From Lachnospiraceae bacterium UBA6987 (GTDB taxonomy: Bacteria; Bacillota; Clostridia; Lachnospirales; Lachnospiraceae): a DNA stretch of 64,000 bases. The position numbers and the translations under genes were made by a program. Position 1 is the first letter of the stretch; each line of letters begins with the position of its first letter. Shown piece by piece: positions 1 through 64,000 of the stretch. The DNA is taken from NCBI GenBank assembly GCA_002449955.1, contig DJYD01000046.1:1355-65354 (forward strand), in the 5' to 3' direction. The notes below the pieces were generated by a model. It made no database searches, was not told the origin of the DNA, and saw nothing but the letters and a program-made list of their open reading frames with translations.

Positions 1-52
1 ATGCTGCCTCCGCAGGCAGGAGGCATAGCTTAGTTCCTAAAAGGAGAAAAAC

Positions 53-1090
53 ATGACAGATCTGCGATCGATGACAACAGAAGAAATTACGGCTGCCCTG
101 AAGGAGATGGGCGAGCCGTCGTTCCGCGGGGCACAGATCTTTGACTGGGTGCAGGCTAAAAAGGTCCGTTCCTTTGATGAAATGAGCAATCTGCCGAAGC
201 GTCTGAGAGAGGCTCTTGGCACTTCTTTTTCGCTTTCATCACTGGAGATCGCACGCCGCTATGTTTCGGAAGAAGACGGCACCCGCAAATACGTTTATGC
301 GCTGCACGACGGACTGCTCATTGAATCGGTCTTCATGCCTTATTCCTACGGCAACACTGCCTGCATTTCCTCCCAGGCCGGCTGCCGCATGGGCTGCCGT
401 TTCTGCGCCTCCACACTGGAGGGCCTGGCCAGGAATCTGCTGCCGGGAGAGATGCTGGAGCAGATCTACCGCATGGAGGAAGACACGGGAGAGACCATTT
501 CTCACGTGGTCATTATGGGGAGCGGCGAACCTCTGGACAATTATGACAATCTCCTGCGCTTCATCCGCCTGATCACGGACGAAAAAGGCAAGAATTTAAG
601 CGAGAGAAACATCACGGTTTCGACCTGCGGTCTGGTGCCGCAGATCAAGAAGCTTGCGCAGGAGCATCTGCAGATCACGCTCGCCTTGTCGCTTCACGCG
701 CCGAATGACGCTCTCCGCCGCACCATGATGCCGATTGCCGAGGCGTACAGCGTCAAGGAAACCGTGGCTGCCTGCGATGCTTATTTCGCGGCAACAGGCC
801 GCCGCATGAGTTACGAATACAGTCTTGTCCATGGAGTCAATGACTCGGACGCCTGTGCCGAGGAGTTAGCCATGCTCCTGCATGGCAAGAATGCGCATGT
901 CAATCTGATCCCTGTCAACCCGATTAAGGAACGGAATTACAAGGCTCCGGGACATGCGGCAGCCCTGCGTTTCCAAAAAAGGCTTGAAAATCTGGGGATA
1001 AATGTTACTATAAGAAAGAAGATGGGCGCGGATATCGACAGTGCCTGCGGCCAGCTTCGTCTGAAGGTTAAGGCCGAACAAGGAGAGTAA
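53..1090 (+). CDS. rlmN: Radical-SAM 23S rRNA/tRNA adenine-C2 methyltransferase RlmN
   Basis: 345-aa ORF. Radical-SAM CxxxCxxC motif in GCRMGCRFCAS. N-terminal FRGAQIFDWV block is typical of RlmN. AAGGAG SD lies upstream of the ATG. It heads the conserved Firmicutes block rlmN-prpC-prkC-rsgA-rpe. Confidence 0.93.
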   Translation: MTDLRSMTTEEITAALKEMGEPSFRGAQIFDWVQAKKVRSFDEMSNLPKRLREALGTSFSLSSLEIARRYVSEEDGTRKYVYALHDGLLIESVFMPYSYGNTACISSQAGCRMGCRFCASTLEGLARNLLPGEMLEQIYRMEEDTGETISHVVIMGSGEPLDNYDNLLRFIRLITDEKGKNLSERNITVSTCGLVPQIKKLAQEHLQITLALSLHAPNDALRRTMMPIAEAYSVKETVAACDAYFAATGRRMSYEYSLVHGVNDSDACAEELAMLLHGKNAHVNLIPVNPIKERNYKAPGHAAALRFQKRLENLGINVTIRKKMGADIDSACGQLRLKVKAEQGE

Positions 1091-1091
1091 C

Positions 1092-1844
1092 ATGCGTTTT
1101 TCCGCACTGACCGACCTCGGTCTCGTTCGAAAGAACAATGAGGATTCCCTGTTTGCCAGGGACTGCGCGGTCGGCCGACTGAACAATTTATTTATCGTCG
1201 CCGATGGAATGGGCGGCCATGTCGGAGGAGAATATGCCTCCGCCTTTGTCGTCTCCAAAATTCCGGAACTGCTGGAAAAAATCGATCAGCCGACAGGGAT
1301 TCCGGAGCAGCTGCTCTATGTTACCGATCGGACCAACAAGGCACTTTACCAGCTGAGCCGCAACGACAAGCGGCTGCAGGGCATGGGATCGACACTGGTC
1401 ATGACCTGCATCGAAGGGGACTGTGCCCATATCATCAATGTGGGCGATTCCCGTCTCTATCTGTTTGACGGTGAGCTGCATCAGCTGACACATGATCATT
1501 CTCTGGTCGATGAGATGGTGGCTAAGGGAAAGCTGACAAAGGACGATCCGTTCTATGCCGCCAATAAAAACGTCATCACCCGGGCCATGGGCATCAGTGC
1601 GAAAGTGGAACCGGACTATTTCCGCGTGCCGCTTCAGGCGGGCTGCAGGCTCCTGCTGTGCTCGGACGGTCTGTCGGGGATGGTGGATGACGAAGCCATG
1701 ACGGCCGTGCTTGCCGGGATCGCAGATACACAGCAGGCGGCAGAAAAGCTGATGCTGTCAGCCAAGGAAAACGGCGGCAAGGACAACATCACCGTGATCC
1801 TGATCGATCTTGAAGAAGAGGATCTGACGGCAAATCTTTTTTAA
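1092..1844 (+). CDS. prpC: PP2C-family Ser/Thr protein phosphatase (Stp/PrpC)
   Basis: 250-aa ORF starting 2 nt after the rlmN stop. PP2C metal-binding motifs (VADGMGGH, LLLCSDGL, GGKDNITVI). Immediately upstream of the PASTA kinase, as in B. subtilis prpC-prkC. Confidence 0.92.
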   Translation: MRFSALTDLGLVRKNNEDSLFARDCAVGRLNNLFIVADGMGGHVGGEYASAFVVSKIPELLEKIDQPTGIPEQLLYVTDRTNKALYQLSRNDKRLQGMGSTLVMTCIEGDCAHIINVGDSRLYLFDGELHQLTHDHSLVDEMVAKGKLTKDDPFYAANKNVITRAMGISAKVEPDYFRVPLQAGCRLLLCSDGLSGMVDDEAMTAVLAGIADTQQAAEKLMLSAKENGGKDNITVILIDLEEEDLTANLF

Positions 1845-1896
1845 AACGACGTATTACCGCGTGCGCGCGGTCTGACATATATCTGAGGGGTATTAC

Positions 1897-4401
1897 ATGC
1901 TAAGGGTAGGAACGATCTTAAACGGTCGCTATGAAATCATCAGCGCTATTGGCTCCGGCGGCATGTCTTTTGTCTACAAGGCAAAGGATATGACGCTGAA
2001 ACGGCTCGTGGCGATAAAGGTACTGAAAGAAGAGTACAGCCGGGATCCGGGGATCGTGGCCAAGTTCTCGCGTGAGGCGGAAGCTGCGGGCGGTTTATCG
2101 CATCCGAATGTCGTCAGCGTATATGATGTCGGCGAGCAGTTCGGCACCTATTACATTGTCATGGAACTGGTGGAGGGCTTTACCCTCAAGAAATATATTG
2201 AAAAAAAGGGACAGATGTCGCAGCATGATGCGGTACAGGTGACCATGCAGGTGGCACGCGGCCTGAATGCGGCGCATGAACAGGGCATCATCCACCGTGA
2301 CGTGAAACCGCAGAATATCATGGTGTCGCGGGACGGCAAGATCAAGGTCACCGATTTCGGGATCGCGCGCATCAATGACAGCCAGACCAGCGGCGCCAAT
2401 ACCATGGGCAGTGTGCACTACATTTCCCCGGAACAGGCAAGAGGCGGTGTCTGCGATGAGCGCAGCGACATTTATTCCCTCGGCATCACCCTGTACGAGA
2501 TGGTGACGGGCCGGGTCCCCTTCGAGGGCGAATCCACGGTCGAGGTGGCGATCAAGCACATCAAGGAGCCGATCACGCCGCCCAGCACGTATGAGCCGGA
2601 CATCAATCCGAACCTTGAAAAAATCATTCTGAAATGCACGCAGAAAAAGCCGGATTACCGTTACCGCAGCATGAGCGCCCTTCTGGACGACCTGAAGAGA
2701 CTGCTGGCTACGCCGTATGAAGATTTTGTGATCATGCCGGCCATGTCTGAGGTCGGTGCGACCAAGATCATGAACAAGGAAGAGGCTGAGGAGATCCGAC
2801 TGGCAACAGCCGGCCGTAAGGAGCGTACGGATGCCAAGGCAGCGGCGGCACTCCTTGCTGCAGAGAAGAGCAGCAAGAAGAATGCAGACCAGGTGAAGCT
2901 CCGCACGGAGCCGATCCGGGAGAAGAAAAAGAATCTCCTTTCCGAGGAAGATATTGCTGCCGAAGAGAAGGCCCAAAAGGTCGAAAAAACATTAAATTAC
3001 ATCATGATCGGCATTGCCATGCTGATCCTGATCGTGCTGATCGCCATTGTTTTCCGGGCCTGCAGTATCTTTAAAAAGCCTGCGCCGACAGCTTCGTCAT
3101 CGTCAACACAGACGACGGAAGCGCAGCCGACATCAACAACGGCAGAGGAAACCACGACAGAGCCGGAGACGACAAAAGCAGAAGAAGTGAAGGTCCCGAA
3201 CCTGATCGGGCAGCAATATATGGCTGCACAGGAATTGCTGCAGAGCCTGCAGCTGACCGCCGCCTTTGAGGCAGAAACCACCGGGGATTATCCGGATTTC
3301 ACCATTATCAGACAATCTCACGAAGAAGGAACGCTGGTCCCGAAGGGCAGCGAGATCACCCTGTGGGTGGCGATCCCTCCGCAGGCAGGTGTCCTGATCC
3401 CGAATTCCATTGCCGGCAAATCCATCGCGGAAGCGACGGATATCCTGGCCAAGGAAGGCCTGCGGGTCTCGGATCAGTACAGCTATGTGCACAGCAAGAT
3501 CGCGAAGGGCCTGGTCTGCGATTCGAATCCGACGATGGGCAAGGTCGTGGAAAAGGGCAGCCAGCTGACACTGCTCATCAGCCTTGGGCCTGAAAACGGC
3601 ACGGTGCCGTCCGTCCTTGGCAGGAACGAGACGGAAGCGAGATCGGCGCTTGCCAATGCCGGCTTTGATTTGAACCGTGTCTTTACGGATTCCAATACGA
3701 TTTATTCGGAAGCTTATGCAGCCGGGACGGTAGCCCGGATCTATACCTTCGACGGTGACCTGAGCGAAGGCAGTACCTTAAGCTTCTCGACTGATATTTA
3801 CCTGACGCTCAGCCACGGGGCAACCTTTAACGTGGATCCGTCCTCTTTCCTGGGCCGTACGGACATCGACGCTGCCGTCAATGAACTGCAGACGCTCGGC
3901 CTCAAGGTGACGACGGTCGCTGAACCGCAGTCGACATACCCGAACGGACAGATCTGCTGGCTGACCGTGAATCCGGATTCGGAAGGCGTGACGGCCGCGC
4001 ATGTGTTTAATAAAGGCGATACGATCTACCTGCATTACAGCACATACGAGGAACCGACCACGGAACCGGAGACAACAACGACCGAGGAAGCAACGGAAGC
4101 GCCGACAGAACCGGTAACCGAGCCGGTGACGGAAGAGGAGACAAGCACAGAGGAAGAACAGGGCGAGACGATACGCATCGATCCCAATGTCTACTATGGA
4201 CGGACAGATGTGGACGCGGTCACAGCAGAGCTGCAGGCTCTCAGCTTTATCGTGGAAGTCAAGTCGGAACCGCTTTCCTCGTATCCGAAGGATCAGATCT
4301 GCTGGCTGTCAACCTCGGAAAATGACGGTGATATCACCGCTGACGTCGCGCTGCCCGTCGGATCGACCATCTGGGTCCATGTCAGTGCAAAAGAAGAGTA
4401 A
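1897..4401 (+). CDS. prkC: Hanks-type Ser/Thr kinase with transmembrane segment and extracellular PASTA repeats (PrkC/PknB)
   Basis: 834 aa. Kinase motifs GSGGMSFVYKA, HRDVKPQN, DFGIAR and SPEQ. One TM helix (IMIGIAMLILIVLIAIVF). Three PASTA-like units (VPNLIGQ.., IPNSIAGK.., VPSVLGRN..) plus two further C-terminal repeats. Confidence 0.95.
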   Translation: MLRVGTILNGRYEIISAIGSGGMSFVYKAKDMTLKRLVAIKVLKEEYSRDPGIVAKFSREAEAAGGLSHPNVVSVYDVGEQFGTYYIVMELVEGFTLKKYIEKKGQMSQHDAVQVTMQVARGLNAAHEQGIIHRDVKPQNIMVSRDGKIKVTDFGIARINDSQTSGANTMGSVHYISPEQARGGVCDERSDIYSLGITLYEMVTGRVPFEGESTVEVAIKHIKEPITPPSTYEPDINPNLEKIILKCTQKKPDYRYRSMSALLDDLKRLLATPYEDFVIMPAMSEVGATKIMNKEEAEEIRLATAGRKERTDAKAAAALLAAEKSSKKNADQVKLRTEPIREKKKNLLSEEDIAAEEKAQKVEKTLNYIMIGIAMLILIVLIAIVFRACSIFKKPAPTASSSSTQTTEAQPTSTTAEETTTEPETTKAEEVKVPNLIGQQYMAAQELLQSLQLTAAFEAETTGDYPDFTIIRQSHEEGTLVPKGSEITLWVAIPPQAGVLIPNSIAGKSIAEATDILAKEGLRVSDQYSYVHSKIAKGLVCDSNPTMGKVVEKGSQLTLLISLGPENGTVPSVLGRNETEARSALANAGFDLNRVFTDSNTIYSEAYAAGTVARIYTFDGDLSEGSTLSFSTDIYLTLSHGATFNVDPSSFLGRTDIDAAVNELQTLGLKVTTVAEPQSTYPNGQICWLTVNPDSEGVTAAHVFNKGDTIYLHYSTYEEPTTEPETTTTEEATEAPTEPVTEPVTEEETSTEEEQGETIRIDPNVYYGRTDVDAVTAELQALSFIVEVKSEPLSSYPKDQICWLSTSENDGDITADVALPVGSTIWVHVSAKEE

Positions 4402-4406
4402 AACAA

Positions 4407-4436
4407 GCGGGAGGGCCATAGTGCCCTCCGCGCTTT
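4407..4436 (+). terminator. Possible intrinsic terminator after prkC
   Basis: GC-rich hairpin GCGGGAGGGC / GCCCTCCGC (one bulge) 6 nt after the prkC stop, followed by only a short TTT run. Confidence 0.4.
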
Positions 4437-4460
4437 ATCCGGAAAAATCAGGAAGGACAT

Positions 4461-5336
4461 ATGCAGGGGAAAATCATTAAAGGAATAGGCGGTTTTTATA
4501 CCGTGCATGACGGCGCACAGACGGTGCTGACCTGCCGGGCGAAGGGCATTTTCAGAAACAGGGGCGAGAAGCCTCTGGTCGGCGACAACTGCGAGTTTTC
4601 CCGTATCGAAGAGGAAGAGGGAACAGGCAGGATCGACAAGCTGCTGCCCCGGAAAAATGAATTGATCCGTCCGGCTGTTGCCAACATGGATCAGGCCCTG
4701 ATCCTGGTGAGCGCGGGAAAGCCGGCTTTTCATCCTCTGCTGCTTGATAATTTTCTTCTCTGGATGGGGATGCAGGGCGTCCCTACCCTGATCGGTATCG
4801 GGAAATGTGACCAGGACCCGGATGAGGCTGCGCGGATCGCGGCACAATATGCGGGGACCGGATATCCGGTGCTGATTTTCAGCGCGTTAACGGGAGAAGG
4901 GGTGCCTGAACTTCGGACGGCACTTGCCGGCAGGACGACGGTGCTTGCCGGGGCCAGCGGAGTGGGCAAATCCACACTGTTAAATGCACTGATCCCCGAA
5001 GCCGGTATGGAGACCGGTGAGCTTTCCGCCCGTCTTGGACGGGGACGGCACACCACCCGTCATTCCGAAATATTTTTCCTGGAAAAAGACAGCTTTGTCC
5101 TGGATACCCCGGGCTTTACCTCTTTGGATACCCCGGAACTGGAAATCTCTGAGATCGGCGGCTTCTATCCTGAATTCACCGAAGCGTCTAGGCACTGCCG
5201 TTTCCCGGACTGTCTGCATGACCGGGAGCCGGACTGCGGCGTAAAGGCGGCCGTTCGTGCCGGTGCGATCGCACGAAGCCGCTACGAGAGCTATCGCCGC
5301 AATCTGGAAGATGTTCGCGCGCGCAGACCGTATTAA
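4461..5336 (+). CDS. rsgA: Ribosome small-subunit-dependent GTPase A (RsgA/CpgA)
   Basis: 291 aa. N-terminal GKIIKGIGGFYTV OB-fold start, circularly permuted GTPase with P-loop GASGVGKSTLLNAL, and C-terminal zinc knuckle CRFPDCLHDREPDC. Confidence 0.94.
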   Translation: MQGKIIKGIGGFYTVHDGAQTVLTCRAKGIFRNRGEKPLVGDNCEFSRIEEEEGTGRIDKLLPRKNELIRPAVANMDQALILVSAGKPAFHPLLLDNFLLWMGMQGVPTLIGIGKCDQDPDEAARIAAQYAGTGYPVLIFSALTGEGVPELRTALAGRTTVLAGASGVGKSTLLNALIPEAGMETGELSARLGRGRHTTRHSEIFFLEKDSFVLDTPGFTSLDTPELEISEIGGFYPEFTEASRHCRFPDCLHDREPDCGVKAAVRAGAIARSRYESYRRNLEDVRARRPY

Positions 5337-5360
5337 TACTCTGTCAAGAAAGGAACCCTT

Positions 5361-6020
5361 ATGAAAAACATCCTTGCTCCTTCGATCCTCTCTGCTGACT
5401 TCGGTCATCTGGCCGATGCTGTCTCTGCGATTACGCAGGCCGGTGCGGAATTTGTTCATATCGATGTTATGGACGGGGCTTTTGTCCCCTCGATTTCCTT
5501 TGGCATGCCTGTCATGCGCTCGATCCGCCCGGTTACCGACGCGGTCTTTGATGTGCATCTGATGATCGAGGATCCGGACCGTTATCTGGAGGATTTTGCT
5601 GCTGCCGGTGCCGACATGATCACCGTGCATGCGGAAGCCTGCAGACATCTTGACCGGAGCATACAGAAGATCCACGACCTGGGGAAAAAGGCCAGCGTTG
5701 CCCTGAACCCGGCAACCCCGCTTAGCGCCGTGGAATGGGTCTTGCCGCAGATCGATATGCTGCTTGTGATGAGCGTCAATCCCGGCTTCGGGGGGCAGTC
5801 CTTTATTCCTTATTCTCTGGAAAAACTGCGCCGCGCCAGACAGATGATCGAGGCTTCGGGAAAGAGCATCGATCTGGAAGTGGATGGCGGCGTCAAATTA
5901 AGCAATGCAAAAGAAATTTTGGAAGCCGGGGCCAATGTGCTGGTAGCGGGCTCGGCAGTCTTCCGCGGGGATGCGGCAGAAAATACTGCGGCCTTCCTGA
6001 AACTGATGGGAGAGGTATAA
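5361..6020 (+). CDS. rpe: Ribulose-phosphate 3-epimerase
   Basis: 219 aa. [29 protein letters not shown] and VDGG blocks are characteristic of Rpe. Position after rsgA is conserved. Confidence 0.95.
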
Positions 6021-6991
6021 TGAAGCATTTGCGAAAAGCTGCCTGCCTGGCCCTTTCGCTGGTCCTGCTTCTTTGCAGCTGCGGCGGAACCAAAATGGGA
6101 GGGGACACGCTGCTTCAGATCGGAGAAGAGCGCTTCACCCGTCAGGAGGCAGCCGTATTTCTCCTGTCGCAGCACAGCATTTACGCGTGCGAATACGGAG
6201 AAGATATCTGGAAGGTACAGCTGTCGGACGGCAGCTTTGAGTCATATGTCAGAAAGGCGATGCTGGATTATCTGGAACGGCTGTTCCTCGTGGACTGCGC
6301 GGCCAGGGAAGAAGGCATCTCACTGAGCACCGCGGAGAAGGCGGCCGTGGAAAAAGCGGCTGACGCATTTTTCCGCGATCTGAATGAAGAAACGATAACA
6401 AAAACCGGCCTGACGCGGGAAATCTGCGAGCAGGCTTACACGCGCTTTGCGAGGGCGCAGATTTTCTACCGGCAGGTGCTCGGACGCGGCATGGACGAGA
6501 TCAGCGATGAGGAGGCAAGGGCCGTTAAGATCCTGATCGTTTCCGTGGCGAAGGATCTGGGGATCGAAACGGCACAGGCCCTGCTTGCCAAAATCAAAGC
6601 CGGAACCTCTGCCATAGAGGCAACCAAGAACAAAGAAGGCATGACGATCCGTCAGGAAACGATCGTGCGGGGAACATATTCGGACAGCTTCGATACCCTG
6701 GTCTTTGCTCTCAAAAAAGATCAGTGGAGCCCGGTCATTACACTGCAGAATGACTACGTGTTGGTGCAGTGCCTGTCTGTCTATGAAGAAGAGGCGACAG
6801 CTGTGAACAAGGCTGTCATGGAGAAGGAAAACCGGGAGCGGCAGCTCGAAGAGGCCATGACGGCCTACGGAAGCAAGATCACGCTGGTGATGAATCCTGC
6901 GGCATGGGAGGATGTATCCATGAGCAGTTTGCAGGGACTTTCTCCGGCCAATTTCTATGACTACACTGCCGGGCTCGTGGTGAATTACTGA
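6020..6991 (+). CDS. Lipoprotein, possible SurA-N/PpiC-like extracytoplasmic chaperone
   Basis: The track ORF 5735..6991 runs through rpe in another frame. The in-frame ATG at 6020 (TAATG overlap with the rpe stop) gives [23 protein letters not shown], a signal peptide plus lipobox. The function call rests only on general resemblance. Confidence 0.6.
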   Translation: MKHLRKAACLALSLVLLLCSCGGTKMGGDTLLQIGEERFTRQEAAVFLLSQHSIYACEYGEDIWKVQLSDGSFESYVRKAMLDYLERLFLVDCAAREEGISLSTAEKAAVEKAADAFFRDLNEETITKTGLTREICEQAYTRFARAQIFYRQVLGRGMDEISDEEARAVKILIVSVAKDLGIETAQALLAKIKAGTSAIEATKNKEGMTIRQETIVRGTYSDSFDTLVFALKKDQWSPVITLQNDYVLVQCLSVYEEEATAVNKAVMEKENRERQLEEAMTAYGSKITLVMNPAAWEDVSMSSLQGLSPANFYDYTAGLVVNY

Positions 6992-7009
6992 GCCGCAAAG
7001 GGGGAAGAC

Positions 7010-7705
7010 ATGGCTGCCATACAGGGTGAATGGCTGAAGGCGCTGGCACCGGAGTTCAGAAAGCCTTATTACCGCAAACTTTATGAGACCGTGAAAAAGG
7101 AGTATGCCACCCGCATCATCTATCCGCCGTCTGAGGACCTGTTTTCTGCCTATGAGGCGACGCCGCTTGAACAGGTCAAGGTCGTGATCCTCGGACAGGA
7201 TCCCTATCATGAACCGGGGCAGGCACATGGCATGTGCTTTTCGGTGCGGCCCGGCGTGGAGATCCCGCCGTCGCTGCAGAACATCTATCAGGAGCTGCAT
7301 GAGGACCTTGGCTGCGACATGCCGGACAATGGCTACCTCATGAAGTGGGCACGGCAGGGTGTTTTCCTGCTCAATACGGTGCTCACGGTGCGCGCCCACG
7401 CGGCTAATTCTCACCGGGGAATCGGCTGGGAGGAATTCACCGATGCATCGATCCGGGCGCTGAACGAGCAGGACCGGCCTATCGTCTATCTGCTGTGGGG
7501 GCGGCCCGCGCAGCAAAAAATGACCCTGCTTAACAATCCGAAACAACTGGTGCTGACTGCACCGCACCCGAGCCCGCTGTCCGCTTACAGGGGATTCTTT
7601 GGCTGCAGACATTTCAGCAAGGCCAATGCTTTCCTGGAGGCGCAGGGAATTACGCCTATTGACTGGCAGATCGATGACGTCGGATACGGACAGGGGCATA
7701 TCTGA
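7010..7705 (+). CDS. ung: Uracil-DNA glycosylase (family 1)
   Basis: 231 aa. Catalytic GQDPYH water-activating loop and HPSPLSA intercalation loop. Confidence 0.95.
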   Translation: MAAIQGEWLKALAPEFRKPYYRKLYETVKKEYATRIIYPPSEDLFSAYEATPLEQVKVVILGQDPYHEPGQAHGMCFSVRPGVEIPPSLQNIYQELHEDLGCDMPDNGYLMKWARQGVFLLNTVLTVRAHAANSHRGIGWEEFTDASIRALNEQDRPIVYLLWGRPAQQKMTLLNNPKQLVLTAPHPSPLSAYRGFFGCRHFSKANAFLEAQGITPIDWQIDDVGYGQGHI

Positions 7706-7752
7706 AACGCAGCATATATAAACGGACGACAATTGAATAAGGAGGTCTGCAA

Positions 7753-9780
7753 ATGAAAGCGAGATCCATGAAGGCGTGGGCTGGTCTTGCCGTCTGTGTG
7801 GCGGCAGTCTTTTTGTGCATGTTCTTAGCCAACCGCATTCAGACGGATGGTGGGAATATCAAGATAACGGAAGGGAAGATCGTGCTGGATGAAGGGAATA
7901 TCCGCTATAAGCTCTATACCCCGCTTACAGCCACGGAAACAAAAAAGGCTCCGGGCGTTCTGCTTCTGCACGGATATCAGAATGACCACGAAACCTGCGC
8001 CGCTTATGCGATCGAGTTAGCAAGGCGCGGGGCCGTAGTCATGGCGATCGACGAATACGGACACGGCGCGACGGAGCCGGGCATGCGCCTGCGCGGCTGG
8101 ACCAATCATACGGTCAAGGTGAATTACGGCCTGGACAGCGAGGAGGCGGGAACCTTCAAAGTCATCGGCGGGCCGAATCGCTACAAGCTGCTGACAAATT
8201 TCTCCAATCTGACCTTCTTCAACGATCACTATGCAAAGGGGACAGATGGCAGCGCCATAGAAGACAGTTCGATGGGCGGCGTGGCTGCCTATGCGGTTCT
8301 GGCAACCATGGACAATGTGGACCCTGAGAGACTGGCGGTAAGCGGCCATTCCATGGGGACCTGGGCGTCCTGGACCGTATCGGCTGTCTATGCCGGCGTG
8401 AAAACGGAAAACGGCCTGGATATCACCCCGAAAGCGACCGTACTGCAGTGCGGCGAATTGTTTACGGATGATATTTATGATAAGTCTCCCATCTTCGGGA
8501 ATCCGATCTATTTTAATAATGTCCTGCTGCTGCAGGCAAAATGGGATGAGTTCAACTATTTCCGCGACTATGAAAATACGGTGAGCGATGAGCTGCTTGC
8601 CTCTCCGCTGCGCCTCTCCTTCCTCGGAACAACCGGCAGGGCGGAATGGAACAAAACGTATGGAAGTTTTGAGGACGGCACGGCAAGACGCATGGAACTG
8701 CTCTATACGAACCACCGGCTGACGACCCACCACGCAGGCGGCCTCGCCGTGGCGCTGGACTGGTTTGACAACGCCCTTGACCTTCCCGATGATCTTCCGG
8801 CAGCGGATCAGACCGCGATGACAAAAGAGTGGCTGGTGCTTGCCGCGACGCTATTGGCAATTTTTTCCATGATGCCGCTTGCAGAGCTGCTGCTGGGCGT
8901 GCCCTTCTTTGCTGAGATCGCAGGACCGCTTCCGCCGGCTTCGGGCATCAAGCCGAAAAAGGCCTGGATCCGGGCTGCGGCCACGACCATTCTTATCGCA
9001 GCGTTCACCTATCCCTTTATGACGCAGTTAGGGCAGGGGCTTTTGCCGCTTCCGGAAATGACGCTTTTCCGCATGACCATAGGGAACGGTTTTGTCAGCT
9101 GGTACAGTCTGTTAATCATCATTATGATCCTCTTTACGGTCTTCGGGCGCAGGAAAGCCCGGAAGGCAGGCTTGCCGCAGACCTGGCAGGAGGCCGGATT
9201 TGCCGGCGCTAAGCAGCCCGAACGCTTCTCCTGGAAGCTGCTCGGAAAAGGCACCTTGCTTGCCCTGTGTATGACCGGCTTTATGTATTTGCAGGTGGTG
9301 CTGTGCGAGATACTGTTCAAGCTGGATCTGCGCTTTATCTGGCCTTTCTTCAAGAGCTTCAGCCTTGTCAGGTTCGGACAGTTCTGCGTGTACTTCCTCT
9401 TCTTTGAGGCCTTCTATGTGCTGAACAACAGCAAGATCTTCGCCGGGCTGCGAACGAAGGGCAGCTACACGCCCGGCTTTAAGGGCTTTATGAGCTGCTG
9501 GCTGCGCTACGCGCTTGTCATGGTGGGTGGAACGCTTCTTGTGATCCTGATCGAATATATCCCCTTCTTTGCAGGGATCGGCCCCGGCGCGGACCTGCTG
9601 TTCAGCCCGACTTTCGGCGGTCCGTTCATGAGCCTGCTGATCGTCTTTGCCCCGCAGGTGCTTGTTTTCAGTCTCATCGGAACGCATCTCTACCGGAGGA
9701 CCGGAAACGTCTTCACCGGCGCGACGGTGATCGCGGCGCTCGCCTGCTGGATCGTGACCGGCGGCTCGGCGATGCTGTAA
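7753..9780 (+). CDS. Membrane protein: N-terminal alpha/beta-hydrolase-like domain fused to a polytopic C-terminal membrane domain
   Basis: 675 aa. N-terminal signal/anchor helix, HGYQNDHE and nucleophile-elbow GHSMG motifs, then at least 7 hydrophobic helices from about aa 350 onward. AAGGAGG SD upstream. Confidence 0.7.
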   Translation: MKARSMKAWAGLAVCVAAVFLCMFLANRIQTDGGNIKITEGKIVLDEGNIRYKLYTPLTATETKKAPGVLLLHGYQNDHETCAAYAIELARRGAVVMAIDEYGHGATEPGMRLRGWTNHTVKVNYGLDSEEAGTFKVIGGPNRYKLLTNFSNLTFFNDHYAKGTDGSAIEDSSMGGVAAYAVLATMDNVDPERLAVSGHSMGTWASWTVSAVYAGVKTENGLDITPKATVLQCGELFTDDIYDKSPIFGNPIYFNNVLLLQAKWDEFNYFRDYENTVSDELLASPLRLSFLGTTGRAEWNKTYGSFEDGTARRMELLYTNHRLTTHHAGGLAVALDWFDNALDLPDDLPAADQTAMTKEWLVLAATLLAIFSMMPLAELLLGVPFFAEIAGPLPPASGIKPKKAWIRAAATTILIAAFTYPFMTQLGQGLLPLPEMTLFRMTIGNGFVSWYSLLIIIMILFTVFGRRKARKAGLPQTWQEAGFAGAKQPERFSWKLLGKGTLLALCMTGFMYLQVVLCEILFKLDLRFIWPFFKSFSLVRFGQFCVYFLFFEAFYVLNNSKIFAGLRTKGSYTPGFKGFMSCWLRYALVMVGGTLLVILIEYIPFFAGIGPGADLLFSPTFGGPFMSLLIVFAPQVLVFSLIGTHLYRRTGNVFTGATVIAALACWIVTGGSAML

Positions 9781-9798
9781 GGCGGGAAAATGACACGA

Positions 9799-9834
9799 AA
9801 AAGAGACGGTCTGCGGACCGTCTCTTTCCTTTTG
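9799..9834. terminator. Bidirectional intrinsic terminator between convergent genes
   Basis: Perfect hairpin AAAGAGACGGTC-tgcg-GACCGTCTCTTT flanked by an A-run and a T-run, between the stops at 9780 (+) and 9846 (-). Confidence 0.75.
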
Positions 9835-9845
9835 CAGCAGGCGCC

Positions 9846-12824
9846 TTAATCTTTCGGCGCGCGGTAGAACTCGAAGGTTCCGCCACTGTTTGTCATTTCC
9901 AGATGCCCGGCGCTGTTGATCCGGTAAGTCGCCGTGCCGCTCGCCTTGCCCGGTGCGTTCTTGTCAAAATCGATGGTCAGCACGCCGGTCTTCGGATCGT
10001 AGTCGAAATACTTGATCTCCAACCAGCGGGACTTGGCGGTGTTCCACTGATCATAGTAGCCTTCGTATTCACCGAATTCGTTGTCCTCTTCCAGGTAGAT
10101 GAGCCCCAGCACCCAGTCGCCGGGCTTGATCTTCTCCCAGGGGGTCTGGACCGGGATCCACATGTCGGTGAACTTGGCAAGGTCGTTTATCATCTCTCTG
10201 TGGATGGTAAAGGAGAAGGGATCGGAGACTTCGCCCATCAGCTTCGTTCCGTCTGCCGTCAGCACGTATTCGCAGAGCGTAAAGGAAAGTTTAATCTCAT
10301 CCACGTCCGGCTCCGCGTCCTTGAAGAAGTCCTTTTTGGGCAGCTTGTACTCCTTCTTGAAGTAACTGTTGGAGATCTCTTTTTCGATCTTTCCGCCGCC
10401 GGGGGTTTGTATGGTCAGAAGAAAGCCGTCGATGACCTTCGTATTCGCCGCCGGGCTCAGTTCCGGGAACGTGAAGACCAGGTCGTCCTTGGCCTCTTTC
10501 ATGGCAGGGGTTTTGGTCTTGTCCAGCACGTAAATGTAATAGCCGTTGCGGTCACCGACGTTGTTCAGGCCGGCCGTGAGCTCCAGAATGTTGCGGTGAC
10601 GCTTTTGGCTGTCCAGGACGGAGTCGGAGAGCGCGGGGATATAAGCGCCCTTGGTAAAGAGGGTGAACGGATCGGCCGGGAGCAGCTGCGTGTCCGGCAG
10701 ATCGGAGGCAAAGCCGCCGTCCGGTACCATGAGGAGGATCATCGGGGTGATCTGCTTCTGGATGAAGCCGCGGATGGCGCTCGAGTAAGGCCCTTCAGGC
10801 GTGACTTCCGTATGGTAGGCTTTGCCCTTTTCGATCCAGACGTAAGGATAGGGATCGTATTCCTTTTCGTTATCGCGGTACGTTTTGGATAAGGCGTTCT
10901 TGTTCGCGCGAATGAAGAGCTTGTAGCAGGTGGCGAATTCAGTCGGATTCAGATCGAAAAGCTTCATGATCGGCGCGGAGATGCCGCCTTCCTTAACGCT
11001 GCTGATCGCATTCATCATCCGTCCGCCCCACATGATCCTTCCGGTCCTTTCCTCCAGGAAGGCGATGAATTCTCCCAGGTTGTAACCTTCATGCTGCATC
11101 ACGAGCGTATTGTTATCAGGCGCGTAATATTTATCAACAGGCAGCTTCAGCGTGGACCAGTAACTGGTGGGGTTCATTTCCATTTTGGAATCCCAGTCGA
11201 TGATCCCTTCTGATTTGAAGTGAAGGGCGGCCCGTCTTTCGACCACGATCGCCGTCATCTCGTCATAACGCACGGAATCCGTCCAAAAGTAGCGGTAGCC
11301 GCGCTGGCAGACGTGCAGCATCTCGTGCACCATGGTCACCAGGAAGGTGTCCCGGGCTGTCTGTCCGCCGTTTTGGACAGCCCCGAGATTGATCTCCACC
11401 CAGGGGGTCTTGACCTTGCGCGACATGGCGGTGGCGAGGTTCCCGCCGGCCGAAGTGGAGGTGATCTCGACCACGTTCGTGGGGATCTTCATGTATTCCT
11501 CTTCCTTCAGATATTTGTAGGCCATGTCGATGCAGCCGACGGCATAGTCCACGGTGTCGGGAAGTTTGATCTCCTTCTGAAGTTTCAGGTATTCCGGATC
11601 CTTCTGAATGGCCTCCAGGACCACCTCATCCACGGTCTTGTTGCGGGAGAAAATGTTCAGGATATTCGACGCGTTAAAGAGCTTATCCTCTTCATACTGC
11701 TTGTAGAGTTCCTGCGCGCGGGCCCTGTATTTCGCGCTGATCTCCTCCATTTTCTTCATGTTGGCTTCTTCGTCGATGCCCAGATCGGCCGGCGCCCAGC
11801 GGAGGGTATAGGAACCGTACTTGTTCGAGCAGCTCAGTTCGGACATCTTTTTCCCTGCATCGTAAAAGTACTTCATGGGGGCCGTAAACTCCGCATTGTA
11901 CCAGTTTTTGACGATGGGGTAACCATAATAGATGATGCCGGTCACGATGAGGCCGCGCAGGATCCAGTCGCCGACCACCAGCAGCGTGATGCTGTTCTGG
12001 TCCGCGCTGTAGATGAGTTTTCCGTTCTCCACGCGGGAGGCATACGGATAATAACTGCCGTCGTCTGCCACGCGGTACACGCACAGATAGTCATTGAAGA
12101 CTTCGCTGATGCCCAGGGCTTTCAGATCCAGCGTCACGCTGTAGCTGCCGGGGATAACTTCGTCGTCTGCGAGCCCTGCGTCCACCTCCCAGCCGGCGAT
12201 GGCCATGTATCCCTCTTCCTCCAGCGCGGCGACAGTGTTCAGAAGAGTTCCGTCAGCCTTGGTCAGAGGCGTCATTCTGACCTCGGTATCTTTCCAAAAG
12301 GCATTCTTCGGTGCAGTGACCGTGACGCCCGGGCAGGGGGAGGCGTTCACTGCCTTGCTGCTGCCGAGAACGACCGTATCGCCGGGATCGGGCTTTACGG
12401 AGGGCTGAGTATCCGGCAGCGTCGGGTCGATGACCACAGCCCCGGTGCCTCCGCCCGGACCTCCGCCGATCCCGCGGATCCATTTCGTGACGAAGCCGGG
12501 CTTAACGAAACCGGTGTAAAGGAGAGCGGCGACAAGTACGAGGGACAGGAGCTTTTTGAGGCAGCCGCTTTTCTTCTTAGGCGCGCGAACAGCCCAGGAT
12601 CCCTCCTGGGCTGCTTTCTGTTCATTCCACTGCTGTGCCGCCTGCTGCGGCGTGGAGGCACGCTGTTTTGTCTGTTTCTTTGCTGCCGCCTCTGCGGGAG
12701 GGGCCTGCTGCGCTTTCTGCGCGGGAGAAGAACCCTGCACGGAGGGCTGGGGACTTCCGCACTTCGTGCAGAAGACAGCTTCGTCAGGCAGGGGGGTACC
12801 ACATTTGATGCAGAACTTACTCAT
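9846..12824 (-). CDS. Zinc-ribbon-headed membrane protein with large C-terminal region carrying an HEXXH motif
   Basis: 992 aa. N-terminal CIKCGTPLPDEAVFCTKCG zinc ribbon, Q/A/P-rich linker, and TM helix (LLSLVLVAALLYTGFV). There is a second hydrophobic stretch near aa 285-305. HEMLH is encoded at 11313..11327 with a Glu about 22 residues downstream. Confidence 0.75.
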   Translation of the reverse strand: MSKFCIKCGTPLPDEAVFCTKCGSPQPSVQGSSPAQKAQQAPPAEAAAKKQTKQRASTPQQAAQQWNEQKAAQEGSWAVRAPKKKSGCLKKLLSLVLVAALLYTGFVKPGFVTKWIRGIGGGPGGGTGAVVIDPTLPDTQPSVKPDPGDTVVLGSSKAVNASPCPGVTVTAPKNAFWKDTEVRMTPLTKADGTLLNTVAALEEEGYMAIAGWEVDAGLADDEVIPGSYSVTLDLKALGISEVFNDYLCVYRVADDGSYYPYASRVENGKLIYSADQNSITLLVVGDWILRGLIVTGIIYYGYPIVKNWYNAEFTAPMKYFYDAGKKMSELSCSNKYGSYTLRWAPADLGIDEEANMKKMEEISAKYRARAQELYKQYEEDKLFNASNILNIFSRNKTVDEVVLEAIQKDPEYLKLQKEIKLPDTVDYAVGCIDMAYKYLKEEEYMKIPTNVVEITSTSAGGNLATAMSRKVKTPWVEINLGAVQNGGQTARDTFLVTMVHEMLHVCQRGYRYFWTDSVRYDEMTAIVVERRAALHFKSEGIIDWDSKMEMNPTSYWSTLKLPVDKYYAPDNNTLVMQHEGYNLGEFIAFLEERTGRIMWGGRMMNAISSVKEGGISAPIMKLFDLNPTEFATCYKLFIRANKNALSKTYRDNEKEYDPYPYVWIEKGKAYHTEVTPEGPYSSAIRGFIQKQITPMILLMVPDGGFASDLPDTQLLPADPFTLFTKGAYIPALSDSVLDSQKRHRNILELTAGLNNVGDRNGYYIYVLDKTKTPAMKEAKDDLVFTFPELSPAANTKVIDGFLLTIQTPGGGKIEKEISNSYFKKEYKLPKKDFFKDAEPDVDEIKLSFTLCEYVLTADGTKLMGEVSDPFSFTIHREMINDLAKFTDMWIPVQTPWEKIKPGDWVLGLIYLEEDNEFGEYEGYYDQWNTAKSRWLEIKYFDYDPKTGVLTIDFDKNAPGKASGTATYRINSAGHLEMTNSGGTFEFYRAPKD

Positions 12825-12864
12825 GGCTTGCTCCGTGCCTGATCACCCTCAGGCGGGGCGGTAT

Positions 12865-13683
12865 TCATTTGTTGATGATCTCGGCTCTTTCGCAGTGGGC
12901 TTTGATATAGTCCCAGATGAAATCGAAGTCCTCATCCTCGCACCAGACGCGGTTGTTGCTCAGGCCTTCGCGAAGGACGATCGTGTTTTTCCTGCGGATG
13001 CCGGTTAGCTTTTTGGTCCCCTTGAACGCAGTGTACATGGCGTTCCGGTTCCCGTGCGTCATGCCGATGCCGATGGTGGTGAGGTTGCCGCTCGCCGCGC
13101 CGGCAAGCACCAGGAGGTCGCCGATGATGGAGGCCTTCTTCGCCTGCTTGGCCTGCTGCTCGTGCAGGACGCCCTTCTCATCCATGGTGAAGATGACGCA
13201 GTACTTGCCGCCCATCATGGCCGCATAGAGAAGGTAGCCGAGGATCGAAAGCCCCAGGAAGATGGCCGCCATGATGCCGCCCATCTTCAGGACCTCCGCA
13301 TAATTGTGGTCCCCGAAGAGTTCGACGATCAGGAAAATGACGCAGCCGCCGAGGATGATGCCGCCGAAGATCTTGAGGATGGTCCAGAAGACCCACAGAT
13401 TCTTAAGCAGGCCCATCTCATAGACCCAGCGGTATTTGCCGTCCGTGCAGAGAAGCACGTTCTTGCTGACGAAAGGATCGGAACCGTCAACGCCTTTCGG
13501 CTTTCCCTGCTTGGGGGCATAAGGCTCAGGGTCAACAGGGATGGCAGCCGGTGCGGGCTCGGCGGGAACCGGTGCGGCCTGCTGCGCCGGCTCATCGTTC
13601 GCAGCGGGCTGTTTTGTGCCGCATTTGCTGCAGAACACGGCTTCATCGGGCAGTTCATTTCCGCATTTAATACAATATTTCAT
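12865..13683 (-). CDS. Zinc-ribbon-headed polytopic membrane protein
   Basis: 272 aa. N-terminal CIKCGNELPDEAVFCSKCG (paralogous to the head of the downstream gene), Pro/Ala linker, 2-3 hydrophobic helices and a soluble C-terminal tail. Confidence 0.7.
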   Translation of the reverse strand: MKYCIKCGNELPDEAVFCSKCGTKQPAANDEPAQQAAPVPAEPAPAAIPVDPEPYAPKQGKPKGVDGSDPFVSKNVLLCTDGKYRWVYEMGLLKNLWVFWTILKIFGGIILGGCVIFLIVELFGDHNYAEVLKMGGIMAAIFLGLSILGYLLYAAMMGGKYCVIFTMDEKGVLHEQQAKQAKKASIIGDLLVLAGAASGNLTTIGIGMTHGNRNAMYTAFKGTKKLTGIRRKNTIVLREGLSNNRVWCEDEDFDFIWDYIKAHCERAEIINK

Positions 13684-13742
13684 TTCTGTCCTCCAATTCT
13701 GTGGTTCAAGTATTGGTTTGGTGAAGACCGTGCCTTAGCGGC

Positions 13743-16484
13743 TTAGGAAGGCTGGTCAGTGGGCTCAAAACGGATCACCCGGGCTTCATATCCGTCCGAA
13801 GTATCGAAAACGTGCCATTCGGTATACCCGCGAAGGTAAGAAGAAGGCGCGTCGACAACGGCCTGTACGACGCCAGGGACAGCTTCGTCTGCGGAGATGC
13901 GGTAGATCGCTTTCTCCGATTCGGTATTCAGTATCACTATGGGAGAGCCAGATCCACCACTGTAGGCGGTCAGTGTAACGTCGCTTCCGACTCCGATGAA
14001 TCCGGGAGTAAACATTGCTTCCATATGGATACCGTGCATCATCAGGAGGTCTTTGTTGAGAGTCAGGGATCCGGATCCTTCAAAGACCAACCCGCAGTAG
14101 CTGGTATGGCCATAGGATGCACCAGGCCTGATTATGATCATCTCAACTTCATTTTGTCCTTCCAGGTGGATGGTCAGTGTGCCATTGATGAGGAGGCTGA
14201 GATAACGATCTGTTTGGAAATCTGTCAGGAACAGAGTACAGGTTTCCGGATCAAAGCGGAGACCGGGGATAGTATTATTCAGGCGAACTTCAGAATATGA
14301 GTCGTCATTGTATAATTCTATTGTATCGGAATCATTGTTGTTGTAATTGAGATCGTCGCCATTATAGAAGATATTACTGCCGGTAATCTTTTCCAGATAT
14401 ATAGAAGAACCAATTATCCCGTTAAAAGGATAATTGGATGTATCCGGATAACTTTGATCTGGCCCGACCGGGATCGCTCCTTCTGGCAGAGCCCTCGTAT
14501 GCAGTTCAGTCTCAGGCGGTTCCTCACCGCCGATGTGGATGTGCTTTACCGGATCTCCGTTCGCGTCAACGGAGATCCAGGTATTATAACTGCCTGAGAC
14601 TGTTCCGGAGGAATCTTCGTCGGTGGTTCTGATGACCTGTCTTACACCGTCGATCGGGTCGTCTGACTCATAGTAAACGCCTTTCGGTGTGGACGTGTCT
14701 TCGATCCAGAAAGCATAGTGATCACCGTACAGATCCATCGTGACCGTGCTGTCGATCATGACGCAGGTCGGGCTGTAGATGCCGCGTACGTAGAGCCCGG
14801 CATGATTCGTTGTACTGTTCAAATAGAGATAACCGTCACCGGTGAAGTGAATGCTGGCACCGAGATAATTACCCTGAATATGGATACCGTTTTCCAGTAT
14901 GTTCTTTCCGACGAGCCGGATCTTGAAACCGTTGCCCAGGTTGTCGAGCTGCAGTTCATATCCGCGGAAATTATTCAATGTCAGTGTGTTGCTTGACGGA
15001 TCGTAGCTGAGGCTGTTCGTATTTACCGGTCCGACACCCTGATCGGGCTGATAGATGGATTCGAAGTCGTCCATGCCTTCTCCGTCGATCCGAAGGATCT
15101 GCGGATCGCGTCTGAAGCCGTCCGGACTGGTTCCGCCCGGCTCCAGATTCGGAAGGTTCGGGTAAGAGGAATCGCCGCCGATCGGAAGGCCGGGCAGTTC
15201 GGCAGTCGGTTCTGTTTCCGACGGCGCTTCGGAGGAAGGCTCGGTATCGGTCCCGCTGTCCGGCCGGTAGCTGTTGTTGAGCTTGACGATAGTGGAATGC
15301 GTCTGCGCGCCGACCATCAGCCAGGAATGGTAAGTCTCGGGATCTTCGCGGACAAAGGAAGTGTCCTCGGCTTTCAGCTGGCCCTGATAGATTTCAGCCA
15401 TGGGGTGCGGCGTCTTGTACAAGACGGGCTTTTCAGAGCAGGTAGACGTGACGCGGAAAATGCTGTGGGCGCCGCTGATGTCGAATTTGACGTTCTCATC
15501 CAGCATGAGGTGGGCCTTGGTCCACTGACCGATCACGTGGATGCCGTAATCGTAATGCTCACCGTCGTTGATGGTGATGCCGCCGTCGCCGGTGATGGTA
15601 ACGGAACCGCAGGCCACCATCAGGTACTCGGACAGGACGCTGTCGCCCTCCAGCCGGATGGTGAAATCCTGGCCCATGTTGTTGATCATCAGGCCTTTGC
15701 CGTGATAGTTGTTCAGGGTCAGGGTGTTGGTGTCAAAATCGTAGTAGATCGAAGGACTTTCCGCGGAAACAATGTTTTCGGGGATGGACATCGGGATGGG
15801 ACCGGTATAAAACTGAGGAGCTTTTCGGCCGTACCAGACGAAGCTTTCGACCATGGCCTGCTCGCCCATGGATCCGTTGATGAAATCCACCGCCGCGATG
15901 TACTTGTTGTTCGCGTCGACTGTCGTGTCCTGCGTCACCGTCCAGTCATTGTTGTCGAGCCTCGGGAAGACTCTGTCTCCGCCGAAGGGGATGAGATCGC
16001 CGTAGATCAGGTCGGGTTCGGGCTCGTCATCGGGTTCGTCATCGGGTTCGAGCCAGTGGTCGGGCTCGCTCGAGTGCACTTCGCCGAAGATGACGGAGTC
16101 GTTGAACAGACCGTCCAGACCCAGGAGGTCGATGCCGAAGGAGTTCGTGACGAGGACGACGGAAGATGCCACGGCCGCGAACTGCAGAAGGAGCGAGCGC
16201 TTTTTCCTCGCCCGGCGTTCGGCGGTCTGCTGCGCGTCGGCGGATGCCGAAGAAGCCGCGGAGGTCGTCAGTTCCTCCCCGGGCGCTTCTCCCGCAGGGC
16301 CTTCCTCGGCGAGGATCTCCGCAGCCTGCCGTTCAGCCTCATCCGGCTCGGCCAGATTCCGTTCCCGCACGCCGAAACGGTCCGTAAGCCGCCTTCCTCC
16401 GGAAAGCGTCGCGGACTGCTCCGGCGGCAGGCTGAACTCCTCACCCGGCCGCGTATATTCAGATTGGTCGTATGAATGTCTCAT
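13743..16484 (-). CDS. Membrane-anchored protein with three tandem ~200-aa modules (beta-helix/carbohydrate-binding-like)
   Basis: 913 aa. Charged N-terminus and one TM helix (LLLQFAAVASSVVLVTNSF). Three modules are each preceded by an acidic/Pro linker and share blocks: YYDFDTNTLTLNNYHG / SYDPSSNTLTLNNFRG / RFDPETCTLFLTDFQT, and FTIRLEGDSVL / FKIRLVGKNIL / LTIHLEGQNEV. Confidence 0.75.
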   Translation of the reverse strand: MRHSYDQSEYTRPGEEFSLPPEQSATLSGGRRLTDRFGVRERNLAEPDEAERQAAEILAEEGPAGEAPGEELTTSAASSASADAQQTAERRARKKRSLLLQFAAVASSVVLVTNSFGIDLLGLDGLFNDSVIFGEVHSSEPDHWLEPDDEPDDEPEPDLIYGDLIPFGGDRVFPRLDNNDWTVTQDTTVDANNKYIAAVDFINGSMGEQAMVESFVWYGRKAPQFYTGPIPMSIPENIVSAESPSIYYDFDTNTLTLNNYHGKGLMINNMGQDFTIRLEGDSVLSEYLMVACGSVTITGDGGITINDGEHYDYGIHVIGQWTKAHLMLDENVKFDISGAHSIFRVTSTCSEKPVLYKTPHPMAEIYQGQLKAEDTSFVREDPETYHSWLMVGAQTHSTIVKLNNSYRPDSGTDTEPSSEAPSETEPTAELPGLPIGGDSSYPNLPNLEPGGTSPDGFRRDPQILRIDGEGMDDFESIYQPDQGVGPVNTNSLSYDPSSNTLTLNNFRGYELQLDNLGNGFKIRLVGKNILENGIHIQGNYLGASIHFTGDGYLYLNSTTNHAGLYVRGIYSPTCVMIDSTVTMDLYGDHYAFWIEDTSTPKGVYYESDDPIDGVRQVIRTTDEDSSGTVSGSYNTWISVDANGDPVKHIHIGGEEPPETELHTRALPEGAIPVGPDQSYPDTSNYPFNGIIGSSIYLEKITGSNIFYNGDDLNYNNNDSDTIELYNDDSYSEVRLNNTIPGLRFDPETCTLFLTDFQTDRYLSLLINGTLTIHLEGQNEVEMIIIRPGASYGHTSYCGLVFEGSGSLTLNKDLLMMHGIHMEAMFTPGFIGVGSDVTLTAYSGGSGSPIVILNTESEKAIYRISADEAVPGVVQAVVDAPSSYLRGYTEWHVFDTSDGYEARVIRFEPTDQPS

Positions 16485-16492
16485 GGGACCGT

Positions 16493-17563
16493 TCAGTTCT
16501 CTCCCTTATGGACCACTACCTGCTGGAACGGGATCTCAATGCCGGCTTCATCCATGCCGATCTTGAACTCGCGGTTCATCAGACGGGCTGCCTTGTAGAT
16601 ATCGCCTTCGTTTACCTTCGCGATGAAGCGGAGGTTGACGGAAGAGGCGTCGAGCGTCTGCACGCCGAGGTATTCCGGTTCGGTGCGGAAGACTTCCGGA
16701 TACTTTTCCGGAAGGGAGGACGCGATGGCTTTCAGCGCCGTCTCGGTATCCGCCAGGTTCGCGGCATAGGAGACCGGAATGTCGCAGACGGCGTTCGAAT
16801 TGGTGCGGGAGCGGTTCAGGATGTTCCGCATGTCGGAATTATTGACCAGTTTGATGTTGCCGCCCGGATCCTGGATGGAGGTGACGCGGACGCCGATGTT
16901 GGTCACGGTGCCGCGGAAGCCGTTGTATTCGATGATGTCGCCCACGTTGAACTCGTCCTCAAAGACCAGGAAGAGGCCGGTGACGACGTCTTCGATGAGG
17001 CTCTCGGCCGCGAAGCCGATGATCAAAGCGACGATGCCGATGCTGGCGAAGATCGTGCTCAGGTTGATGCCGATGGCAGACAGGCACCAGATCAGCAGGA
17101 TCAGTGCGATGGCGTAGCCGGAAAAGCTCTTGACCATCGAGTAGATGCTGGCTCCCTTGGGGGTCTTCGGTTTGATCTTATCCATTACGATCTTCAGGAT
17201 CAGTTTCACGATCATCATGAACAGCACGATCACGATCACCTTGAAGATCCGGACCCACTGGATGTTGAGGACTCGCTTGATCTGGTCCACGTCGCCGAAG
17301 AGGCTGTTGTAGCCGTTCTTCATGGCTTCCCGCCAGCTCGCGGGCAGGAAGAACATCAGCGAGGGATTGGTGACGAGAAGGACGAGCAGCAGAATGACGG
17401 TCAGGATGATGACCTTCTTCCAGGGGTTGTGCTTGTCGAGTTTGTGCGCCTTGGGCGCGGGCTGTGCGGCATTCGGCGTGCCGTTCGGGGCGCCGTTTTC
17501 AGTGTTGCTCATGGGATGCTCCTTTATGATTTGGTTTCCGTATTTACAGCGAACGGTTCGCAA
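16493..17563 (-). CDS. Small-conductance mechanosensitive channel (MscS family)
   Basis: 356 aa. Three to four N-terminal TM helices followed by the MscS beta-domain signature region (FNVGDIIEYNGFRGTVTNIGVRVTSI). AAAGGAG SD upstream. Confidence 0.88.
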   Translation of the reverse strand: MRTVRCKYGNQIIKEHPMSNTENGAPNGTPNAAQPAPKAHKLDKHNPWKKVIILTVILLLVLLVTNPSLMFFLPASWREAMKNGYNSLFGDVDQIKRVLNIQWVRIFKVIVIVLFMMIVKLILKIVMDKIKPKTPKGASIYSMVKSFSGYAIALILLIWCLSAIGINLSTIFASIGIVALIIGFAAESLIEDVVTGLFLVFEDEFNVGDIIEYNGFRGTVTNIGVRVTSIQDPGGNIKLVNNSDMRNILNRSRTNSNAVCDIPVSYAANLADTETALKAIASSLPEKYPEVFRTEPEYLGVQTLDASSVNLRFIAKVNEGDIYKAARLMNREFKIGMDEAGIEIPFQQVVVHKGEN

Positions 17564-17594
17564 AGCCTTTTCCGAATGAAAATATCACTTTATC

Positions 17595-17623
17595 AGTTTA
17601 GCGCGTTCCCGCGCGGCTGTCAA
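17595..17623 (-). promoter_or_regulatory. Sigma-A-type promoter for the mscS-family gene
   Basis: On the minus strand: TTGACA - 17 nt - TAAACT, about 30-60 nt upstream of the start at 17563. The spacer contains the CAGCCGCGCGGGA repeat. Confidence 0.5.
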
Positions 17624-17655
17624 AATTTATCCGTGACACAGGAGATTTTTGTGCA

Positions 17656-18147
17656 TTATCCTTCTTTTTCCAGCGTGGAAATGAGTTTCGCGGCGAAATC
17701 CACGATCTCCGGATCGTCCGAGTACTTCACGAGTACCTTCAGCTGATCGATGATCTTTTCCTTCCCGGGTATGGTTCTTCCTTTGTCCGGGTCCAGGTAG
17801 TATCCGATGCAGCGCATCATCCGGATGACGTGTTCCGGGTCCTCGCAGTCGAGGATCTCACAGGCGAGGACAGGGTCGCCGTCCGGGTCGAAAAGGGATT
17901 CCTCCTCGAGCCGTCCGAAGGGGCCCGTGAACTTTCCCCAGGGGCCGTCTTCGCGGTCTTCCAGGCTTTCCACGGACTGAATGTCGTCCTTGTATATGAG
18001 GAGCGACGGCATCTGGAGGCCTTCCTCTTCTCTGCCGAATTCGTGCCCGTCGTACGATGCCGAATTGTGCGTGACGATACCCTCGTAGACGCTTCCGTCA
18101 AAGATCGTGATCCGCACATGTTTGTTGTCGTACTGAAGAATATCCAT
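17656..18147 (-). CDS. Hypothetical acidic protein (N-terminal Sm/SH3-like strand pattern)
   Basis: 163-aa ORF with GGAGG SD 6 nt upstream of the ATG. No motif I can assign. Confidence 0.6.
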   Translation of the reverse strand: MDILQYDNKHVRITIFDGSVYEGIVTHNSASYDGHEFGREEEGLQMPSLLIYKDDIQSVESLEDREDGPWGKFTGPFGRLEEESLFDPDGDPVLACEILDCEDPEHVIRMMRCIGYYLDPDKGRTIPGKEKIIDQLKVLVKYSDDPEIVDFAAKLISTLEKEG

Positions 18148-18212
18148 TTCGTTCCTCCGTGGGGCCGTCCCGCGCGGCTGCCTTTTAAAGGAATTATAGC
18201 GGTTTTTACTGA

Positions 18213-18320
18213 AAAAGAAAAGGGGCGAAGCTCAAAAATGCAAAGGAAGTCATTCAGTACATCCGTGAGATCGCCCGCATCCCCACCGCGGCGGAGTTCG
18301 ACCGCTATTACAACAGCTGA
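18213..18320 (+). pseudogene. Possible remnant of a gene ending in a homing-endonuclease-associated (HNH_repeat-like) helix
   Basis: A startless frame reads KRKGAKLKNAKEVIQYIREIARIPTAAEFDRYYNS*. The IPT..EFD pattern resembles the repeat found in homing-endonuclease-associated proteins. No ATG or SD. Confidence 0.25.
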
Positions 18321-18434
18321 GACCCGACAGGCGATATAAAGATATTCGTAAAAAACGTGTCATCCCGAGCGGAGCATCCCGCCCGGAACGGCACGTTTGT
18401 TTTTTGCAGCCCCTCTTCAGAGGGGGAAAGCTGC

Positions 18435-19403
18435 TTATTTCTTCGTGTAATCGTAGAAGCCCTTGCCGGCGTTGACACCGGTCTCGCCTCTGTCGATCTT
18501 TTCCTTCAGAAGCTTGCCCATCCGGTTTTCAAGCGTGCCTTCCACCTGGGCGGCCGGCTTCATCTGGTTGATGTTGTAGGCAGTCTCAAGGCCGACGATA
18601 TCGAGGATCTGGAACGGGCCGGCGGGGGCGCTGGTCGCAAGTCTCCAGGTCAGGTCGATGGTCTCCGGATCGGCAACGCCGTTTGCCCACAGTGCCTGCG
18701 CGGCGGAGAGGAACGGGACCAGCATGGAGTTCAGGATGTAGCCGGGCTGTTCCTTGTGCAGCTGCAGCGGCACCATGCCGATCGCGGCGGCAAATTCCAC
18801 GACCTTCTGATAGATCGCGGGATCCGTTCCGGGATGGCCCATGACTTCGCCGGTGTTGTTTTTCCAGATGGTGTTGGCAAAGTGCAGTGCGCAGTATTTC
18901 TCCGGACGGCCGGTATACTGCGCAAACATGCTCGGAAGCAGGGTGGAGGAGTTGGTGCAGAGGATGGTATCCTCATCCAGGAGGTCCTTCATGGCGTTGT
19001 ACATGCCGATCTTGGCCTTCGGTTCCTCGGTCATGGATTCGATCACGATATAGGCGCCGGACAGCGCTTTCGCAAGATCCAGTTCGATATGGACCTTTTC
19101 CGCAAAGTTCTTTTTGCCCTCTTCGATCAGGGCATCGATCGCTTCGGCGGTGATCCCCTGCCAGCTGCGGATCAGCCCGCGGGGATAGAGCATGCCGCCG
19201 ATCGGGTTGCCGATCAGGGCTTTTGCTTTTGCCAGGTCTTCCAGCATCAGCGCGGAATAGCGCTCGATCTTCGGCGTGGTCCTGCCGATGGAGCTTTCCG
19301 AGCGAAGCCAGAAGGTCGTATCAAAACCATGATAGGCGCAGATCAGACCGATTTGTGTTCCCAGTACACCGCCTCCGGCGATGACGACTTTCTTGTTTTC
19401 CAT
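18435..19403 (-). CDS. 3-hydroxyacyl-CoA dehydrogenase-family NAD-binding oxidoreductase
   Basis: 322 aa. N-terminal Rossmann motif KVVIAGGGVLGTQIG, and central/C-terminal blocks typical of the HBD/HADH family (FANTIW, GFYDY). GGAGG SD upstream. Confidence 0.8.
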   Translation of the reverse strand: MENKKVVIAGGGVLGTQIGLICAYHGFDTTFWLRSESSIGRTTPKIERYSALMLEDLAKAKALIGNPIGGMLYPRGLIRSWQGITAEAIDALIEEGKKNFAEKVHIELDLAKALSGAYIVIESMTEEPKAKIGMYNAMKDLLDEDTILCTNSSTLLPSMFAQYTGRPEKYCALHFANTIWKNNTGEVMGHPGTDPAIYQKVVEFAAAIGMVPLQLHKEQPGYILNSMLVPFLSAAQALWANGVADPETIDLTWRLATSAPAGPFQILDIVGLETAYNINQMKPAAQVEGTLENRMGKLLKEKIDRGETGVNAGKGFYDYTKK

Positions 19404-19572
19404 GTAGATGCCTCCTGATTTGATTTTGTGTCCGGACGTCTTTTTTTACGCACCCGGACGAGCCTTGCATAACAAGGCTTCGTCTGATATATTGATGTTA
19501 CAATTGTACCAATGAACGGCGGACGCCGCAATATGCCGCCCGGAAAGAGTGACAAAGGAGGAGAAGTGTATC

Positions 19573-20076
19573 ATGCAGCCCGGCCGCGAAAACCTGATGA
19601 ATGAATATATCACGTCGGCGCTGCTACAGCTGATGCAGAGGAAACCCTTCTCCGGGATCTCCGTTACGGAGCTGTGCAAAAAGGCCGGCGTCTCCCGCAT
19701 GTCCTTCTACCGGAACTATGAGAGCAAGGAGGACGTGCTGAAAAAGTGGTGCGCGGAGATCACGGACAAGTTCGTGGCGGAGTCGGGCATCAATTACCGC
19801 CGGGATTCGCTGCGCAGATACTTTGCCACGCTGTTTGCCCATGTGCTGCAATATCGCGAAATGTCCTTCGTGCTGCGCCGGAACGGCCTGCTGTGGATCG
19901 TCAGGGACGATATCGACCGCGTCTTTTTTGAGACGTACAAGGACGTGTACGACGAATACAAAATGCATTTTATCACCGGCGGGATATTCAACGCCTACAC
20001 GCTGTGGGTCGAAAACGGCTTCCGCGAAACGCCGGAAGAACTGGCAGCCCGCTTAAGCGAGATCCTGGAAAAGTAA
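19573..20076 (+). CDS. TetR/AcrR-family transcriptional regulator
   Basis: TetR HTH signature SVTELCKKAGVSRMSFYRNYESKEDVL. The track ORF opens at GTG 19549. ATG 19573 follows an AGGAGG run, so the start is uncertain by 8 codons. Confidence 0.85.
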   Translation: MQPGRENLMNEYITSALLQLMQRKPFSGISVTELCKKAGVSRMSFYRNYESKEDVLKKWCAEITDKFVAESGINYRRDSLRRYFATLFAHVLQYREMSFVLRRNGLLWIVRDDIDRVFFETYKDVYDEYKMHFITGGIFNAYTLWVENGFRETPEELAARLSEILEK

Positions 20077-20130
20077 GGGGAGTACGCCCTCAGGGGGCGA
20101 TGACGATAAAAGGGAAAGCAGGAGGAGAAA

Positions 20131-21669
20131 ATGAACGGGGAGGTGCGGAAGACTTATATTGCCATCGATCTGAAATCGTTCTATGCCTCGGTCGAAGCGG
20201 TCGAGCGCGGGTACGATCCTCTTGACGTGAACCTTGTGGTTGCGGACGAGAGCCGCACCGATAAGACCATCTGCCTTGCGGTCTCGCCGGCCCTGAAGGC
20301 GCACGGGATTTCAGGCCGGGCAAGGCTGTTCGAAGCCAAGGAAGGAATCCGCAGGGTGAACCGCGAGCGCTTAAAGAAGGCTCCGGGAGGGCGCTTTGCG
20401 GAAAAGTCCGTGCTGGCCTCGGAGTTAGCCGCTGATCCCTCACTGGAACTGGACATGGTCGTGGCCACACCGCGCATGCGCTATTACATGGAGTATTCCC
20501 GGAGCATTGTGGAGATCTATCTGAAATATGTGGCAGCAGCAGACCTGCTTGTCTATTCGGTGGATGAGGTCATCATCGATGCGACGGGCTATCTGGACCT
20601 GTATCAGCTGAGCGCGCACGGCTTTGCCATGAAGCTGATCCGGGAGGTGCTGCAGAAAACGCATATTACGGCGACCGCCGGCATCGGTACAAATATGTAT
20701 CTGGCCAAGGTTGCCATGGATATAGAGGCAAAGCATATCCCGCCGGATAAAGACGGGGTACGCATTGCGGAGTTAGATGAGATGAGCTACCGCGAAAAAC
20801 TTTGGTGCCACCGGCCGCTCACCGATTTCTGGCGCGTGGGCAGGGCGACCGCGAAGAAACTGGAGGCGCATGGCCTGTATACGATGGGCGATATTGCGCG
20901 CTGTTCCGAGGGCAGAGAGGATGCCTATTATAACGAGGACCTCCTGTATAAGCTTTTCGGCGTGAATGCCGAGCTGCTGATCGATCATGCCTGGGGCTTT
21001 GAACCGGCGAAAATTGCCGACTGCAAGGCCTATAAGCCGGAGGCAAGGAGCTTATCGGCAGGACAGGTGCTCGGCGAGCCCTATCCGTTTGATAAGGGCA
21101 GGATCATCATTCAGGAGATGGCAGACGGACTGTCTCTGGATCTTGCGGCAAAAGGCCTTCTCACGGATCAGGTGGTGCTGGACGTGAATTACGATACGGA
21201 AAACCTGACAGATCCGAAGCGGGCTGCTGTCTATAAGGGGCCTGTTGTATCGGACTGGTACGGGAGGACTGTGCCGAAACCCGCGCATGGCTCACAGAAT
21301 CTGGAACGGCCGACCTGCTCAACCAGGCAGATCGTTGAAGCTGCGGCAAAGATCTATGACAGAGTGGTGGACAAAAGGCTCCTGTTAAGACGCTTTACAC
21401 TTGCCGTTACGCATCTGATCACGGAAGAAGAGGCCGCCAGGCGGGAGGAAGACAGCCCGGAGCAGCTGGATCTGTTCACGGATTATGAGGCCAGAGAGAA
21501 ACAGAAGAAGATAGAGCAGGAAGAGCTGCAGAAGGAACGGCAGGTACAGAAAGCGCTCTTAAATATCCGGGAACGCTACGGAAAAAATGCCGTGATCCGG
21601 GGACTGAATCTGGAAGAGGGCGCGACGGCTGTGGAACGGAACAGGCAGGTCGGCGGTCATAAGGCATGA
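20131..21669 (+). CDS. Y-family (translesion) DNA polymerase, UvrX/ImpB-like with C-terminal extension
   Basis: 512 aa. N-terminal IAIDLKSFYASVE catalytic motif, SVDEVIID second acidic motif and GIGTNMYLAKVA little-finger region. GGAGGAG SD upstream. Confidence 0.9.
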   Translation: MNGEVRKTYIAIDLKSFYASVEAVERGYDPLDVNLVVADESRTDKTICLAVSPALKAHGISGRARLFEAKEGIRRVNRERLKKAPGGRFAEKSVLASELAADPSLELDMVVATPRMRYYMEYSRSIVEIYLKYVAAADLLVYSVDEVIIDATGYLDLYQLSAHGFAMKLIREVLQKTHITATAGIGTNMYLAKVAMDIEAKHIPPDKDGVRIAELDEMSYREKLWCHRPLTDFWRVGRATAKKLEAHGLYTMGDIARCSEGREDAYYNEDLLYKLFGVNAELLIDHAWGFEPAKIADCKAYKPEARSLSAGQVLGEPYPFDKGRIIIQEMADGLSLDLAAKGLLTDQVVLDVNYDTENLTDPKRAAVYKGPVVSDWYGRTVPKPAHGSQNLERPTCSTRQIVEAAAKIYDRVVDKRLLLRRFTLAVTHLITEEEAARREEDSPEQLDLFTDYEAREKQKKIEQEELQKERQVQKALLNIRERYGKNAVIRGLNLEEGATAVERNRQVGGHKA

Positions 21670-21681
21670 GGGAAACGCAGA

Positions 21682-22119
21682 ATGGAAGCAAGTGAAGCGA
21701 GAAAAAAATACGCGGACATCATTGACAGAGAACACCATGAGTCTGCAAGGCACCCGCGTATGGATAAATTATCGAGGACAGCGCAGTTCTCCCCTTTTGC
21801 GGCCTTAACGGGCTATGATGATATGATTCGTGAGTCTGAGCGTGAAACAGACAGTAGGCCTGAGCTGAATGAGGACAGCAGAGAACTGCTGAACCGCAGG
21901 CTCCTGCAGCTTCTGCGGCATCTTCCCTCGCCGGAGGCAGCCTTTACCTGCTTTGTGCAGGATGATAAAAAGAGCGGCGGCGAAACGGTGACGTTTACCG
22001 GGCGAGCCGTAAAGTATGATGCGTCTGCGGAGTCCATCCTGATGGACAGCGGAAGAAGCATTTTTGTCAGCGATATTCTGCATATCGAGAGTGACGCGCT
22101 GCAGGATGCGCTGTGGTGA
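21682..22119 (+). CDS. YolD-like protein (accessory partner of Y-family polymerases in Firmicutes)
   Basis: 145 aa. The motif RTAQFSPFAALTGYDDMIRE matches the conserved AQF.PFAAL.GY core I recall for YolD-like proteins. Positioned directly after the polymerase, as in yolD/uvrX-type pairs. Confidence 0.7.
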   Translation: MEASEARKKYADIIDREHHESARHPRMDKLSRTAQFSPFAALTGYDDMIRESERETDSRPELNEDSRELLNRRLLQLLRHLPSPEAAFTCFVQDDKKSGGETVTFTGRAVKYDASAESILMDSGRSIFVSDILHIESDALQDALW

Positions 22120-22144
22120 GTTCTGCCTGCAGAGAGGAGGAGAT

Positions 22145-23080
22145 ATGTATCTGGAATCTTTTACGCTTCCCGTGGAGCAGGAAGACAAATTGATCGTAGA
22201 CCGTATGGCAAAGAACGGCAATACGGATGCGAGCCTGACCTGGAAATACGGCTATATCGACAATACCTATCCGTGCGGAATCTTCGGTCCGAAGGCATTT
22301 AAGGAAATCTGGTTCCGGAAGGTCACGATTTTCTACGGCGGGAACGGCTCAGGGAAGAGCACTTTGCTGAACCTGATTGCGGCTAAGCTGGAATTAAAAC
22401 GCATCGCACCGTTTAACTCCAGCGAGCTTTTTGATGCCTACGCGAATGCCTGCCGCTATACGATGGACTTTGACGATGAGGGCTTCCGATACAAGGTCCC
22501 GAATGGTAGCCGCATCATCACGAGTGATGATGTTTTTGATTATATGCTGGCGGTTCGGACGAACAATGCCGAGATCGAAGAAGAGATCGAACGCGGCAAG
22601 GACGAATACAAACGGCTGAAATACGGGGAGACGGTCAAATTTAACAGCATGGAAGACTATGACGCGCTGCGGCTGCAGCTGCTTGCCAGGTCAAAGTCCG
22701 TAAGCAGACGGCGCTTTCTGCGGCGCACCGCCGGGACAGAAGTGCGCCTTGCCAGCAACGGCGAGACAGCACTCGAATATTTTGCACAGAAGCTGCAAAA
22801 TGATACGCTTTACTGCCTGGATGAGCCGGAAAACAGCATGTCGCCGGCCATGCAGCTGGAGCTGCTGCAGATCCTTGCTAAGAAGGCCCGCTACTGCGGA
22901 TGCCAGTTCATCATCGCAACGCATTCGCCCTTCCTGCTGTCGATGGAAGGCGCGAGGATCTATGATCTGGATGCTTCTCCGGTGGAGATCCGGAACTGGT
23001 GGGAACTGGAAAACACGAGGATTTATTACGATTTCTTTGCACGGAATAAAAAACTGTTTGAGGAAGACCGGCAGGGGTGA
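22145..23080 (+). CDS. ABC/SMC-type (AAA_21-like) ATPase, stand-alone
   Basis: The in-frame ATG at 22145 is preceded by AGAGGAGGAG (the track ORF opens earlier, at 22064). Walker A GGNGSGKST, SNGE signature-like loop, Walker B LYCLDEPE and H-loop ATHSPF. No transmembrane or nuclease domain. Confidence 0.8.
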   Translation: MYLESFTLPVEQEDKLIVDRMAKNGNTDASLTWKYGYIDNTYPCGIFGPKAFKEIWFRKVTIFYGGNGSGKSTLLNLIAAKLELKRIAPFNSSELFDAYANACRYTMDFDDEGFRYKVPNGSRIITSDDVFDYMLAVRTNNAEIEEEIERGKDEYKRLKYGETVKFNSMEDYDALRLQLLARSKSVSRRRFLRRTAGTEVRLASNGETALEYFAQKLQNDTLYCLDEPENSMSPAMQLELLQILAKKARYCGCQFIIATHSPFLLSMEGARIYDLDASPVEIRNWWELENTRIYYDFFARNKKLFEEDRQG

Positions 23081-23096
23081 TTCCTCAAACAGTTTT
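23050..23096. terminator. Bidirectional terminator between the ATPase gene and fbp
   Basis: 16-bp perfect inverted repeat AAAACTGTTTGAGGAA ... TTCCTCAAACAGTTTT with a 15-nt loop. It overlaps the ATPase stop codon and has an A-run and T-run on its flanks. Confidence 0.75.
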
Positions 23097-23129
23097 ATGA
23101 GGACCCGCGTTCGTCGCGCTCCTGTAGCG

Positions 23130-25079
23130 TTATTCCCGCTCCGGGATTTCGCCACCGCGGTAGGCTTTGAGCAGATACATGAGATCGATGATATTCTGGC
23201 GGAGCTGCCTTCCGTTGTCGGTGTCGCCCACGGTCACGCGGTCTTCGAAACGGTCGATTAGGGTGGTCTCCGAATGAATATCGTTGCCGGTGCGGATGGC
23301 ATCCTCCGTGGAGGTGAACGGCTCATGCTCCACAAGCTTCATGCCGTGGGAGTTATAGGTCAGCGTGTAGCCGGCAATGCCGGTCGTGGACTGGTAGGCT
23401 CTCGAGAAGCCGCCGTCGATGATCAGAAGCTTGCCGCCGCATTTGATCGGGCTCTCGCCCTTCTTGCGCTTCACGGGCACATGGCCGCTGATGATCTTGC
23501 CGTGCTCCCAGTCAAGACCGAATTCGTCGAAGATACGGCGCACCATGCTTTCGTCTTCGATCAGCTTGTAGTAAGGGATCTTCGGCTCTTCGTGGGTGCT
23601 CTTGTCCAGAATGAACTGCCGCTCGAAGGTGGTCATGCGCTCCTTGCCAAAGAGCGGGCTCCACTCGCCGCTCCAGAGATAATAGATGAGGTCGGTCGCG
23701 TATTCCTTTTCCGGCCCCTCTGCTGCGAAAAACGCCTTGCGGATGTAGGCATCGACCGCATCCAGCAGGGCTTTTCCTTTGTAAGGCTTTCCTTCCAGCA
23801 TCATCGTGTGGAAGCTGCCGTCGGGATCGACCGGGATGCAGGCGTGGTAGAGCAGGTTGCCGTTTATCTTTAAGTACAGGCTGCCCTTGTTTAACAGGAA
23901 GCGGATGTGCCGCTGCAGCTTTTCGCTGTTCTTGAAGGCAAATGAGATCTGATCGATGACAAGCCGCTCACGGACGGTAAGCTCGTAGGGATTCTCACGG
24001 TCGACCGTCGGGAAATCCGTATCCTCCATAGGCCAGACGACGCCGTCCACAGTGACGGTTTTGTTCTCATAATCGATCTTGTCCAGAAGGAGGCGGTGCT
24101 CCATCTCATATTCGGGATGGCGCTTCACCCACTGACCCTCCAGCTTGAACTGCAGGATAGCCGCGGCCTTGTGCATGCGGGCGTCAAGAGTCAGATCCTC
24201 ACCAAGGGAATTCGCGCCGCTCTTCACGGTAAAAGCGTGAAAATCGCTGTCGCCGTATTCGTCGATCGCAAGGCGCATGAGCGGGATCAGGTTAATGCCG
24301 TAGCCGTCCTCGAGGATATCCAGGTTGGCATAGCGGGCGGAAAGCCTGAGGACCGTCGCCACGCAGAGCGGATGGCCGCAGGCGGCGCCGACCCAGATGA
24401 TATCATGGTTGCCCCACTGGATATCCAGGGAGTGATAATGCATCAGGTCTTCCATGATGAAATGCGGGCCTGGACCGCGGTCGTAGATGTCGCCGATCAG
24501 GTGCAGATGGTCCACGGTCAGGCGGATGATCATGCTGGAGAAGGCCATGATGCAGCTTTTCGCCTGTCCGGTCGCGATGATCGCTTCGAGGATGCCTTCA
24601 TAATAGCCGGCCTTGTCCGGAATATCGTTGTCTGTCATGAGTTCTTCGATCAGATAGCGGAACTCCTTGGCAACTGACTTGCGGACCTTGGAGCGGGTGT
24701 ATTTGACCGAAACGCGCCTGGCCACACGGATGAGGCGCAGCAGCTGCATGCGGTACCATTCGTTCATATCCGTGCCGGCTTCTTCAACAAGCGCCATTTT
24801 TTCCTGGGGATAATAAATCAGAGTCGCCAGTTCGGTCTTATCTTCACGGCTCAGCTCGAAGCCGAATTCCAGATCGATCTTGCTGCGAACGCTGCCGGAG
24901 CCGTTTTTCAGGATATGGGCAAACTGCTCGTACTCGCCGTGCACGTCACTGATGAAGTGCTCGGTGCCCTTCGGCAGGTGCAGAATGGAAGTCAGATTGA
25001 TGACTTCTGTCGAGGCTTTGGCAATGCTCGGATACTGATAGGAAAGCGCTTCCAGATAGCGCAGGTCATTTTTGTCCAT
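23130..25079 (-). CDS. fbp: Fructose-1,6-bisphosphatase class 3
   Basis: 649 aa. The N-terminus LRYLEALSYQYPSIAKASTEVINL and the metallophosphoesterase motifs (SDVHGEY, GDIYDRGP, GNHD) are typical of the Firmicutes class-3 FBPase. Confidence 0.93.
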   Translation of the reverse strand: MDKNDLRYLEALSYQYPSIAKASTEVINLTSILHLPKGTEHFISDVHGEYEQFAHILKNGSGSVRSKIDLEFGFELSREDKTELATLIYYPQEKMALVEEAGTDMNEWYRMQLLRLIRVARRVSVKYTRSKVRKSVAKEFRYLIEELMTDNDIPDKAGYYEGILEAIIATGQAKSCIMAFSSMIIRLTVDHLHLIGDIYDRGPGPHFIMEDLMHYHSLDIQWGNHDIIWVGAACGHPLCVATVLRLSARYANLDILEDGYGINLIPLMRLAIDEYGDSDFHAFTVKSGANSLGEDLTLDARMHKAAAILQFKLEGQWVKRHPEYEMEHRLLLDKIDYENKTVTVDGVVWPMEDTDFPTVDRENPYELTVRERLVIDQISFAFKNSEKLQRHIRFLLNKGSLYLKINGNLLYHACIPVDPDGSFHTMMLEGKPYKGKALLDAVDAYIRKAFFAAEGPEKEYATDLIYYLWSGEWSPLFGKERMTTFERQFILDKSTHEEPKIPYYKLIEDESMVRRIFDEFGLDWEHGKIISGHVPVKRKKGESPIKCGGKLLIIDGGFSRAYQSTTGIAGYTLTYNSHGMKLVEHEPFTSTEDAIRTGNDIHSETTLIDRFEDRVTVGDTDNGRQLRQNIIDLMYLLKAYRGGEIPERE

Positions 25080-25180
25080 ATGGATCTCCTCGGGACTTGT
25101 GATACCTTTATTCTATCGTGAAAATGTCCGTTAAGCAAGCGAAATTCATAGGCCGGGCCTTTTTGCTTTTGCAGCAGGAG

Positions 25181-25207
25181 TTGATTTTTTTCGGGGGGGT
25201 TTATAAT
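25181..25207 (+). promoter_or_regulatory. Candidate promoter with T7/G7 homopolymers in the spacer
   Basis: TTGATT (25181-86), spacer TTTTTCGGGGGGGTT (15 nt), perfect TATAAT (25202-07). Lies 38 nt upstream of the GTG start at 25245. Confidence 0.4.
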
Positions 25208-25244
25208 AAATATATCTCAACTGGCAAACAGGAGGACTCGACAA

Positions 25245-27380
25245 GTGAATAAACGCCATGCAAAGATCATTGCTACAGCAATGATGCTGATCTTCGTTCT
25301 CACTGCCTGCGGTCAGGCAGCGCCGGATCCGTCTCAGACGGACAGCAGCATGAAGACAGGGACTGAGGCTGAGACAAAGGGGACAGAGCTTCCCGCCACA
25401 AGTACTTTCGAACCGCTCGGGGATCTTGTACTTACAGTGGATAAACCTTATGTTTCGGAGAATGACAAGGTCGTTTTCAGTGTTCAGATCGGGCAGGAAA
25501 CCTCTTTGCAGGCACCGCTGGAGCTGCTACGGGACGGAGAAAAGATCGGCGAATTGGCTGATGAGGGGGCAAACGGCGATGAGGAAAAGGGCGACGGCGT
25601 TTATTCCCTTCTTCTTGAAAAGCCGGTTCAGAACAGCAAAGCAGCCTCCTTCAGCGCAAGATACGGAGAGCAGCTCAGTGAGAGCCTTTCCGTCAATCTG
25701 TTTACACAGCCGACAGAGGAAGAGATAAAAAAGACACAGGAAGCGCTTGGATCGCTCCGGAAAGAATTAGGAGAGATCACGGTCCAGGATTGGACGGATG
25801 AAAAGAAACACGAGATCGATGATCAACTGAAGAAACTGCAGGACGAAGGTCTCCTCCGGCTCTATACGGTAGATGACGACGGTTTCTATGCGAAGATGGA
25901 GTGCGGTCTGGGAATCATATTTGATCCCGCATCTGAAGGCACACAGTCGTCCGGTGCAGGCTCCGAAGTGCAGATCTGCATTTATGAGGCCACGGATTTT
26001 GGTAAAGAATATCCGAATGAACCGGCTGAGAATATCGACGGCCTTCTTCCGAATTATAAGCTGGGAAAGGTCTACCGGGACAGTGACTGCAGCAGAGAAG
26101 CAATCGAGAATATAAAAGCCAACCAGATGATCCTTTGGAACGGACACGGAACATATAAGAACTCTACTGGGCCGTGTCTTATGCTGGGGGAGGAATTCAG
26201 CTGGGAATTGTTTATAACGGATGCGGAATATTATCTTGCCTGTATTTCGGATATGATGTTGAATGATGTCGGCTATTGGCTTTTCACGGAGAATAGTGGC
26301 CGGGAGTTGTGGAACTATCAGAATGGAAATCTTTGGATAGCGCCCACGTATATCTATATGCACTGCGGCGATATCTCAGGAAGCTTCATCTTCCTTTCCG
26401 CCTGCTACAGTGCGAAAACAGAGCTCCTGGCGTCTTCTTTTATCGCGAAAGGAGCAACTGCAGTTTTCGGTTATACTGACGAGGTGCTGGTTAAATATTC
26501 CGGACCGCTGGAATCCAAAATTTTCCAGAAGCTTACGGAAGTCGATCAAAAGACCAATGATTTCTATACCCTTAAGGAGGCCGTAGCGTTTGCGGCAAAG
26601 GAATGCGGCGCTTCTGACAAAGCCGCAGGCGGTAAGGGTGCAGCACCGAAGATCATCGGCGGTTCAGCTGCTGAAAATTATCGGATTGCCAAAGCCGGTG
26701 CGGTGTCCGGTATCATTACGGATCAAGACGGGAAGACCATAAAGGGCGCTGAGATCTCATTCAAAAGGAGCGATGGAAAAACAGACTATCCGATCTCTTC
26801 GCAGCCGGCATCCGATCAGTCCGGAAAATATGAGGTCTGGCTTCCTCCGACAGAGTTTGTTCTTCAGGTAAAGGCAGATGGATACGAAACTTATTCGGAA
26901 GAGATCAGCATCAGTGATGGTGAAAAGCTGGAAAAGAACATAAAGCTGGCCGAGGTGAAGAAAGGCGAGTGGATCAATACGAATACCTTTAGCTTGTTCT
27001 GTCCGGATGGGTGGACAGCTACTAAAGAATATGACGATACACTCGGTGACAAGGTTTTTTTTCAGGATGCAAAACAGTCTGCCTTTTGGGAGGTCTCGTT
27101 AGATCCTGATAATTACTGGGGAATGTTTGCAGGAACGGGAATGAGTTATGCAAGCAACTATAAAGAAATAGAAATAATTCACCTGGATAATGTATACTAC
27201 CATGGAATGATCTTCGACTTTGAACAGGATGATTGGAGAAGCGTGATCGATTTGTCTGTAGACTACAACGGCGTAAGGTTTTTGGTCGTAGGAGCTATAC
27301 AGGGATCCTCTTCTGATGCTTTGGCCGCTCTGAATGATAAAAACTTCGTTGCGATCCTGAACAGTTTAAAAACAAATTAG
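25245..27380 (+). CDS. Secreted lipoprotein with possible clan-CD-like His/Cys dyad and a carboxypeptidase-regulatory-like beta-sandwich
   Basis: 711 aa with a GTG start after AGGAGG. Lipobox VLTACGQ. Hydrophobic strand plus HG (MILWNGHGT) and hydrophobic strand plus AC (FIFLSACYS). GIITDQDGKTIKGAEISF...GKYEVWLPP...ADGYE is typical of CarboxypepD_reg-like domains. Confidence 0.6.
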   Translation: MNKRHAKIIATAMMLIFVLTACGQAAPDPSQTDSSMKTGTEAETKGTELPATSTFEPLGDLVLTVDKPYVSENDKVVFSVQIGQETSLQAPLELLRDGEKIGELADEGANGDEEKGDGVYSLLLEKPVQNSKAASFSARYGEQLSESLSVNLFTQPTEEEIKKTQEALGSLRKELGEITVQDWTDEKKHEIDDQLKKLQDEGLLRLYTVDDDGFYAKMECGLGIIFDPASEGTQSSGAGSEVQICIYEATDFGKEYPNEPAENIDGLLPNYKLGKVYRDSDCSREAIENIKANQMILWNGHGTYKNSTGPCLMLGEEFSWELFITDAEYYLACISDMMLNDVGYWLFTENSGRELWNYQNGNLWIAPTYIYMHCGDISGSFIFLSACYSAKTELLASSFIAKGATAVFGYTDEVLVKYSGPLESKIFQKLTEVDQKTNDFYTLKEAVAFAAKECGASDKAAGGKGAAPKIIGGSAAENYRIAKAGAVSGIITDQDGKTIKGAEISFKRSDGKTDYPISSQPASDQSGKYEVWLPPTEFVLQVKADGYETYSEEISISDGEKLEKNIKLAEVKKGEWINTNTFSLFCPDGWTATKEYDDTLGDKVFFQDAKQSAFWEVSLDPDNYWGMFAGTGMSYASNYKEIEIIHLDNVYYHGMIFDFEQDDWRSVIDLSVDYNGVRFLVVGAIQGSSSDALAALNDKNFVAILNSLKTN

Positions 27381-27444
27381 AAGATGCCTGTAGTCTGGAG
27401 TGCTTCAAGCGTAAGACTGCCTACTAACACAAATAGTATGATTA

Positions 27445-27484
27445 AAAACTCCTCTACCTGTGGCAGAGGAGTTTTACTGTTTAC
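27445..27484 (+). terminator. Intrinsic terminator of the lipoprotein gene
   Basis: AAAACTCCTCT-acctgtggc-AGAGGAGTTTT hairpin followed by a T-rich tail. Confidence 0.8.
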
Positions 27485-27522
27485 AGATGTCAGATTGTGT
27501 GTTATGATGCCTTTGGGTCTGA

Positions 27523-27545
27523 GGGAGAGTCATCTCCCTTTTTTT
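27523..27545 (+). terminator. Second short hairpin plus T7 (terminator or attenuator-like)
   Basis: GGGAGA-gtca-TCTCCC followed by TTTTTTT. Lies about 15 nt downstream of a promoter-like TTACAG-16-TATGAT. Confidence 0.45.
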
Positions 27546-27673
27546 GTGCGTGAAATGAGGAAATGCAGCATGAAATGCGGGAGCAACAGGTGAAGGATCC
27601 TCCGAAGGCGAAGGCGGCATAGGCGGCGGCCGGGATCCTTCCCGGAGTAAGTCACGGAAACAGAAAGGAAAAC

Positions 27674-29203
27674 ATGTACAGTAAAATCAATGCTATGGCT
27701 CTCTTCGGAATGGAGGGGGTTTTGATTCGCGTGGAATGCGACGCCTCCTCGGGCCTTCCGGAAATGTCCATGGTCGGCTTTCTCGGCGCGGAGGTGAAGG
27801 AGGCAAAGGACAGGGTTCGGACAGCCCTGAAGAATACAGGCTTTACTCTGCCGCCGAGGCACGTGACCGTGAACCTGTCCCCGGCGGATATCCGGAAGGA
27901 GGGGACAAGCTTTGACCTTGCGGTGGCATCGGCTCTGCTGCTGTCGGCTGAGCTGATCGATCTTGGCCGTCTTCCGGAGGAGGCGGTTTTCATGGGGGAG
28001 CTTGGCTTAGACGGGAGCCTGATCCCCGTAAGCGGCATCCTGACGATGGTCAGCGCGGCAAAAGCGGCCGGCTTCCGCGTCTGCGTGGTGCCTGCAGGCA
28101 ATGCTGCGGAAGGGTCGCTCGTCGAGGGAATCGACGTCATCGGACTGAAGGATCTTACGGAGCTGCCGCTGCTTGCGCAGGGAAAGCTCCCCGCCCTGCC
28201 CTGCCGCGTGAGGGAACGGCTCCAGGAGGCGGCAGGAAACGATGAGGTGGACTTTGCCGAGGTCAACGGACAGGCGGTCATGCGCAGGGCGGCCGAGATC
28301 GCGGCGGCCGGCATGCACAACCTGCTTTTTGTGGGGACTCCGGGCTCGGGAAAAACGATGATTGCAAGACGCATTCCGACGATCCTGCCGTCCATCAGCC
28401 TTGAGGAGGCCCTTGAGGTTTCGAAGGTCTATTCCGTCTGCGGGCTCCTGAGCGAGGAGCACCCGCTGATCTTAAGACGCCCTTTCCGTTCGCCGCATCA
28501 TACGGTCTCGCCCTATGCTCTGGTCGGGGGCGGCAGCAAGCCAAAGCCTGGGGAGATATCCCTGGCTGATCACGGCGTATTATTTCTTGATGAGCTGCCG
28601 GAATTTCAGAAGGCGGCGCTGGAAGCGCTAAGGCAGCCGTTAGAAGACCGGGAGGTGCACATTGCGAGGGTCCAGGGGTCCTACCGCTTTCCCGCGGACG
28701 TGATGTTAGTTGCGGCCATGAATCCCTGCCGCTGCGGGTATTATCCGGACCGGAACCGCTGTCACTGCTCCGATGCGGAGGTGTCTTCTTATCTCAGGCG
28801 CGTCAGCAGGCCGCTGCTTGACAGAATCGACCTGTGCGTGGAAGCCCCGACGCTGCTTTATAAGGATCTGGTCCGCAAAAAGGAAAATGAACCTTCGTCT
28901 GCGATTCGGGCACGGGTGGAACAGGCGCGTGAGAGACAGACAAAACGCTTTGCCGGGACCGGGATCCGCTTTAATTCACGCATGGGCGGAAGGGATGTCC
29001 GGCTGTACTGCCCTCTGGACGCGGAGAAGGAAAAATATATGAAGCGGATTTTCGAGACGAAAGGCCTGAGCGCAAGAGCTTATCACCGGATCCTGAAGGT
29101 GGCACGCACTATCGCCGATTTGGCCGGAAGAGAGAATATTTCCCTGGAAGACATAGCTGAAGCAGCCGGATACCGCGGACCGGAAGAAAAATTCTGGAGG
29201 TGA
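27674..29203 (+). CDS. comM: Mg-chelatase-like AAA+ ATPase YifB/ComM
   Basis: 509 aa. N-terminal Lon-protease-like domain (AMALFGMEGVLIRVE), Walker A GTPGSGKT, Walker B VLFLDELPEF and C-terminal RAYHRILKVARTIADL. Confidence 0.93.
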   Translation: MYSKINAMALFGMEGVLIRVECDASSGLPEMSMVGFLGAEVKEAKDRVRTALKNTGFTLPPRHVTVNLSPADIRKEGTSFDLAVASALLLSAELIDLGRLPEEAVFMGELGLDGSLIPVSGILTMVSAAKAAGFRVCVVPAGNAAEGSLVEGIDVIGLKDLTELPLLAQGKLPALPCRVRERLQEAAGNDEVDFAEVNGQAVMRRAAEIAAAGMHNLLFVGTPGSGKTMIARRIPTILPSISLEEALEVSKVYSVCGLLSEEHPLILRRPFRSPHHTVSPYALVGGGSKPKPGEISLADHGVLFLDELPEFQKAALEALRQPLEDREVHIARVQGSYRFPADVMLVAAMNPCRCGYYPDRNRCHCSDAEVSSYLRRVSRPLLDRIDLCVEAPTLLYKDLVRKKENEPSSAIRARVEQARERQTKRFAGTGIRFNSRMGGRDVRLYCPLDAEKEKYMKRIFETKGLSARAYHRILKVARTIADLAGRENISLEDIAEAAGYRGPEEKFWR

Positions 29204-29206
29204 AGG

Positions 29207-30295
29207 ATGGAACAGCGGGATTATTGGTATTTGCTCGGAGTGACGGAAGGGTTTGGCGCGGTGACGGTAAAACGTCTGATGAGTCTGTACGGAAGTCCGG
29301 ATGTGATCTGTGCGACAGAAACGCTTCCGATCAGCAGCAGGCAGCAGGAAGCGCTCCGGAAAAATTTGCGGGAGGCTGAGCGTCTGCTTGGGGAGCGGGA
29401 TGCCCTGGAGAAAAAAGGTATACGCTGGTGCTGCCAGGGAGACCCGCATTATCCGGAACGCCTGCGCATGATCCCGGATCCGCCGGTGCTGCTATATTAC
29501 AGGGGAGAGCTGCCGTCAGAAGAAAAAAGGACGGCGGGCATCATCGGTGCAAGGCGGTGCAGCTCTTATGGCAGGTCTATGGCGGAATACTTCGGCAGAG
29601 AGCTGGCAAAGGCAGGGCTGCAGGTGATCAGCGGCATGGCCATGGGGGTCGACGGCTATGCACAGTCGGCTGCCCTTGCCGCCGGAGGCCGTTCCTTCGG
29701 AATTCTCGGCTGCGGTGTGGATATCGCCTATCCGATGGTCAACCGGCCCTTGTATGAGCGTCTGCAGGAACAGGGCGGCGTGCTCAGTGAATTCACACCG
29801 GGAACGCCGCCGCTTCCGCAGCATTTTCCGTTGCGAAACCGAATCATCAGCGGCCTTTCTGACGTGCTGCTTGTCATCGAAGCCAGGAAGGTGAGCGGCA
29901 CGTTAATCACCGTGGATCAGGCACTTGAGCAGGGCAAGGATGTCCTCGCGCTGCCGGGGCGGGTAGGAGATCCCTTAAGCGAGGGCTGCAATCACCTGAT
30001 CAGACAGGGAGCAGGCATCCTGACCGGAACAGACGAGGTCCTGCAGCTGCTGGGAATGCAGGCGGATCCTGACGGGACAAGCGTTTTAAAAGGCGCAGAA
30101 GCATCCCCCGCAGACAGACTTTCCGAGCAGGAAAAAAAGGTGTTAGGCCTTCTTTCTCATGATCCGGTGCATCTGGAGGAGCTGATGAAGCGTACGGGTC
30201 TTGGCCTTGGGACTTTAAGTCTGATCCTGCTGTCCCTCGAGGAGGGAGGCCTTGTCAAACCGGTCAGCGGCAATCAGTATATCCGGGTATTTTGA
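29207..30295 (+). CDS. dprA: DNA-processing protein DprA (Smf)
   Basis: 362 aa. Rossmann-like core with GARRCSSYG, SGMAMGVDG, FPLRNRIISGLS and a C-terminal winged-helix tail. Adjacent to topA, as in many Firmicutes. Confidence 0.92.
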   Translation: MEQRDYWYLLGVTEGFGAVTVKRLMSLYGSPDVICATETLPISSRQQEALRKNLREAERLLGERDALEKKGIRWCCQGDPHYPERLRMIPDPPVLLYYRGELPSEEKRTAGIIGARRCSSYGRSMAEYFGRELAKAGLQVISGMAMGVDGYAQSAALAAGGRSFGILGCGVDIAYPMVNRPLYERLQEQGGVLSEFTPGTPPLPQHFPLRNRIISGLSDVLLVIEARKVSGTLITVDQALEQGKDVLALPGRVGDPLSEGCNHLIRQGAGILTGTDEVLQLLGMQADPDGTSVLKGAEASPADRLSEQEKKVLGLLSHDPVHLEELMKRTGLGLGTLSLILLSLEEGGLVKPVSGNQYIRVF

Positions 30296-30336
30296 CGTAA
30301 ATATGCACATTTGTCCGAAATTATCCAAAAATAGGC

Positions 30337-30365
30337 TTGCATTCCTTAATTAGATAGGATATAGT
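30337..30365 (+). promoter_or_regulatory. Candidate sigma-A promoter of topA
   Basis: TTGCAT - 17 nt - TATAGT, 33 nt upstream of the topA ATG (GAGGAG SD in between). Confidence 0.5.
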
Positions 30366-30397
30366 GCATTTCACTGCTATCATTAGAGGAGTGAAGT

Positions 30398-32380
30398 ATG
30401 TCCGCACGACCTTTGATTATTGTGGAATCTCCCACGAAAGTAAAAACCATCAAACGTTTTCTGGGCTCAGGCGTGGATGTGGAAGCCTCCGGCGGCCATG
30501 TCCGTGATTTGCCGAAGAGCCGCATGGGTATCGATATTGAGCATGATTATGAACCGAGTTACATCGCGATCCGGGGCAAGGGCGACACGATCCGCAGTCT
30601 GAAGGAAAAGGCCAAAAAGGCATCGCATGTCTATCTGGCAACCGACCCTGACCGGGAAGGGGAAGCGATCGCCTGGCATCTGCAGACACTACTGCAGGGA
30701 GTGAGCAAGGACTGCCGGCGCATCAGTTTCAATGAGATTACGAAAAGCGCCGTGAAGAATGCCATCGCCTCGCCGCGCGACATTGATCAGAATCTGGTCG
30801 ATGCGCAGCAGGCGCGCCGAGCACTTGACCGTGTGACCGGCTATTCGGTGAGTCCGCTGCTGTGGAAGAAGGTTAAAAGAGGCCTGTCTGCAGGCCGCGT
30901 TCAGTCTTCGACCCTGAATCTTATCTGCGTCAGAGAGAAGGAGATCGAGGATTTTGTTCCGGAGGAATACTGGAGCCTGGACGTTTCCCTTGCGGTTTCG
31001 GGTCGAAAGGAACGCCTGACGCTGCAGCTGGACACCAAGGAGCATCCGCTGCCGGATGAGGCTGCGGTAAAAGCAGTCCTTGCCGGGCTGGAGGGCAAAG
31101 CATTTTCCCTGACGGAAAAGGAAACGCTGCGCAAGCATACTCATGCGCCGCTTCCTTTTACGACCAGCACCATGCAGCAGGAAGCTTCCCGCGTATTAAA
31201 TTTCTCTCCGTCAAAGACCATGCGCATCGCGCAGAACCTGTACGAAGGCGTAAAGCTTGAGGAAGGTACGGTCGGTCTGATCACGTACTTAAGAACCGAC
31301 AGCACACGCATCTCGCAGGAGGCGGACAGTGCCGCCCGTGCGTATATCGGCGAAACGTACGGCAGCCGGTACATCGGCCGGAGCGAAAGCAATGCCAAGG
31401 CGGGAGAGCATATTCAGGATGCCCACGAAGCCATTCGTCCGAGCAGCATTGAGCGGACGCCACAGATGGTCCGCGGGAGCCTCGGCCGTGATGAATACCG
31501 GCTGTACAAGCTGATCTGGGAACGCTTTACGGCAAGCCGCATGGCGGATTATGAATACGATTCCACCCGCATTACGCTGACGGCAGGCGCGTATGACTTC
31601 CATGTGACGGCAGCTGTGCCGGCATTTGACGGCTTCCACATGGTTTACTCCGTAGAGGATGATAAGGCCAAAAAGGATAAGGCACTGAAGGATATCGGCG
31701 AAGACTCCGTCTTTACTGACCCGGTGTTTGATCCGAAGCAGCATTTTACGCAGCCTCTCCCTCACTATACAGAGGCCTCCCTGGTTCAGGCGATGGAAGC
31801 CTGCGGCATTGGCAGACCCAGCACCTACGCACCGACGATCGCTACGCTTACGGAACGCCATTACGTGCTGAAGGAAGGCCGGAATCTGTTTGTGACGGAA
31901 CTCGGCGAAGCGGTAAACGGGATCATTCTGCAGTCTGTTCCCATGCTGGCCGACAAGGATTTTACCGCAGAAATGGAAAAAGAACTGGACAAGGTGGCTG
32001 AGGGCGGCATGGCGTGGAAGGAAGTCCTGCGGGAATTCTGCCCGCCCTTCCTCGAGAAGGTGGATGCAGCGTCCAAGGCGCTTGAACGCGTGAAGGTCGC
32101 GGATGAGGAAAGCGATGAAATCTGTGAGCGCTGCGGCCGCAGGATGGTGATCAAGTTCGGACCGCACGGCCGTTTCCTGGCCTGCCCCGGTTTCCCGGAA
32201 TGCCGCAACACGAAGCCGCTTCTCGAAAAGGCCGGCTGCAAATGCCCGAAGTGCGGCGGAGAACTGATCATCCGGAAGACCAAAAAGGGCAGACGCTTCT
32301 ACGCCTGCGAAAATGCCCCGTCCTGTGATTATATGAGCTGGAACCGGCCTAAGTCAGAAAAAGTCGAAAATAAAGCTTGA
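30398..32380 (+). CDS. topA: DNA topoisomerase I
   Basis: 660 aa. TOPRIM start LIIVESPTKVKTI, DPDREGE, active-site region ITYLRTDS, and C-terminal CxxC zinc ribbons (CERCGRRM..., CPKCGGEL...). Confidence 0.96.
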   Translation: MSARPLIIVESPTKVKTIKRFLGSGVDVEASGGHVRDLPKSRMGIDIEHDYEPSYIAIRGKGDTIRSLKEKAKKASHVYLATDPDREGEAIAWHLQTLLQGVSKDCRRISFNEITKSAVKNAIASPRDIDQNLVDAQQARRALDRVTGYSVSPLLWKKVKRGLSAGRVQSSTLNLICVREKEIEDFVPEEYWSLDVSLAVSGRKERLTLQLDTKEHPLPDEAAVKAVLAGLEGKAFSLTEKETLRKHTHAPLPFTTSTMQQEASRVLNFSPSKTMRIAQNLYEGVKLEEGTVGLITYLRTDSTRISQEADSAARAYIGETYGSRYIGRSESNAKAGEHIQDAHEAIRPSSIERTPQMVRGSLGRDEYRLYKLIWERFTASRMADYEYDSTRITLTAGAYDFHVTAAVPAFDGFHMVYSVEDDKAKKDKALKDIGEDSVFTDPVFDPKQHFTQPLPHYTEASLVQAMEACGIGRPSTYAPTIATLTERHYVLKEGRNLFVTELGEAVNGIILQSVPMLADKDFTAEMEKELDKVAEGGMAWKEVLREFCPPFLEKVDAASKALERVKVADEESDEICERCGRRMVIKFGPHGRFLACPGFPECRNTKPLLEKAGCKCPKCGGELIIRKTKKGRRFYACENAPSCDYMSWNRPKSEKVENKA

Positions 32381-32459
32381 AAAGTGAAAAAATCGATTTT
32401 AACGAGAATGAAAAAATAAAATATCTATTAAAAACTGAAAACAGACAATAGGCCTTCTT

Positions 32460-32506
32460 AAATAACTGAAAATTCGGTTGAATTATTTGCAGGTCGGCGT
32501 TATGAT
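32460..32506 (+). promoter_or_regulatory. Candidate codY promoter preceded by a CodY-box-like 15-mer
   Basis: AAATAACTGAAAATT (32460-74) matches the CodY consensus AATTTTCWGAAAATT at 12/15 positions. It is followed by TTGAAT (32478-83) - 17 nt - TATGAT (32501-06). Confidence 0.45.
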
Positions 32507-32563
32507 AGTACAATAACGCCGGCCTGTTATACTGCCTGCCAGATAAGCATAAAGGAGAACAAG

Positions 32564-33337
32564 ATGAGCGTAGAATTACTCGACCGTATACGTAAGATCA
32601 ACAAACTACTGCACAACAATACTTCAAATGTCTTTGTGTTTAATGATATTTGTCACGCCTTAAGCGATGCCATGAGCTCCAATGTGATCGTGATGAGCCG
32701 CAAGGGGAAGATCCTCGGCATGGGGAATACCGATCCCGATCTGATCGACGACAGCTGGAAAGCCGCATCGGTCGGCGTATTTATTAATCCGAGCCTGAAT
32801 GAGCGCCTGCTGAACATTCTGTCCACACAGGAAAATGTGCATCTGGAAACCCTGGGCTTCGATGCCGAGGCCAATAAAACCTACCGCGTGATTATAACAC
32901 CGATCGCCATTGCCGGTGAACGGCTTGGCACCTTCTTCATTTACCGCAAGGGAGAAGAGTATGGTATTGATGATATTATTCTGGCGGAATACGGAACTGC
33001 GGTGATCGGCCTTGAGATGGTGCGGGCCATGGATGAGGAAAATGCTGCCGAGCTGCGCCGCAAACAGGGCGTGCGTTCTGCGATCAGCACACTGAGCACC
33101 AGCGAGGTGGATGCAGTCCGGTATATTTTTGAGGAAATGACCGGGAAGGAGGGGATCCTGGTAGCGAGCAAGATCGCAGACCGCGTAGGGATCACTCGTT
33201 CCGTCATTGTCAATGCGCTGCGCAAGCTGGAAAGCGCAGGCGTGATCGAGTCGCGTTCTTCCGGCATGAAGGGAACCTACATCAAGATCAAAAACGATCT
33301 GATCAGGGAAGAAATCGAGCGGAGCGCGGAGGAATAA
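32564..33337 (+). CDS. codY: GTP/BCAA-sensing global regulator CodY
   Basis: 257 aa. GAF-like N-terminal domain and C-terminal HTH ASKIADRVGITRSVIVNALRKLESAGVIESRS. Confidence 0.95.
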   Translation: MSVELLDRIRKINKLLHNNTSNVFVFNDICHALSDAMSSNVIVMSRKGKILGMGNTDPDLIDDSWKAASVGVFINPSLNERLLNILSTQENVHLETLGFDAEANKTYRVIITPIAIAGERLGTFFIYRKGEEYGIDDIILAEYGTAVIGLEMVRAMDEENAAELRRKQGVRSAISTLSTSEVDAVRYIFEEMTGKEGILVASKIADRVGITRSVIVNALRKLESAGVIESRSSGMKGTYIKIKNDLIREEIERSAEE

Positions 33338-33371
33338 GCCCTAAAGCGTTTTAGGAGAAAATGGGACGGTT

Positions 33372-35702
33372 ATGGCTTTTCTGAGCTTACAGAACATCGG
33401 CAAGATCTATGTATCTGCCGGCAATGTGGCGGTTGGCATCCGGGGCGTCAATCTTTCCTTTGAAAAGGGAGAGTTTGTGGCAGTCACCGGAGAATCCGGC
33501 TCTGGCAAATCCACACTGCTGAATGTCATCAGCGGCATGGATTCCTATGAGGAAGGAGAGTTGTCCATCGAAGGCAGGCCAACCTCACATTATCTGGAAC
33601 CGGACCGTGAAAAATACCGCGAAAAGTATATTTCTTTTATTTTCCAGGATTACAACATACTGGAATCTTTTACTGTACTGCAAAATGTAGAGCTGGCGCT
33701 CATGTCTTCCATCGAAGACCCGGTGAAGCGGCGCGCCAGGGCGATTGAACTGCTGCAGCGCGTGGGACTCGGAGATAAGCTGCGTCAGCGCGGAAGCCGG
33801 CTTTCGGGCGGCCAGAAGCAGAGGACGGTCATTGCCCGCGCACTGGCAAAGGACAGCCCGATCATCCTGGCAGATGAGCCGACGGGAAACCTGGATTCGG
33901 AGAGCGCCAGAGAAATCATGGCCCTCCTGAAGGAGGTTTCGAAGGACCGCCTGCTGATCGTGGTGACCCACAATGTGGAAGAGGTGGCGGGCTATGCCAC
34001 CCGTGAGATCCGCGTCTTTGACGGGGCCGTCACCGCGGACAGAAGGCTTGCTGCGCCTGCGGGGGCAGATACGGAAGCTGACGGAGCTTCCGTATCTGCT
34101 GCAGAGCAGACGGATGATTCTGCAGAGGCAGAGGTCAGGTCACATGCGGGGCTGCGCACGGTCTGGAACGGCATCACGCTCGGCAGGGCAATGTTCAGCG
34201 CTACGCCGAAGCTTTCCCTGTTTATGTGCCTGCTGATGCTGCTTGCATCCCTTGGCCTTTTATCCATCACGGCACAGTGCGGCAAGGTACCGAAGCTCCT
34301 TGCCCAGCCGACGATGTTTGCACCTATGGACGGCCGTCTTGTTGTGACGCGTACGGACGGACTGCCCCTTGGCGAAGAGGAGCTGCAGACGCTTGCGAAA
34401 GAAACGGGTGCCGAAAGCACCCTTCACTATGATTATCTGCTGGATGCCTTCCAGAATACGGTGCGTATGAATACGGAGTTTGCCGGCAGCAATACGCATT
34501 ACGGGCTTCAGCCGGTGTATGGACAGCATTTTAACGGCAGGCTTTACGGCCGTGAACCGTCATCCGAAAAGGAGGCACTGCTCTATCTGCCGATTTCCTG
34601 CCGCCCCGAGGTCGGTGCCGGCGAGGATTTTCGCCGTGAGGTCAGCTGGTGCGGCCTGGAATATGAAGTGGTCGGCGTGCAGTATTATTACGACAATAAT
34701 CTGACGCCGAAGATTCTGCTGACAGAGGACGGCTTTGCCTGCGCTCTGGCGGCCTTTTTGCTGTACGATGCGGACAAAACGATACGGGTCGGGTTCACAA
34801 GAAACGGGGAGAACAGCAGTCCCAAACGCGTGAACCTTTTGCTGCCGAGCTTTGCGGTTCCTGCTAACAAGGTCTACGTGAACCAGGAAGACTTTACCGA
34901 TGAACTGGATGAGAAAGTCTCGGCAGGCTATACTCCCTTTGTTTCGCTGAAACTCAACATCTATTATCATTTCAACAACAGCTTCTTTTCGGAGATTCTC
35001 GGAACGCAGCAGGCGTTTGAGATCGATGAGACGGTGCCCGGCGACTACTATATGAGAGAGCAGCCGGAAGGCTTCGGCGAGATCGTCAAAGCCAGACTTG
35101 CCTCCGGCCCGGTCATGCTCGTGAATCCGGTCACGCTCAGCCTTGCCATGGAAGCCGCCTTAGCGGAACAGTATACGCAGGCATCCCTCTTTTATGGTGA
35201 TGATAAAGAGGCCGGAGCCGCCTGCGAGATGCTGCGCGGCAAGGGATACATTTCTTCTCTTTCCACAGATAAATATTCACCGCAGGCTTACGAGACGGTG
35301 CTAAGCAGTGCCAACGGTGTGCTGCTTCTTTTTCTCTGGCTGTTAACGGTGATTTTCATGGCATTTTTTATCAATCTCTGTACCGGCAAGGCCGTGGGGG
35401 CGTTCAAGCACGATCTGGCAATTCTGCGGTCCATGGGCATCTCGGTAAGGACAGTGATCTCGGGCTTATTCACCCGTCTGTATCTCGCCCTTCTTCCGTC
35501 CGTGCTTTTTGTGATTCTGCTTGCTTTGGTGATTTACCGGACGCCGAAGGGCAACGCGGCATTCCCCTACCTGTACTGGTGGCAGTATCTGATGATCTTT
35601 GCCGGCATGGTGCTCATGACCGCGCGCGTAGGCAAAAAGCAGGTCAGAAAGCTCTTCGGCGAGAGCGTGCGCGAGGCGCTGCGGGGAGGTGATGAGGCAT
35701 GA
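33372..35702 (+). CDS. Fused ABC ATPase / FtsX-type permease (MacB architecture), subunit 1
   Basis: 776 aa. Walker A GESGSGKST, signature LSGGQKQR, Walker B ILADEPT. Then TM1, an extracytoplasmic region of about 340 aa, and three C-terminal helices (FtsX-like). Confidence 0.85.
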   Translation: MAFLSLQNIGKIYVSAGNVAVGIRGVNLSFEKGEFVAVTGESGSGKSTLLNVISGMDSYEEGELSIEGRPTSHYLEPDREKYREKYISFIFQDYNILESFTVLQNVELALMSSIEDPVKRRARAIELLQRVGLGDKLRQRGSRLSGGQKQRTVIARALAKDSPIILADEPTGNLDSESAREIMALLKEVSKDRLLIVVTHNVEEVAGYATREIRVFDGAVTADRRLAAPAGADTEADGASVSAAEQTDDSAEAEVRSHAGLRTVWNGITLGRAMFSATPKLSLFMCLLMLLASLGLLSITAQCGKVPKLLAQPTMFAPMDGRLVVTRTDGLPLGEEELQTLAKETGAESTLHYDYLLDAFQNTVRMNTEFAGSNTHYGLQPVYGQHFNGRLYGREPSSEKEALLYLPISCRPEVGAGEDFRREVSWCGLEYEVVGVQYYYDNNLTPKILLTEDGFACALAAFLLYDADKTIRVGFTRNGENSSPKRVNLLLPSFAVPANKVYVNQEDFTDELDEKVSAGYTPFVSLKLNIYYHFNNSFFSEILGTQQAFEIDETVPGDYYMREQPEGFGEIVKARLASGPVMLVNPVTLSLAMEAALAEQYTQASLFYGDDKEAGAACEMLRGKGYISSLSTDKYSPQAYETVLSSANGVLLLFLWLLTVIFMAFFINLCTGKAVGAFKHDLAILRSMGISVRTVISGLFTRLYLALLPSVLFVILLALVIYRTPKGNAAFPYLYWWQYLMIFAGMVLMTARVGKKQVRKLFGESVREALRGGDEA

Positions 35703-38245
35703 TCCGTATCAGTGAACTGGATAAATATTACAATAAAGGCCAGGCCAATGAACTGCATGTCCTGAACCGGATCTCTCTGGAACTGCCGGACAAGGGCATG
35801 GTGGCGGTGTTCGGCCGCAGCGGCTGCGGCAAGACGACGCTGCTCAATGTCTGCGGCGGGCTGGATAGCTTTTCCGGCGGCAGCGTGAACGTGAACGGCG
35901 CGGATATCCGCAAGGGTACCGATGCCCTGCGGAACCGGGAGATCGGCTATATCTTCCAGAACTATAATCTGAATCAGCTGGAAAACGTACAGGAAAATGT
36001 CGCTGACGCTTTGCGCCTTGTCGGTATGAAGGACGAAAAAGAGATCCGGAGGCGGACGGAAACGGCTCTTGCCGCCGTCGGCATGGCCAAGTATCGTCTG
36101 AGAAAGCCGGGTACCCTTTCGGGCGGACAGCAGCAGCGTGTGGCCATCGCGAGAGCTATCGTGAAAAATCCTCCGGTGATCCTGGCCGATGAGCCCACGG
36201 GCAATCTTGACGAGGCGAACACTCTCCTGGTCATGGATATGCTCAGGAGTCTTGCGGACGAGCATCTGGTGGTGCTTGTGACGCATGAGGCGAAGCTGGT
36301 TGATCTTTACTGTGACCGCGTGATTGAACTGTCAGACGGGCAGATCAAACGGATCTATGACAATGAGCACGTCTCCGGGCTGGATGCAGCGGGGCGTGAT
36401 GAAATATGGCTCGGCGGCATGCCGAAAAACGAGACCGTCTGGCGCTACGCGGATGTGGAATACTACGGCGAGGCGCCGGAGCAGCCGCTGCATCTGATCG
36501 TGGTCAATCAGAACGGAAGATTTTTCCTGAAGGTGGAAAGTCCTGAGGTTCAGGTGCTGGATGAAAACAGTGAGATCCGCCTGCACGAGGGTGCCTATGA
36601 AGCCCGTCCCGAGGCAAAGCAGCGCAGCCTTCTTGATCTGTCGGAACTGCCGCAGGTCAAGGCCGGTATCTGCGGCAGACTGTTTCATCTTAAAAATTCC
36701 CTGAAAAGCGGCTGGGATGCGATCTCGGCCAAGCAGAAAAAGAAGGGGAACCGCCTGCTCAGGGCGCTCATGCTGATGTTTGCTGCGATTATCGTGCTGA
36801 TGTCGGCGAGCTTCGGTACGAGCTTCAGGGAACGCGCCGAGGCGGAGGCATCCGTCGCCGGAGATCTTTATTATATGGACATCGGTGGCAGCAGGCAGCT
36901 GGAACGGATCAAGCAGGCAGCCGGACCTGAAAACGGATTTGACAGCCTGTATTACCTCAAAGGATACGGTGATATGACGCAGCCGCCGGAGTTTACCCTT
37001 GCACCGGGACATTTCATCACTTCCGCGGCCATGGACAGCCCGCTTACGCTTAAGGCTTTCCCGATGAACCGTGATCTGCTGCCGGAAGGCATCACGCCGC
37101 TTGCGGGAGATGTGAAGGCCGAGGGCGCCATCCTGACAAGAGCAGCGGCCGATGAGCTCCTTTCTGCTTCTACGGTCGGGTATATCCGGAACTACCGGGA
37201 TCTGATCGGTCTTGAGTTATCGGGAAACCGTTACCGTGAAGACGGAGTGACGATGAAGATCGCTGCCGTTGTGGAAGGAAAGAGCAAAACCTTTTACACG
37301 GAGAATCTCCGGATCGCAGAATGGCTGATGAACAATGATGAAGACCTTCCGCTTTACAGGGCTTCTGCGCTTGAAGGGTATGAGGCGGATTTACGTCCGG
37401 GCCATGTGACGGTGCTTGTCTACCTGCCGGAGCAGGCTTCCGGCGTCAAGGCAGGGGAAACCGTCTGGATCCGCGGTGTGGAGCTTACGGTTGACCGTGT
37501 CATAAATGCCTCGGAAAGCAAGAAGGAGCCGTTTTATATCCCTTATGATGACGGAAGCGACGACGTACACTACGAGCCGCTGGTTTGGTATGATGTCTGC
37601 TACCTGCTGACTGATGAAGACTATGCACGGGTGATGCTTTCCCTTGGCCGCACAGATAAGAGGGTGACAACGATCCCGCTTTATGACCTGGACAGCAGTC
37701 AGGATCCCTTCCAGCGCTGGACAGCGGTCCTTCATGCAGCAGATACTGCCGCAGCGGACAAGGCCGCGGCAGCGCTCGAGGAAGACGGTATTGCTGCCAT
37801 CACGCCTTCCGAGGCGCGCGAAGCGGTTATGAAGGAAGTCCGCGCTTCCACGAGAAGCCGTCTGATCTCGCTCGCGGTCATGTTAGTCATCATGTGTCTG
37901 TGCATGTATTTCATCATGCGGGCAGGCCTTATGAGCCGCGTGAAGGAGGTGGGCATTTACCGCGCGATCGGTGTGACGAAGGGGAACCTGATCTTCCGTT
38001 TCCTGATCGAGGCCCTGGTCTTATGTGCGGTGACCGTGCTCACAGGCTTCCTTGCCATGAGCCTTTTAATGCGCCACTGGGTCACGCATTCCGCACTGAT
38101 GAAGATCCTTTTCCACTACCCGCTGTGGATGATGCTGCTCCTTTTCCTGCTGCTGGTCTTTCTCTGTGCTTTCTGCGGCGTACTGCCAGTTATGCTGCTG
38201 CTCAGGAAAACCCCTAGTGAAATACTGGCAAAGTATGATATATAA
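35699..38245 (+). CDS. Fused ABC ATPase / FtsX-type permease (MacB architecture), subunit 2
   Basis: 848 aa. ATGA start/stop overlap with subunit 1. [26 protein letters not shown]1, an extracytoplasmic region of about 350 aa, and three C-terminal helices. Confidence 0.85.
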
Positions 38246-38295
38246 TAAGTGACCGCCAGAGGGCGTACCATCAAATGATAAACTTGGAGGATGCG

Positions 38296-39024
38296 ATGAA
38301 AGACAGTATCGTTAACTGGATCAGAGAGTATTTTGTTGCGCAGGGGAATCCGCCGGCCGTGGTCGGGATCTCCGGCGGGACGGATTCGTCGGTGACGGCG
38401 GCACTCCTTTGTGAGGCGCTAGGCCCGGACCGGGTCTACGGCGTGCTTATGCCCTGCGGTGAGCAGCACGACATCGACGTGTCGCTGGCGCTCGTTAAGC
38501 ATCTGCAGATGCCATACCGCGTGGTCAATATTGCGGAACCGGTAAAGGCTCTGGCGAGCCTTGTCGGGGCGGCTATGGACTGCGATCCGAACGAGACGGA
38601 TGCGTATAAAACAAATACCCCGGCCAGGGTGCGCATGACGGTGCTTTACGGGATCTGCGCACTGCTCGGAGGGCGCGTGGCCAATACCTGCAATCTGTCG
38701 GAAGACTATGTCGGCTATTCGACCAAGTTTGGCGATGCTGCGGGTGATTTCGCTGTGCTTTCTACCTTTACGAAGACAGAGGTCCGCGAAATCGGACGCG
38801 AGCTCGGCCTGCCGGCACTGTTCGTGGAAAAGGTACCTGAAGACGGGATGAGCGGCCGATCGGATGAGGAAAAGCTCGGCTTTACCTATGAAGTCCTGGA
38901 CCGTTACATCCGCACCGGCGAGATCGAAGATGAAGCCGTCAAGGCTAAGATCGACCGCATGCACAGAAATAATCTGCACAAATTACTGCCCATGCCGGGC
39001 TACGGCAAGGAGGAAACAAAATGA
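38296..39024 (+). CDS. nadE: NH3-dependent NAD+ synthetase
   Basis: PP-loop ISGGTDSS. The track ORF opens at 38275, but ATG 38296 is preceded by GGAGG at 5-nt spacing and gives the typical MKD..VNWIREY start. Confidence 0.9.
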   Translation: MKDSIVNWIREYFVAQGNPPAVVGISGGTDSSVTAALLCEALGPDRVYGVLMPCGEQHDIDVSLALVKHLQMPYRVVNIAEPVKALASLVGAAMDCDPNETDAYKTNTPARVRMTVLYGICALLGGRVANTCNLSEDYVGYSTKFGDAAGDFAVLSTFTKTEVREIGRELGLPALFVEKVPEDGMSGRSDEEKLGFTYEVLDRYIRTGEIEDEAVKAKIDRMHRNNLHKLLPMPGYGKEETK

Positions 39025-40229
39025 AACTTGACCCTATCGTTGTATCGCTGCTAGATACTGATCTCTACAAGTTCAATATGAATCAGGTGATTTTCCACAA
39101 GCACACCAACCTGGTTGGGGAGTATCATTTTAAATGCCGCAACGAAGGCGTGGTTTTCACTCCGGAGATGCTTGAGGAAATCAATGCTCAGATCGACCAT
39201 CTCTGCAGCCTGAAATTCAGAAAGCCGGAGCTCGACTATCTGCGCAGCATCCGCTTCATCAAAAATGACTATGTGGAATTCCTGAGGCTCTGGCATCCGA
39301 TCCGTGACTACGTAACAACCTCGCTGTCTGAGAAAGGGGAGCTGACCGTGCATGTGGACGGCCCGCTATTCTCCGCGATGCAGTTTGAAATCTATCTGCT
39401 CGAGATCATCAATGAAGTCTATTTCCGCTTCAGTTATGATTACGAGGAGCTGCTTGCCTCGGCAAAGAAGCGCCTGGAAGATAAAATCGAAGCCTTCCAG
39501 GACAAGAAATACACGTTCAAATTCGCAGAATTCGGCTGCAGAAGACGCCTCTCCCGTGAGTTTGAGGGCTATGCGATCGAGATGCTCGCGAAGGAAACAC
39601 AGAATTTGGTCGGCACCTCCAATGTCTACTTTGCCTGGAAGCTCGGCCTGACCCCGATCGGAACCTACGCACATGAATACGTGCAGATGTACCAGGGGAT
39701 CGATTCCATCCCGCTTGCCTATACCAACCACTATGCGATGGAGGACTGGTACGATGAGTACCGGGGCGATAACGGAACGGCACTTACGGATACGATCACG
39801 ACGGATCTGTTCCTGAAGGATTTCAACCGCAGCATGGTCAACAACTATTCCGGCGTGCGCCACGACTCCGGCGATCCCTTTGCCTGGGGCGAAAAAATGA
39901 TCGCCCACTACAAACGCTACGGCGTGGATCCGCGCACGAAGACGCTGCTGTTTTCAGACAGCCTGAATTTTGATAAGGCGCAGCGGATTTATGATTATTT
40001 CAAGGACCGCGTCCGCGTTGCCTTCGGCATCGGAACCTTTGTGGCCAACGATACCTTTGCCGAGCCGCTCAACATTGTCATCAAGCTGCAGTATGTCAAC
40101 GGCAGACCGGTTGCCAAGCTCTCGGATGCACCGGGCAAAACGATGTGCGACGATGAAGCTTATGAGCAGTATCTGGAAAATGCCGTGCGCTTCCGCATGG
40201 AACGGGAAAAGAAAGTAGGCAACACGTGA
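39021..40229 (+). CDS. pncB: Nicotinate phosphoribosyltransferase
   Basis: 402 aa. LLDTDLYKFNMNQ N-terminus and the GTYAHE/GVRHDSGDP blocks of PncB. ATGA overlap with the nadE stop. Confidence 0.9.
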   Translation: MKLDPIVVSLLDTDLYKFNMNQVIFHKHTNLVGEYHFKCRNEGVVFTPEMLEEINAQIDHLCSLKFRKPELDYLRSIRFIKNDYVEFLRLWHPIRDYVTTSLSEKGELTVHVDGPLFSAMQFEIYLLEIINEVYFRFSYDYEELLASAKKRLEDKIEAFQDKKYTFKFAEFGCRRRLSREFEGYAIEMLAKETQNLVGTSNVYFAWKLGLTPIGTYAHEYVQMYQGIDSIPLAYTNHYAMEDWYDEYRGDNGTALTDTITTDLFLKDFNRSMVNNYSGVRHDSGDPFAWGEKMIAHYKRYGVDPRTKTLLFSDSLNFDKAQRIYDYFKDRVRVAFGIGTFVANDTFAEPLNIVIKLQYVNGRPVAKLSDAPGKTMCDDEAYEQYLENAVRFRMEREKKVGNT

Positions 40230-40819
40230 AACCGTATCATCTGGGGCTGGTCCTGGGGCGTTTTCAGGGCCTGCATATCGGCCATGAGGCGGTCATCCGA
40301 AAGGCGCTGTCGCTTTGTGACAGGGTCATCGTGTTAATCGGTTCGGCGGATAAATCCGGGACGAGTCACGATCCCTTTCCGGAATCGCTAAGGAGGGAAA
40401 TGCTGGAGGCGGTATTTCCGAGACTGTCAAAAAACGGCAGACTGATCCTGCAGCCATTGAATGATCTTGGGGTGGGGAATGTGCCTGCCTGGGGCGATTA
40501 TGTGTTAAGCAGCGCCCGGGAAGCGGCAGGGGAAGTTGACTGTGTCGTCTACGGCGATGAGGATAAATGCAGAACCTGGTTCCCGAATCATCCGGACTTG
40601 AGATATGTTTCTCTGAATCGGTCGCTTATCGACGTGAATGCGACAAAACTGAGGAAAATTATCCTGGATGGCGATGAAGCAGCCTACCGGAAATACACGG
40701 CAAAGGGACTGCATGCGTATTTTCCGCAGTTAAGAGGAATACTGAGGGAAATCGCAGAAAAGGAAAAGATGAGTCCCGCTCCCGCGCAACAAAGCTATGC
40801 CTGTGACGACAAAGTGTAG
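40226..40819 (+). CDS. Nicotinamide/nicotinate-nucleotide adenylyltransferase (NadM/NadR-type cytidylyltransferase fold)
   Basis: 197 aa. GTGA overlap with the pncB stop. (H/T)xGH-type motif GRFQGLHIGH. Its context completes the salvage route from nicotinate to NAD. Confidence 0.75.
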   Translation: MKPYHLGLVLGRFQGLHIGHEAVIRKALSLCDRVIVLIGSADKSGTSHDPFPESLRREMLEAVFPRLSKNGRLILQPLNDLGVGNVPAWGDYVLSSAREAAGEVDCVVYGDEDKCRTWFPNHPDLRYVSLNRSLIDVNATKLRKIILDGDEAAYRKYTAKGLHAYFPQLRGILREIAEKEKMSPAPAQQSYACDDKV

Positions 40820-40888
40820 CGCGGTGTTGCATAAAAGCTGATTCCGCATCTGCGGAGGTATGATACAATTTTATCTGGGTACATGAGG

Positions 40889-40927
40889 AAGATGTCATCG
40901 GCGGAAACGCCGGCGGCATCTTTTTGT
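40889..40927 (+). terminator. Intrinsic terminator of the NAD salvage operon
   Basis: Nested hairpin AGATG..CGGCG-gaaa-CGCCG..CATCT followed by TTTTTG. Confidence 0.6.
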
Positions 40928-40989
40928 GTGCGCAGAAGCAGGGGTAAGACCCGGGGGCGCGGTATCAGGCAGAAAGGGAAAAGCTGCGG

Positions 40990-42177
40990 GTGAACCATAT
41001 GACGATCCGGAAGAAAAGGAAAAAGGTAAAAAAACGGCTGGGCTTTATGACGGCGCTCTGGATGGCGCTGCTGTCCCTTTGCCTGGCAGCCTGCGGCAGT
41101 AACTCTGCACGCGGAACGCAGCAGGAGAGCAACCCGCAGGCGGAATGTGAGGCGTCGCAGGCGGACCACATGGAAGCGGAAGAGAGCTGCCTGTCGGGGG
41201 AAATGACAGAGCCGCCCAAGGATACGGCGGACCTGTCAGTGGGTACTATGGATCCGTCAAAGGCATCAAGGCAAACGGAAAGAGACCTGTCACGGGCGGA
41301 AACCCTGCCGCCAGGAGAGGAGACCCGGCTGTCACAGGCTGACTCCGCGGCCGTAAATGCAGATCCGTCTGCGCATATGGCGGACACGGTAACGGAAGCG
41401 TCACTTCCTGCATCCGAGGCGCGGCCTGCCGCGTCAGCTCCGGCGGCACCTCCCTCCGGGGCAGCGCCGGCAGGCCCGTCATCACCCGCACCTCCTGCTG
41501 AGACGGCAGCGGCAAAGCCGCCTGCCCCTGTTCCCACATCCAAGGCGGCGCCGGAAAGCTCGTCCGTCTCTGCGCCGGTAAAGCCGCAAATTCCAGCGCC
41601 GACGACACCGCCGCCTGCACCGTCTCCGTCTGCATGCCGCCATCGATACCGAAGTACGGTGATCCGGGAGGCTGGCTGCGCTTATCCCGGCCTGCGTGTG
41701 TACAGCTGCGCAGAATGCGGAAAACAGTATGAGGAAAATATTCCGGCGACAGGCCTTCACAACTGGCGCGAGCTCACGAAAACCATCCACCATGAAGCGC
41801 GCACGCACATTGTCCATCATGAAGCGCAGAGCCATACGGAGTGGATCGTGGATGAGGAAGCCTGGGAAGAGCCGGTCACGGAGCTGCACAGCTTCTGCAA
41901 CGGCTGCGGCGAGGATCTGACGGTTCTGTTGAAGACCGGGCAGATCGAAGACTACAGCGATCATGCCATGCAGCATGTGGAAAGAGGGGAGATGGCTCCC
42001 GGCTATCACATGGAGGAAGTTGTTATCCGGGTGATTTATCACGAAGAGATCGGGCATGAGGAAACGGTGATTGATGTTCCGGCATGGGACGAAACGGTCA
42101 TTGATGAACCGGCCTGGGATGAGACGCAGGTCTGCGGCCATGAGTGCACCGTCTGCGGAAAGATCACAGAAGAATAA
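40990..42177 (+). CDS. Lipoprotein with long disordered linker and a Cys/His-motif C-terminal domain
   Basis: 395 aa (GTG 40990 or ATG 40999). Lipobox LCLAACGS. A region of about 190 aa rich in Pro/Ala/Ser/Glu. C-terminus has CxxC pairs (CAECG, CNGCG, CGHECTVCG) and repeats HHEARTH/HHEAQSH and PAWDET x2. Confidence 0.7.
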   Translation: MNHMTIRKKRKKVKKRLGFMTALWMALLSLCLAACGSNSARGTQQESNPQAECEASQADHMEAEESCLSGEMTEPPKDTADLSVGTMDPSKASRQTERDLSRAETLPPGEETRLSQADSAAVNADPSAHMADTVTEASLPASEARPAASAPAAPPSGAAPAGPSSPAPPAETAAAKPPAPVPTSKAAPESSSVSAPVKPQIPAPTTPPPAPSPSACRHRYRSTVIREAGCAYPGLRVYSCAECGKQYEENIPATGLHNWRELTKTIHHEARTHIVHHEAQSHTEWIVDEEAWEEPVTELHSFCNGCGEDLTVLLKTGQIEDYSDHAMQHVERGEMAPGYHMEEVVIRVIYHEEIGHEETVIDVPAWDETVIDEPAWDETQVCGHECTVCGKITEE

Positions 42178-42203
42178 TTTTACATAGAGAAAAAGGAGAA
42201 GCA

Positions 42204-45200
42204 ATGAAAACCAGACCAAAGGGCAAAAGAAATCTGCGGGCGGCAGCGCTCATAATGCTCATCATTCTGACGCTGTGCGCTCCGGCAGCTCTCGTAAAAG
42301 CGGCTGACGGCGACATCAAAGCCAATCATGGTGCAGTCAAAATCTACAATTATGACTACGATAAGCTGGTCACCCGCCTTGCGAAGAAATACCCCGCCGT
42401 GTTCAAGTCGGCTACGGTATATAACGCGGCAACACACGCGGAGGTGGGAACCGTGACAGCCATGCGTGTTCTGATCACGAATTCGAAGAACCATACACAG
42501 GGCGGAAACTCAGGGGTTACCGTGCAATACATTAACGGTACCTCGCGCAGTACGAGCAACTGGGCGCAGGGACTCGGCAACTTTGAAGCGAAGGAATATT
42601 TCATGGTCAACGGCCATCCGGGCTATTGTTTTGACTGGGCAACGCCTTCCGCTGCCGGCTCACATGTCCTGAGCGCCACCCTTGCGGATGCCGGGATCAC
42701 AGTCGGCACCGGAACAGATGTGATGAAGCTTGCGCAGGCAGCCAAGATGCTGACAAAGAACAACTATGCCCTGATTACGGACAACGCCTCAGCCATCGCA
42801 AAGGGCATCAGTATTGCGGCCTACAATGACCCGAGCAATCCGGGCCTTTCCCATGGAGCCGTCAGCATCGCCAAAAATGACGTGGCTTCGCTCCTGAAGG
42901 ACACGACGGCAGACGGGCTTGCCTTTAAGCGCGCCCTGGTACAGATGTTAGTCTGGGGAAAGATGAATGCCATGTCCTTCGGCGATTATTTTTATTCTTT
43001 CTACGGGGCGGAATCCTATGTCAATAAGGAAGGGCAGGTCATAGAGGGGGAAACCACGGTCATGCTTCCGGCTATCGGCTATGCCAGCATTATTGATCTG
43101 GACAGGATGTATACGATCGGGCTGAATGCATGGGAGCAGCAATCCACGGGATCTTCCGCGGATTATCAGTATGAGTATGCGCTGACAGTCGGCAAGCCCT
43201 TTACGGTCCCTGCAGCTGATACCGGACGCATCGTCAAAATCATCGAGGCAAACGGCGGAAAGATCGAGGCCGGCGGCTCGGTGAAGGTCAGTGTGAGCGC
43301 CGATAAAAAGACCGTGACGCTGACGGCTACAAAGGAACTATCTGACTGGACGGGCTGGCTCAGCGCCTCTGATTCATCCAGCATGATCTATTCGTCCAAA
43401 CCTTATAATCCCTCTGCCCCCGGCAAGACGGGATCCGGGCAGTTCATCGTTGACGTATCGGAAATGGTCTATATGCGCGCCCGCGTGAAGGCGGCGCTGC
43501 CTGTTGGCACGGTAAAGGTCGTGAAATCATCTGCAGATGCGGCGATGACAGACAATAATCCCTGCTATTCTCTGGCCGGGGCAAAATACAGCATTTACAC
43601 CGACAGCGCGTGCAGCAGTCCTGCCAGGGATGCCGGCGGAAAAAACGCCGTCTTAACGACCGGGGCAGATGGCAGATCGGACAGCGTCACGCTCACAGCC
43701 GGAACCTATTGGATCAAGGAGACATCGCCAGGCAAAGGCTACGGGCTTTCCGCGGGGTCGTACAAGTTTACGGTAGCAGACGGCGAAGAGAAGACGCTCA
43801 CGGCGTCCCAGAGCGCGGTCTTCAAAGATCCGCCCTTAAATGACCCTATGGGGATCATTCTGGAAAAGACGGCCGCAAAGACTTACGAAGGCGCCGATTT
43901 CGACCTGTCCGGAGCTGAGTATACCGTCAGATTTTACGCGGGACAATACACGAAAGAAACCCTTCCGGCTGCAGCGGATGCAAGCTGGGTCATTGCGACA
44001 AAAAAGGTCGGAAATGCATACAGAGCCATGCTGCGGGACGGATATGTGCTGTCCGGAAGTGCGGTGTACGGAACGGATGCCGCAGGGTATTTCATCATCC
44101 CGCTAGGAACGCTAACCATTGAGGAGACGAAGGCACCTGCCGGCTTTAAGCTTGAAGGCTCTTCGCTGCAGCTGATGAACGGAGACGGCTCGGATGCATC
44201 GGATGGTCTGGTACTGTTTAATCTTATCTCACAAAATGATTCCGTTTATGTAAAAAGCGGCAATGTGACCGACGATACGGAAGAGGGCATCCGGATTCTC
44301 CAGAAGGAAACGGTGGCCTCTGCCGTTGTGAAGCTCATGAAAACTTCGGACGACGGAGCTGTGTCCGGGATCTCCTTTACGCTTTCCGGAACGCTCACGG
44401 CCGGCGGGACGTACAGCGAGACAAAGACAACGGACGATAGCGGCACCATTGATTTCGGCGAGCTTCCCTACGGCACCTATACGCTGACAGAAAACCTGAG
44501 CAAGGCGCAGGCAAAGTATTATGTGGCTGACGCGCCGAAGACGTTTACCCTTGACGCAGATACGGCCACCCCTTACACCGTAAGCTTTCACAACAGCCTG
44601 AAGCGCGGTTCCCTAAACTTTACCAAGACGCTGGAGAGCACAGGAGCGCCCCTTGCCAATATCCCGTGGAAGCTGACCAACACCGAAACGAATGAGACGC
44701 ATTATTTCCTTACGGATGAAGACGGTGTATTTGACTCGGAACGCGGTACGCACAGCAAGGATACGAACAGTGCGGATGGGGTTCTCTCCCGCTACACCCC
44801 GGATACGGATATCGTTCCGGATGCGGTGATTCAGGAGCTTGCAGCGGGCGGAGCGGCTTCCTATGGCGTATGGTTTGGCAAAGGAAACCCGGACGATACG
44901 AAGAAGGCCCTGCCTGTCGGCAGCTACAAGCTTGAGGAGATGAAAACCGAACGCACGAAAACGCTTGTGATGGCGTCTGTGACCTTCGACGTGACCGAAG
45001 ACGGCCAGGCCGCAGCCCTTGGCAGCATCGTGAATAACGAGCTCAGCATAGGAACGGAAGCCACCGACTCTGTGAGCGGAACGCACAATGCTTACGCCGC
45101 AGCGCATACGGTCATTGCTGACACTGTGACCTACAGCGGCTGCAAAATCGGTGAAACCTATACGGTAAACGGCGAACTCATGCTGATCGGTGAGGATGGA

Positions 45201-47624
45201 ACGGTGACCGCACTGGATGTGAAAGCGTCCGAAAAGTTCACGGCGGAGGCTGCTTCCGGAAAGATCGCGGTCCGCTTTGCCTTCGATGCATCCGGGCTTG
45301 CCGGCAGAAAGATCGTTGTGTACGAGACACTGCTGACGGAGACCGGGCAGTTTGCGGCGGAACATAAGGATATGAACGATGAGAAGCAGATCATTTCCTT
45401 CCCGAAGATCGGAACCGCGGCAAAGGATGCCGAAACCGGCACTGGCATATCCGAAGCGGATAACAGCGTCACGATCATCGATACAGTAAACTATGAGAAC
45501 CTGATTCCGGGAACCGAGTACAGTCTGAAGGGCGAGCTTTTTGATAAGGAGAGCGGCAAATCTGCCGGGATCACCGCAGAGAAGAAGTTCACGCCCTCAG
45601 GCGCCTGCGGCAGTGAAGAGCTTCGCTTCAGCTTTAACGGTACGGCCCTGGCCGGCAAAGCGGTCGTGGCTTATGAGACCCTTTACATCGGATCTCACGC
45701 GGTCTCGGAGCACAGAGATCTGCAGGACGATGCCCAGACGGTATATCTGCCGCAGATCGGGACTGTGCTAAGTGATAATGCCACAGGCCTGCATCAGGCC
45801 AAAGGAGAAGGCACGTTCACCCTTACCGACACCGTGACCTACAGGAACCTTCGTCCCGGCAGGACTTATACCCTGAAGGGCGAGCTTTATAACAGGGAGA
45901 CCGGAGCTTCGACGGGCATCACAGCGGAGAAGACGTTCACCCCGCAGTCCGCATCCGGTACGGAAACCCTGCCCTTTGTCTTTGATGGGGACGCACTTAA
46001 AGGGACGGTCGTTGTTGCGTATGAGCGCATTTATCTTGGCGGCGCGGAAGTCGCGGTACATGCGGATATGCATGACGCGGCCCAGACCGTATACATCCCG
46101 AGGATCGATACGGCGGCCACGGCCGAAGATACGAAAGCCCATGTAACGGGACCGAATGAAGAGGTCAGCCTTGTCGACCGTGTGGATTATCAAGGCCTTG
46201 AAGCAGGCAGAAAGTACACGGTTAAAGGAGAGCTCTACGATAAGGAATCCGGTGAATCCATGGACATCACGGCGGAAGAAAGCTTCATCGCAGAGGCTTC
46301 CGAAGGCTATGTGGAGCTGACTTTCCGCTTCGATGCGTCCCTCCTTTCCGGAAAGACTGTTGTTGCCTTTGAAACCCTGTTTACCGAAGAGAAGGAAGTC
46401 GCGATCCATCATGACATCACGGACGAGGACCAGAGTGTGCATATCCCGCAGATCGAGACGGATGCAGCAGACAGCGAAAGCGGACTGAATCATGTAGAAG
46501 CGAAGGCGGAGGCCTCCGTCACAGATACCGTCCGCTATAAAAACCTTGTCCCCGGCATGACCTATGAAGTTAACGGCGAGCTGTACGACAAGGAAAGCGG
46601 CGAGGCCACCGGCGTGACTGCGGCTGCCACATTCACTCCGGAGCAGGCGAATGGGACGGTGGAGCTTCTCTTCACTTTTGATGCCTCTGCCTTTTCCGGA
46701 AAGGCCCTGGTCGTGTTTGAAACCCTGTCTTATAACGGCGTCAAAATCGCCGTTCATGCGGATATTGCAGATGAGCGCCAGACCATATACATACCGATGA
46801 TCACCACGGAAGCTAAGAATGACGAGACCGGAACCCATGAAGGAAGCGTTTCTGAGAGGCTCACCATCACCGACACCGTGACCTATACCGGCCTTGTTCC
46901 CGGCGAGGAATATACCGTCAAAGGCATTCTTATGGATAAAGAAACCGGGGAGCCCCTGCTTGCCGAGGGACAGGAGGTGACGGCGGAGAAGATCTTTTCG
47001 CCTGAAGAAGCTGACGGAAGCACTGCGCTTTCCTTTACCTTCAGTTCCCTGGCTCTTAACGGCAGGACGGCCGTCGTATTTGAAACGCTTTATTGTAAAG
47101 AGGCGGAGGTCGCGGTCCATGCCGACATCGCCGATGATAAGCAGGCTGTCATTTTCCCCGGCATAACCACGGCGGCAGCGGATGCGGAAAGTGCATCTTC
47201 CACGCTGAGCAGCGGTGTGATTGCTGATGAGATCGGTTTTACCGGTCTGACTGCCGGAAGTAAATACAAGATCATCACGACGGTCTATGACAAGACGGAC
47301 GCAGCCATGCTTGACGTGAAGGATGTCTTTCATTTCACGCCGGAAGCAGAAAGCGGCAGCATAACGGTGAAGCTGAGCGTGGATACCGCCGCGCTTAAGG
47401 GGCATGCGCTGGTCGTCTATGAAGAGCTTTACCGGGTCAGTGAAGAGAGCGATATCCTCTGCGCGCAGCACAAAGACCCGGAAGCAAAGGAGCAGACGGT
47501 CCATGTGCCCGCATTCACGCCGTCTACCGGGGATGACAGTAAGCTCCTGCCGGCCTTTGCGGTTATGGCGGCAGCGGGACTTGGGATCATCGCGCTGGTC
47601 CTGATACGAAAGAAAAAGGCATAA
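42204..47624 (+). CDS. Sortase-anchored giant adhesin: thioester-like head, Cna-B/SpaA-like domains, 7 VaFE/ester-bond-type repeats
   Basis: The in-frame ATG at 42204 follows AAAGGAGAAG (the track ORF opens at 42144). Signal peptide MKTRPKGKRNLRAAALIMLIILTLCAPAALVKA. Cys142 in GYCFDW and Gln247 in VQMLVW. Cna-B-like GTYWIKETSPGKGY and YGTYTLTE. C-terminal TPSTG plus a hydrophobic helix plus RKKKA. Confidence 0.88.
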   Translation: MKTRPKGKRNLRAAALIMLIILTLCAPAALVKAADGDIKANHGAVKIYNYDYDKLVTRLAKKYPAVFKSATVYNAATHAEVGTVTAMRVLITNSKNHTQGGNSGVTVQYINGTSRSTSNWAQGLGNFEAKEYFMVNGHPGYCFDWATPSAAGSHVLSATLADAGITVGTGTDVMKLAQAAKMLTKNNYALITDNASAIAKGISIAAYNDPSNPGLSHGAVSIAKNDVASLLKDTTADGLAFKRALVQMLVWGKMNAMSFGDYFYSFYGAESYVNKEGQVIEGETTVMLPAIGYASIIDLDRMYTIGLNAWEQQSTGSSADYQYEYALTVGKPFTVPAADTGRIVKIIEANGGKIEAGGSVKVSVSADKKTVTLTATKELSDWTGWLSASDSSSMIYSSKPYNPSAPGKTGSGQFIVDVSEMVYMRARVKAALPVGTVKVVKSSADAAMTDNNPCYSLAGAKYSIYTDSACSSPARDAGGKNAVLTTGADGRSDSVTLTAGTYWIKETSPGKGYGLSAGSYKFTVADGEEKTLTASQSAVFKDPPLNDPMGIILEKTAAKTYEGADFDLSGAEYTVRFYAGQYTKETLPAAADASWVIATKKVGNAYRAMLRDGYVLSGSAVYGTDAAGYFIIPLGTLTIEETKAPAGFKLEGSSLQLMNGDGSDASDGLVLFNLISQNDSVYVKSGNVTDDTEEGIRILQKETVASAVVKLMKTSDDGAVSGISFTLSGTLTAGGTYSETKTTDDSGTIDFGELPYGTYTLTENLSKAQAKYYVADAPKTFTLDADTATPYTVSFHNSLKRGSLNFTKTLESTGAPLANIPWKLTNTETNETHYFLTDEDGVFDSERGTHSKDTNSADGVLSRYTPDTDIVPDAVIQELAAGGAASYGVWFGKGNPDDTKKALPVGSYKLEEMKTERTKTLVMASVTFDVTEDGQAAALGSIVNNELSIGTEATDSVSGTHNAYAAAHTVIADTVTYSGCKIGETYTVNGELMLIGEDGTVTALDVKASEKFTAEAASGKIAVRFAFDASGLAGRKIVVYETLLTETGQFAAEHKDMNDEKQIISFPKIGTAAKDAETGTGISEADNSVTIIDTVNYENLIPGTEYSLKGELFDKESGKSAGITAEKKFTPSGACGSEELRFSFNGTALAGKAVVAYETLYIGSHAVSEHRDLQDDAQTVYLPQIGTVLSDNATGLHQAKGEGTFTLTDTVTYRNLRPGRTYTLKGELYNRETGASTGITAEKTFTPQSASGTETLPFVFDGDALKGTVVVAYERIYLGGAEVAVHADMHDAAQTVYIPRIDTAATAEDTKAHVTGPNEEVSLVDRVDYQGLEAGRKYTVKGELYDKESGESMDITAEESFIAEASEGYVELTFRFDASLLSGKTVVAFETLFTEEKEVAIHHDITDEDQSVHIPQIETDAADSESGLNHVEAKAEASVTDTVRYKNLVPGMTYEVNGELYDKESGEATGVTAAATFTPEQANGTVELLFTFDASAFSGKALVVFETLSYNGVKIAVHADIADERQTIYIPMITTEAKNDETGTHEGSVSERLTITDTVTYTGLVPGEEYTVKGILMDKETGEPLLAEGQEVTAEKIFSPEEADGSTALSFTFSSLALNGRTAVVFETLYCKEAEVAVHADIADDKQAVIFPGITTAAADAESASSTLSSGVIADEIGFTGLTAGSKYKIITTVYDKTDAAMLDVKDVFHFTPEAESGSITVKLSVDTAALKGHALVVYEELYRVSEESDILCAQHKDPEAKEQTVHVPAFTPSTGDDSKLLPAFAVMAAAGLGIIALVLIRKKKA
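45047..47510 (+). repeat. Seven tandem repeats of about 350 bp (about 117 aa) inside the adhesin gene
   Basis: Each unit has the pattern (I/M)(G/D/E/T)T..(D/E)...TDTV.Y..L.PG..Y...GEL.DKE.G....(V/I)TAE..F.P....G...L.F.F......GK..V(A/V)(Y/F)E.L......V..H.D..D..Q(T/S/I)(V/I). Core motifs in order are VVYETL, VAYETL, VAYERI, VAFETL, VVFETL, VVFETL, VVYEEL. Confidence 0.85.
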
Positions 47625-47645
47625 AAGGAAAAGCCTCGCATCCCT

Positions 47646-47674
47646 TTGCTTTTCTCCTGCGGCTATGGTATAGT
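47646..47674 (+). promoter_or_regulatory. Candidate sigma-A promoter of the suf operon
   Basis: TTGCTT (47646-51) - 17 nt - TATAGT (47669-74), 31 nt upstream of the sufC ATG. Bracketed by an 11-bp inverted repeat. Confidence 0.5.
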
Positions 47675-47704
47675 ATAGCTGGCTATAAGCCGCAGGAGGA
47701 TCAT

Positions 47705-48433
47705 ATGCTTGAACTGCAACACGTCTCCTACGAAGTGGAAGAGGATGGCGAAAAAAAACAAATCTTAAAAGATATCAATCTGACCATTGAGGATGGAACC
47801 TTCTTAGTCGTGACCGGCCCGAATGGCGGAGGGAAATCTTCTCTTGCCAAGGTTATTATGGGCGTTAATAAAGCTTCCGGAGGGAAAATTCTCCTTGACG
47901 GCGAAGATATTACAGACTTAGGGATCACAGAAAGAGCAGCGAAGGGGATCAGTTTTGCCTTCCAGACGCCGGTGACCTTCAAAGGGATACGTGTCGTTGA
48001 CCTGCTCAGGATGGCATGCGGAAAACAGATTTCCATCATGCAGGCCTGTGACTATCTTTCGCAGGTCGGCCTCTGCGCCAAGGATTACATTGAACGCGAG
48101 GTGAACGGATCGCTTTCCGGCGGTGAGCTGAAACGCATTGAGATCGCCACCGTGCTCGCTCGCGGAACCAAGCTGTCACTCTTCGATGAACCGGAGGCCG
48201 GAATCGATATCTGGAGTTTCCAGAATCTGATCCGGGTCTTTGAGACGGTGCGTGAGAATGTCAGCGGCTCCGTGATGATCATTTCCCACCAGGAACGGAT
48301 TCTCAGCATTGCGGATAAGATCGCGGTGATCGAGGACGGCTGTGTATCCCGCTTCGGAACCAGGGACGAGGTCCTGCCGAAGCTTCTCGGGACAGCTTCC
48401 GCGGTAAATGCGGCCTGCAGCAAGCTTGACTAA
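47705..48433 (+). CDS. sufC: Fe-S cluster assembly ATPase SufC
   Basis: 242 aa. Walker A GPNGGGKSS, signature LSGGELKR, Walker B LSLFDEPE and H-loop ISHQ. Followed by a SufB/D-family gene. Confidence 0.88.
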   Translation: MLELQHVSYEVEEDGEKKQILKDINLTIEDGTFLVVTGPNGGGKSSLAKVIMGVNKASGGKILLDGEDITDLGITERAAKGISFAFQTPVTFKGIRVVDLLRMACGKQISIMQACDYLSQVGLCAKDYIEREVNGSLSGGELKRIEIATVLARGTKLSLFDEPEAGIDIWSFQNLIRVFETVRENVSGSVMIISHQERILSIADKIAVIEDGCVSRFGTRDEVLPKLLGTASAVNAACSKLD

Positions 48434-48443
48434 GGAGGGAAAT

Positions 48444-49364
48444 ATGTTAGATGCGATCCAGAGACATTTGATTGAAGAAATAGCCGACCTGCATACGGTT
48501 CCCGAAGGCGCTTACAATATCCGTGCAAACGGCAAGCTTGACAGCCGCAGGACGACAGCCAATATCGATATCATCTCAAAGACAGATAAAAGCGGTATCG
48601 ACATCCGCATCAAGGACGGCACGAAGAAGGAATCCGTCCACATTCCGGTGGTTTTAAGTGAAAGCGGCCTGAAAGAGACGGTGTACAATGATTTTTATAT
48701 CGGCGAAGACTGCGATGTGGTCATCGTAGCCGGCTGCGGCATCGATAACTGCGGCGTACATGACTCGGAGCATGACGGCGTGCACCGTTTCTTTATCGGG
48801 AAGAACTCCCGGGTGAAATATGTCGAGAAGCATTACGGCCAGGGCGACGGGACAGGCAAGCGCATCCTGAACCCGGTCACCGAAGCCTATCTTGAGGAAG
48901 GCGCACATGCGGAATTCGAGATGGTCCAGATCAAGGGCGTGGATTCGACCGTCCGCACCAACATCGCAAAGCTCGCTGCCGGCGCTTCCTTCGTCGTTCA
49001 CGAAGCGCTCATGACGCACGGACAGCAGACCGCAAAGAGCGTATACACCGTGGATTTAGACGGGGAGGATTCCTCGGCTGACGTGGTTTCCCGCTCGGTT
49101 GCCAGAGACGACTCGGTGCAGGAGTTTGAAGCCTGCCTGGTCGGCAATACGCTATGCAAGGGCCACGCGGAATGCGACGCGATCATTATGGACCGGGCAA
49201 AGGTGACTTCGGTACCCAAGCTGGAAGCCAATTCGGTCGATGCGGCGCTCATCCACGAGGCGGCCATCGGGAAGATTGCCGGTGACCAGCTGATCAAGCT
49301 GATGACACTGGGCTTATCCGAAGAACAGGCGGAAGAGCAGATCATCAGCGGATTCCTCCGGTAA
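48444..49364 (+). CDS. SufB/SufD-family Fe-S assembly scaffold protein (short clostridial type)
   Basis: ATG 48444 follows AAGGAGG (the track ORF opens at 48408). 306 aa with the beta-helix SufBD core and C-terminal AAIGKI..DQLIKLMTLGLSEEQAEE..I.GFL, typical of SufB/D. Confidence 0.8.
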   Translation: MLDAIQRHLIEEIADLHTVPEGAYNIRANGKLDSRRTTANIDIISKTDKSGIDIRIKDGTKKESVHIPVVLSESGLKETVYNDFYIGEDCDVVIVAGCGIDNCGVHDSEHDGVHRFFIGKNSRVKYVEKHYGQGDGTGKRILNPVTEAYLEEGAHAEFEMVQIKGVDSTVRTNIAKLAAGASFVVHEALMTHGQQTAKSVYTVDLDGEDSSADVVSRSVARDDSVQEFEACLVGNTLCKGHAECDAIIMDRAKVTSVPKLEANSVDAALIHEAAIGKIAGDQLIKLMTLGLSEEQAEEQIISGFLR

Positions 49365-49370
49365 AGTGCT

Positions 49371-50750
49371 ATGAGCGGAGGCGGAGTGCAGACAAAATCT
49401 ATGGTTCAGGACCTGACGGAGGGGAGCATCACAAAGCTGCTCCTCCGTTTTGCGTTGCCTCTTCTTGCCGCCAATGCGCTTCAGGCGCTTTATAATTTGG
49501 TGGATATGGTTGTCGTAGGCCAGCATATCGGCGGCATGGGCATGTCTGCGGTATCTATCGGCGGCGACCTTCTGCATCTGATCACCTTCATCGCCATGGG
49601 CTTTTCCTCTGCGGGGCAGGTGCTGATCGCCCGTGATGTCGGAGCCGGACGCATGGATCAGGTAAAACGCATGATCGGCAATCTGTTCGTTTTTCTGTTT
49701 TCGGCGTCGGTCCTGATCGGAACGCTCTGTCTCATTTTCCGGCGTCAGATCCTGGAACTTGTCAATACACCGGATGAGGCTTTTGACGCCACCATGAGCT
49801 ATTTTGTCACCTGCGCGTTCGGCCTGGTCTTCATCTACGGCTACAACTGCGTCAGCGCCATCCTGCGCGGTATGGGGGACAGCAAAAGACCTTTCCTTTT
49901 TGTCGGGATAGCCGCGGTACTGAACACCGTCCTGGACATCCTTTTCGTCATCCCCTGCGGCATGGGCGTCTTCGGCGCGGCATTAGCGACGGTGATCGGC
50001 CAGGGAGCAAGCTTTGTGCTCTCCATCATCTATCTGTACCGTAAACGCGAAGCGTTCAGTTTTGATTTTAAGCCGGCCAGCTTCCGCCCGGACGCCCGAA
50101 CCATGGGCAGACTCGTCAGCCTCGGGATCCCCATGTCGATTCAGTCGATGGCTGTATCTTTTTCAAAAACTGTGCTAATGAGTTGGATTAATGGTGAAGG
50201 CTTGACATATTCAGCACTTGCAGGGATATACAATAAAACACATACGATATTCAGTATTGTTTATAATTCGTTTACTACAGCAGGTTCAGCTATGGTTGGA
50301 CAGAACCTGGGGGCAGAGAAAAATGATCGCGTTCCAATGATTTTGAAAACAATATTAGGCGTCGGTATAACTATAGCAACAGGGATAGCTCTTTTCATTC
50401 TTTCATTCAGTGAACCAATCTATAGACTTTTCACAGGGGATAATACTGTTTTGAAGGTAGCACACATCTTGACTGTTCCGATCATTATAAATTTGTACGG
50501 AGCTGCTACACGCTGTACAGGCTTCTCTCTCATAAATGGAAGTGGGAGATCTCGTCTTAATCTATTTGTGGCAATATTTGACGGCATGATTAGTCGGATC
50601 GGAATTGCAGCACTACTTTACTTTGTCTGGGACATGGGTGCACTCGGCTGCTGGTATGGTGATGCACTGGCAGGTTTCATGCCGATCATCATCGGAGGTG
50701 TTTTTTTCCTTAGTGGTAAATGGAAGGCTTTGCCACGGAATGAACAGTAG
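49371..50750 (+). CDS. MATE-family efflux transporter (compositionally chimeric)
   Basis: 459 aa, 12 hydrophobic helices, typical MATE start ..LTEGSITKLLLRFALPLLAANALQALYNLVDMVVVG. The start could instead be ATG 49401. GC drops sharply at about 50,160 within the ORF. Confidence 0.85.
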   Translation: MSGGGVQTKSMVQDLTEGSITKLLLRFALPLLAANALQALYNLVDMVVVGQHIGGMGMSAVSIGGDLLHLITFIAMGFSSAGQVLIARDVGAGRMDQVKRMIGNLFVFLFSASVLIGTLCLIFRRQILELVNTPDEAFDATMSYFVTCAFGLVFIYGYNCVSAILRGMGDSKRPFLFVGIAAVLNTVLDILFVIPCGMGVFGAALATVIGQGASFVLSIIYLYRKREAFSFDFKPASFRPDARTMGRLVSLGIPMSIQSMAVSFSKTVLMSWINGEGLTYSALAGIYNKTHTIFSIVYNSFTTAGSAMVGQNLGAEKNDRVPMILKTILGVGITIATGIALFILSFSEPIYRLFTGDNTVLKVAHILTVPIIINLYGAATRCTGFSLINGSGRSRLNLFVAIFDGMISRIGIAALLYFVWDMGALGCWYGDALAGFMPIIIGGVFFLSGKWKALPRNEQ

Positions 50751-50793
50751 ATAATCATCAGAAAACTTTGAATCACGCTTATAAGTAGATAGA

Positions 50794-50820
50794 GCACAAA
50801 AAAGGAGGCGTAAGCCTCCT
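50794..50820 (-). terminator. Intrinsic terminator of the gntR-family gene
   Basis: On the minus strand: AGGAGGC-ttac-GCCTCCT followed by TTTTTTGTG, 70 nt after the stop at 50891. Confidence 0.7.
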
Positions 50821-50890
50821 GAACAATATGGGTATCAGTGAAAGCAATAGGACTATGCTCGTAACTATTTTGTGGCAATTCCGATGTTAG

Positions 50891-51562
50891 TTAATCTTGT
50901 ATTCCAAAAAAAGAACCATTTTCACGTTGACTTAGGATATCTGCACGTGCAAGGGTGAGGTGCTGGCTAACCATTTCCATAGCACCTTTCCCGTCTCGCT
51001 GCTCAAGTTTTTCTACAATATGATAATGCTCGGGCATACTCTGTTCAATACGCGAATGCAGATTAGTGGTCAGATAACGTATTCGTTGTTGCTGATCATT
51101 AATCCGATCCATCCAATTTTTGAGGACCTCATTGCCAGAGAGTTCAATGAGCTTATTATGGAAATTTAAATCTGACTGAAAGTATTGATTAAAATTATGA
51201 TTGTCATAGTTTTTCTGCATCTCATCAACAATGGTTCTCATTTCCTGAAGCTGTGAGACAGAGACAGTTTCTGCAACAGTTTGTGCGGCTAACATTTCAA
51301 TTGCTTTTCTGGCGTCATAAATATCAGATATCAGCTTCCAAGTAATTGGTTTCACTCGAAATTTTCTTCCATCGGCATCTTCTAAAAGGCCCTCGTCTCG
51401 TAGACGAACCAATGCTTCTCGCACGGGGGTACGACTAAAACCATACTTCTCAGAAAGATGCTGAACAATTAAAATTTGACCAGGCATATACTGAAGAGAT
51501 ACTATTTTATCTTTGAGTAATGCATATACTTCGTTTGTCTTAGGATCTTTTGTTTCAACCAT
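50891..51562 (-). CDS. GntR-family (FadR/FCD subfamily) transcriptional regulator
   Basis: Winged-helix motif LSEKYGFSRTPVREALVRLRDEGLL plus an all-helical FCD-like C-terminal domain. The start is set at ATG 51562 (MVETKD), 7 nt after GGGAGG. The track ORF opens at 51607. Confidence 0.88.
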   Translation of the reverse strand: MVETKDPKTNEVYALLKDKIVSLQYMPGQILIVQHLSEKYGFSRTPVREALVRLRDEGLLEDADGRKFRVKPITWKLISDIYDARKAIEMLAAQTVAETVSVSQLQEMRTIVDEMQKNYDNHNFNQYFQSDLNFHNKLIELSGNEVLKNWMDRINDQQQRIRYLTTNLHSRIEQSMPEHYHIVEKLEQRDGKGAMEMVSQHLTLARADILSQRENGSFFGIQD

Positions 51563-51747
51563 TTCAAGTCCTCCCACATCCACGGTATACGTTGTATAGT
51601 ATAGCAAACGTTTTGCGATAAGTGCAATGGATTGTTTTTTGTTTTCGATAGATTTTTGATGCTTTCTCTATAATTGTTCCACTTGTAAGGCACAATGCTA
51701 TTTGATCCAATAAACCTTGATTAGGAATATAAAAGAAAGTTATAAAT

Positions 51748-51814
51748 TTGTCAATAAAAAAATGTATGCAAATTTAAATTTGATATTGCAAAACAATTGT
51801 TGTGGTGCTATAGT
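51748..51814 (+). promoter_or_regulatory. Promoter/operator module A (copy of module B at 62479..62545)
   Basis: TTGCAA (51786-91) - 17 nt - TGcTATAGT (extended -10, 51809-14). A perfect 14-bp palindrome CAAATTTAAATTTG (51769-82) abuts the -35. 57/67 positions are identical, ungapped, to 62479..62545. Confidence 0.65.
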
Positions 51815-52013
51815 AAAAAACGTAAACAGTTATTGAGCTGAAAAAGCATGGATCTTGCCGCGTATGAAGTCGTTACTTGCTGGTGCAAGCGATATGGCGG
51901 TCGAAGGACAAAGATGATAGTCTCAGCTAGAATGAGGAATACCAATATCGAGTCATATTAATACAGTTTTAACTGTTTATTAAAAATGAGCATGTAAGGA
52001 GGAACAATCGAGA

Positions 52014-52673
52014 GTGAATAAGAAGGTGGTTATCTTTCACACAACTTTTGGAACTGTCTCGCCGGTTGAAAAGGCTTTTAAAAGACATTTTCCGGAAGTC
52101 CAGTTGATTTCGTTGGCTGAAGATGGTGTTCTGCCTGAGGTAATTGCCAATAACGGAGTACCGACTCCTGCAATCATAAAGCGATTGATTGGATATGCTG
52201 GAATGGCACAGGAAGTGGGAGCATCGGTATTTGTATGTGTCTGCACTACTCTTGGTATGGCGATGCGGGATGCGCAGAAAGCGCTTTCTATCCCTTTGGT
52301 CATGATTGACGCTGCAATGTTGCGCAAGGCGGTGACACTTGGTAACCGTATAGCATTGTTGATTACTTTTCCTCCTACTGAACGCGCATCGCTGGCTGCC
52401 GCAAAGGAGTTCGCAAAAGAAGCAGGTCGAGAAAATGTTTTGATTGACATTATCACGGTAGAAGGTGCTCGCGAAGCAATGATGCAAGGCGATTTGGCAA
52501 CGCATGACCGATTAATTGCCGAAACCGCCCATAAAGCCGCGCTGGATCATGATGTTATTGCCTTTGCACAGGTCAGCATGTTAGACGCGGCCAATCTTTG
52601 TAGGGATTTGAAAGTTCCGATTTTGACAAGTCTGGAAGATGGTATCAAGCAGTTGGAGGAATATTTGGCATGA
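52014..52673 (+). CDS. Asp/Glu/hydantoin-racemase-superfamily protein
   Basis: 219 aa, GTG start 11 nt after AGGAGG. Two-lobed pattern with VFVCVCTTLG (Cys-containing loop) and a second-lobe VIAFAQVSM. The family call is from general resemblance only. Confidence 0.6.
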   Translation: MNKKVVIFHTTFGTVSPVEKAFKRHFPEVQLISLAEDGVLPEVIANNGVPTPAIIKRLIGYAGMAQEVGASVFVCVCTTLGMAMRDAQKALSIPLVMIDAAMLRKAVTLGNRIALLITFPPTERASLAAAKEFAKEAGRENVLIDIITVEGAREAMMQGDLATHDRLIAETAHKAALDHDVIAFAQVSMLDAANLCRDLKVPILTSLEDGIKQLEEYLA

Positions 52674-53869
52674 GTAGGAAAAAAGACCTGACGGTGACAA
52701 AGGTTGAGGCAATGGTGCTGAGGTATCAGTATGAAAAGGGAATTGCCGATGCACAAAACTTCTTTTCTGCACGTAGTGCTGTGATCGTACAGGTACATAC
52801 TGCTTGCGGGATAACTGGGATCGGAGAATCTGCGTCCTTTGGAGGTCCTGCAGAAACCACGAAGTATATCATTGAACATGAGCTTGCTCCTATTGTTATC
52901 GGAGAAGATGCATCATCAGTCAGTCGGATTTGGCAAAAAATGTTTGACCGGACAAGGCAACATGGACGCAGTGGTGTAATTATGGCAGCCATGAGCGGAA
53001 TTGATATCGCACTGTGGGACGTTGTGGGAAAGCATGCGGACTTGCCTGTTTATAAACTTTTCGGTGGCTATACAGACAAAGTGGTTCCTTATGCTAGCTC
53101 GGGGTTCTATTCTCCTGGTAAAACTGCATCAGATATCGCCGAGGAATGCCGCAGCTACTTCAAACGTGGATTCAAATATGCAAAAATTAAAATTGGACGC
53201 AACCCAGAGATGCTCTTGACGCCTTTGCACAATATGGCTTATGCGGAAGAATGCCAGTATTCTGTGGAAGAGGATTTGGCCCGAGTAGAAGCGTGCTGCA
53301 ATGTGGCAAAAGAATACGGCGCCCGGATCATGGTGGATGCCAACAACACACTGACCACATACAGCGCGATTCAGATCGGAAAGAAGCTGGAAGAACTAAA
53401 TGTCTTCTGGTTTGAAGAGCCGGTTCATGTTGACAATATAAATGGATCTGCAGAGGTTGCCGATGCCCTGTCTATGCCGGTCTCTGGATATGAATCAGAA
53501 ATTGGAGCTTACCGTTTCCGAGAGTTAATTGATCGCAAGGCAGTGGACATTGTTCAGCCTGATGTAATATGGAGCGGCGGCTTTACGGAATGCAAACGAA
53601 TTGCAAGCTATGCAGCCATGCATAATTTACCGTGTAATCCACATGTTTTCTCATCTGGAATCAGCCTGGCAGCCAATTTGCATTTTCTTGCGTCGCTTTC
53701 TAATGGAGGACTGCTTGAAATGGATCAGAATTATTATCCGCTCCGGGACGATCTGTTAACGCAAAAGATCGATATTGCAGAAGACGGATTCGTATATGTT
53801 CCTCAGGGACCCGGATTAGGTGTGGAGCTGAACCCGGATACAGTCGCCAAATATTTGGTTAACTCATAA
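52670..53869 (+). CDS. Enolase-superfamily enzyme, mandelate-racemase subgroup (probable acid-sugar dehydratase)
   Basis: 399 aa. ATGA overlap with the upstream stop. KxK (YAKIKIG), metal ligands D (MVDANN), E (WFEEP) and E (GYESE), and the D...H dyad (IVQPDV, CNPHVF). AMSGIDIALWDVVGK is typical of the MR/MLE N-terminal domain. Confidence 0.85.
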   Translation: MSRKKDLTVTKVEAMVLRYQYEKGIADAQNFFSARSAVIVQVHTACGITGIGESASFGGPAETTKYIIEHELAPIVIGEDASSVSRIWQKMFDRTRQHGRSGVIMAAMSGIDIALWDVVGKHADLPVYKLFGGYTDKVVPYASSGFYSPGKTASDIAEECRSYFKRGFKYAKIKIGRNPEMLLTPLHNMAYAEECQYSVEEDLARVEACCNVAKEYGARIMVDANNTLTTYSAIQIGKKLEELNVFWFEEPVHVDNINGSAEVADALSMPVSGYESEIGAYRFRELIDRKAVDIVQPDVIWSGGFTECKRIASYAAMHNLPCNPHVFSSGISLAANLHFLASLSNGGLLEMDQNYYPLRDDLLTQKIDIAEDGFVYVPQGPGLGVELNPDTVAKYLVNS

Positions 53870-53924
53870 TGTGCATTAAAATATTACTCATAAATGAACT
53901 TAAATGAAGGAGGAAATGTAAAAA

Positions 53925-54944
53925 ATGATTATGAGAACACTTGGCAGAACAGGTATGTCTGTATCTGCATTAGGACTTGGTGGTTTTCAGTTTACTGCTC
54001 AATTTGGTGTATCGCCTCAGGAGGCGGATAATATTATTGATTATGCTGTCGATCATGGGATCAATCTCATTGACACTGCGCAGATTTATGGTGCAGGCGA
54101 AGGTGAAGCCATAATTGGCCGTGCATTGGAACGTCATAAAAACAATAAACCCTATATTTGCGCAAAAGTCGGGCATTTTGAGCATGCTGGCATTCTTGCC
54201 TTCAATCATGACAAAGCGATGCAGGCTTATCAGGATCCTGATGAAATTATGCGGACGCTTAAGCATTCGTTGTGGCTTCTTCGTGAAGATCATTTCGATA
54301 TTATGATGATTCATGAAATCGAGAGGGAATGGAAAGTGAATTTCCCCTCCGGTGACTGTGTCGTCCTTGAAGTTCTGGAAGACCTGAAAAAACAAGGTGT
54401 AGTGAAAGCAATCGGAGCATCTTCATGGGATAGCGTAACCCTCTCGAAGATGATCCGTACCGACCGTATCGATGTGGTATTAATTGCTGGAGGCATTAGT
54501 TTGCTGACAAGGGGAATGTTTGATGAACTGGTGCCTGCAGCCAAAGAACATAATGTTGGAGTTATTGTTGGAGGAATATTAGGCCAGAATACTCCTGGCT
54601 TGGTTGTTAAAAACCGTGATGCCCTTATTCCGTTTAAAGAATCTGATGATACGAAACTGAATGTTTTAGCACATAAGCTGGAAGGCCTCTATGACCTTGC
54701 GGACGAATTAGATCTCAGCATGGTACAGCTTGCGGAAAGATATGCGCTTTCGTTCCCTGATATCCATTCTGTGACTATGGGAGCAAGAGAAGTTGCCCAT
54801 GTCATGGATAATATCCGTTCTGCCGAAATGGGACCGTTACCGGAAGATGCAATTACAAGAATCAATCAGATTCAGGATGCAGGCGATACATTTGATTTCA
54901 GCACAATCGTCCATAAGAGAATGGAAAACCTGGTCAACAAATAA
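53925..54944 (+). CDS. Aldo/keto reductase
   Basis: 339 aa. LGRTGMSVSALGLGG start and catalytic D/Y (IDTAQIYG), K (CAKVG) and H (MMIHE) positions. Confidence 0.88.
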   Translation: MIMRTLGRTGMSVSALGLGGFQFTAQFGVSPQEADNIIDYAVDHGINLIDTAQIYGAGEGEAIIGRALERHKNNKPYICAKVGHFEHAGILAFNHDKAMQAYQDPDEIMRTLKHSLWLLREDHFDIMMIHEIEREWKVNFPSGDCVVLEVLEDLKKQGVVKAIGASSWDSVTLSKMIRTDRIDVVLIAGGISLLTRGMFDELVPAAKEHNVGVIVGGILGQNTPGLVVKNRDALIPFKESDDTKLNVLAHKLEGLYDLADELDLSMVQLAERYALSFPDIHSVTMGAREVAHVMDNIRSAEMGPLPEDAITRINQIQDAGDTFDFSTIVHKRMENLVNK

Positions 54945-54968
54945 GACAGAAGAGAAAGGAAAGTTACT

Positions 54969-55607
54969 ATGAGTGTGAAAACCATTCCAAACGGTCAGCC
55001 GTTTTTTACCATTCGCTACATTGAAAATGAAAAGGATTATCGAATTGAACCCTTTAGCATTCTGATTAATATGGCGATTGAATCTAAAGCGAATATTATG
55101 ATTGACAATATTCCCCAAGCGCCTCTGCACGGAGCAATTGTCGGAAATATTACAATTCCGGAAATTGAGAAGGCTATCCTTATTGAGGACTATGCAAAAT
55201 ATACGAAGGAACCTGATTTCTTCGATAAGGTAAAGGAAACATGGCCTCGCATGTATACGATCCGGCCGGAAGAGCGCTTCCGTGATGCGCAAATGTATGT
55301 GGCACAAGGTGATGCACATATCACACCGCATATTGAACTTGGCGTGTGTTGCGTTATGGGCGCGAACTATTCAACCGGTCTACACAAAACACATCCCAGA
55401 AATATCGATGAATATCATGTGCAGATTGCGGGTATTGGCAAAATGCAGAAGTTTTATGAAAATGATGTCAATACAATGTATCAGGACATTTATATGGCTC
55501 CTGGTATTGTACATGAAACAATCTTTGATGCAAATGGAGTTTATCCGTGGCATCAGTATAAAACTGTAACTGACGTTGTTTTTATGGGCATTAAGATTGA
55601 TCGGTGA
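54969..55607 (+). CDS. Hypothetical protein, possibly cupin-fold
   Basis: 212 aa. His/Glu cluster GLHKTHPRNIDEYHVQIAG followed by APGIVHE resembles the two cupin motifs. GAAAGGAAAG SD-like run upstream. Confidence 0.5.
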   Translation: MSVKTIPNGQPFFTIRYIENEKDYRIEPFSILINMAIESKANIMIDNIPQAPLHGAIVGNITIPEIEKAILIEDYAKYTKEPDFFDKVKETWPRMYTIRPEERFRDAQMYVAQGDAHITPHIELGVCCVMGANYSTGLHKTHPRNIDEYHVQIAGIGKMQKFYENDVNTMYQDIYMAPGIVHETIFDANGVYPWHQYKTVTDVVFMGIKIDR

Positions 55608-55677
55608 GTATCCCTGCATGAGTGCAGGTTCCTCAATTAATACACAAAGCCAACAAAAAACGAAAGGAAAAATCAAA

Positions 55678-56724
55678 ATGAAAAAGACAGTAGCACTTGT
55701 CCTCTCCGCCATTATGTGCCTGACACTCTTCGCAGGCTGCGGCAAGGAAACGCCCTCATCCACTCCTGCAGCAAGTCAGGGATCTGAAGCTCCGACGACA
55801 ACGAAAGCACCATCTGCTGACAAGCTTACCCTTAAGCTTGACTCGGGCTTTACGGCTGGCACAGTGTTGGCTGAGATCCCGCAGGAAATTATTAAGCGGG
55901 TGACGGAAGCCTCCAATGGAACCATCGAAATCCAGGATTTTCCTCAGGATGCTCTGGGAACATCGCCTGAACGTGCACCTATGCTAATGGCGGGTGAACT
56001 TGATATTTCGGTTCATGCCTTGTCAGTCTTTGACCAGTACAATCCGAAGCAGACGATCTTAAATGCATTCTTTATGTTTGAAAGCTGGGATCATTACAAG
56101 GCCTGCCAGGAAACGGATATTTATAAGGGTATCATTTCCGATCTTGAAAAAGCTATCCATGCCACCGTGGTATCTGACGTGTACCTTGGCAGACGCAACA
56201 TGCTCTCCAAGAAGCCGATTGAATCCTTGGAAAGCCTTAAGGGTATGAAGTTCCGCGTTCCCAATGAACCGATGCCGATTGCTGCAATTAAAGCCCTTGG
56301 TGCTGCTGCTACACCTATTGTTGGACCTGAAGTCTATACTGCATTGCAGAATGGCACTGCTGAGGCCACAGAAAGCCCTGCTGCTGAAATTGTGAATCGT
56401 GCATTCTATGAAATTTGTAATTACCTGACCTTTACTGCTCACCAGTATCAGACATACTGCTTCTTCATCTCTGATGCTGCAAAAGCCCGTATGACGGAAG
56501 ATCAGTACAATTTGATTACAAAAGTCATTAAAGAAGTCTGTGATGAGTACACCGTCAAGCAGCAGGCCTCTGAAGCTGAAGCCGAGAAGTTCCTTCGTGA
56601 GAAGTGCACCTGCTTCGATATCGACCTGACTGAAATGCGCAATGCCGTACAGTCCATCTACGATGATTATGATGATGTTTGGGGTGATGGCGCATGGGAA
56701 GCCTTTAAAGCTCTTGCCAAATAA
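55678..56724 (+). CDS. TRAP transporter solute-binding lipoprotein (DctP family)
   Basis: ATG 55678 gives MKKTVALVLSAIMCLTLFAGCG (lipobox). The track ORF opens at 55576. DctP-like blocks (LKGMKFRVPN, ALQNGTAEATESP). Followed by the Q and M subunits. Confidence 0.88.
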   Translation: MKKTVALVLSAIMCLTLFAGCGKETPSSTPAASQGSEAPTTTKAPSADKLTLKLDSGFTAGTVLAEIPQEIIKRVTEASNGTIEIQDFPQDALGTSPERAPMLMAGELDISVHALSVFDQYNPKQTILNAFFMFESWDHYKACQETDIYKGIISDLEKAIHATVVSDVYLGRRNMLSKKPIESLESLKGMKFRVPNEPMPIAAIKALGAAATPIVGPEVYTALQNGTAEATESPAAEIVNRAFYEICNYLTFTAHQYQTYCFFISDAAKARMTEDQYNLITKVIKEVCDEYTVKQQASEAEAEKFLREKCTCFDIDLTEMRNAVQSIYDDYDDVWGDGAWEAFKALAK

Positions 56725-56813
56725 ATTATTTGGTTCTGAGCCTGCGGCGGCAGTGGTAACTGCTGCCGCCGCAGATTTTCTACCAAGCAACTCATTTGCC
56801 AGGAGGTATTAAT

Positions 56814-57368
56814 ATGATGTTAGACAAGTTTCGCCGGTTTGCGAAGCGATGGGAACAAATCGAGCTTTCGATATTAACGACTCTTTTTGCAATCGCTTTT
56901 GTTGTTATCATTATGCAGATCGTGAGCCGGTATATATTTAATAAACCGATCATTTGGACCGATGAATTCTCCTCGGCGTTACAGATGTTCATCGCTTTTT
57001 TGGCAATCGGCTATGGTGTTCTTTCAAAAAAACATATCAGAACCGGAGGCTTTATGGGAAAAGCTCCCAAAGCGGTTAAACACATTATTGCGATCCTCTC
57101 GGATATTCTTTTTATTTTTGTATGCTATAAACTGCTTACCACAACTATTCCGTTTGTGCGTTCTGAATGGAATATTCCGTTTGGAACGTTTCCGCTAGGA
57201 AGAGGCAAAATGTTCATTGCTGTTCCGATCGGTTACGGTACATCGATTATTTACTTATTGATGGAAATTATTGAGCATATACTTGAATGGATCTCTGAGC
57301 AAAAGGTAAAAAGTATAGCAAAAGATCCTGATTCATCCGAAGCGGGAGGTGCAAGTACATGTCACTAA
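56814..57368 (+). CDS. TRAP transporter small permease (DctQ family)
   Basis: 184 aa from ATG 56814 (AGGAGG 7 nt upstream). Four hydrophobic helices. Sits between the P and M subunits. Confidence 0.85.
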   Translation: MMLDKFRRFAKRWEQIELSILTTLFAIAFVVIIMQIVSRYIFNKPIIWTDEFSSALQMFIAFLAIGYGVLSKKHIRTGGFMGKAPKAVKHIIAILSDILFIFVCYKLLTTTIPFVRSEWNIPFGTFPLGRGKMFIAVPIGYGTSIIYLLMEIIEHILEWISEQKVKSIAKDPDSSEAGGASTCH

Positions 57369-58642
57369 ATATAATTTGGTTATTTGTCATGCTGTTTGGC
57401 ATGATGGCCTTGGATATTCCGGTTGCCACTTCAATGCTGGTATCTGCTGTTGTATATATGTTGGCCTTTGATATTCCTATGCTGAGTGCCACAATACAAT
57501 CCATCTGGAGTCCAATGTCTTCTATTCTTCTTTCAACCGGCTTTTTCATCCTGGCAGGAAATCTGATGAATAATGGCGGTGTGACAAAGCGTATTTTTAA
57601 CTTTGCCAATACGTTAGTTGGCTGGGTGCCTGGTGGGTTAGGTCATGCCAATGTAGTGGCAAGTGTTATTTTTGCCGGCATGAGCGGTACTGCCGTTGGT
57701 GATGCGGGTGGCCTCGGACAGATAGAAGTCAATGCTATGACAGACAATGGCTATGATCTTGACTTCTCACTTGCTGTCACCGGCGCCTCGTCGATTCTTG
57801 GACCGATTATCCCGCCTAGCGTCCCTATGGTTATGTATGCGCTGGTTGCTGGCGCTTCGATCGGCAAAATGTTTATGGCAGGTATTATTCCGGGATTGAT
57901 TTCAGCCGCAGGAATGATGGGCCTTGTTTATTATTTTGCAAAAAAGAGAAATTATACCAAACTGAAATTTCCGACAGGAAAAGAGTTTTGGCAAAGCTTC
58001 CGATATGCTTTCTTCCCGCTGCTTGCTCCGATCATTATACTTGTCTCCATCTATAGCGGTGTAATCACTCCGTCTGAATCCGCGGTTATTGCAGCTGTTT
58101 ACGCTATGGTTATTGGTGTCCTCAGCAAAGACCTTAGTATTAAGGCAATTCCCGGGATTTTTAAAGAATCGTTCCAGCTGTTCGGTTCCATTCTGTATAT
58201 ATTTGTTGCTTCAAAATTTTTCGGCTTTGTGGTTGCCTATGAGCAAGTGCCCAATTATCTGGCAAAGTTTGTTGTAGATAATATCGGGGATAGTCCGGCT
58301 CTGTTTTTCCTCTGCGTGATCGTTATCCTGCTTATTTGCGGGTGCATTATGGACAATAATGCGACCATTCTTATTATTACACCGGTATTAGCTCCTGTGG
58401 CGGCATCCCTAGGAATTGATCCTATTCACTTTGGCTTGGTCTTTATTTTCACCATGATGATCGGCGTTGTAACTCCGCCAGTTGGTATCATTCTTTTTGT
58501 GCTGCAGGGCATGTCTGGTATCTCATTTGGCAAACTGTGTCGGGCTATCGCACCGTTTATCATTATGCTGATTGCATGTGCATTGTTGTTTGCTCTGGTA
58601 CCTGCACTGAGCACCTGGCTTCCGAATCTTCTCTTCGGGTGA
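57359..58642 (+). CDS. TRAP transporter large permease (DctM family)
   Basis: 427 aa, about 12 helices. 10-nt overlap with the dctQ-like gene. Typical DctM blocks (FAGMSGTAVGDAGGLG, ILFVLQG). Confidence 0.9.
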   Translation: MSLNIIWLFVMLFGMMALDIPVATSMLVSAVVYMLAFDIPMLSATIQSIWSPMSSILLSTGFFILAGNLMNNGGVTKRIFNFANTLVGWVPGGLGHANVVASVIFAGMSGTAVGDAGGLGQIEVNAMTDNGYDLDFSLAVTGASSILGPIIPPSVPMVMYALVAGASIGKMFMAGIIPGLISAAGMMGLVYYFAKKRNYTKLKFPTGKEFWQSFRYAFFPLLAPIIILVSIYSGVITPSESAVIAAVYAMVIGVLSKDLSIKAIPGIFKESFQLFGSILYIFVASKFFGFVVAYEQVPNYLAKFVVDNIGDSPALFFLCVIVILLICGCIMDNNATILIITPVLAPVAASLGIDPIHFGLVFIFTMMIGVVTPPVGIILFVLQGMSGISFGKLCRAIAPFIIMLIACALLFALVPALSTWLPNLLFG

Positions 58643-58693
58643 CGAAGAAAGAATTGGCGAATACAAATAATTAATAAAGAGAGGTTGACGTAT

Positions 58694-59443
58694 ATGGAAC
58701 AGATTCAAAAAGAGACGGCAATAATAAGAGAACTTGAAAAGTATTCTACTTCCACAATAGCAATTTGCATGCAAAGAGGCAAAGACTACCAAAAACGTGC
58801 ACAACTGTTTGATTCCCGCAAGGACAAATGGTATACAGACGCTTCTTTGCGTGTACAATCCCCTGAATTCGGTCCACGTGCCGGATATGCTGTAACCATG
58901 CGTGTTGGTTTGCCGGTTGAAGGATATGTGCCGCCGACTCGTGCGGAATTGCTGAAACTGATCGATGCATCACCCAAGCCGGTAGTTCTGGTCATGCAGG
59001 TGGATGAACCGGAAGCGATGCGCCTGTCTGACAGTAACTTTGGCGGTCAGTTCGGTTATCTGTGCAAGCAACTAGGGATGGAATCTCTGGTCAGTGACGG
59101 CGCGATCCGTGATATAAAGGAACTGCAGGATTTTGGTATACAGCTTATGATTCCCGGGTCTATCGCGGCAACAGCACCGTCTGTTATCTATGAACTGAAC
59201 GGAACGGTTAATGTAGCCGGCATGGAAGTGTCTGCTGGCGACATTGTTCATATGGATCTCGACGGCGCGGTGAAAATGCCCAGAGAAGCGGCTGAACAAG
59301 TGCTGGCTTGTGCTAAAGTGCTGGAAGAAGAAGAAAAAGCCAGTTATGAGCGTATTGATAAAGCACAAACTCTGGATGACTACCTGCAAGTCTTTTATGA
59401 CATGGGATATGGCCTTAACAAGAAAAAGGATGATGAGCAATAA
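58694..59443 (+). CDS. RraA/HMG-CHA-aldolase-family protein, paralog 1
   Basis: 249 aa from ATG 58694 (GAGAGG upstream). RraA-fold blocks GGQFGYLC..LGMESLVSDGAIRD and AGMEVSAGDIVHMDLDGAV (the GD..v.D.DG motif). Confidence 0.75.
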   Translation: MEQIQKETAIIRELEKYSTSTIAICMQRGKDYQKRAQLFDSRKDKWYTDASLRVQSPEFGPRAGYAVTMRVGLPVEGYVPPTRAELLKLIDASPKPVVLVMQVDEPEAMRLSDSNFGGQFGYLCKQLGMESLVSDGAIRDIKELQDFGIQLMIPGSIAATAPSVIYELNGTVNVAGMEVSAGDIVHMDLDGAVKMPREAAEQVLACAKVLEEEEKASYERIDKAQTLDDYLQVFYDMGYGLNKKKDDEQ

Positions 59444-59491
59444 GGGGAATTGACGAGAATCTATTCGTTGTTACCGGAAAGGATTGTTCAA

Positions 59492-60226
59492 ATGGAAATG
59501 ATTCAAAAAGAGAACGCGGTGATCAGAGAACTGGAAAAATACTCGTCTCATGTTATAGCGAACTGTGTGCAAAAGGGAAACGGAGGCGCAGAGCTGTTTG
59601 ATGTTTTTAAGGATAAATGGTTTACGGATGCCTCATTAAAGGTACAGTTTCCGGAGTTCGGTTCCCGTGCCGGCTATGCGGTAACCATGCGTGTCGGACT
59701 GCCGGTGGAAGGGTATATACCGCCGACCCGTGCCGAATTGTTAAAGCTCATTGACGCTTCTCCTAAGCCGGTGGTTCTGGTGATGCAGGTCGATGAACCG
59801 GAAGCAATGCGGCTTTCTGATAGTAATTTCGGCGGTCAGTTTGGCTATTTATGTCAAAAGCTTGGGATGGAATCTCTGATTTGCGATGGGGCTATCCGTG
59901 ATATAAAAGAGCTGCATGATTTTGGCATACAGCTTATGATTCCCGGATCAATTGCGGCAACAGCACCCTCTGTCATCTATGAACTGAACGGAACGGTTAC
60001 CGTTGGTGGCATGGAGGTTTCCGCCGGTGATGTCGTGTTTATGGATCAGGACGGTGCCTTGAAAATCCAGGCGAAATCAGTGGAGAAAGTTCTGGCCTGT
60101 GCGAAAAAGACAAAAGCTGGGAACATTGATCCGAACAAAAAGTTAACATTGGATGAGTGCCTGAAAATCTTCAGCGCAATGGGGGCACATTCTGAACCGG
60201 ATGAGGAAAACAGCGAACAGCCGTAA
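59492..60226 (+). CDS. RraA/HMG-CHA-aldolase-family protein, paralog 2
   Basis: 244 aa from ATG 59492 (MEMIQKE, parallel to MEQIQKE of paralog 1). The core of 122 residues differs from paralog 1 at only 8 positions. N- and C-terminal tails are divergent. Confidence 0.75.
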   Translation: MEMIQKENAVIRELEKYSSHVIANCVQKGNGGAELFDVFKDKWFTDASLKVQFPEFGSRAGYAVTMRVGLPVEGYIPPTRAELLKLIDASPKPVVLVMQVDEPEAMRLSDSNFGGQFGYLCQKLGMESLICDGAIRDIKELHDFGIQLMIPGSIAATAPSVIYELNGTVTVGGMEVSAGDVVFMDQDGALKIQAKSVEKVLACAKKTKAGNIDPNKKLTLDECLKIFSAMGAHSEPDEENSEQP

Positions 60227-60245
60227 AATGCAGGAGCAATGAAAA

Positions 60246-61079
60246 ATGAAATACAAATTTGCGTTATTAGCTAAGGACATGCATAATTCCGTGCTGCCTC
60301 GCACTTATGATTTCTATGGTAAAAGCCTGGGATATGAAGTTGATTTCAATATCATAAACGTTAATGAAAACGAACTTGCTGAAACTTTGGAAAAGATGAG
60401 ATCAGAGCTTGATGGCTTTACGGTTACAATGCCATATAAAGTTAAAATCATGGAGTTCTGCGATGAATTGGATGTTTCGGCTGAAAAATGCGGATCATCC
60501 AATACGGTATTAGTGAAAGACGGCAAGTTCATTGGCTATAATACCGATGGCTGGGGAATGGTTAAATGTCTTGCGCTGAAAGGATACAGTTTTGAGGGCA
60601 AGAATGTCGTTTTGGTTGGCGCAGGAGGCGTAGCACTGTCCATTGCCTACAATCTTTCCATCAATAAGGTAAAGCATGTGGATGTGCTCAATAAGTTTCC
60701 GAACGAAACAGAGCGTCTCCTGGCCCGCATGGATGACCGTTTTACCGGGTATGACCTGACAGATGAAAATCTGAATAAATGTTGCAAAGGTGCGGATTGC
60801 TTCATTAATGCAAGCATTTTGGGACAGGTGGGCTTTGATGATTGGACGAATCTGGACTTTCTTAAAGCGCTTAATGCTGACGCACTGGTCTATGATGTCA
60901 ACTATTCTAAACCGGGGGCTAATCTTCCCCGAGCAGCTGAAGAACTTGGATTCAGACACTATGTTGGCAAGGCGATGAGCGCCTGTCAGGGGATTCGCGC
61001 GATGGAAATCTGGACAGGAACGGCACCGAGCGATGAAACAGCGCGGGAGTTAGTGGAGCTTATCGAAAATAATCGTTAA
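60246..61079 (+). CDS. Shikimate/quinate dehydrogenase-family oxidoreductase
   Basis: 277 aa. Catalytic TMPYK Lys and YNTDG Asp motifs, and Rossmann GAGGVA. Confidence 0.82.
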   Translation: MKYKFALLAKDMHNSVLPRTYDFYGKSLGYEVDFNIINVNENELAETLEKMRSELDGFTVTMPYKVKIMEFCDELDVSAEKCGSSNTVLVKDGKFIGYNTDGWGMVKCLALKGYSFEGKNVVLVGAGGVALSIAYNLSINKVKHVDVLNKFPNETERLLARMDDRFTGYDLTDENLNKCCKGADCFINASILGQVGFDDWTNLDFLKALNADALVYDVNYSKPGANLPRAAEELGFRHYVGKAMSACQGIRAMEIWTGTAPSDETARELVELIENNR

Positions 61080-61095
61080 CGAGAAGCAATTAAAT

Positions 61096-61131
61096 GGGCG
61101 CGTTGCACAATGAATAGTTGGCAACGCGCCC
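61096..61131. terminator. Bidirectional terminator between convergent genes
   Basis: 11-bp GC-rich inverted repeat GGGCGCGTTGC ... GCAACGCGCCC followed by TTATGTATTT. Lies between the stops at 61079 (+) and 61155 (-). Confidence 0.7.
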
Positions 61132-61154
61132 TTATGTATTTATGAAAAGCATAA

Positions 61155-62384
61155 CTAAAACTTATGAACGCATCTCATTTCTTTGCCCTCTTTTTTGATC
61201 AGGGCAGTGCAACCTCCGCAGGTGGCACACGGCTTTTGGATTTTTCGGCCGCATAATATTTCGTTGGCAAAGCCTGGATCTGCAACCCATTGCCGCCCAA
61301 AACCGGCCAGATCGAACCAATTGTCTGAGATTCCACCTGCAGCGACATTCGCGGCAAAGTCACGCAGCCAGGTAAAGCCGGAAGCGACAACGAGGAGTTC
61401 AGGATACTGTGTTTTGACTTCTTTTGCGGATTGTAGCAGACGTTCTACTCCTTCCAAGGGATGCTCATTAGGAACAGGCCCGCCCATGTCGTAAGGCCGA
61501 ATCATATAAGGCGTTACGGCCCCTATTCCGGCACTGATGTTTAATATGGAAACGCCAAGTGCACGGAGTTCTCCAATCAACCGAAGAGGTTCTGTCATAT
61601 CCTGTACCAACTCTTTGCCGGGACGACACCCCCAACCATAGGGGTAGGGCATCCCGTCGAAAACATTGAGCCGTACGGCAACAGTGATATTACTTTGTTC
61701 ACGGATGCGGCGTACAATATCCTTTACTAACCGGGTTCTGTTTTCATAGGAACCGCCATATTTCCCGGAGCGGTTATAGGCAGAGAATAATTCATTTAGA
61801 AGATAGCCATGACAGCAACGGATGTCAATGGCATCAAAACCGGCGCGCTCTGCAAGAAGAGCGGTTTTTACATAATCGTCGGCCAGTCTGTCTAACGCTT
61901 CGTCGTTGATGATATAACTGTTTTCTTTAGGGATCAAAGGATTTTCAATGGCACATGCAACGCTTTTACTGTATCGGCCGGAATGAGTGAGCTGGGCAAC
62001 AATAAAAGGATTCTCGTGTTCGTGGATAGTGGTTACAAACTGTGCAAATTGTTCTGTGTTTTCCTCAGAGAGACGCATTTGCCGGTTATTAGATTTGCCT
62101 TCATCGTTCACTGAGATTGATTCCATCCAGATGGTACCGACGCCGCCATCAGCTAATGATTGGTAGCGTTCAAATGCCCTTTGAGAAGGACTGCCGTCTT
62201 CATTGGAATCAAAGCCTTCTATAGGTTGAGCAAGCAGACGGTTTCGGATTGTCTTACCATTCACTGAGAGGGGAGTGGATAGCACAGAGGTTTCCTTCGA
62301 AAAGGGGAGGCCTTGCGACAGTTGACCGGCATCTGCTAAAAAATCATTCACGGAAGAGTATGCGTAACGTTGGTGTTTCATCAT
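61155..62384 (-). CDS. Old-yellow-enzyme-family flavin oxidoreductase ending in a CX2CX2CX12C cluster motif
   Basis: 409 aa. OYE TIM-barrel blocks (AQLTHSGR, DAIDIRCCHGYLLNELFS). The C-terminus is KPCATCGGCTALIKKEGKEMRCVHKF*. Confidence 0.82.
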   Translation of the reverse strand: MMKHQRYAYSSVNDFLADAGQLSQGLPFSKETSVLSTPLSVNGKTIRNRLLAQPIEGFDSNEDGSPSQRAFERYQSLADGGVGTIWMESISVNDEGKSNNRQMRLSEENTEQFAQFVTTIHEHENPFIVAQLTHSGRYSKSVACAIENPLIPKENSYIINDEALDRLADDYVKTALLAERAGFDAIDIRCCHGYLLNELFSAYNRSGKYGGSYENRTRLVKDIVRRIREQSNITVAVRLNVFDGMPYPYGWGCRPGKELVQDMTEPLRLIGELRALGVSILNISAGIGAVTPYMIRPYDMGGPVPNEHPLEGVERLLQSAKEVKTQYPELLVVASGFTWLRDFAANVAAGGISDNWFDLAGFGRQWVADPGFANEILCGRKIQKPCATCGGCTALIKKEGKEMRCVHKF

Positions 62385-62478
62385 TGGTTACCGTCCTTGA
62401 TGATGTTGTTTTTAAAGTAAGTCAAATAAGCTGTGAAACGTCAAGTCTATGTATTTAGTCTATGACAAAAAATAAAAA

Positions 62479-62545
62479 TTGTCAATATAAAAATGTATGC
62501 AATTTTAAATTAGATATTGCAAAAAATGAGGTGCAGTGCTATAGT
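62479..62545 (+). promoter_or_regulatory. Promoter/operator module B (copy of module A)
   Basis: TTGCAA (62517-22) - 17 nt - TGcTATAGT (62540-45). Inverted repeat TGCAAT-N12-ATTGCA overlaps the -35. 61 nt upstream of kdgK and divergent from the OYE gene. Confidence 0.65.
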
Positions 62546-62606
62546 GAGAATAACAAATCAACGCTGATCTGCGGATAAACTGTTTAAGGAAAGGAAGGTT
62601 CTATTT

Positions 62607-63629
62607 ATGGGAAAATTGGTATGCTTTGGCGAAATCATGGGGCGCTTTAGCCCGCCTGGTTATTTGAAAACGATTCAGACCAACAGTTTTCAGCTCTCCT
62701 TTGCCGGCGGCGAGGCAAATGTAGCAGTATCCGTTGCCAACTATGGCGGAGATGTTAAATTTGTGACTAAACTTCCGGATAATGATCTATCCCGCAGATG
62801 CATTCGCATACTTCGCGGTTACCGTGTGAATACAGATGATGTTATTTTCGGGGGCGACCGCATGGGGATTTACTTTGTGGAAAAAGGAGCTTCGCAGCGC
62901 CCTTCCAAGATTATTTACGACCGCAAGTATTCCGCAATTTCCCAAGCGGATCCCTCAGAATTCGATTGGGATAAGATTTTTGAAGGTGCAGAATGGTTCC
63001 ATTTTACCGGAATCACCCCTGCTCTTTCTGAAAACATGGTGTGCGCGTGCCGTGACGCGGTAAAAGCAGCCAAGAAAAAAGGTATTACAATCTCCTGTGA
63101 TTTAAATTATCGCAAGAATCTTTGGAGTTCAAAGCGTGCTGGCGAGGTCATGAGTGAATTGATGCCGTATGTGGATGTCTGTATTGCCAATGAAGAAGAT
63201 GCGGAAAAGGTTTTCGGAATCAAGGCGAGTAATACAGATGTGACGTCTGGTACACTTAACGAAGAAGGTTACCGGGAGGTGGCGGACCAACTAATTCAGC
63301 GGTTTGGTGTAAAAAAAGTGGCGATTACGTTGCGTGGAAGCATCTCGGCCAGCGATAACATGTGGTCGGGCATACTGTATGACGGAAAACAGTTCTATCA
63401 TTCCAGGGAATATAAAATCCACTTAGTAGACCGCGTTGGCGGCGGTGATTCTTTCGGCGGTGGCCTTATTTATTCTCTTATGAGAGGCGATGATGACAAG
63501 ACTGCGATTGAATTTGCTGTTGCCGCTTCCTGTCTGAAGCAGGCGACGGAATTTGATTTCAGTGAATCATCTGTGAGTGATGTTGAACTTTTAATGAACG
63601 GTGACGCATCCGGCAGAGTGCGCCGTTAA
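62607..63629 (+). CDS. kdgK: 2-dehydro-3-deoxygluconokinase (PfkB family)
   Basis: 340 aa. N-terminal GEIMGRF...FAGGEANVAVSVA, C-terminal DRVGGGDSFGGGLIY anion hole. Followed directly by the KDPG aldolase gene. Confidence 0.85.
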   Translation: MGKLVCFGEIMGRFSPPGYLKTIQTNSFQLSFAGGEANVAVSVANYGGDVKFVTKLPDNDLSRRCIRILRGYRVNTDDVIFGGDRMGIYFVEKGASQRPSKIIYDRKYSAISQADPSEFDWDKIFEGAEWFHFTGITPALSENMVCACRDAVKAAKKKGITISCDLNYRKNLWSSKRAGEVMSELMPYVDVCIANEEDAEKVFGIKASNTDVTSGTLNEEGYREVADQLIQRFGVKKVAITLRGSISASDNMWSGILYDGKQFYHSREYKIHLVDRVGGGDSFGGGLIYSLMRGDDDKTAIEFAVAASCLKQATEFDFSESSVSDVELLMNGDASGRVRR

Positions 63630-63683
63630 GTAAGTTGGCACGTTAAAAGCTGAAAAAACTCTGCGTGAAAAGAAAGGAATAAT

Positions 63684-64000
63684 ATGACGAGAGAAACCAT
63701 TATTCAGAGAGTTTACGAAGAAAAAGTCATTGCAATAGTGCGGGGGATTGAGAGTGATGCTCTTCTTAAGCTTGCAGACGCACTTTACGAAGGGAATATC
63801 TCAATGATGGAAATAACTTTTGACCAGGCGCGCCCTGAAACATGGGAGAGCACTGCGGCCTCGATCGCTTTCCTACGGGAAAAAGTGGGAGATCATATGG
63901 CGATCGGCGCAGGCACGGTCACATCTCCACATCTTGTGGAACTGGCGATTAAAGCTGGTGCTGAATTTATTATTTCACCGGATACACAAAAGGAGGTCAT
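63684..64000 (+). CDS. eda: 2-dehydro-3-deoxyphosphogluconate (KDPG) / KHG aldolase, truncated by the window end
   Basis: My own translation from ATG 63684 (GAAAGGAA upstream) gives MTRETIIQRVYEEKVIAIVRGIE...MMEITFD...IGAGTVTSP...AEFIISPD. These are the typical Eda blocks. No stop before the window ends. Confidence 0.85.
   Translation, partial: MTRETIIQRVYEEKVIAIVRGIESDALLKLADALYEGNISMMEITFDQARPETWESTAASIAFLREKVGDHMAIGAGTVTSPHLVELAIKAGAEFIISPDTQKEV

Follow-up and report, generated by a model that had tools for sequence, protein, structure and literature searches.

A low-GC, GntR-linked gene island of gut Clostridia joins KdgK and Eda to a candidate undescribed route for a ring-shaped acid

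Users of pectin, alginate and glycosaminoglycans employ the KdgF/KduI/KduD, KdgK and KdgA (Eda) route, in which a metal cupin isomerase and an NAD(P)H reductase act on a six-carbon keto-deoxy acid, and 2-keto-3-deoxygluconate (KDG) is converted via KDPG to pyruvate and glyceraldehyde-3-phosphate (GAP). The 3,6-anhydrogalactose pathways use a ring-opening β-elimination by AHGA cycloisomerase to give KDGal, redox inversion to KDG (or conversion to KDPGal), and then KdgK and Eda. In the fungal reductive D-galacturonate pathway, an aldo/keto reductase (AKR; GAR1), L-galactonate dehydratase (LGD1), an aldolase (LGA1) and a second AKR (GLD1) lead to glycerol. For myo-inositol, a cupin isomerase, a PfkB kinase and an aldolase (IolB, IolC and IolJ) act on a ring-derived six-carbon keto-deoxy acid. 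We compared these systems with an island of 14 genes at the end of a 64,000-nt window, the whole stretch of DNA analyzed. The island shares the endpoint of the first route. Yet it has no KduI or KduD homologue, its cupin belongs to a new small bicupin family, its reductase has a shikimate dehydrogenase (SDH) rather than an SDR fold, and no lyase or hydrolase lies nearby. Nor does that route offer a counterpart for the island's core enolase-superfamily enzyme (ENSF), one-Cys racemase-fold protein or Fe-S Old Yellow Enzyme (OYE). The myo-inositol system differs in that IolG, IolE and IolD homologues are missing from the island, whose kinase is KdgK-type (only 103 bits against the IolC model, cut-off 300) and whose aldolase is Eda-type.

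GC content of the window falls from ∼0.55 to ∼0.44 at ∼50.8 kb and stays low to the window end; values in 2-kb windows are 0.52–0.60 up to 50 kb versus 0.395–0.464 for 50–64 kb. The drop begins at a terminator-like hairpin downstream of gntR (50803..50820, minus strand; 7-bp stem with 5 GC pairs, T-run), which marks the left edge. GC3 is 0.32–0.50 in island genes versus 0.55–0.69 in the three host genes immediately upstream. These contrasts bear out an earlier, sequence-only reading that had called the region a lower-GC island. Near-identical contigs of the locus (L001–L004, L094–L096) were available, and on L094 the low-GC block stops exactly after eda, so the island runs from gntR through eda, ∼13.5 kb. 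The reading had placed it at 50891–64000; the region stands, and the right end moves, as eda continues to ∼64337, ∼340 bp beyond the window. Pfam and NCBIfam matches recovered every gene it listed, in the same order. These data are best explained if a gut Firmicute of ∼55% GC acquired the island as one block from a Clostridial donor of lower GC.

The gene for the GntR/FCD-family regulator (50891..51562, minus strand; Pfam GntR 1.2e-17, FCD 1.2e-28) encodes 223 aa as called on the identical contigs L001–L004, with the open frame reaching 51607. Between gntR and the main operon lies a 66-bp promoter/operator block (51748..51813), with back-to-back divergent promoters predicted on either side of the palindrome CAAATTTAAATTTG: the plus-strand TTGCAA-17-TATAGT serves the main operon and the minus-strand TTGACA-17-TATATT serves gntR. 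A second copy (62479..62544) separates the OYE gene from kdgK-eda, with a predicted plus-strand promoter for kdgK-eda and a minus-strand one for the OYE gene. The two copies match at 44 of 47 core positions, and the 64 kb contain the 24-mer TTGTCAATAWAAAAATGTATGCAA exactly two times, versus zero expected by chance. Because the block precedes both divergent gene pairs, the four transcription units form one regulon, best explained as a GntR-controlled catabolic regulon.

The endpoint is clear from the data. KdgK, a PfkB-type KDG kinase (62607..63629, plus strand), matches the kinase half of NF041633, a KDPG-aldolase/kinase fusion model, at 556 bits and the KDG/KDGal kinase model at 230 bits. The window holds the first 105 codons of eda, for KDPG/KHG aldolase (63684..64000, plus strand); mapping onto L094 gives a full gene for 217 aa, about 63684–64337, at whose end the island ends. 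In a relative (L098), the full-length orthologue of Eda reaches 168 bits and so exceeds the 156-bit cut-off for the eda subfamily.

The same enzyme combination recurs, with reshuffled gene order, in many gut Clostridia: Lachnospiraceae (Blautia, Lactonifactor), Erysipelotrichaceae and uncultured members. Besides Blautia and Lactonifactor, the loci compared comprise a Hadza gut contig, Erysipelotrichaceae and ABC/VOC-type loci, and further metagenome loci. The racemase-fold protein, ENSF, SDH-like enzyme and short OYE form a core found in all relatives together with KdgK and Eda, the latter two wherever the flank is long enough. The linkage is conserved in at least four architectures, spread over several gut Clostridial families. 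What varies is the import system, which is of the TRAP or the LivK-type ABC kind, along with AKRs, the RraA-like aldolase, a bicupin or VOC protein, glycerol kinase and split transketolase. In none of the architectures did a glycoside hydrolase or a polysaccharide lyase turn up within 10 kb. The proposal that the genes act as one unit feeding KdgK/Eda thus gains from the exact gntR–eda island, the repeated 66-bp block and the KdgK/Eda linkage in all rearranged relatives. This co-regulated block imports an organic acid, and its breakdown to pyruvate and GAP is very probable. Upstream of KdgK, every enzyme falls far below all curated NCBIfam equivalog cut-offs, and we found no published description of the set in the full-text literature searched, in keeping with the reading's failure to match it to a known pathway.

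Two core genes open the main operon. The Asp/Glu-racemase-fold gene (52014..52673, plus strand; Pfam Asp_Glu_race 5e-10) is always directly upstream of the ENSF gene across relatives, and in the window its stop overlaps the ENSF start by 4 bp. Orthologue alignments show a single catalytic cysteine, C77, in the motif CVCTTL; in a profile alignment to aspartate racemase 1JFL, the second cysteine position is Val187 (motif AQVSM). Because that cysteine is missing, the protein is probably not a two-base racemase, a point on which the earlier reading changes, and simple epimerization at C5 or C2 is likewise uncertain. The ENSF (52670..53869, plus strand; Pfam MR_MLE_N and MR_MLE_C, MR subgroup) had been credited with all its catalytic residues, and indeed K172-x-K174, D223, E249, E275, D298 and H325 are invariant in 13 orthologues. 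The last five are spaced 26/26/23/27, matching mandelate racemase in its established residue numbering. The best NCBIfam match is archaeal arabinonate dehydratase (282 bits versus a cut-off of 650). Among PDB entries, the best match is 5olc (9e-57), annotated as galactonate dehydratase, which we take to be the Zobellia 3,6-anhydro-D-galactonate cycloisomerase; lower in the list is the 3,6-anhydro-L-galactonate cycloisomerase 5xd7 (3e-36). The 3,6-anhydrogalactose pathways are nonetheless set apart by the modest E-values (roughly the 30% identity level), by island transporters for carboxylates, by the missing aldehyde dehydrogenase, and by the OYE and racemase-fold proteins, which are foreign to them. 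With its relatives at 64% identity or more, the ENSF forms a clade specific to the cluster, and around homologues at 59% identity or less the cluster is absent. It is a predicted acid-sugar-type β-eliminase or dehydratase.

The other two core genes, for the SDH-like enzyme and the OYE, are adjacent in every architecture. The SDH-like oxidoreductase (60246..61079, plus strand) resembles AroE/YdiB in fold, in the catalytic Lys/Asp pair (K65, D102) and in ring and carboxylate contacts: S14, T61, N86, T101, Y215 and Q244 are retained, so that across five diverged orthologues all AroE shikimate contacts tested are kept except S16. It differs in that lost S16, in its best AroE/YdiB equivalog score (156 bits versus a cut-off of 252) and in its linkage to KdgK/Eda. 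The family also includes a sugar-acting member, the 5-ketofructose reductase 7cok, and the predicted site is as compatible with a pyranose analogue as with true shikimate or quinate. The earlier hint of a shikimate-like ring finds some support in the AroE contacts, the sequence being compatible with either a carbocycle or a pyranose sugar acid. The OYE-family flavoprotein (Oxidored_FMN; 61155..62381, minus strand) had been described as truncated. We reject this: five orthologues (47–64% identity) are all 409–422 aa long and all terminate just past a conserved CxxCxxC...C, marking a full-length short form. Its comparison group comprises BilR and the 2-enoate and 2,4-dienoyl-CoA reductases, which combine an OYE barrel with a [4Fe-4S] cluster. 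Like short-form bilirubin reductase BilR, it carries the C-terminal [4Fe-4S] Cys motif behind an FMN TIM barrel and lacks a C-terminal FAD/NAD(P) domain. Unlike BilR, it scores just 92.6 bits against the BilR N-domain model (cut-off 425), carries the active-site motif R-C-C-H-G-Y (R-x-x-H-G-Y in place of H-x-x-H-G-Y), and sits in a carbohydrate-type operon. Carbohydrate-type enzymes here are the AKR and, in relatives, a DkgA-like AKR (254 bits), a GlpK-subfamily kinase (565 bits versus a cut-off of 498; found in the Lactonifactor and Hadza loci) and the split transketolase.

Uptake is assigned to a TRAP system: DctP (55678..56724; Pfam 2.6e-50), the small membrane subunit DctQ (56814..57368; 7.7e-22) and the large subunit DctM (57359..58642; 6.5e-107), all on the plus strand. 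DctP is a lipoprotein (lipobox LFAGC) whose KFRVP motif contains the conserved carboxylate-binding Arg. Among solved structures, SiaP sialic-acid binders come closest to it (E about 1e-33), followed by other DctP-family TRAP binding proteins, several of them presumably with an aldonate or uronate as ligand. The 339-aa AKR (53925..54944, plus strand; Pfam 2e-46, NCBIfam matches all far below cut-off) is accessory and found only in TRAP-type clusters. What had been a cupin-like unknown (54969..55607, plus strand; 212 aa, no Pfam match) proved to be a metal-binding bicupin: its AlphaFold model (pLDDT 96.3) has bicupins as Foldseek neighbours, and H139, H142, E148, H150 and H195 are invariant and form a predicted His/Glu metal site. 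The family is very small (135 representatives among 1.84 billion); distant relatives give marginal matches to the AUDH_Cupin model, and the structure shows no special similarity to KduI. The bicupin is accessory and a predicted isomerase or tautomerase.

Fold assignments, conserved catalytic residues, gene linkage, the co-regulation signal and the KDG/KDPG endpoint come from the data themselves, whereas we infer what the substrate is, in which order the steps run and exactly which reaction each upstream enzyme performs. Our preferred reading, to which we give a little less than an even chance, is that a ring acid of shikimate-like shape, most likely a sugar acid of the hexuronate type, is degraded by an undescribed route that ends with KDG and then KDPG. 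In its favour we count the bounded island with its repeated operator, the conserved linkage, the KdgK/Eda scores, the intact ENSF residues and the nearest ENSF structures, the SDH-like contacts and sugar-acting SDH relative, the OYE and RraA-like motifs, the bicupin metal site, the carbohydrate-type enzymes and the solved relatives of DctP. The lipoprotein-anchored TRAP system would take up a carboxylic acid, which the four core enzymes would turn into a 2-keto-3-deoxy-hexonate. The one-Cys racemase-fold protein may set or isomerize the carbon adjoining the carboxylate; at that carbon the ENSF would abstract the α-proton and then eliminate a β-oxygen, as a dehydration or ring-opening. The SDH-like enzyme would carry out NAD(P)-linked redox of a hydroxyl or ketone on a six-membered ring bearing a carboxylate, and the short FMN/[4Fe-4S] OYE would reduce an activated C=C, presumably with electrons of the ferredoxin or flavodoxin type. 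KdgK would then convert KDG to KDPG, and Eda would cleave KDPG to pyruvate and GAP. The favoured substrate is a pyranose sugar acid that resembles shikimate in shape, that is, a hexuronate or a 4-substituted or 4,5-unsaturated derivative. With a uronate, the racemase-fold protein and ENSF would yield a 4,5-unsaturated uronate (equivalently 5-keto-4-deoxyuronate), the bicupin (or, in ABC-type clusters, a VOC metalloprotein) might catalyze keto-enol or aldose-ketose isomerization, and the SDH-like enzyme would release KDG. A non-phosphorylative side branch in TRAP-type clusters could lead through the RraA-like class II aldolase(s) and AKR to pyruvate and glyceraldehyde, then glycerol, with glycerol kinase added in relatives. 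The OYE is the weakest part of this uronate version: it is core, yet the plain path from uronate via unsaturated uronate/DKI and DKII to KDG needs no C=C reduction, and hence the substrate or step order would differ from that proposed. Also counting against this reading are the one-Cys racemase-fold protein, the SDH-like site that suits shikimate or quinate equally well, the low equivalog scores of the upstream enzymes, the lack of nearby glycoside hydrolases and polysaccharide lyases, and a bicupin with no special likeness to KduI.

A hydroaromatic pathway would give the OYE a task, and we consider it unlikely. Quinate, shikimate or 3-dehydroshikimate from a plant diet would pass through the SDH-like enzyme to 3-dehydroshikimate, the Fe-S OYE would reduce the ring C=C, and the other enzymes would process or open the ring, by a reductive route whose biochemistry has been described in lactobacilli and which is inferred to operate in gut flora. 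The near-complete set of shikimate contacts agrees with this, as does an OYE whose substrate-anchoring pair includes Arg, suited to an enoate. Structural neighbours of the bicupin include BacB and AerE, which isomerize cyclohexadienyl acids. LivK-type ABC binding proteins, VOC and Amidohydro_2 proteins, carried by some relatives, are typical of aromatic or hydroaromatic acid catabolism as well, which counts against a sugar acid, and RraA (LigK-like) proteins are also known in aromatic-acid pathways. Blautia and Lactonifactor, among the hosts, are plant-phenolic converters. Reduction of quinate and shikimate is an orphan activity of gut and lactic-acid bacteria, and no gene assignment for it was found in the full-text literature searched. 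However, quinate, shikimate and their reduced forms lack the α-H/β-leaving-group pair for an MR-type ENSF. There is also no plausible ring-opening to a phosphorylatable 2-keto-3-deoxy-hexonate, yet KdgK and Eda are linked everywhere and share the operator. Dehydroquinase, dehydroshikimate dehydratase and a CoA-activating enzyme are absent from the island.

Another class of sugar acid is, in our estimate, similarly improbable as the substrate. In a fungal-like reductive aldonate route, the AKR would take a uronate to L-galactonate or L-gulonate, followed by C2 epimerization, ENSF dehydration and stereo-inversion to KDG. Alternatively, the substrate could be a reductone or a ketoaldonate (ascorbate, 2,3-diketogulonate or 2,5-diketogluconate), or else Kdo or another 3-deoxy-2-ulosonic acid, a possible ligand of SiaP-like proteins; the SiaP-like DctP fits this last option. 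Arabinonate dehydratase is the best ENSF family match, and arabinonate shares its C2–C4 configuration with L-galactonate and L-fuconate. TRAP-type relatives hold the fungal kinds of parts: two AKRs (one DkgA-like), an ENSF dehydratase, an RraA-type pyruvate-forming aldolase and a GlpK-type kinase at the glycerol level parallel GAR1, LGD1, LGA1 and GLD1. C=C reduction of an enediol would yield exactly the α-H/β-OH pair that an ENSF dehydratase needs. On the other hand, the island aldolase is RraA-fold and the fungal one DHDPS-fold; KdgK/Eda and the SDH-like, OYE and racemase-fold proteins have no fungal counterpart; and ABC/VOC-type clusters keep the core without AKRs or an RraA-like gene. An SDH-fold enzyme with ring-carboxylate contacts is unexpected for open-chain aldonates, and the window contains no lactonase.

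That the island is a mosaic, with a TRAP/dehydratase operon, an unrelated SDH-like/OYE redox pair and housekeeping kdgK-eda merely adjacent, is suggested by the opposite strand of the OYE gene and by RraA-like, AKR and cupin genes dispensable in some relatives, but is very improbable, since the boundaries enclose exactly the gntR–eda genes, one operator/promoter block precedes both divergent pairs, and the core four stay with KdgK/Eda through rearrangements, transporter swaps and divergence to 47–72% protein identity.

The RraA-like genes (58694..59443 and 59492..60226, plus strand) are tandem paralogues that retain the Arg-Asp motif (DGAIRD) of HMG/CHA-type class II aldolases/decarboxylases. 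They share 75% amino-acid identity, and 77% DNA identity over 300 nt, versus 51% with the single Blautia copy; on these identities, the duplication is specific to this lineage. It had been offered as a clue to the pathway, and carries little weight because the RraA-like genes are accessory and, like the AKR and cupin genes, missing from ABC/VOC versions. Within the same operon, a strong hairpin (56742..56774, plus strand; 15-bp stem, 11 GC pairs) lies between dctP and dctQ.

The right end of the window is occupied by a block of low GC content that runs from gntR to eda. In 2-kb windows, GC stayed within 0.52-0.60 over the first 50 kb and within 0.395-0.464 over the remainder of the window; GC3 was 0.32-0.50 for the island genes, compared to 0.55-0.69 for the three host genes immediately upstream. 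Pfam and NCBIfam searches across the island upheld the gene list and gene order of the sequence-only reading: a GntR/FCD regulator (minus strand), an Asp_Glu_race-fold protein, an MR_MLE enolase-superfamily enzyme (ENSF), an aldo/keto reductase (AKR), a 212-aa protein with no Pfam match, DctP, DctQ, DctM, two RraA-like proteins, a shikimate-dehydrogenase-family (SDH-like) enzyme, a short Oxidored_FMN flavoprotein (OYE; minus strand), the PfkB-type kinase KdgK, and the start of Eda, within which the window ends. In L094, a 395-kb metagenome contig carrying the same locus, eda encodes 217 aa, the next genes are a DUF6273 gene and then clpB, and GC rises from 0.41-0.48 to 0.56-0.61 immediately past eda. 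This jump indicates that the foreign block, about 13.5 kb long, begins with gntR and ends precisely with eda. We looked for an integrase, a tRNA and flanking or direct repeats at the island borders and saw none. The nearest orthologues beyond this species (89% identity for ENSF, 83% for the 212-aa protein) came from MAGs labelled Lachnospiraceae or Oscillibacter. Outside the island, the window is Firmicute chromosome, with a PASTA kinase, a Firmicute-type FBPase, a topoisomerase and a TQ/SpaA surface protein. The last of these (42144-47624), just upstream of the island, has 1826 aa, with seven T-Q ester-bond domains plus SpaA-type domains; its gene is followed by an ABC ATPase gene, a SufBD-like gene and a MatE gene. 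Elsewhere in the window lie three large ORFs without a Pfam domain: 7753-9780 (plus strand, 675 aa), 9846-12824 (minus strand, 992 aa) and 13743-16484 (minus strand, 913 aa). An N-terminal zinc ribbon was the sole domain match of the 992-aa ORF.

Two intergenic regions of the island, gntR/operon (51748-51813) and OYE gene/kdgK (62479-62544), have a 66-bp block in common, with 44 of 47 core positions identical between the copies. A 24-mer from this block occurs exactly twice in the 64 kb, where none would be expected by chance. Each block contains back-to-back predicted promoters, TTGCAA-17-TATAGT with an extended -10 TG on the plus strand and TTGACA-17-TATATT or TAGACT on the minus strand, and between them sits the palindrome CAAATTTAAATTTG. 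Such a doubled arrangement is the signature of a single repressor over four transcription units, so gntR, the 11-gene operon, the OYE gene and kdgK-eda are probably under common control, and the GntR protein presumably binds the palindrome. A leader of ∼200 nt, partly GC-richer, extends from the predicted -10 box to the first operon gene (51815-52013). An Rfam scan of the island, leader included, at E values up to 1 returned no RNA family. Between dctP and dctQ (56742-56774) lies a very stable hairpin, with a 15-bp stem and 11 GC pairs, which could favour binding protein over membrane subunits by affecting how the mRNA is processed or how stable it is, or by terminating part of the transcripts.

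To follow the cluster in other genomes, we used ENSF as the query. An exact-protein look-up of the window ENSF gave no match, and a 99% identical relative was taken as a substitute. Homologues of at least 64% identity lay in a related cluster every time, whereas those of 59% or less, from Christensenellales, Alicyclobacillus, Chloroflexota and Proteobacteria, did not. An alignment scan of the genome collection, which gave at least 600 pattern matches, mostly of ≤50% identity and without the cluster, served as a negative control. Related clusters fell into two architecture families. Type A, found in the window, Blautia producta, Lactonifactor longoviformis, Lachnospiraceae MAGs and a Hadza gut contig, has a LacI or GntR regulator, a DkgA-like AKR plus a 338-aa AKR, the 212-aa protein, DctPQM, the racemase-fold protein, ENSF, one RraA-like protein, OYE, SDH-like, KdgK and Eda, together with a GlpK-subfamily kinase (565 bits versus a cut-off of 498), a split transketolase and, frequently, a 398-aa PMI-like protein; in the Hadza contig, a LivK-type ABC system and an Amidohydro_2 gene replace DctPQM. 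Type B, carried by Erysipelotrichaceae and others, combines GntR, a five-gene LivK-type ABC transporter, KdgK, a second KdgK, Eda, OYE, SDH-like, the racemase-fold protein (often with a second paralogue), ENSF, and a VOC/glyoxalase-fold protein of 133-143 aa with a His-Glu-His-Glu metal tetrad. For Blautia and Lactonifactor we predicted a divergent kdgK-eda upstream of lacI, and the Lactonifactor genome bore this out. Invariant across architectures were the adjacency of OYE and SDH-like, the adjacency of the racemase-fold protein and ENSF (their genes overlap by 4 bp in the window), and the linkage of this core of four to KdgK and Eda. Since orthologues are just 47-72% identical, the linkage has been kept by selection rather than by recent descent.

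ENSF retains a full set of catalytic residues, as the sequence-only reading had proposed: K172, K174, D223, E249, E275, D298 and H325 do not vary among 13 orthologues. The protein has both Pfam domains, along with the KxK of strand 2, the Asp/Glu/Glu metal ligands and the Asp-His dyad of strands 6/7 that characterize the MR subgroup. All 13 NCBIfam matches fell below cut-off, the best being the archaeal arabinonate dehydratase AraD_Arch (282 bits versus 650), and none identified ENSF as an AraD, DgoD, ManD, TalrD/GalrD, RhamD or GlucD equivalog. By annotation, the structures closest to it are galactonate dehydratase or uncharacterized MR/MLE enzymes; 3,6-anhydrogalactonate cycloisomerase ranks lower. 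Its partner belongs to the racemase fold by Pfam (40 bits versus a cut-off of 31). The first catalytic Cys (C77, in the motif C[VM]CTTL) is kept in every orthologue, and the second is absent, replaced by Val187 in the register of aspartate racemase 1JFL. With Val at this position, the protein is unlikely to be a classical two-base Asp/Glu/hydantoin racemase. It may instead be a one-base tautomerase/isomerase or a stereoselective protonating enzyme, or may use another second base. An AlphaFold model made without an alignment had a pLDDT of 44.7, too low for use.

The SDH-like enzyme has the catalytic Lys65/Asp102 pair and the substrate contacts of the shikimate/quinate dehydrogenase family, S16 excepted. 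In five orthologues, K65, D102, S14, T61, N86, T101, Y215 and Q244 are conserved, and only S16 varies, being L, N or T; the numbering is that of E. coli AroE. Scores fell short of the AroE and YdiB equivalogs (at best 156 bits versus 252; YdiB, 85 versus 349 and 65 versus 515). The family also contains a sugar-acting member, 5-ketofructose reductase (7cok). OYE has the FMN TIM barrel of the OYE ene-reductases and the Tyr that serves these as proton donor. It had been read as truncated, a view that the orthologues contradict: the protein has 409 aa, its orthologues have 413-422 aa, and all of them terminate just beyond a CxxCxxC...C motif, in the window 8 residues past the last cluster Cys. Lacking a C-terminal FAD/NAD(P)H domain, it is not a 2-enoate reductase, a 2,4-dienoyl-CoA reductase or a long-form BilR (∼640-670 aa), and is a natural short FMN/[4Fe-4S] form with no nicotinamide domain. 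In its motif D-I-R-C-C-H-G-Y, Arg replaces the first His of the H-x-x-H/N anchoring pair in 5/5 orthologues (R-C/A-C-H-G-Y, versus H-A-A-H-G-Y in YqjM). This Arg suggests that the substrate of OYE is a carboxylate-activated alkene.

Import and exit are more conventional. DctP, DctQ and DctM were each recognized by Pfam, and TRAP_S1 scored 119.6 bits versus a cut-off of 50. DctP is a lipoprotein whose KFRVP motif carries the TRAP-type Arg, presumably the residue that binds the substrate carboxylate; its nearest relatives are SiaP sialic-acid binders, followed by other DctP-family binding proteins. At the other end, a PfkB KDG kinase gene adjoins a class I KDPG aldolase gene, the predicted end of a semi-phosphorylative Entner-Doudoroff route.

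Of the accessory proteins, the duplicated RraA-like pair (58685-60226) had been listed with the genes that acid-sugar catabolism leaves unexplained. The two copies represent a tandem duplication confined to this lineage. Both copies, and that of Blautia, keep DGAIRD, the Arg-Asp motif of metal-dependent pyruvate aldolases/decarboxylases; scores against the HMG/CHA aldolase - oxaloacetate decarboxylase equivalogs were 41-48 bits versus cut-offs of 179 and 304. The pair also matches the C-terminal part (profile positions ∼372-478) of the 501-aa PRK12764 model, named 'fumarylacetoacetate hydrolase family protein'. FAH-RraA fusions thus exist, hinting at a functional link of the two folds in keto-acid metabolism. 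The 212-aa protein, read earlier as cupin-like, is predicted to adopt a bicupin fold (pLDDT 96), and its structural neighbours support that reading: Foldseek returned BacB, AerE, OxdC and cupin sugar isomerases, with low TM-scores. There was no match in Pfam, NCBIfam or a PDB sequence search. Pfam and NCBIfam gave no sequence similarity to KduI, which was also absent from the best 50 Foldseek matches; remote relatives touch the AUDH cupin model below threshold. The family is tiny (135 representatives at E 1e-3 or better among 1.84 billion proteins), with invariant His139, His142, Glu148, His150 and His195. One search match, P0159, a protein of 3622 aa, has 37 stretches resembling bicupin residues ∼18-103, in the N-terminal half, so the half-domain is also strung together in tandem as a module of a giant protein.

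These components indicate the frame of a pathway, in a model whose chances we rate as slightly short of even. The transporter would bring a carboxylate in, the racemase-fold/ENSF pair would perform chemistry beside the carboxylate, the SDH-like/OYE pair would carry out ring redox, and the product would leave as KDG, to be converted via KDPG to pyruvate and GAP. As for the substrate class, we tentatively favour a shikimate-mimicking pyranose sugar acid. In a hexuronate, C5 bears an alpha-H and C4 a beta-OH or OR, and beta-elimination would give a 4,5-unsaturated uronate. As the ring-oxygen analogue of shikimate, this compound would fit the SDH-like site; after isomerization by the bicupin or VOC protein, the SDH-like enzyme would yield KDG. 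In type A clusters, the RraA-like aldolase, AKRs and glycerol kinase, which resemble the fungal reductive galacturonate pathway, could form a non-phosphorylative branch.

This sugar-acid model is weakest where OYE is concerned. Turning unsaturated uronate into KDG by the canonical route requires no C=C reduction. A putative ene-reductase in the core argues for an alkene that cannot tautomerize away. Such an alkene is the chief argument for a carbocyclic quinate/shikimate pathway, which nonetheless leaves the MR-type ENSF without a substrate and offers no way to the substrate of KdgK/Eda; we consider this pathway unlikely. An aldonate, ketoaldonate, reductone or ulosonic acid as substrate seems to us similarly improbable. 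As an explanation of the island, a mosaic of unrelated units can be all but excluded. Several further routes were drawn up on paper (retro-aldol opening of dehydroquinate, a comenic-acid-type pyranone, anhydro-aldonates, glucosaminate and aldarates), and each either left some core enzymes unused or failed to reach KDG. An atypical L-threonate dehydrogenase, a candidate from the literature, proved unrelated to the cluster.

The earlier impression that the enzyme set matches no known pathway held up: no curated equivalog model scored above cut-off for the upstream enzymes, and we found no description of the cluster as a whole in the full-text literature, within incomplete coverage. Nucleotide searches found nothing that matches it among E. 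coli genomes or in the plasmid collection. The upstream combination differs from the KduI/KduD and UxaC-type isomerase routes, from fungal reductive uronate routes, from the anhydrogalactose pathway, and from inositol and known hydroaromatic catabolism. All the folds are already known and the KdgK/Eda end is ordinary; what appears to be new is the combination of upstream enzymes, which includes several orphan enzyme clades. It is possible, if doubtful, that the core four constitute a new route for a common diet- or host-derived ring acid in abundant gut Clostridia. This could be the long-orphan microbial quinate or shikimate pathway, or a 'uronate dehydratase' pathway that needs no lyase and consumes glucuronate, iduronate, galacturonate or 4-O-methylglucuronate. 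If so, at least three enzyme activities would lack a characterized precedent, in addition to the new bicupin family, and the KDG/KDPG node would gain another entry point. The cluster is widespread, in human-gut Lachnospiraceae, Oscillospiraceae relatives and Erysipelotrichaceae, and in Hadza and other gut metagenomes, and mobile enough to show up as an island of discordant GC. Were its substrate known, several orphan enzyme clades would gain a function, and the use of a diet- or host-derived acid would be explained, possibly including cross-feeding on uronates or plant hydroaromatics. The cluster lends itself well to ligand screening of its binding proteins and to reconstitution in vitro, and the natural one-Cys racemase-fold enzyme and the domain-less Fe-S OYE are of interest for biocatalysis.

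Individual loci showed features of their own. In Blautia producta (L006, CP176638.1), a reverse-transcriptase gene (RVT_1, 624 aa) on the opposite strand (2593-4467), probably a group II intron, splits the 338-aa AKR gene, which is uninterrupted in other Blautia contigs. Two near-identical metagenome contigs of the window's own species (L002, 11496-12105; L003, 11352-13497) have the bicupin, dctP and dctQ genes in fragments; the fragments may stem from frameshifts, whether through misassembly or through transporter decay in some strains. Downstream of the Blautia cluster (L005/L006, ∼18400-21180) are an MFS transporter gene and a gene of the URO-D family, to which the methyltransferases of O-demethylase systems belong; a link to methoxy-aromatic metabolism may be coincidental. 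Beyond the cluster clade, the closest ENSF homologue (57% identity), in a Christensenellales MAG (L090, 7384-11182), lies in another, likewise unassigned context, beside a second ENSF paralogue, several CoA-transferases and a sugar-type ABC transporter.

Follow-up and report, generated by a model that had tools for sequence, protein, structure and literature searches.

A duplicated bidirectional control cassette with a GntR/FadR-type box in a catabolic gene island of a Lachnospiraceae bacterium

In Escherichia coli, dgoRKADT places the GntR/FCD regulator DgoR beside an MR_MLE-type sugar-acid dehydratase, a 2-keto-3-deoxy-acid kinase, a KDPG-type aldolase, and a transporter. The DgoR operators are TTGTA-N-TACAA-like inverted repeats at an inducible promoter, and the system is autoregulated and released by its substrate. 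The island analyzed here has a similar composition, as its GntR/FCD gene lies beside genes for an MR_MLE enzyme, a KdgK-type kinase, Eda, and a transporter. Another FCD-type repressor of E. coli, NanR, recognizes the (GGTATA)3 operator, in which closely spaced GTATA units are bound cooperatively by several dimers; this cooperativity needs a 32-residue N-terminal extension (PMC8012715). For operators of the FadR subfamily, the rule NyGTM-N0-1-KACNy has been described (Suvorova et al. 2015, PMC4494728).

The island and its GntR/FCD regulator

The window, i.e., the whole 64,000-nt stretch that we analyzed, corresponds to positions 1355-65354 of contig C20 in a 2.13-Mb genome (72 contigs, 93% complete), and the features of the island are listed in Table 1. 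An earlier reading made from the sequence alone (hereafter, the sequence-only reading) had described two similar control regions, copy A between gntR and the TRAP operon and copy B between the OYE gene and kdgK-eda. The gene context of copy B was confirmed. That of copy A also stands, except that the operon opens with Asp/Glu-racemase-like, MR_MLE, and aldo-keto reductase genes and an unknown gene; the TRAP genes begin 3.8 kb downstream of copy A. The last gene of this plus-strand operon is shikimate-dehydrogenase-like (SDH-like).

Table 1. Coordinates of the control cassettes, predicted promoters, boxes, and genes (window positions).
Feature	Coordinates	Strand	Remarks
Copy A of the 67-bp control cassette	51748..51814		between gntR (-) and racemase-like/MR_MLE/TRAP operon (+)
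Copy B of the cassette	62479..62545		between OYE gene (-) and kdgK-eda (+)
Predicted P(+), copy A, TTGCAA-17-TATAGT, TG at 51806-51807	51786..51814	+	consensus scan
Predicted P(-), copy A, TTGACA-17-TATATT, towards gntR	51726..51754	-	consensus scan, 11/12 matches
Predicted P(+), copy B, TTGCAA-17-TATAGT with TG, into kdgK-eda	62517..62545	+	scan
Predicted P(-), copy B, TTGACA-17-TAGACT, into OYE gene	62457..62485	-	scan
GntR/FadR-type box AAATGTATGCAA, copy A	51760..51771	+	19.3 bits, tied rank 1-2
GntR/FadR-type box AAATGTATGCAA, copy B	62491..62502	+	19.3 bits, tied rank 1-2
Dyad TGCAAA-N12-ATTGCA, copy A	51767..51790		copy B: 62498-62521
gntR, GntR wHTH + FCD, 223 aa	50891..51562	-	Pfam GntR and FCD domains
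Proximal gntR promoter candidate TTGCAC-18-TATACT with TG	51598..51627	-	by inspection; below scan thresholds
Operon: racemase-like, MR_MLE, AKR, unknown (212 aa), DctPQM, two RraA-like, SDH-like	52014..61079	+	
OYE-family flavoenzyme gene	61155..62384	-	putatively driven by copy B P(-)
kdgK (PfkB kinase, KDG-kinase-like) and start of eda	62607..64000	+	putatively driven by copy B P(+)

The predicted regulator combines a GntR wHTH domain (PF00392, E = 1.2e-17, residues 24-85 of the long ORF) with an FCD domain, a C-terminal all-helical effector domain (PF07729, E = 1.2e-28). Because its homologues are 223 aa long, we take ATG 51562 as the true start rather than TTG 51607, the start of the listed ORF; the latter codon sits within the promoter-like sequence TGCTATACT. 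Four residues, D131, H135, H179, and H201, are invariant in 27 orthologues; we take these to be the FCD metal ligands. Downstream of the -10 element of the proximal gntR promoter candidate lies CAACGTATACCG, with a GTATAC core; this palindrome scored <6 bits with the box matrix described below, and we do not claim it as an operator.

For comparison, we fetched ten distinct orthologous loci from a large protein collection, in which the regulator orthologues have 48-69% identity to the window protein; a further locus, L112 (ena:ERZ1029114 k87_29740105, 1-13417), was reached via an OYE protein search. The wHTH segments SRTPVREA and RKFR (the wing) show almost no variation, whether among the orthologues or when the L112 paralogue is compared. 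In all ten orthologous loci, the regulator gene lies beside OYE, SDH-like, and MR_MLE genes and one or two racemase-like genes; most loci add a glyoxalase-fold gene, kdgK, and eda, and many have a gene pair for a sensor kinase and an AraC-type response regulator together with an ABC transporter where the window has TRAP. Most relatives (L016, L018, L101, L103, L106, and L109) combine the enzyme cluster with a Peripla_BP_6-type ABC transporter and a two-component system, whereas the window (55576-58642) and L112 have a TRAP transporter instead, which amounts to a swap of transporter and regulator around the same enzymes.

Using TBLASTN analysis, we found the OYE, kdgK, MR_MLE, SDH, racemase-like, and eda orthologues of this genome only in the island, and the kinase, the AraC-type regulator, the glyoxalase, and the ABC binding protein of the orthologous clusters were absent from this genome. 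Since the kinase/AraC-type pair is absent, the GntR/FCD protein is the only cluster-specific regulator kept here. A search of 40 relatives identified no orthologue of the regulator in the 18 genomes of the same genus, and the island is therefore accessory. A protein search of genome contigs with the GntR sequence for relatives found nothing, and an alignment-based contig search gave, among the matches listed, only generic GntR proteins with ≤35% identity.

The duplicated cassette and its promoters

In an ungapped, position-by-position comparison, copies A and B are identical at 57 of 67 positions, and the 60 nt flanking each side of the copies are unrelated; our recount bears out the figures of the sequence-only reading. 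The identical features that it had named (TTGTCAATA, AATGTATGCA, and TTGCAA-17-TATAGT with TG before the -10) are all present, as are the perfect palindrome CAAATTTAAATTTG at 51769-51782, which occurs in copy A only, and TGCAA(A/T)-N12-ATTGCA, which occurs in both copies. The identity between the copies is mosaic. Over the left 46 nt (TTGTCAATA ... TTGCAAAA), 43 positions are identical and 3 are mismatched, whereas the 13 nt of promoter spacer 3' of the plus-strand -35 hexamer have 6 identities and 7 mismatches (3/46 vs 7/13 mismatches, Fisher p = 4e-4). The conserved 46-nt block spans exactly the distance from one -35 hexamer to the opposite one, and GTGCTATAGT is identical at 10/10 positions.

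Copy A aligned by BLAST against its own 2.13-Mb genome matched only itself and copy B (E = 9.5e-16), and regex and mismatch-tolerant searches of the same genome identified no third copy. The 30-nt core of the cassette, with ≤3 mismatches allowed, was not found in 400 sampled genomes of the same order, and the cassette as an exact degenerate pattern had no match in JGI metagenome contigs. The sequence-only reading had allowed for a widespread repeat unrelated to these operons; with two genomic copies and none in the 400 genomes or the JGI contigs, the cassette is not a dispersed repeat and does not look like a mobile element (MITE/REP-like). The cassette is a real module, with a similarity far beyond chance.

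Based on the promoter scan, each copy consists of two divergent sigma-70/SigA-type promoters, predicted with -35 hexamers 31 nt apart. The four sites match the sigma-70 consensus at 9-11 of 12 positions with 17-nt spacers, within the 16-18 nt of this promoter class, and two of them have TG before the -10. The scan confirmed the P(+) sites and the divergent control regions of the sequence-only reading, which had missed the P(-) promoters; TTGTCAATA, read on the minus strand, contains a perfect TTGACA -35 hexamer. The P(+) -35 and extended -10 elements are identical between the copies, and the spacer between them has diverged. In L112, the P(+) of copy B is kept as TTGCAA-17-TATATT with TG, and TGTCAAT of its P(-) is also conserved.

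The predicted transcription start of copy A P(+) is at ~51821, which gives a leader of ~190 nt; the other three promoters would start near 51719 (-), 62552 (+), and 62450 (-). Nothing points to a known riboswitch or structured RNA leader after copy A, as no Rfam match was found at E ≤ 1 in 46000-64000 and the leader (51821-52016) has no significant structure (fold z = +0.52). At the predicted 5' end of the leader, GTAAACAGTTA (51822-51832) pairs perfectly with TAACTGTTTAT (51969-51979), just 5' of the ribosome-binding site; this pairing closes the entire leader in the MFE fold, the overall stability of which is not above that of shuffled sequences. The scan also identified an additional promoter-like sequence, AGGACA-17-TAGAAT, within the leader at 51905-51933, nearer the first gene of the operon.

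The 12-nt box in related loci and the origin of the duplication

Among non-trivial 8-mers in the intergenic DNA of the orthologous loci, AAAATGTA is the most widely shared (9 of 10 loci), and in context it forms the box AAATGTAT(A/G/T)CA(A/T). The orthologue consensus, TGTATACA, fits the FadR-subfamily rule. The window counterpart, AAATGTATGCAA, had been listed in the sequence-only reading only among the identical features of the two copies; it is the element that is conserved across species. AAATGTATGCAA is a one-mismatch variant of AAATGTATACAA/T, which matches the FadR-subfamily consensus GTM-N0-1-KAC; the window boxes read TGTATGCA, with one departure from NyGTM-N0-1-KACNy, in the AC dinucleotide of the right half (GC instead). 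The window variant itself, AAATGTATGCA, is present without change in L018 and L103. In each cassette, the box falls in the interval between the -35 hexamers without touching either of them; 5 nt separate it from the minus-strand hexamer and 14 nt from the plus-strand one.

A first iterative motif refinement drifted into AT-rich noise and was discarded; the weight matrix that we used has 12 columns and was derived from the 18 clearest sites, all from other loci with the window excluded. These training sites were picked after the window sequence had been seen. The matrix scan of 4.27 million genome positions ranked the two window boxes first and second, tied at 19.3 bits. The next-best genome match scored 17.8 bits and lies in coding DNA, and no other site inside the window scored above 12.6 bits. 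A weaker box-like sequence, AAATATATACAA (15.8 bits), occurs outside the window at G000:C20:65798 (approximately window coordinate 64444), directly 3' of the eda terminator hairpin and 5' of a 266-aa ORF; it also occurs in L111 at ~899.

A GntR-type box was found beside the orthologous clusters at all 10 other loci and in L112. Across the orthologous loci, boxes are positioned just 5' of the OYE ribosome-binding site, in the glyoxalase-gntR gap, upstream of gntR, in the promoter region of the kinase operon, and before the gene for the binding protein (transporter). A second unit is often present 12 nt downstream, most clearly in L108, L101, L018, and L015, and several loci have two to three boxes at this 12-nt spacing. 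The 12-nt units adjoining the window boxes score poorly, and cooperative spreading onto the -35 hexamer is therefore a conjecture here. In a full-text literature search that combined TGTATACA with GntR, no published regulon with this box came up.

Four loci (L016 6132-6337, L018 2952-3237, L101 2667-3080, and L105 1606-1811) share a second conserved upstream element, (A/G)CAATT-N7-8-CTATTGAC(A/T)TT, at the promoter of the pfkB/OYE operon. It could be bound by the AraC-type response regulator, for which the window's genome has no counterpart.

L112 contains the same island from the racemase-like gene through eda, TRAP included, with 76% nucleotide identity to window positions 51996-64000. Its region between the OYE gene and kdgK aligns with copy B across both promoters; the box at this position is degenerate (TAATGCATATAT, 8.9 bits). 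Upstream of the racemase-like operon, L112 has a control region with a canonical box (AAGTGTATACAT, 14.4 bits, or 16.0 bits on the other strand); apart from the box, this region does not resemble copy A. Across L112, copy A matches the copy-B region best (74% over 69 nt) rather than the region upstream of the racemase-like gene. Because the OYE-kdgK region of L112 aligns with copy B and copy A also has its best match there, copy B is ancestral, and the left 46 nt of copy A are a paralogous copy, placed before the second operon in this lineage as the regulator gene and its flank were replaced. The L112 regulator is only 36% identical to that of the window, and its gene has the opposite orientation (co-directional) and is followed by a terminator; we conclude from these differences that one of the two lineages exchanged its regulator gene together with the flanking DNA. 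The spacer of copy A (CAATTG ... CTATAGTAAA) resembles the A-type core promoter of L112 (CAATTGCTATAAAGTAAA), which suggests a chimeric copy A as a second possible cause of the mosaic identity. As both control regions of L112 are box-like without being copies of one another, the comparison supports an old regulon link.

In L014, a 94%-identical relative, gntR and the racemase-like gene differ from those of the window by 8-9% mismatches, mostly at third codon positions. The 451-nt gntR-racemase intergenic region has 4 mismatches, with none in 51477-51713. The near-clean tract (51477-52057, 4 mismatches in all) comprises the whole intergenic region and ~130 nt of flanking coding DNA; it could be due to recent recombination or to unusually strong constraint or selection. 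Since recombination is equally able to explain it, we did not count this tract as evidence of constraint.

Regulatory model, alternatives, and relation to described systems

We consider it fairly likely, from the sequence comparisons above, that the GntR/FCD protein binds the box in each bidirectional cassette and represses four transcription units as one regulon. In each cassette, transcription would be initiated divergently at two sigma-70/SigA-type promoters whose -35 hexamers are 31 nt apart, and the adjacent GntR/FCD protein, as a dimer, would most likely bind AAATGTATGCAA in the AT-rich stretch between them, possibly with an auxiliary contact at the half-box-like GATATTGCAA, which contains the plus-strand -35. 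Binding would shut gntR, the racemase-like/MR_MLE/TRAP/RraA/SDH operon, the OYE gene, and kdgK-eda, probably by occlusion, with both RNA polymerases losing their upstream and -35 contacts, and a pathway intermediate bound in the FCD domain would release the protein. We infer the identity of the binder, its repressing action, and its induction by a metabolite. The sequence-only reading had likewise assigned both parts of the island to one regulon under the adjacent GntR/FCD regulator, and this protein is still the best candidate: the GntR-type box recurs at 10 loci and in L112, and the matrix ranks the window boxes at the top of the genome. All 12 box-carrying loci share just one regulator, a GntR/FCD protein with the same recognition helix, and a global factor is disfavored as the binder because there are no other high-scoring sites genome-wide.

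The operator proposed in the sequence-only reading was a different one, namely the TGCAA(A/T)-N12-ATTGCA dyad or the AT palindrome, at which GntR or another dimeric factor would block sigma region 4 directly. Both copies carry the dyad, and its overlap with the -35 is the classical position for a repressor; furthermore, GATATTGCAAAAAA is conserved at 14/14 positions between copy B and its L112 counterpart, beyond what a bare -35 hexamer needs. However, TGCAA-N10-16-TTGCA was found at 0 of 10 orthologous loci, the AT palindrome was absent from the same ten loci and is perfect in copy A only, and the spacing of the dyad arms is lost in the L112 counterpart of copy B, where it is off by 4 nt. The left arm of the dyad is merely the right half of the conserved box and the right arm is the -35 itself, and TGCA is self-complementary, so such dyads arise easily; this operator is therefore unlikely. 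GATATTGCAAAAAA resembles the right half-box plus one T and may be an auxiliary half-site; because the L112 box is weak and GATATTGCAAAAAA is fully conserved, the constrained element at the copy-B promoter may differ from the box. A bound GntR protein might instead act as an activator or dual regulator of one or both promoters. Relative to the predicted starts of P(+) and P(-), the box centers lie at approximately -55 and -46, respectively, beyond each -35 hexamer; such an upstream placement is more typical of activators than of repressors, and some FadR-subfamily proteins do activate, e.g., E. coli FadR at fabA. Set against this, catabolic FCD regulators with adjacent targets are usually repressors, and the window promoters are already near consensus (perfect TTGACA; extended -10 TGCTATAGT), which favors repression by occlusion. 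The L101 promoter TTGAAA-16-TATAAT with TG, on the kinase strand, has the box within its spacer, and a perfect TATAAT comes 4-6 nt after the box in L018 and L103; a repressor would suit such positions, and we regard activation as improbable. The promoter scan of the orthologous loci confirmed L101 only; the L018 and L103 sites, with -35 hexamers below the scan threshold, were identified by inspection, and the spacing of box, 5 nt, and -35 that recurs in L016 and L015 was likewise seen by eye, below thresholds.

Two further readings would detach the duplication from the adjacent regulator. If the box were the site of a different factor, GntR would act at another site, such as the GTATAC palindrome that follows the proximal gntR promoter, and CAACGTATACCG does lie 3' of the proximal gntR -10 element; yet that palindrome scores <6 bits, only the two island sites score high genome-wide, and no regulator other than GntR/FCD is shared by the box-carrying loci, so that we give this reading little credence. 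The similarity might also be a mere scar, left when segmental copying or gene conversion delivered a promoter, with no shared regulation beyond a similar promoter strength. In keeping with this, copy A is paralogous to copy B in this lineage only and has been combined with another core promoter, and the gntR-racemase intergenic region looks recently exchanged or unusually conserved relative to L014. However, the copied piece holds the top-scoring GntR-type box of the genome, and the two L112 control regions are box-like without being mutual copies, which makes a mere scar very unlikely. Most likely, then, box and regulon are new, but the circuit is of the standard local GntR/FCD type. More tentatively, AAATGTATACA(A/T), often in 12-nt tandem, is possibly the operator of an undescribed FCD clade for an uncharacterized OYE/SDH-like/racemase-like/MR_MLE/KdgK-Eda pathway, widespread among Clostridia of gut and rumen, the regulon of which, in this lineage, would have been rewired by cassette copying in front of a second operon during a regulator swap. 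If so, this regulon grew by cassette duplication and not by the birth of a site through point mutations.

These results provide a candidate operator and regulator for a conserved catabolic cluster of OYE, SDH-like, Asp/Glu-racemase-like, and MR_MLE enzymes, RraA-like aldolases, and KdgK/Eda that occurs in uncultured gut and rumen Firmicutes. The box lets the regulon be predicted in related metagenome-assembled genomes, and the FCD protein could serve as bait for the inducer and hence the substrate. Copies A and B exemplify the reuse of a ready-made bidirectional control region; mechanistically, the arrangement would be that of a standard local repressor, and the cassette duplication is a modest evolutionary curiosity.

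Despite its likeness to the dgo island, the locus differs from the DgoR system in having two separate bidirectional cassettes instead of one promoter, a box between the -35 hexamers instead of over the core promoter, and an enzyme set of OYE, SDH-like, racemase-like, and RraA-like proteins. The window GntR protein has low identity to characterized FCD proteins, with best PDB matches at E ~1e-20. The orthologous loci with two to three boxes at 12-nt spacing resemble NanR operators; however, the window protein has ~10 residues before its wHTH, only one unit scores well in the window, and the NCBIfam NanR model gives 71 bits against a cut-off of 260. Among FadR-subfamily operators, such as those of Bacillus subtilis GntR and of UxuR/ExuR (PMC4494728), the orthologue consensus AAATGTATACAT fits as a NyGT-M-K-ACNy palindrome with AT-rich flanks, whereas the window boxes have GC for AC in the right half.
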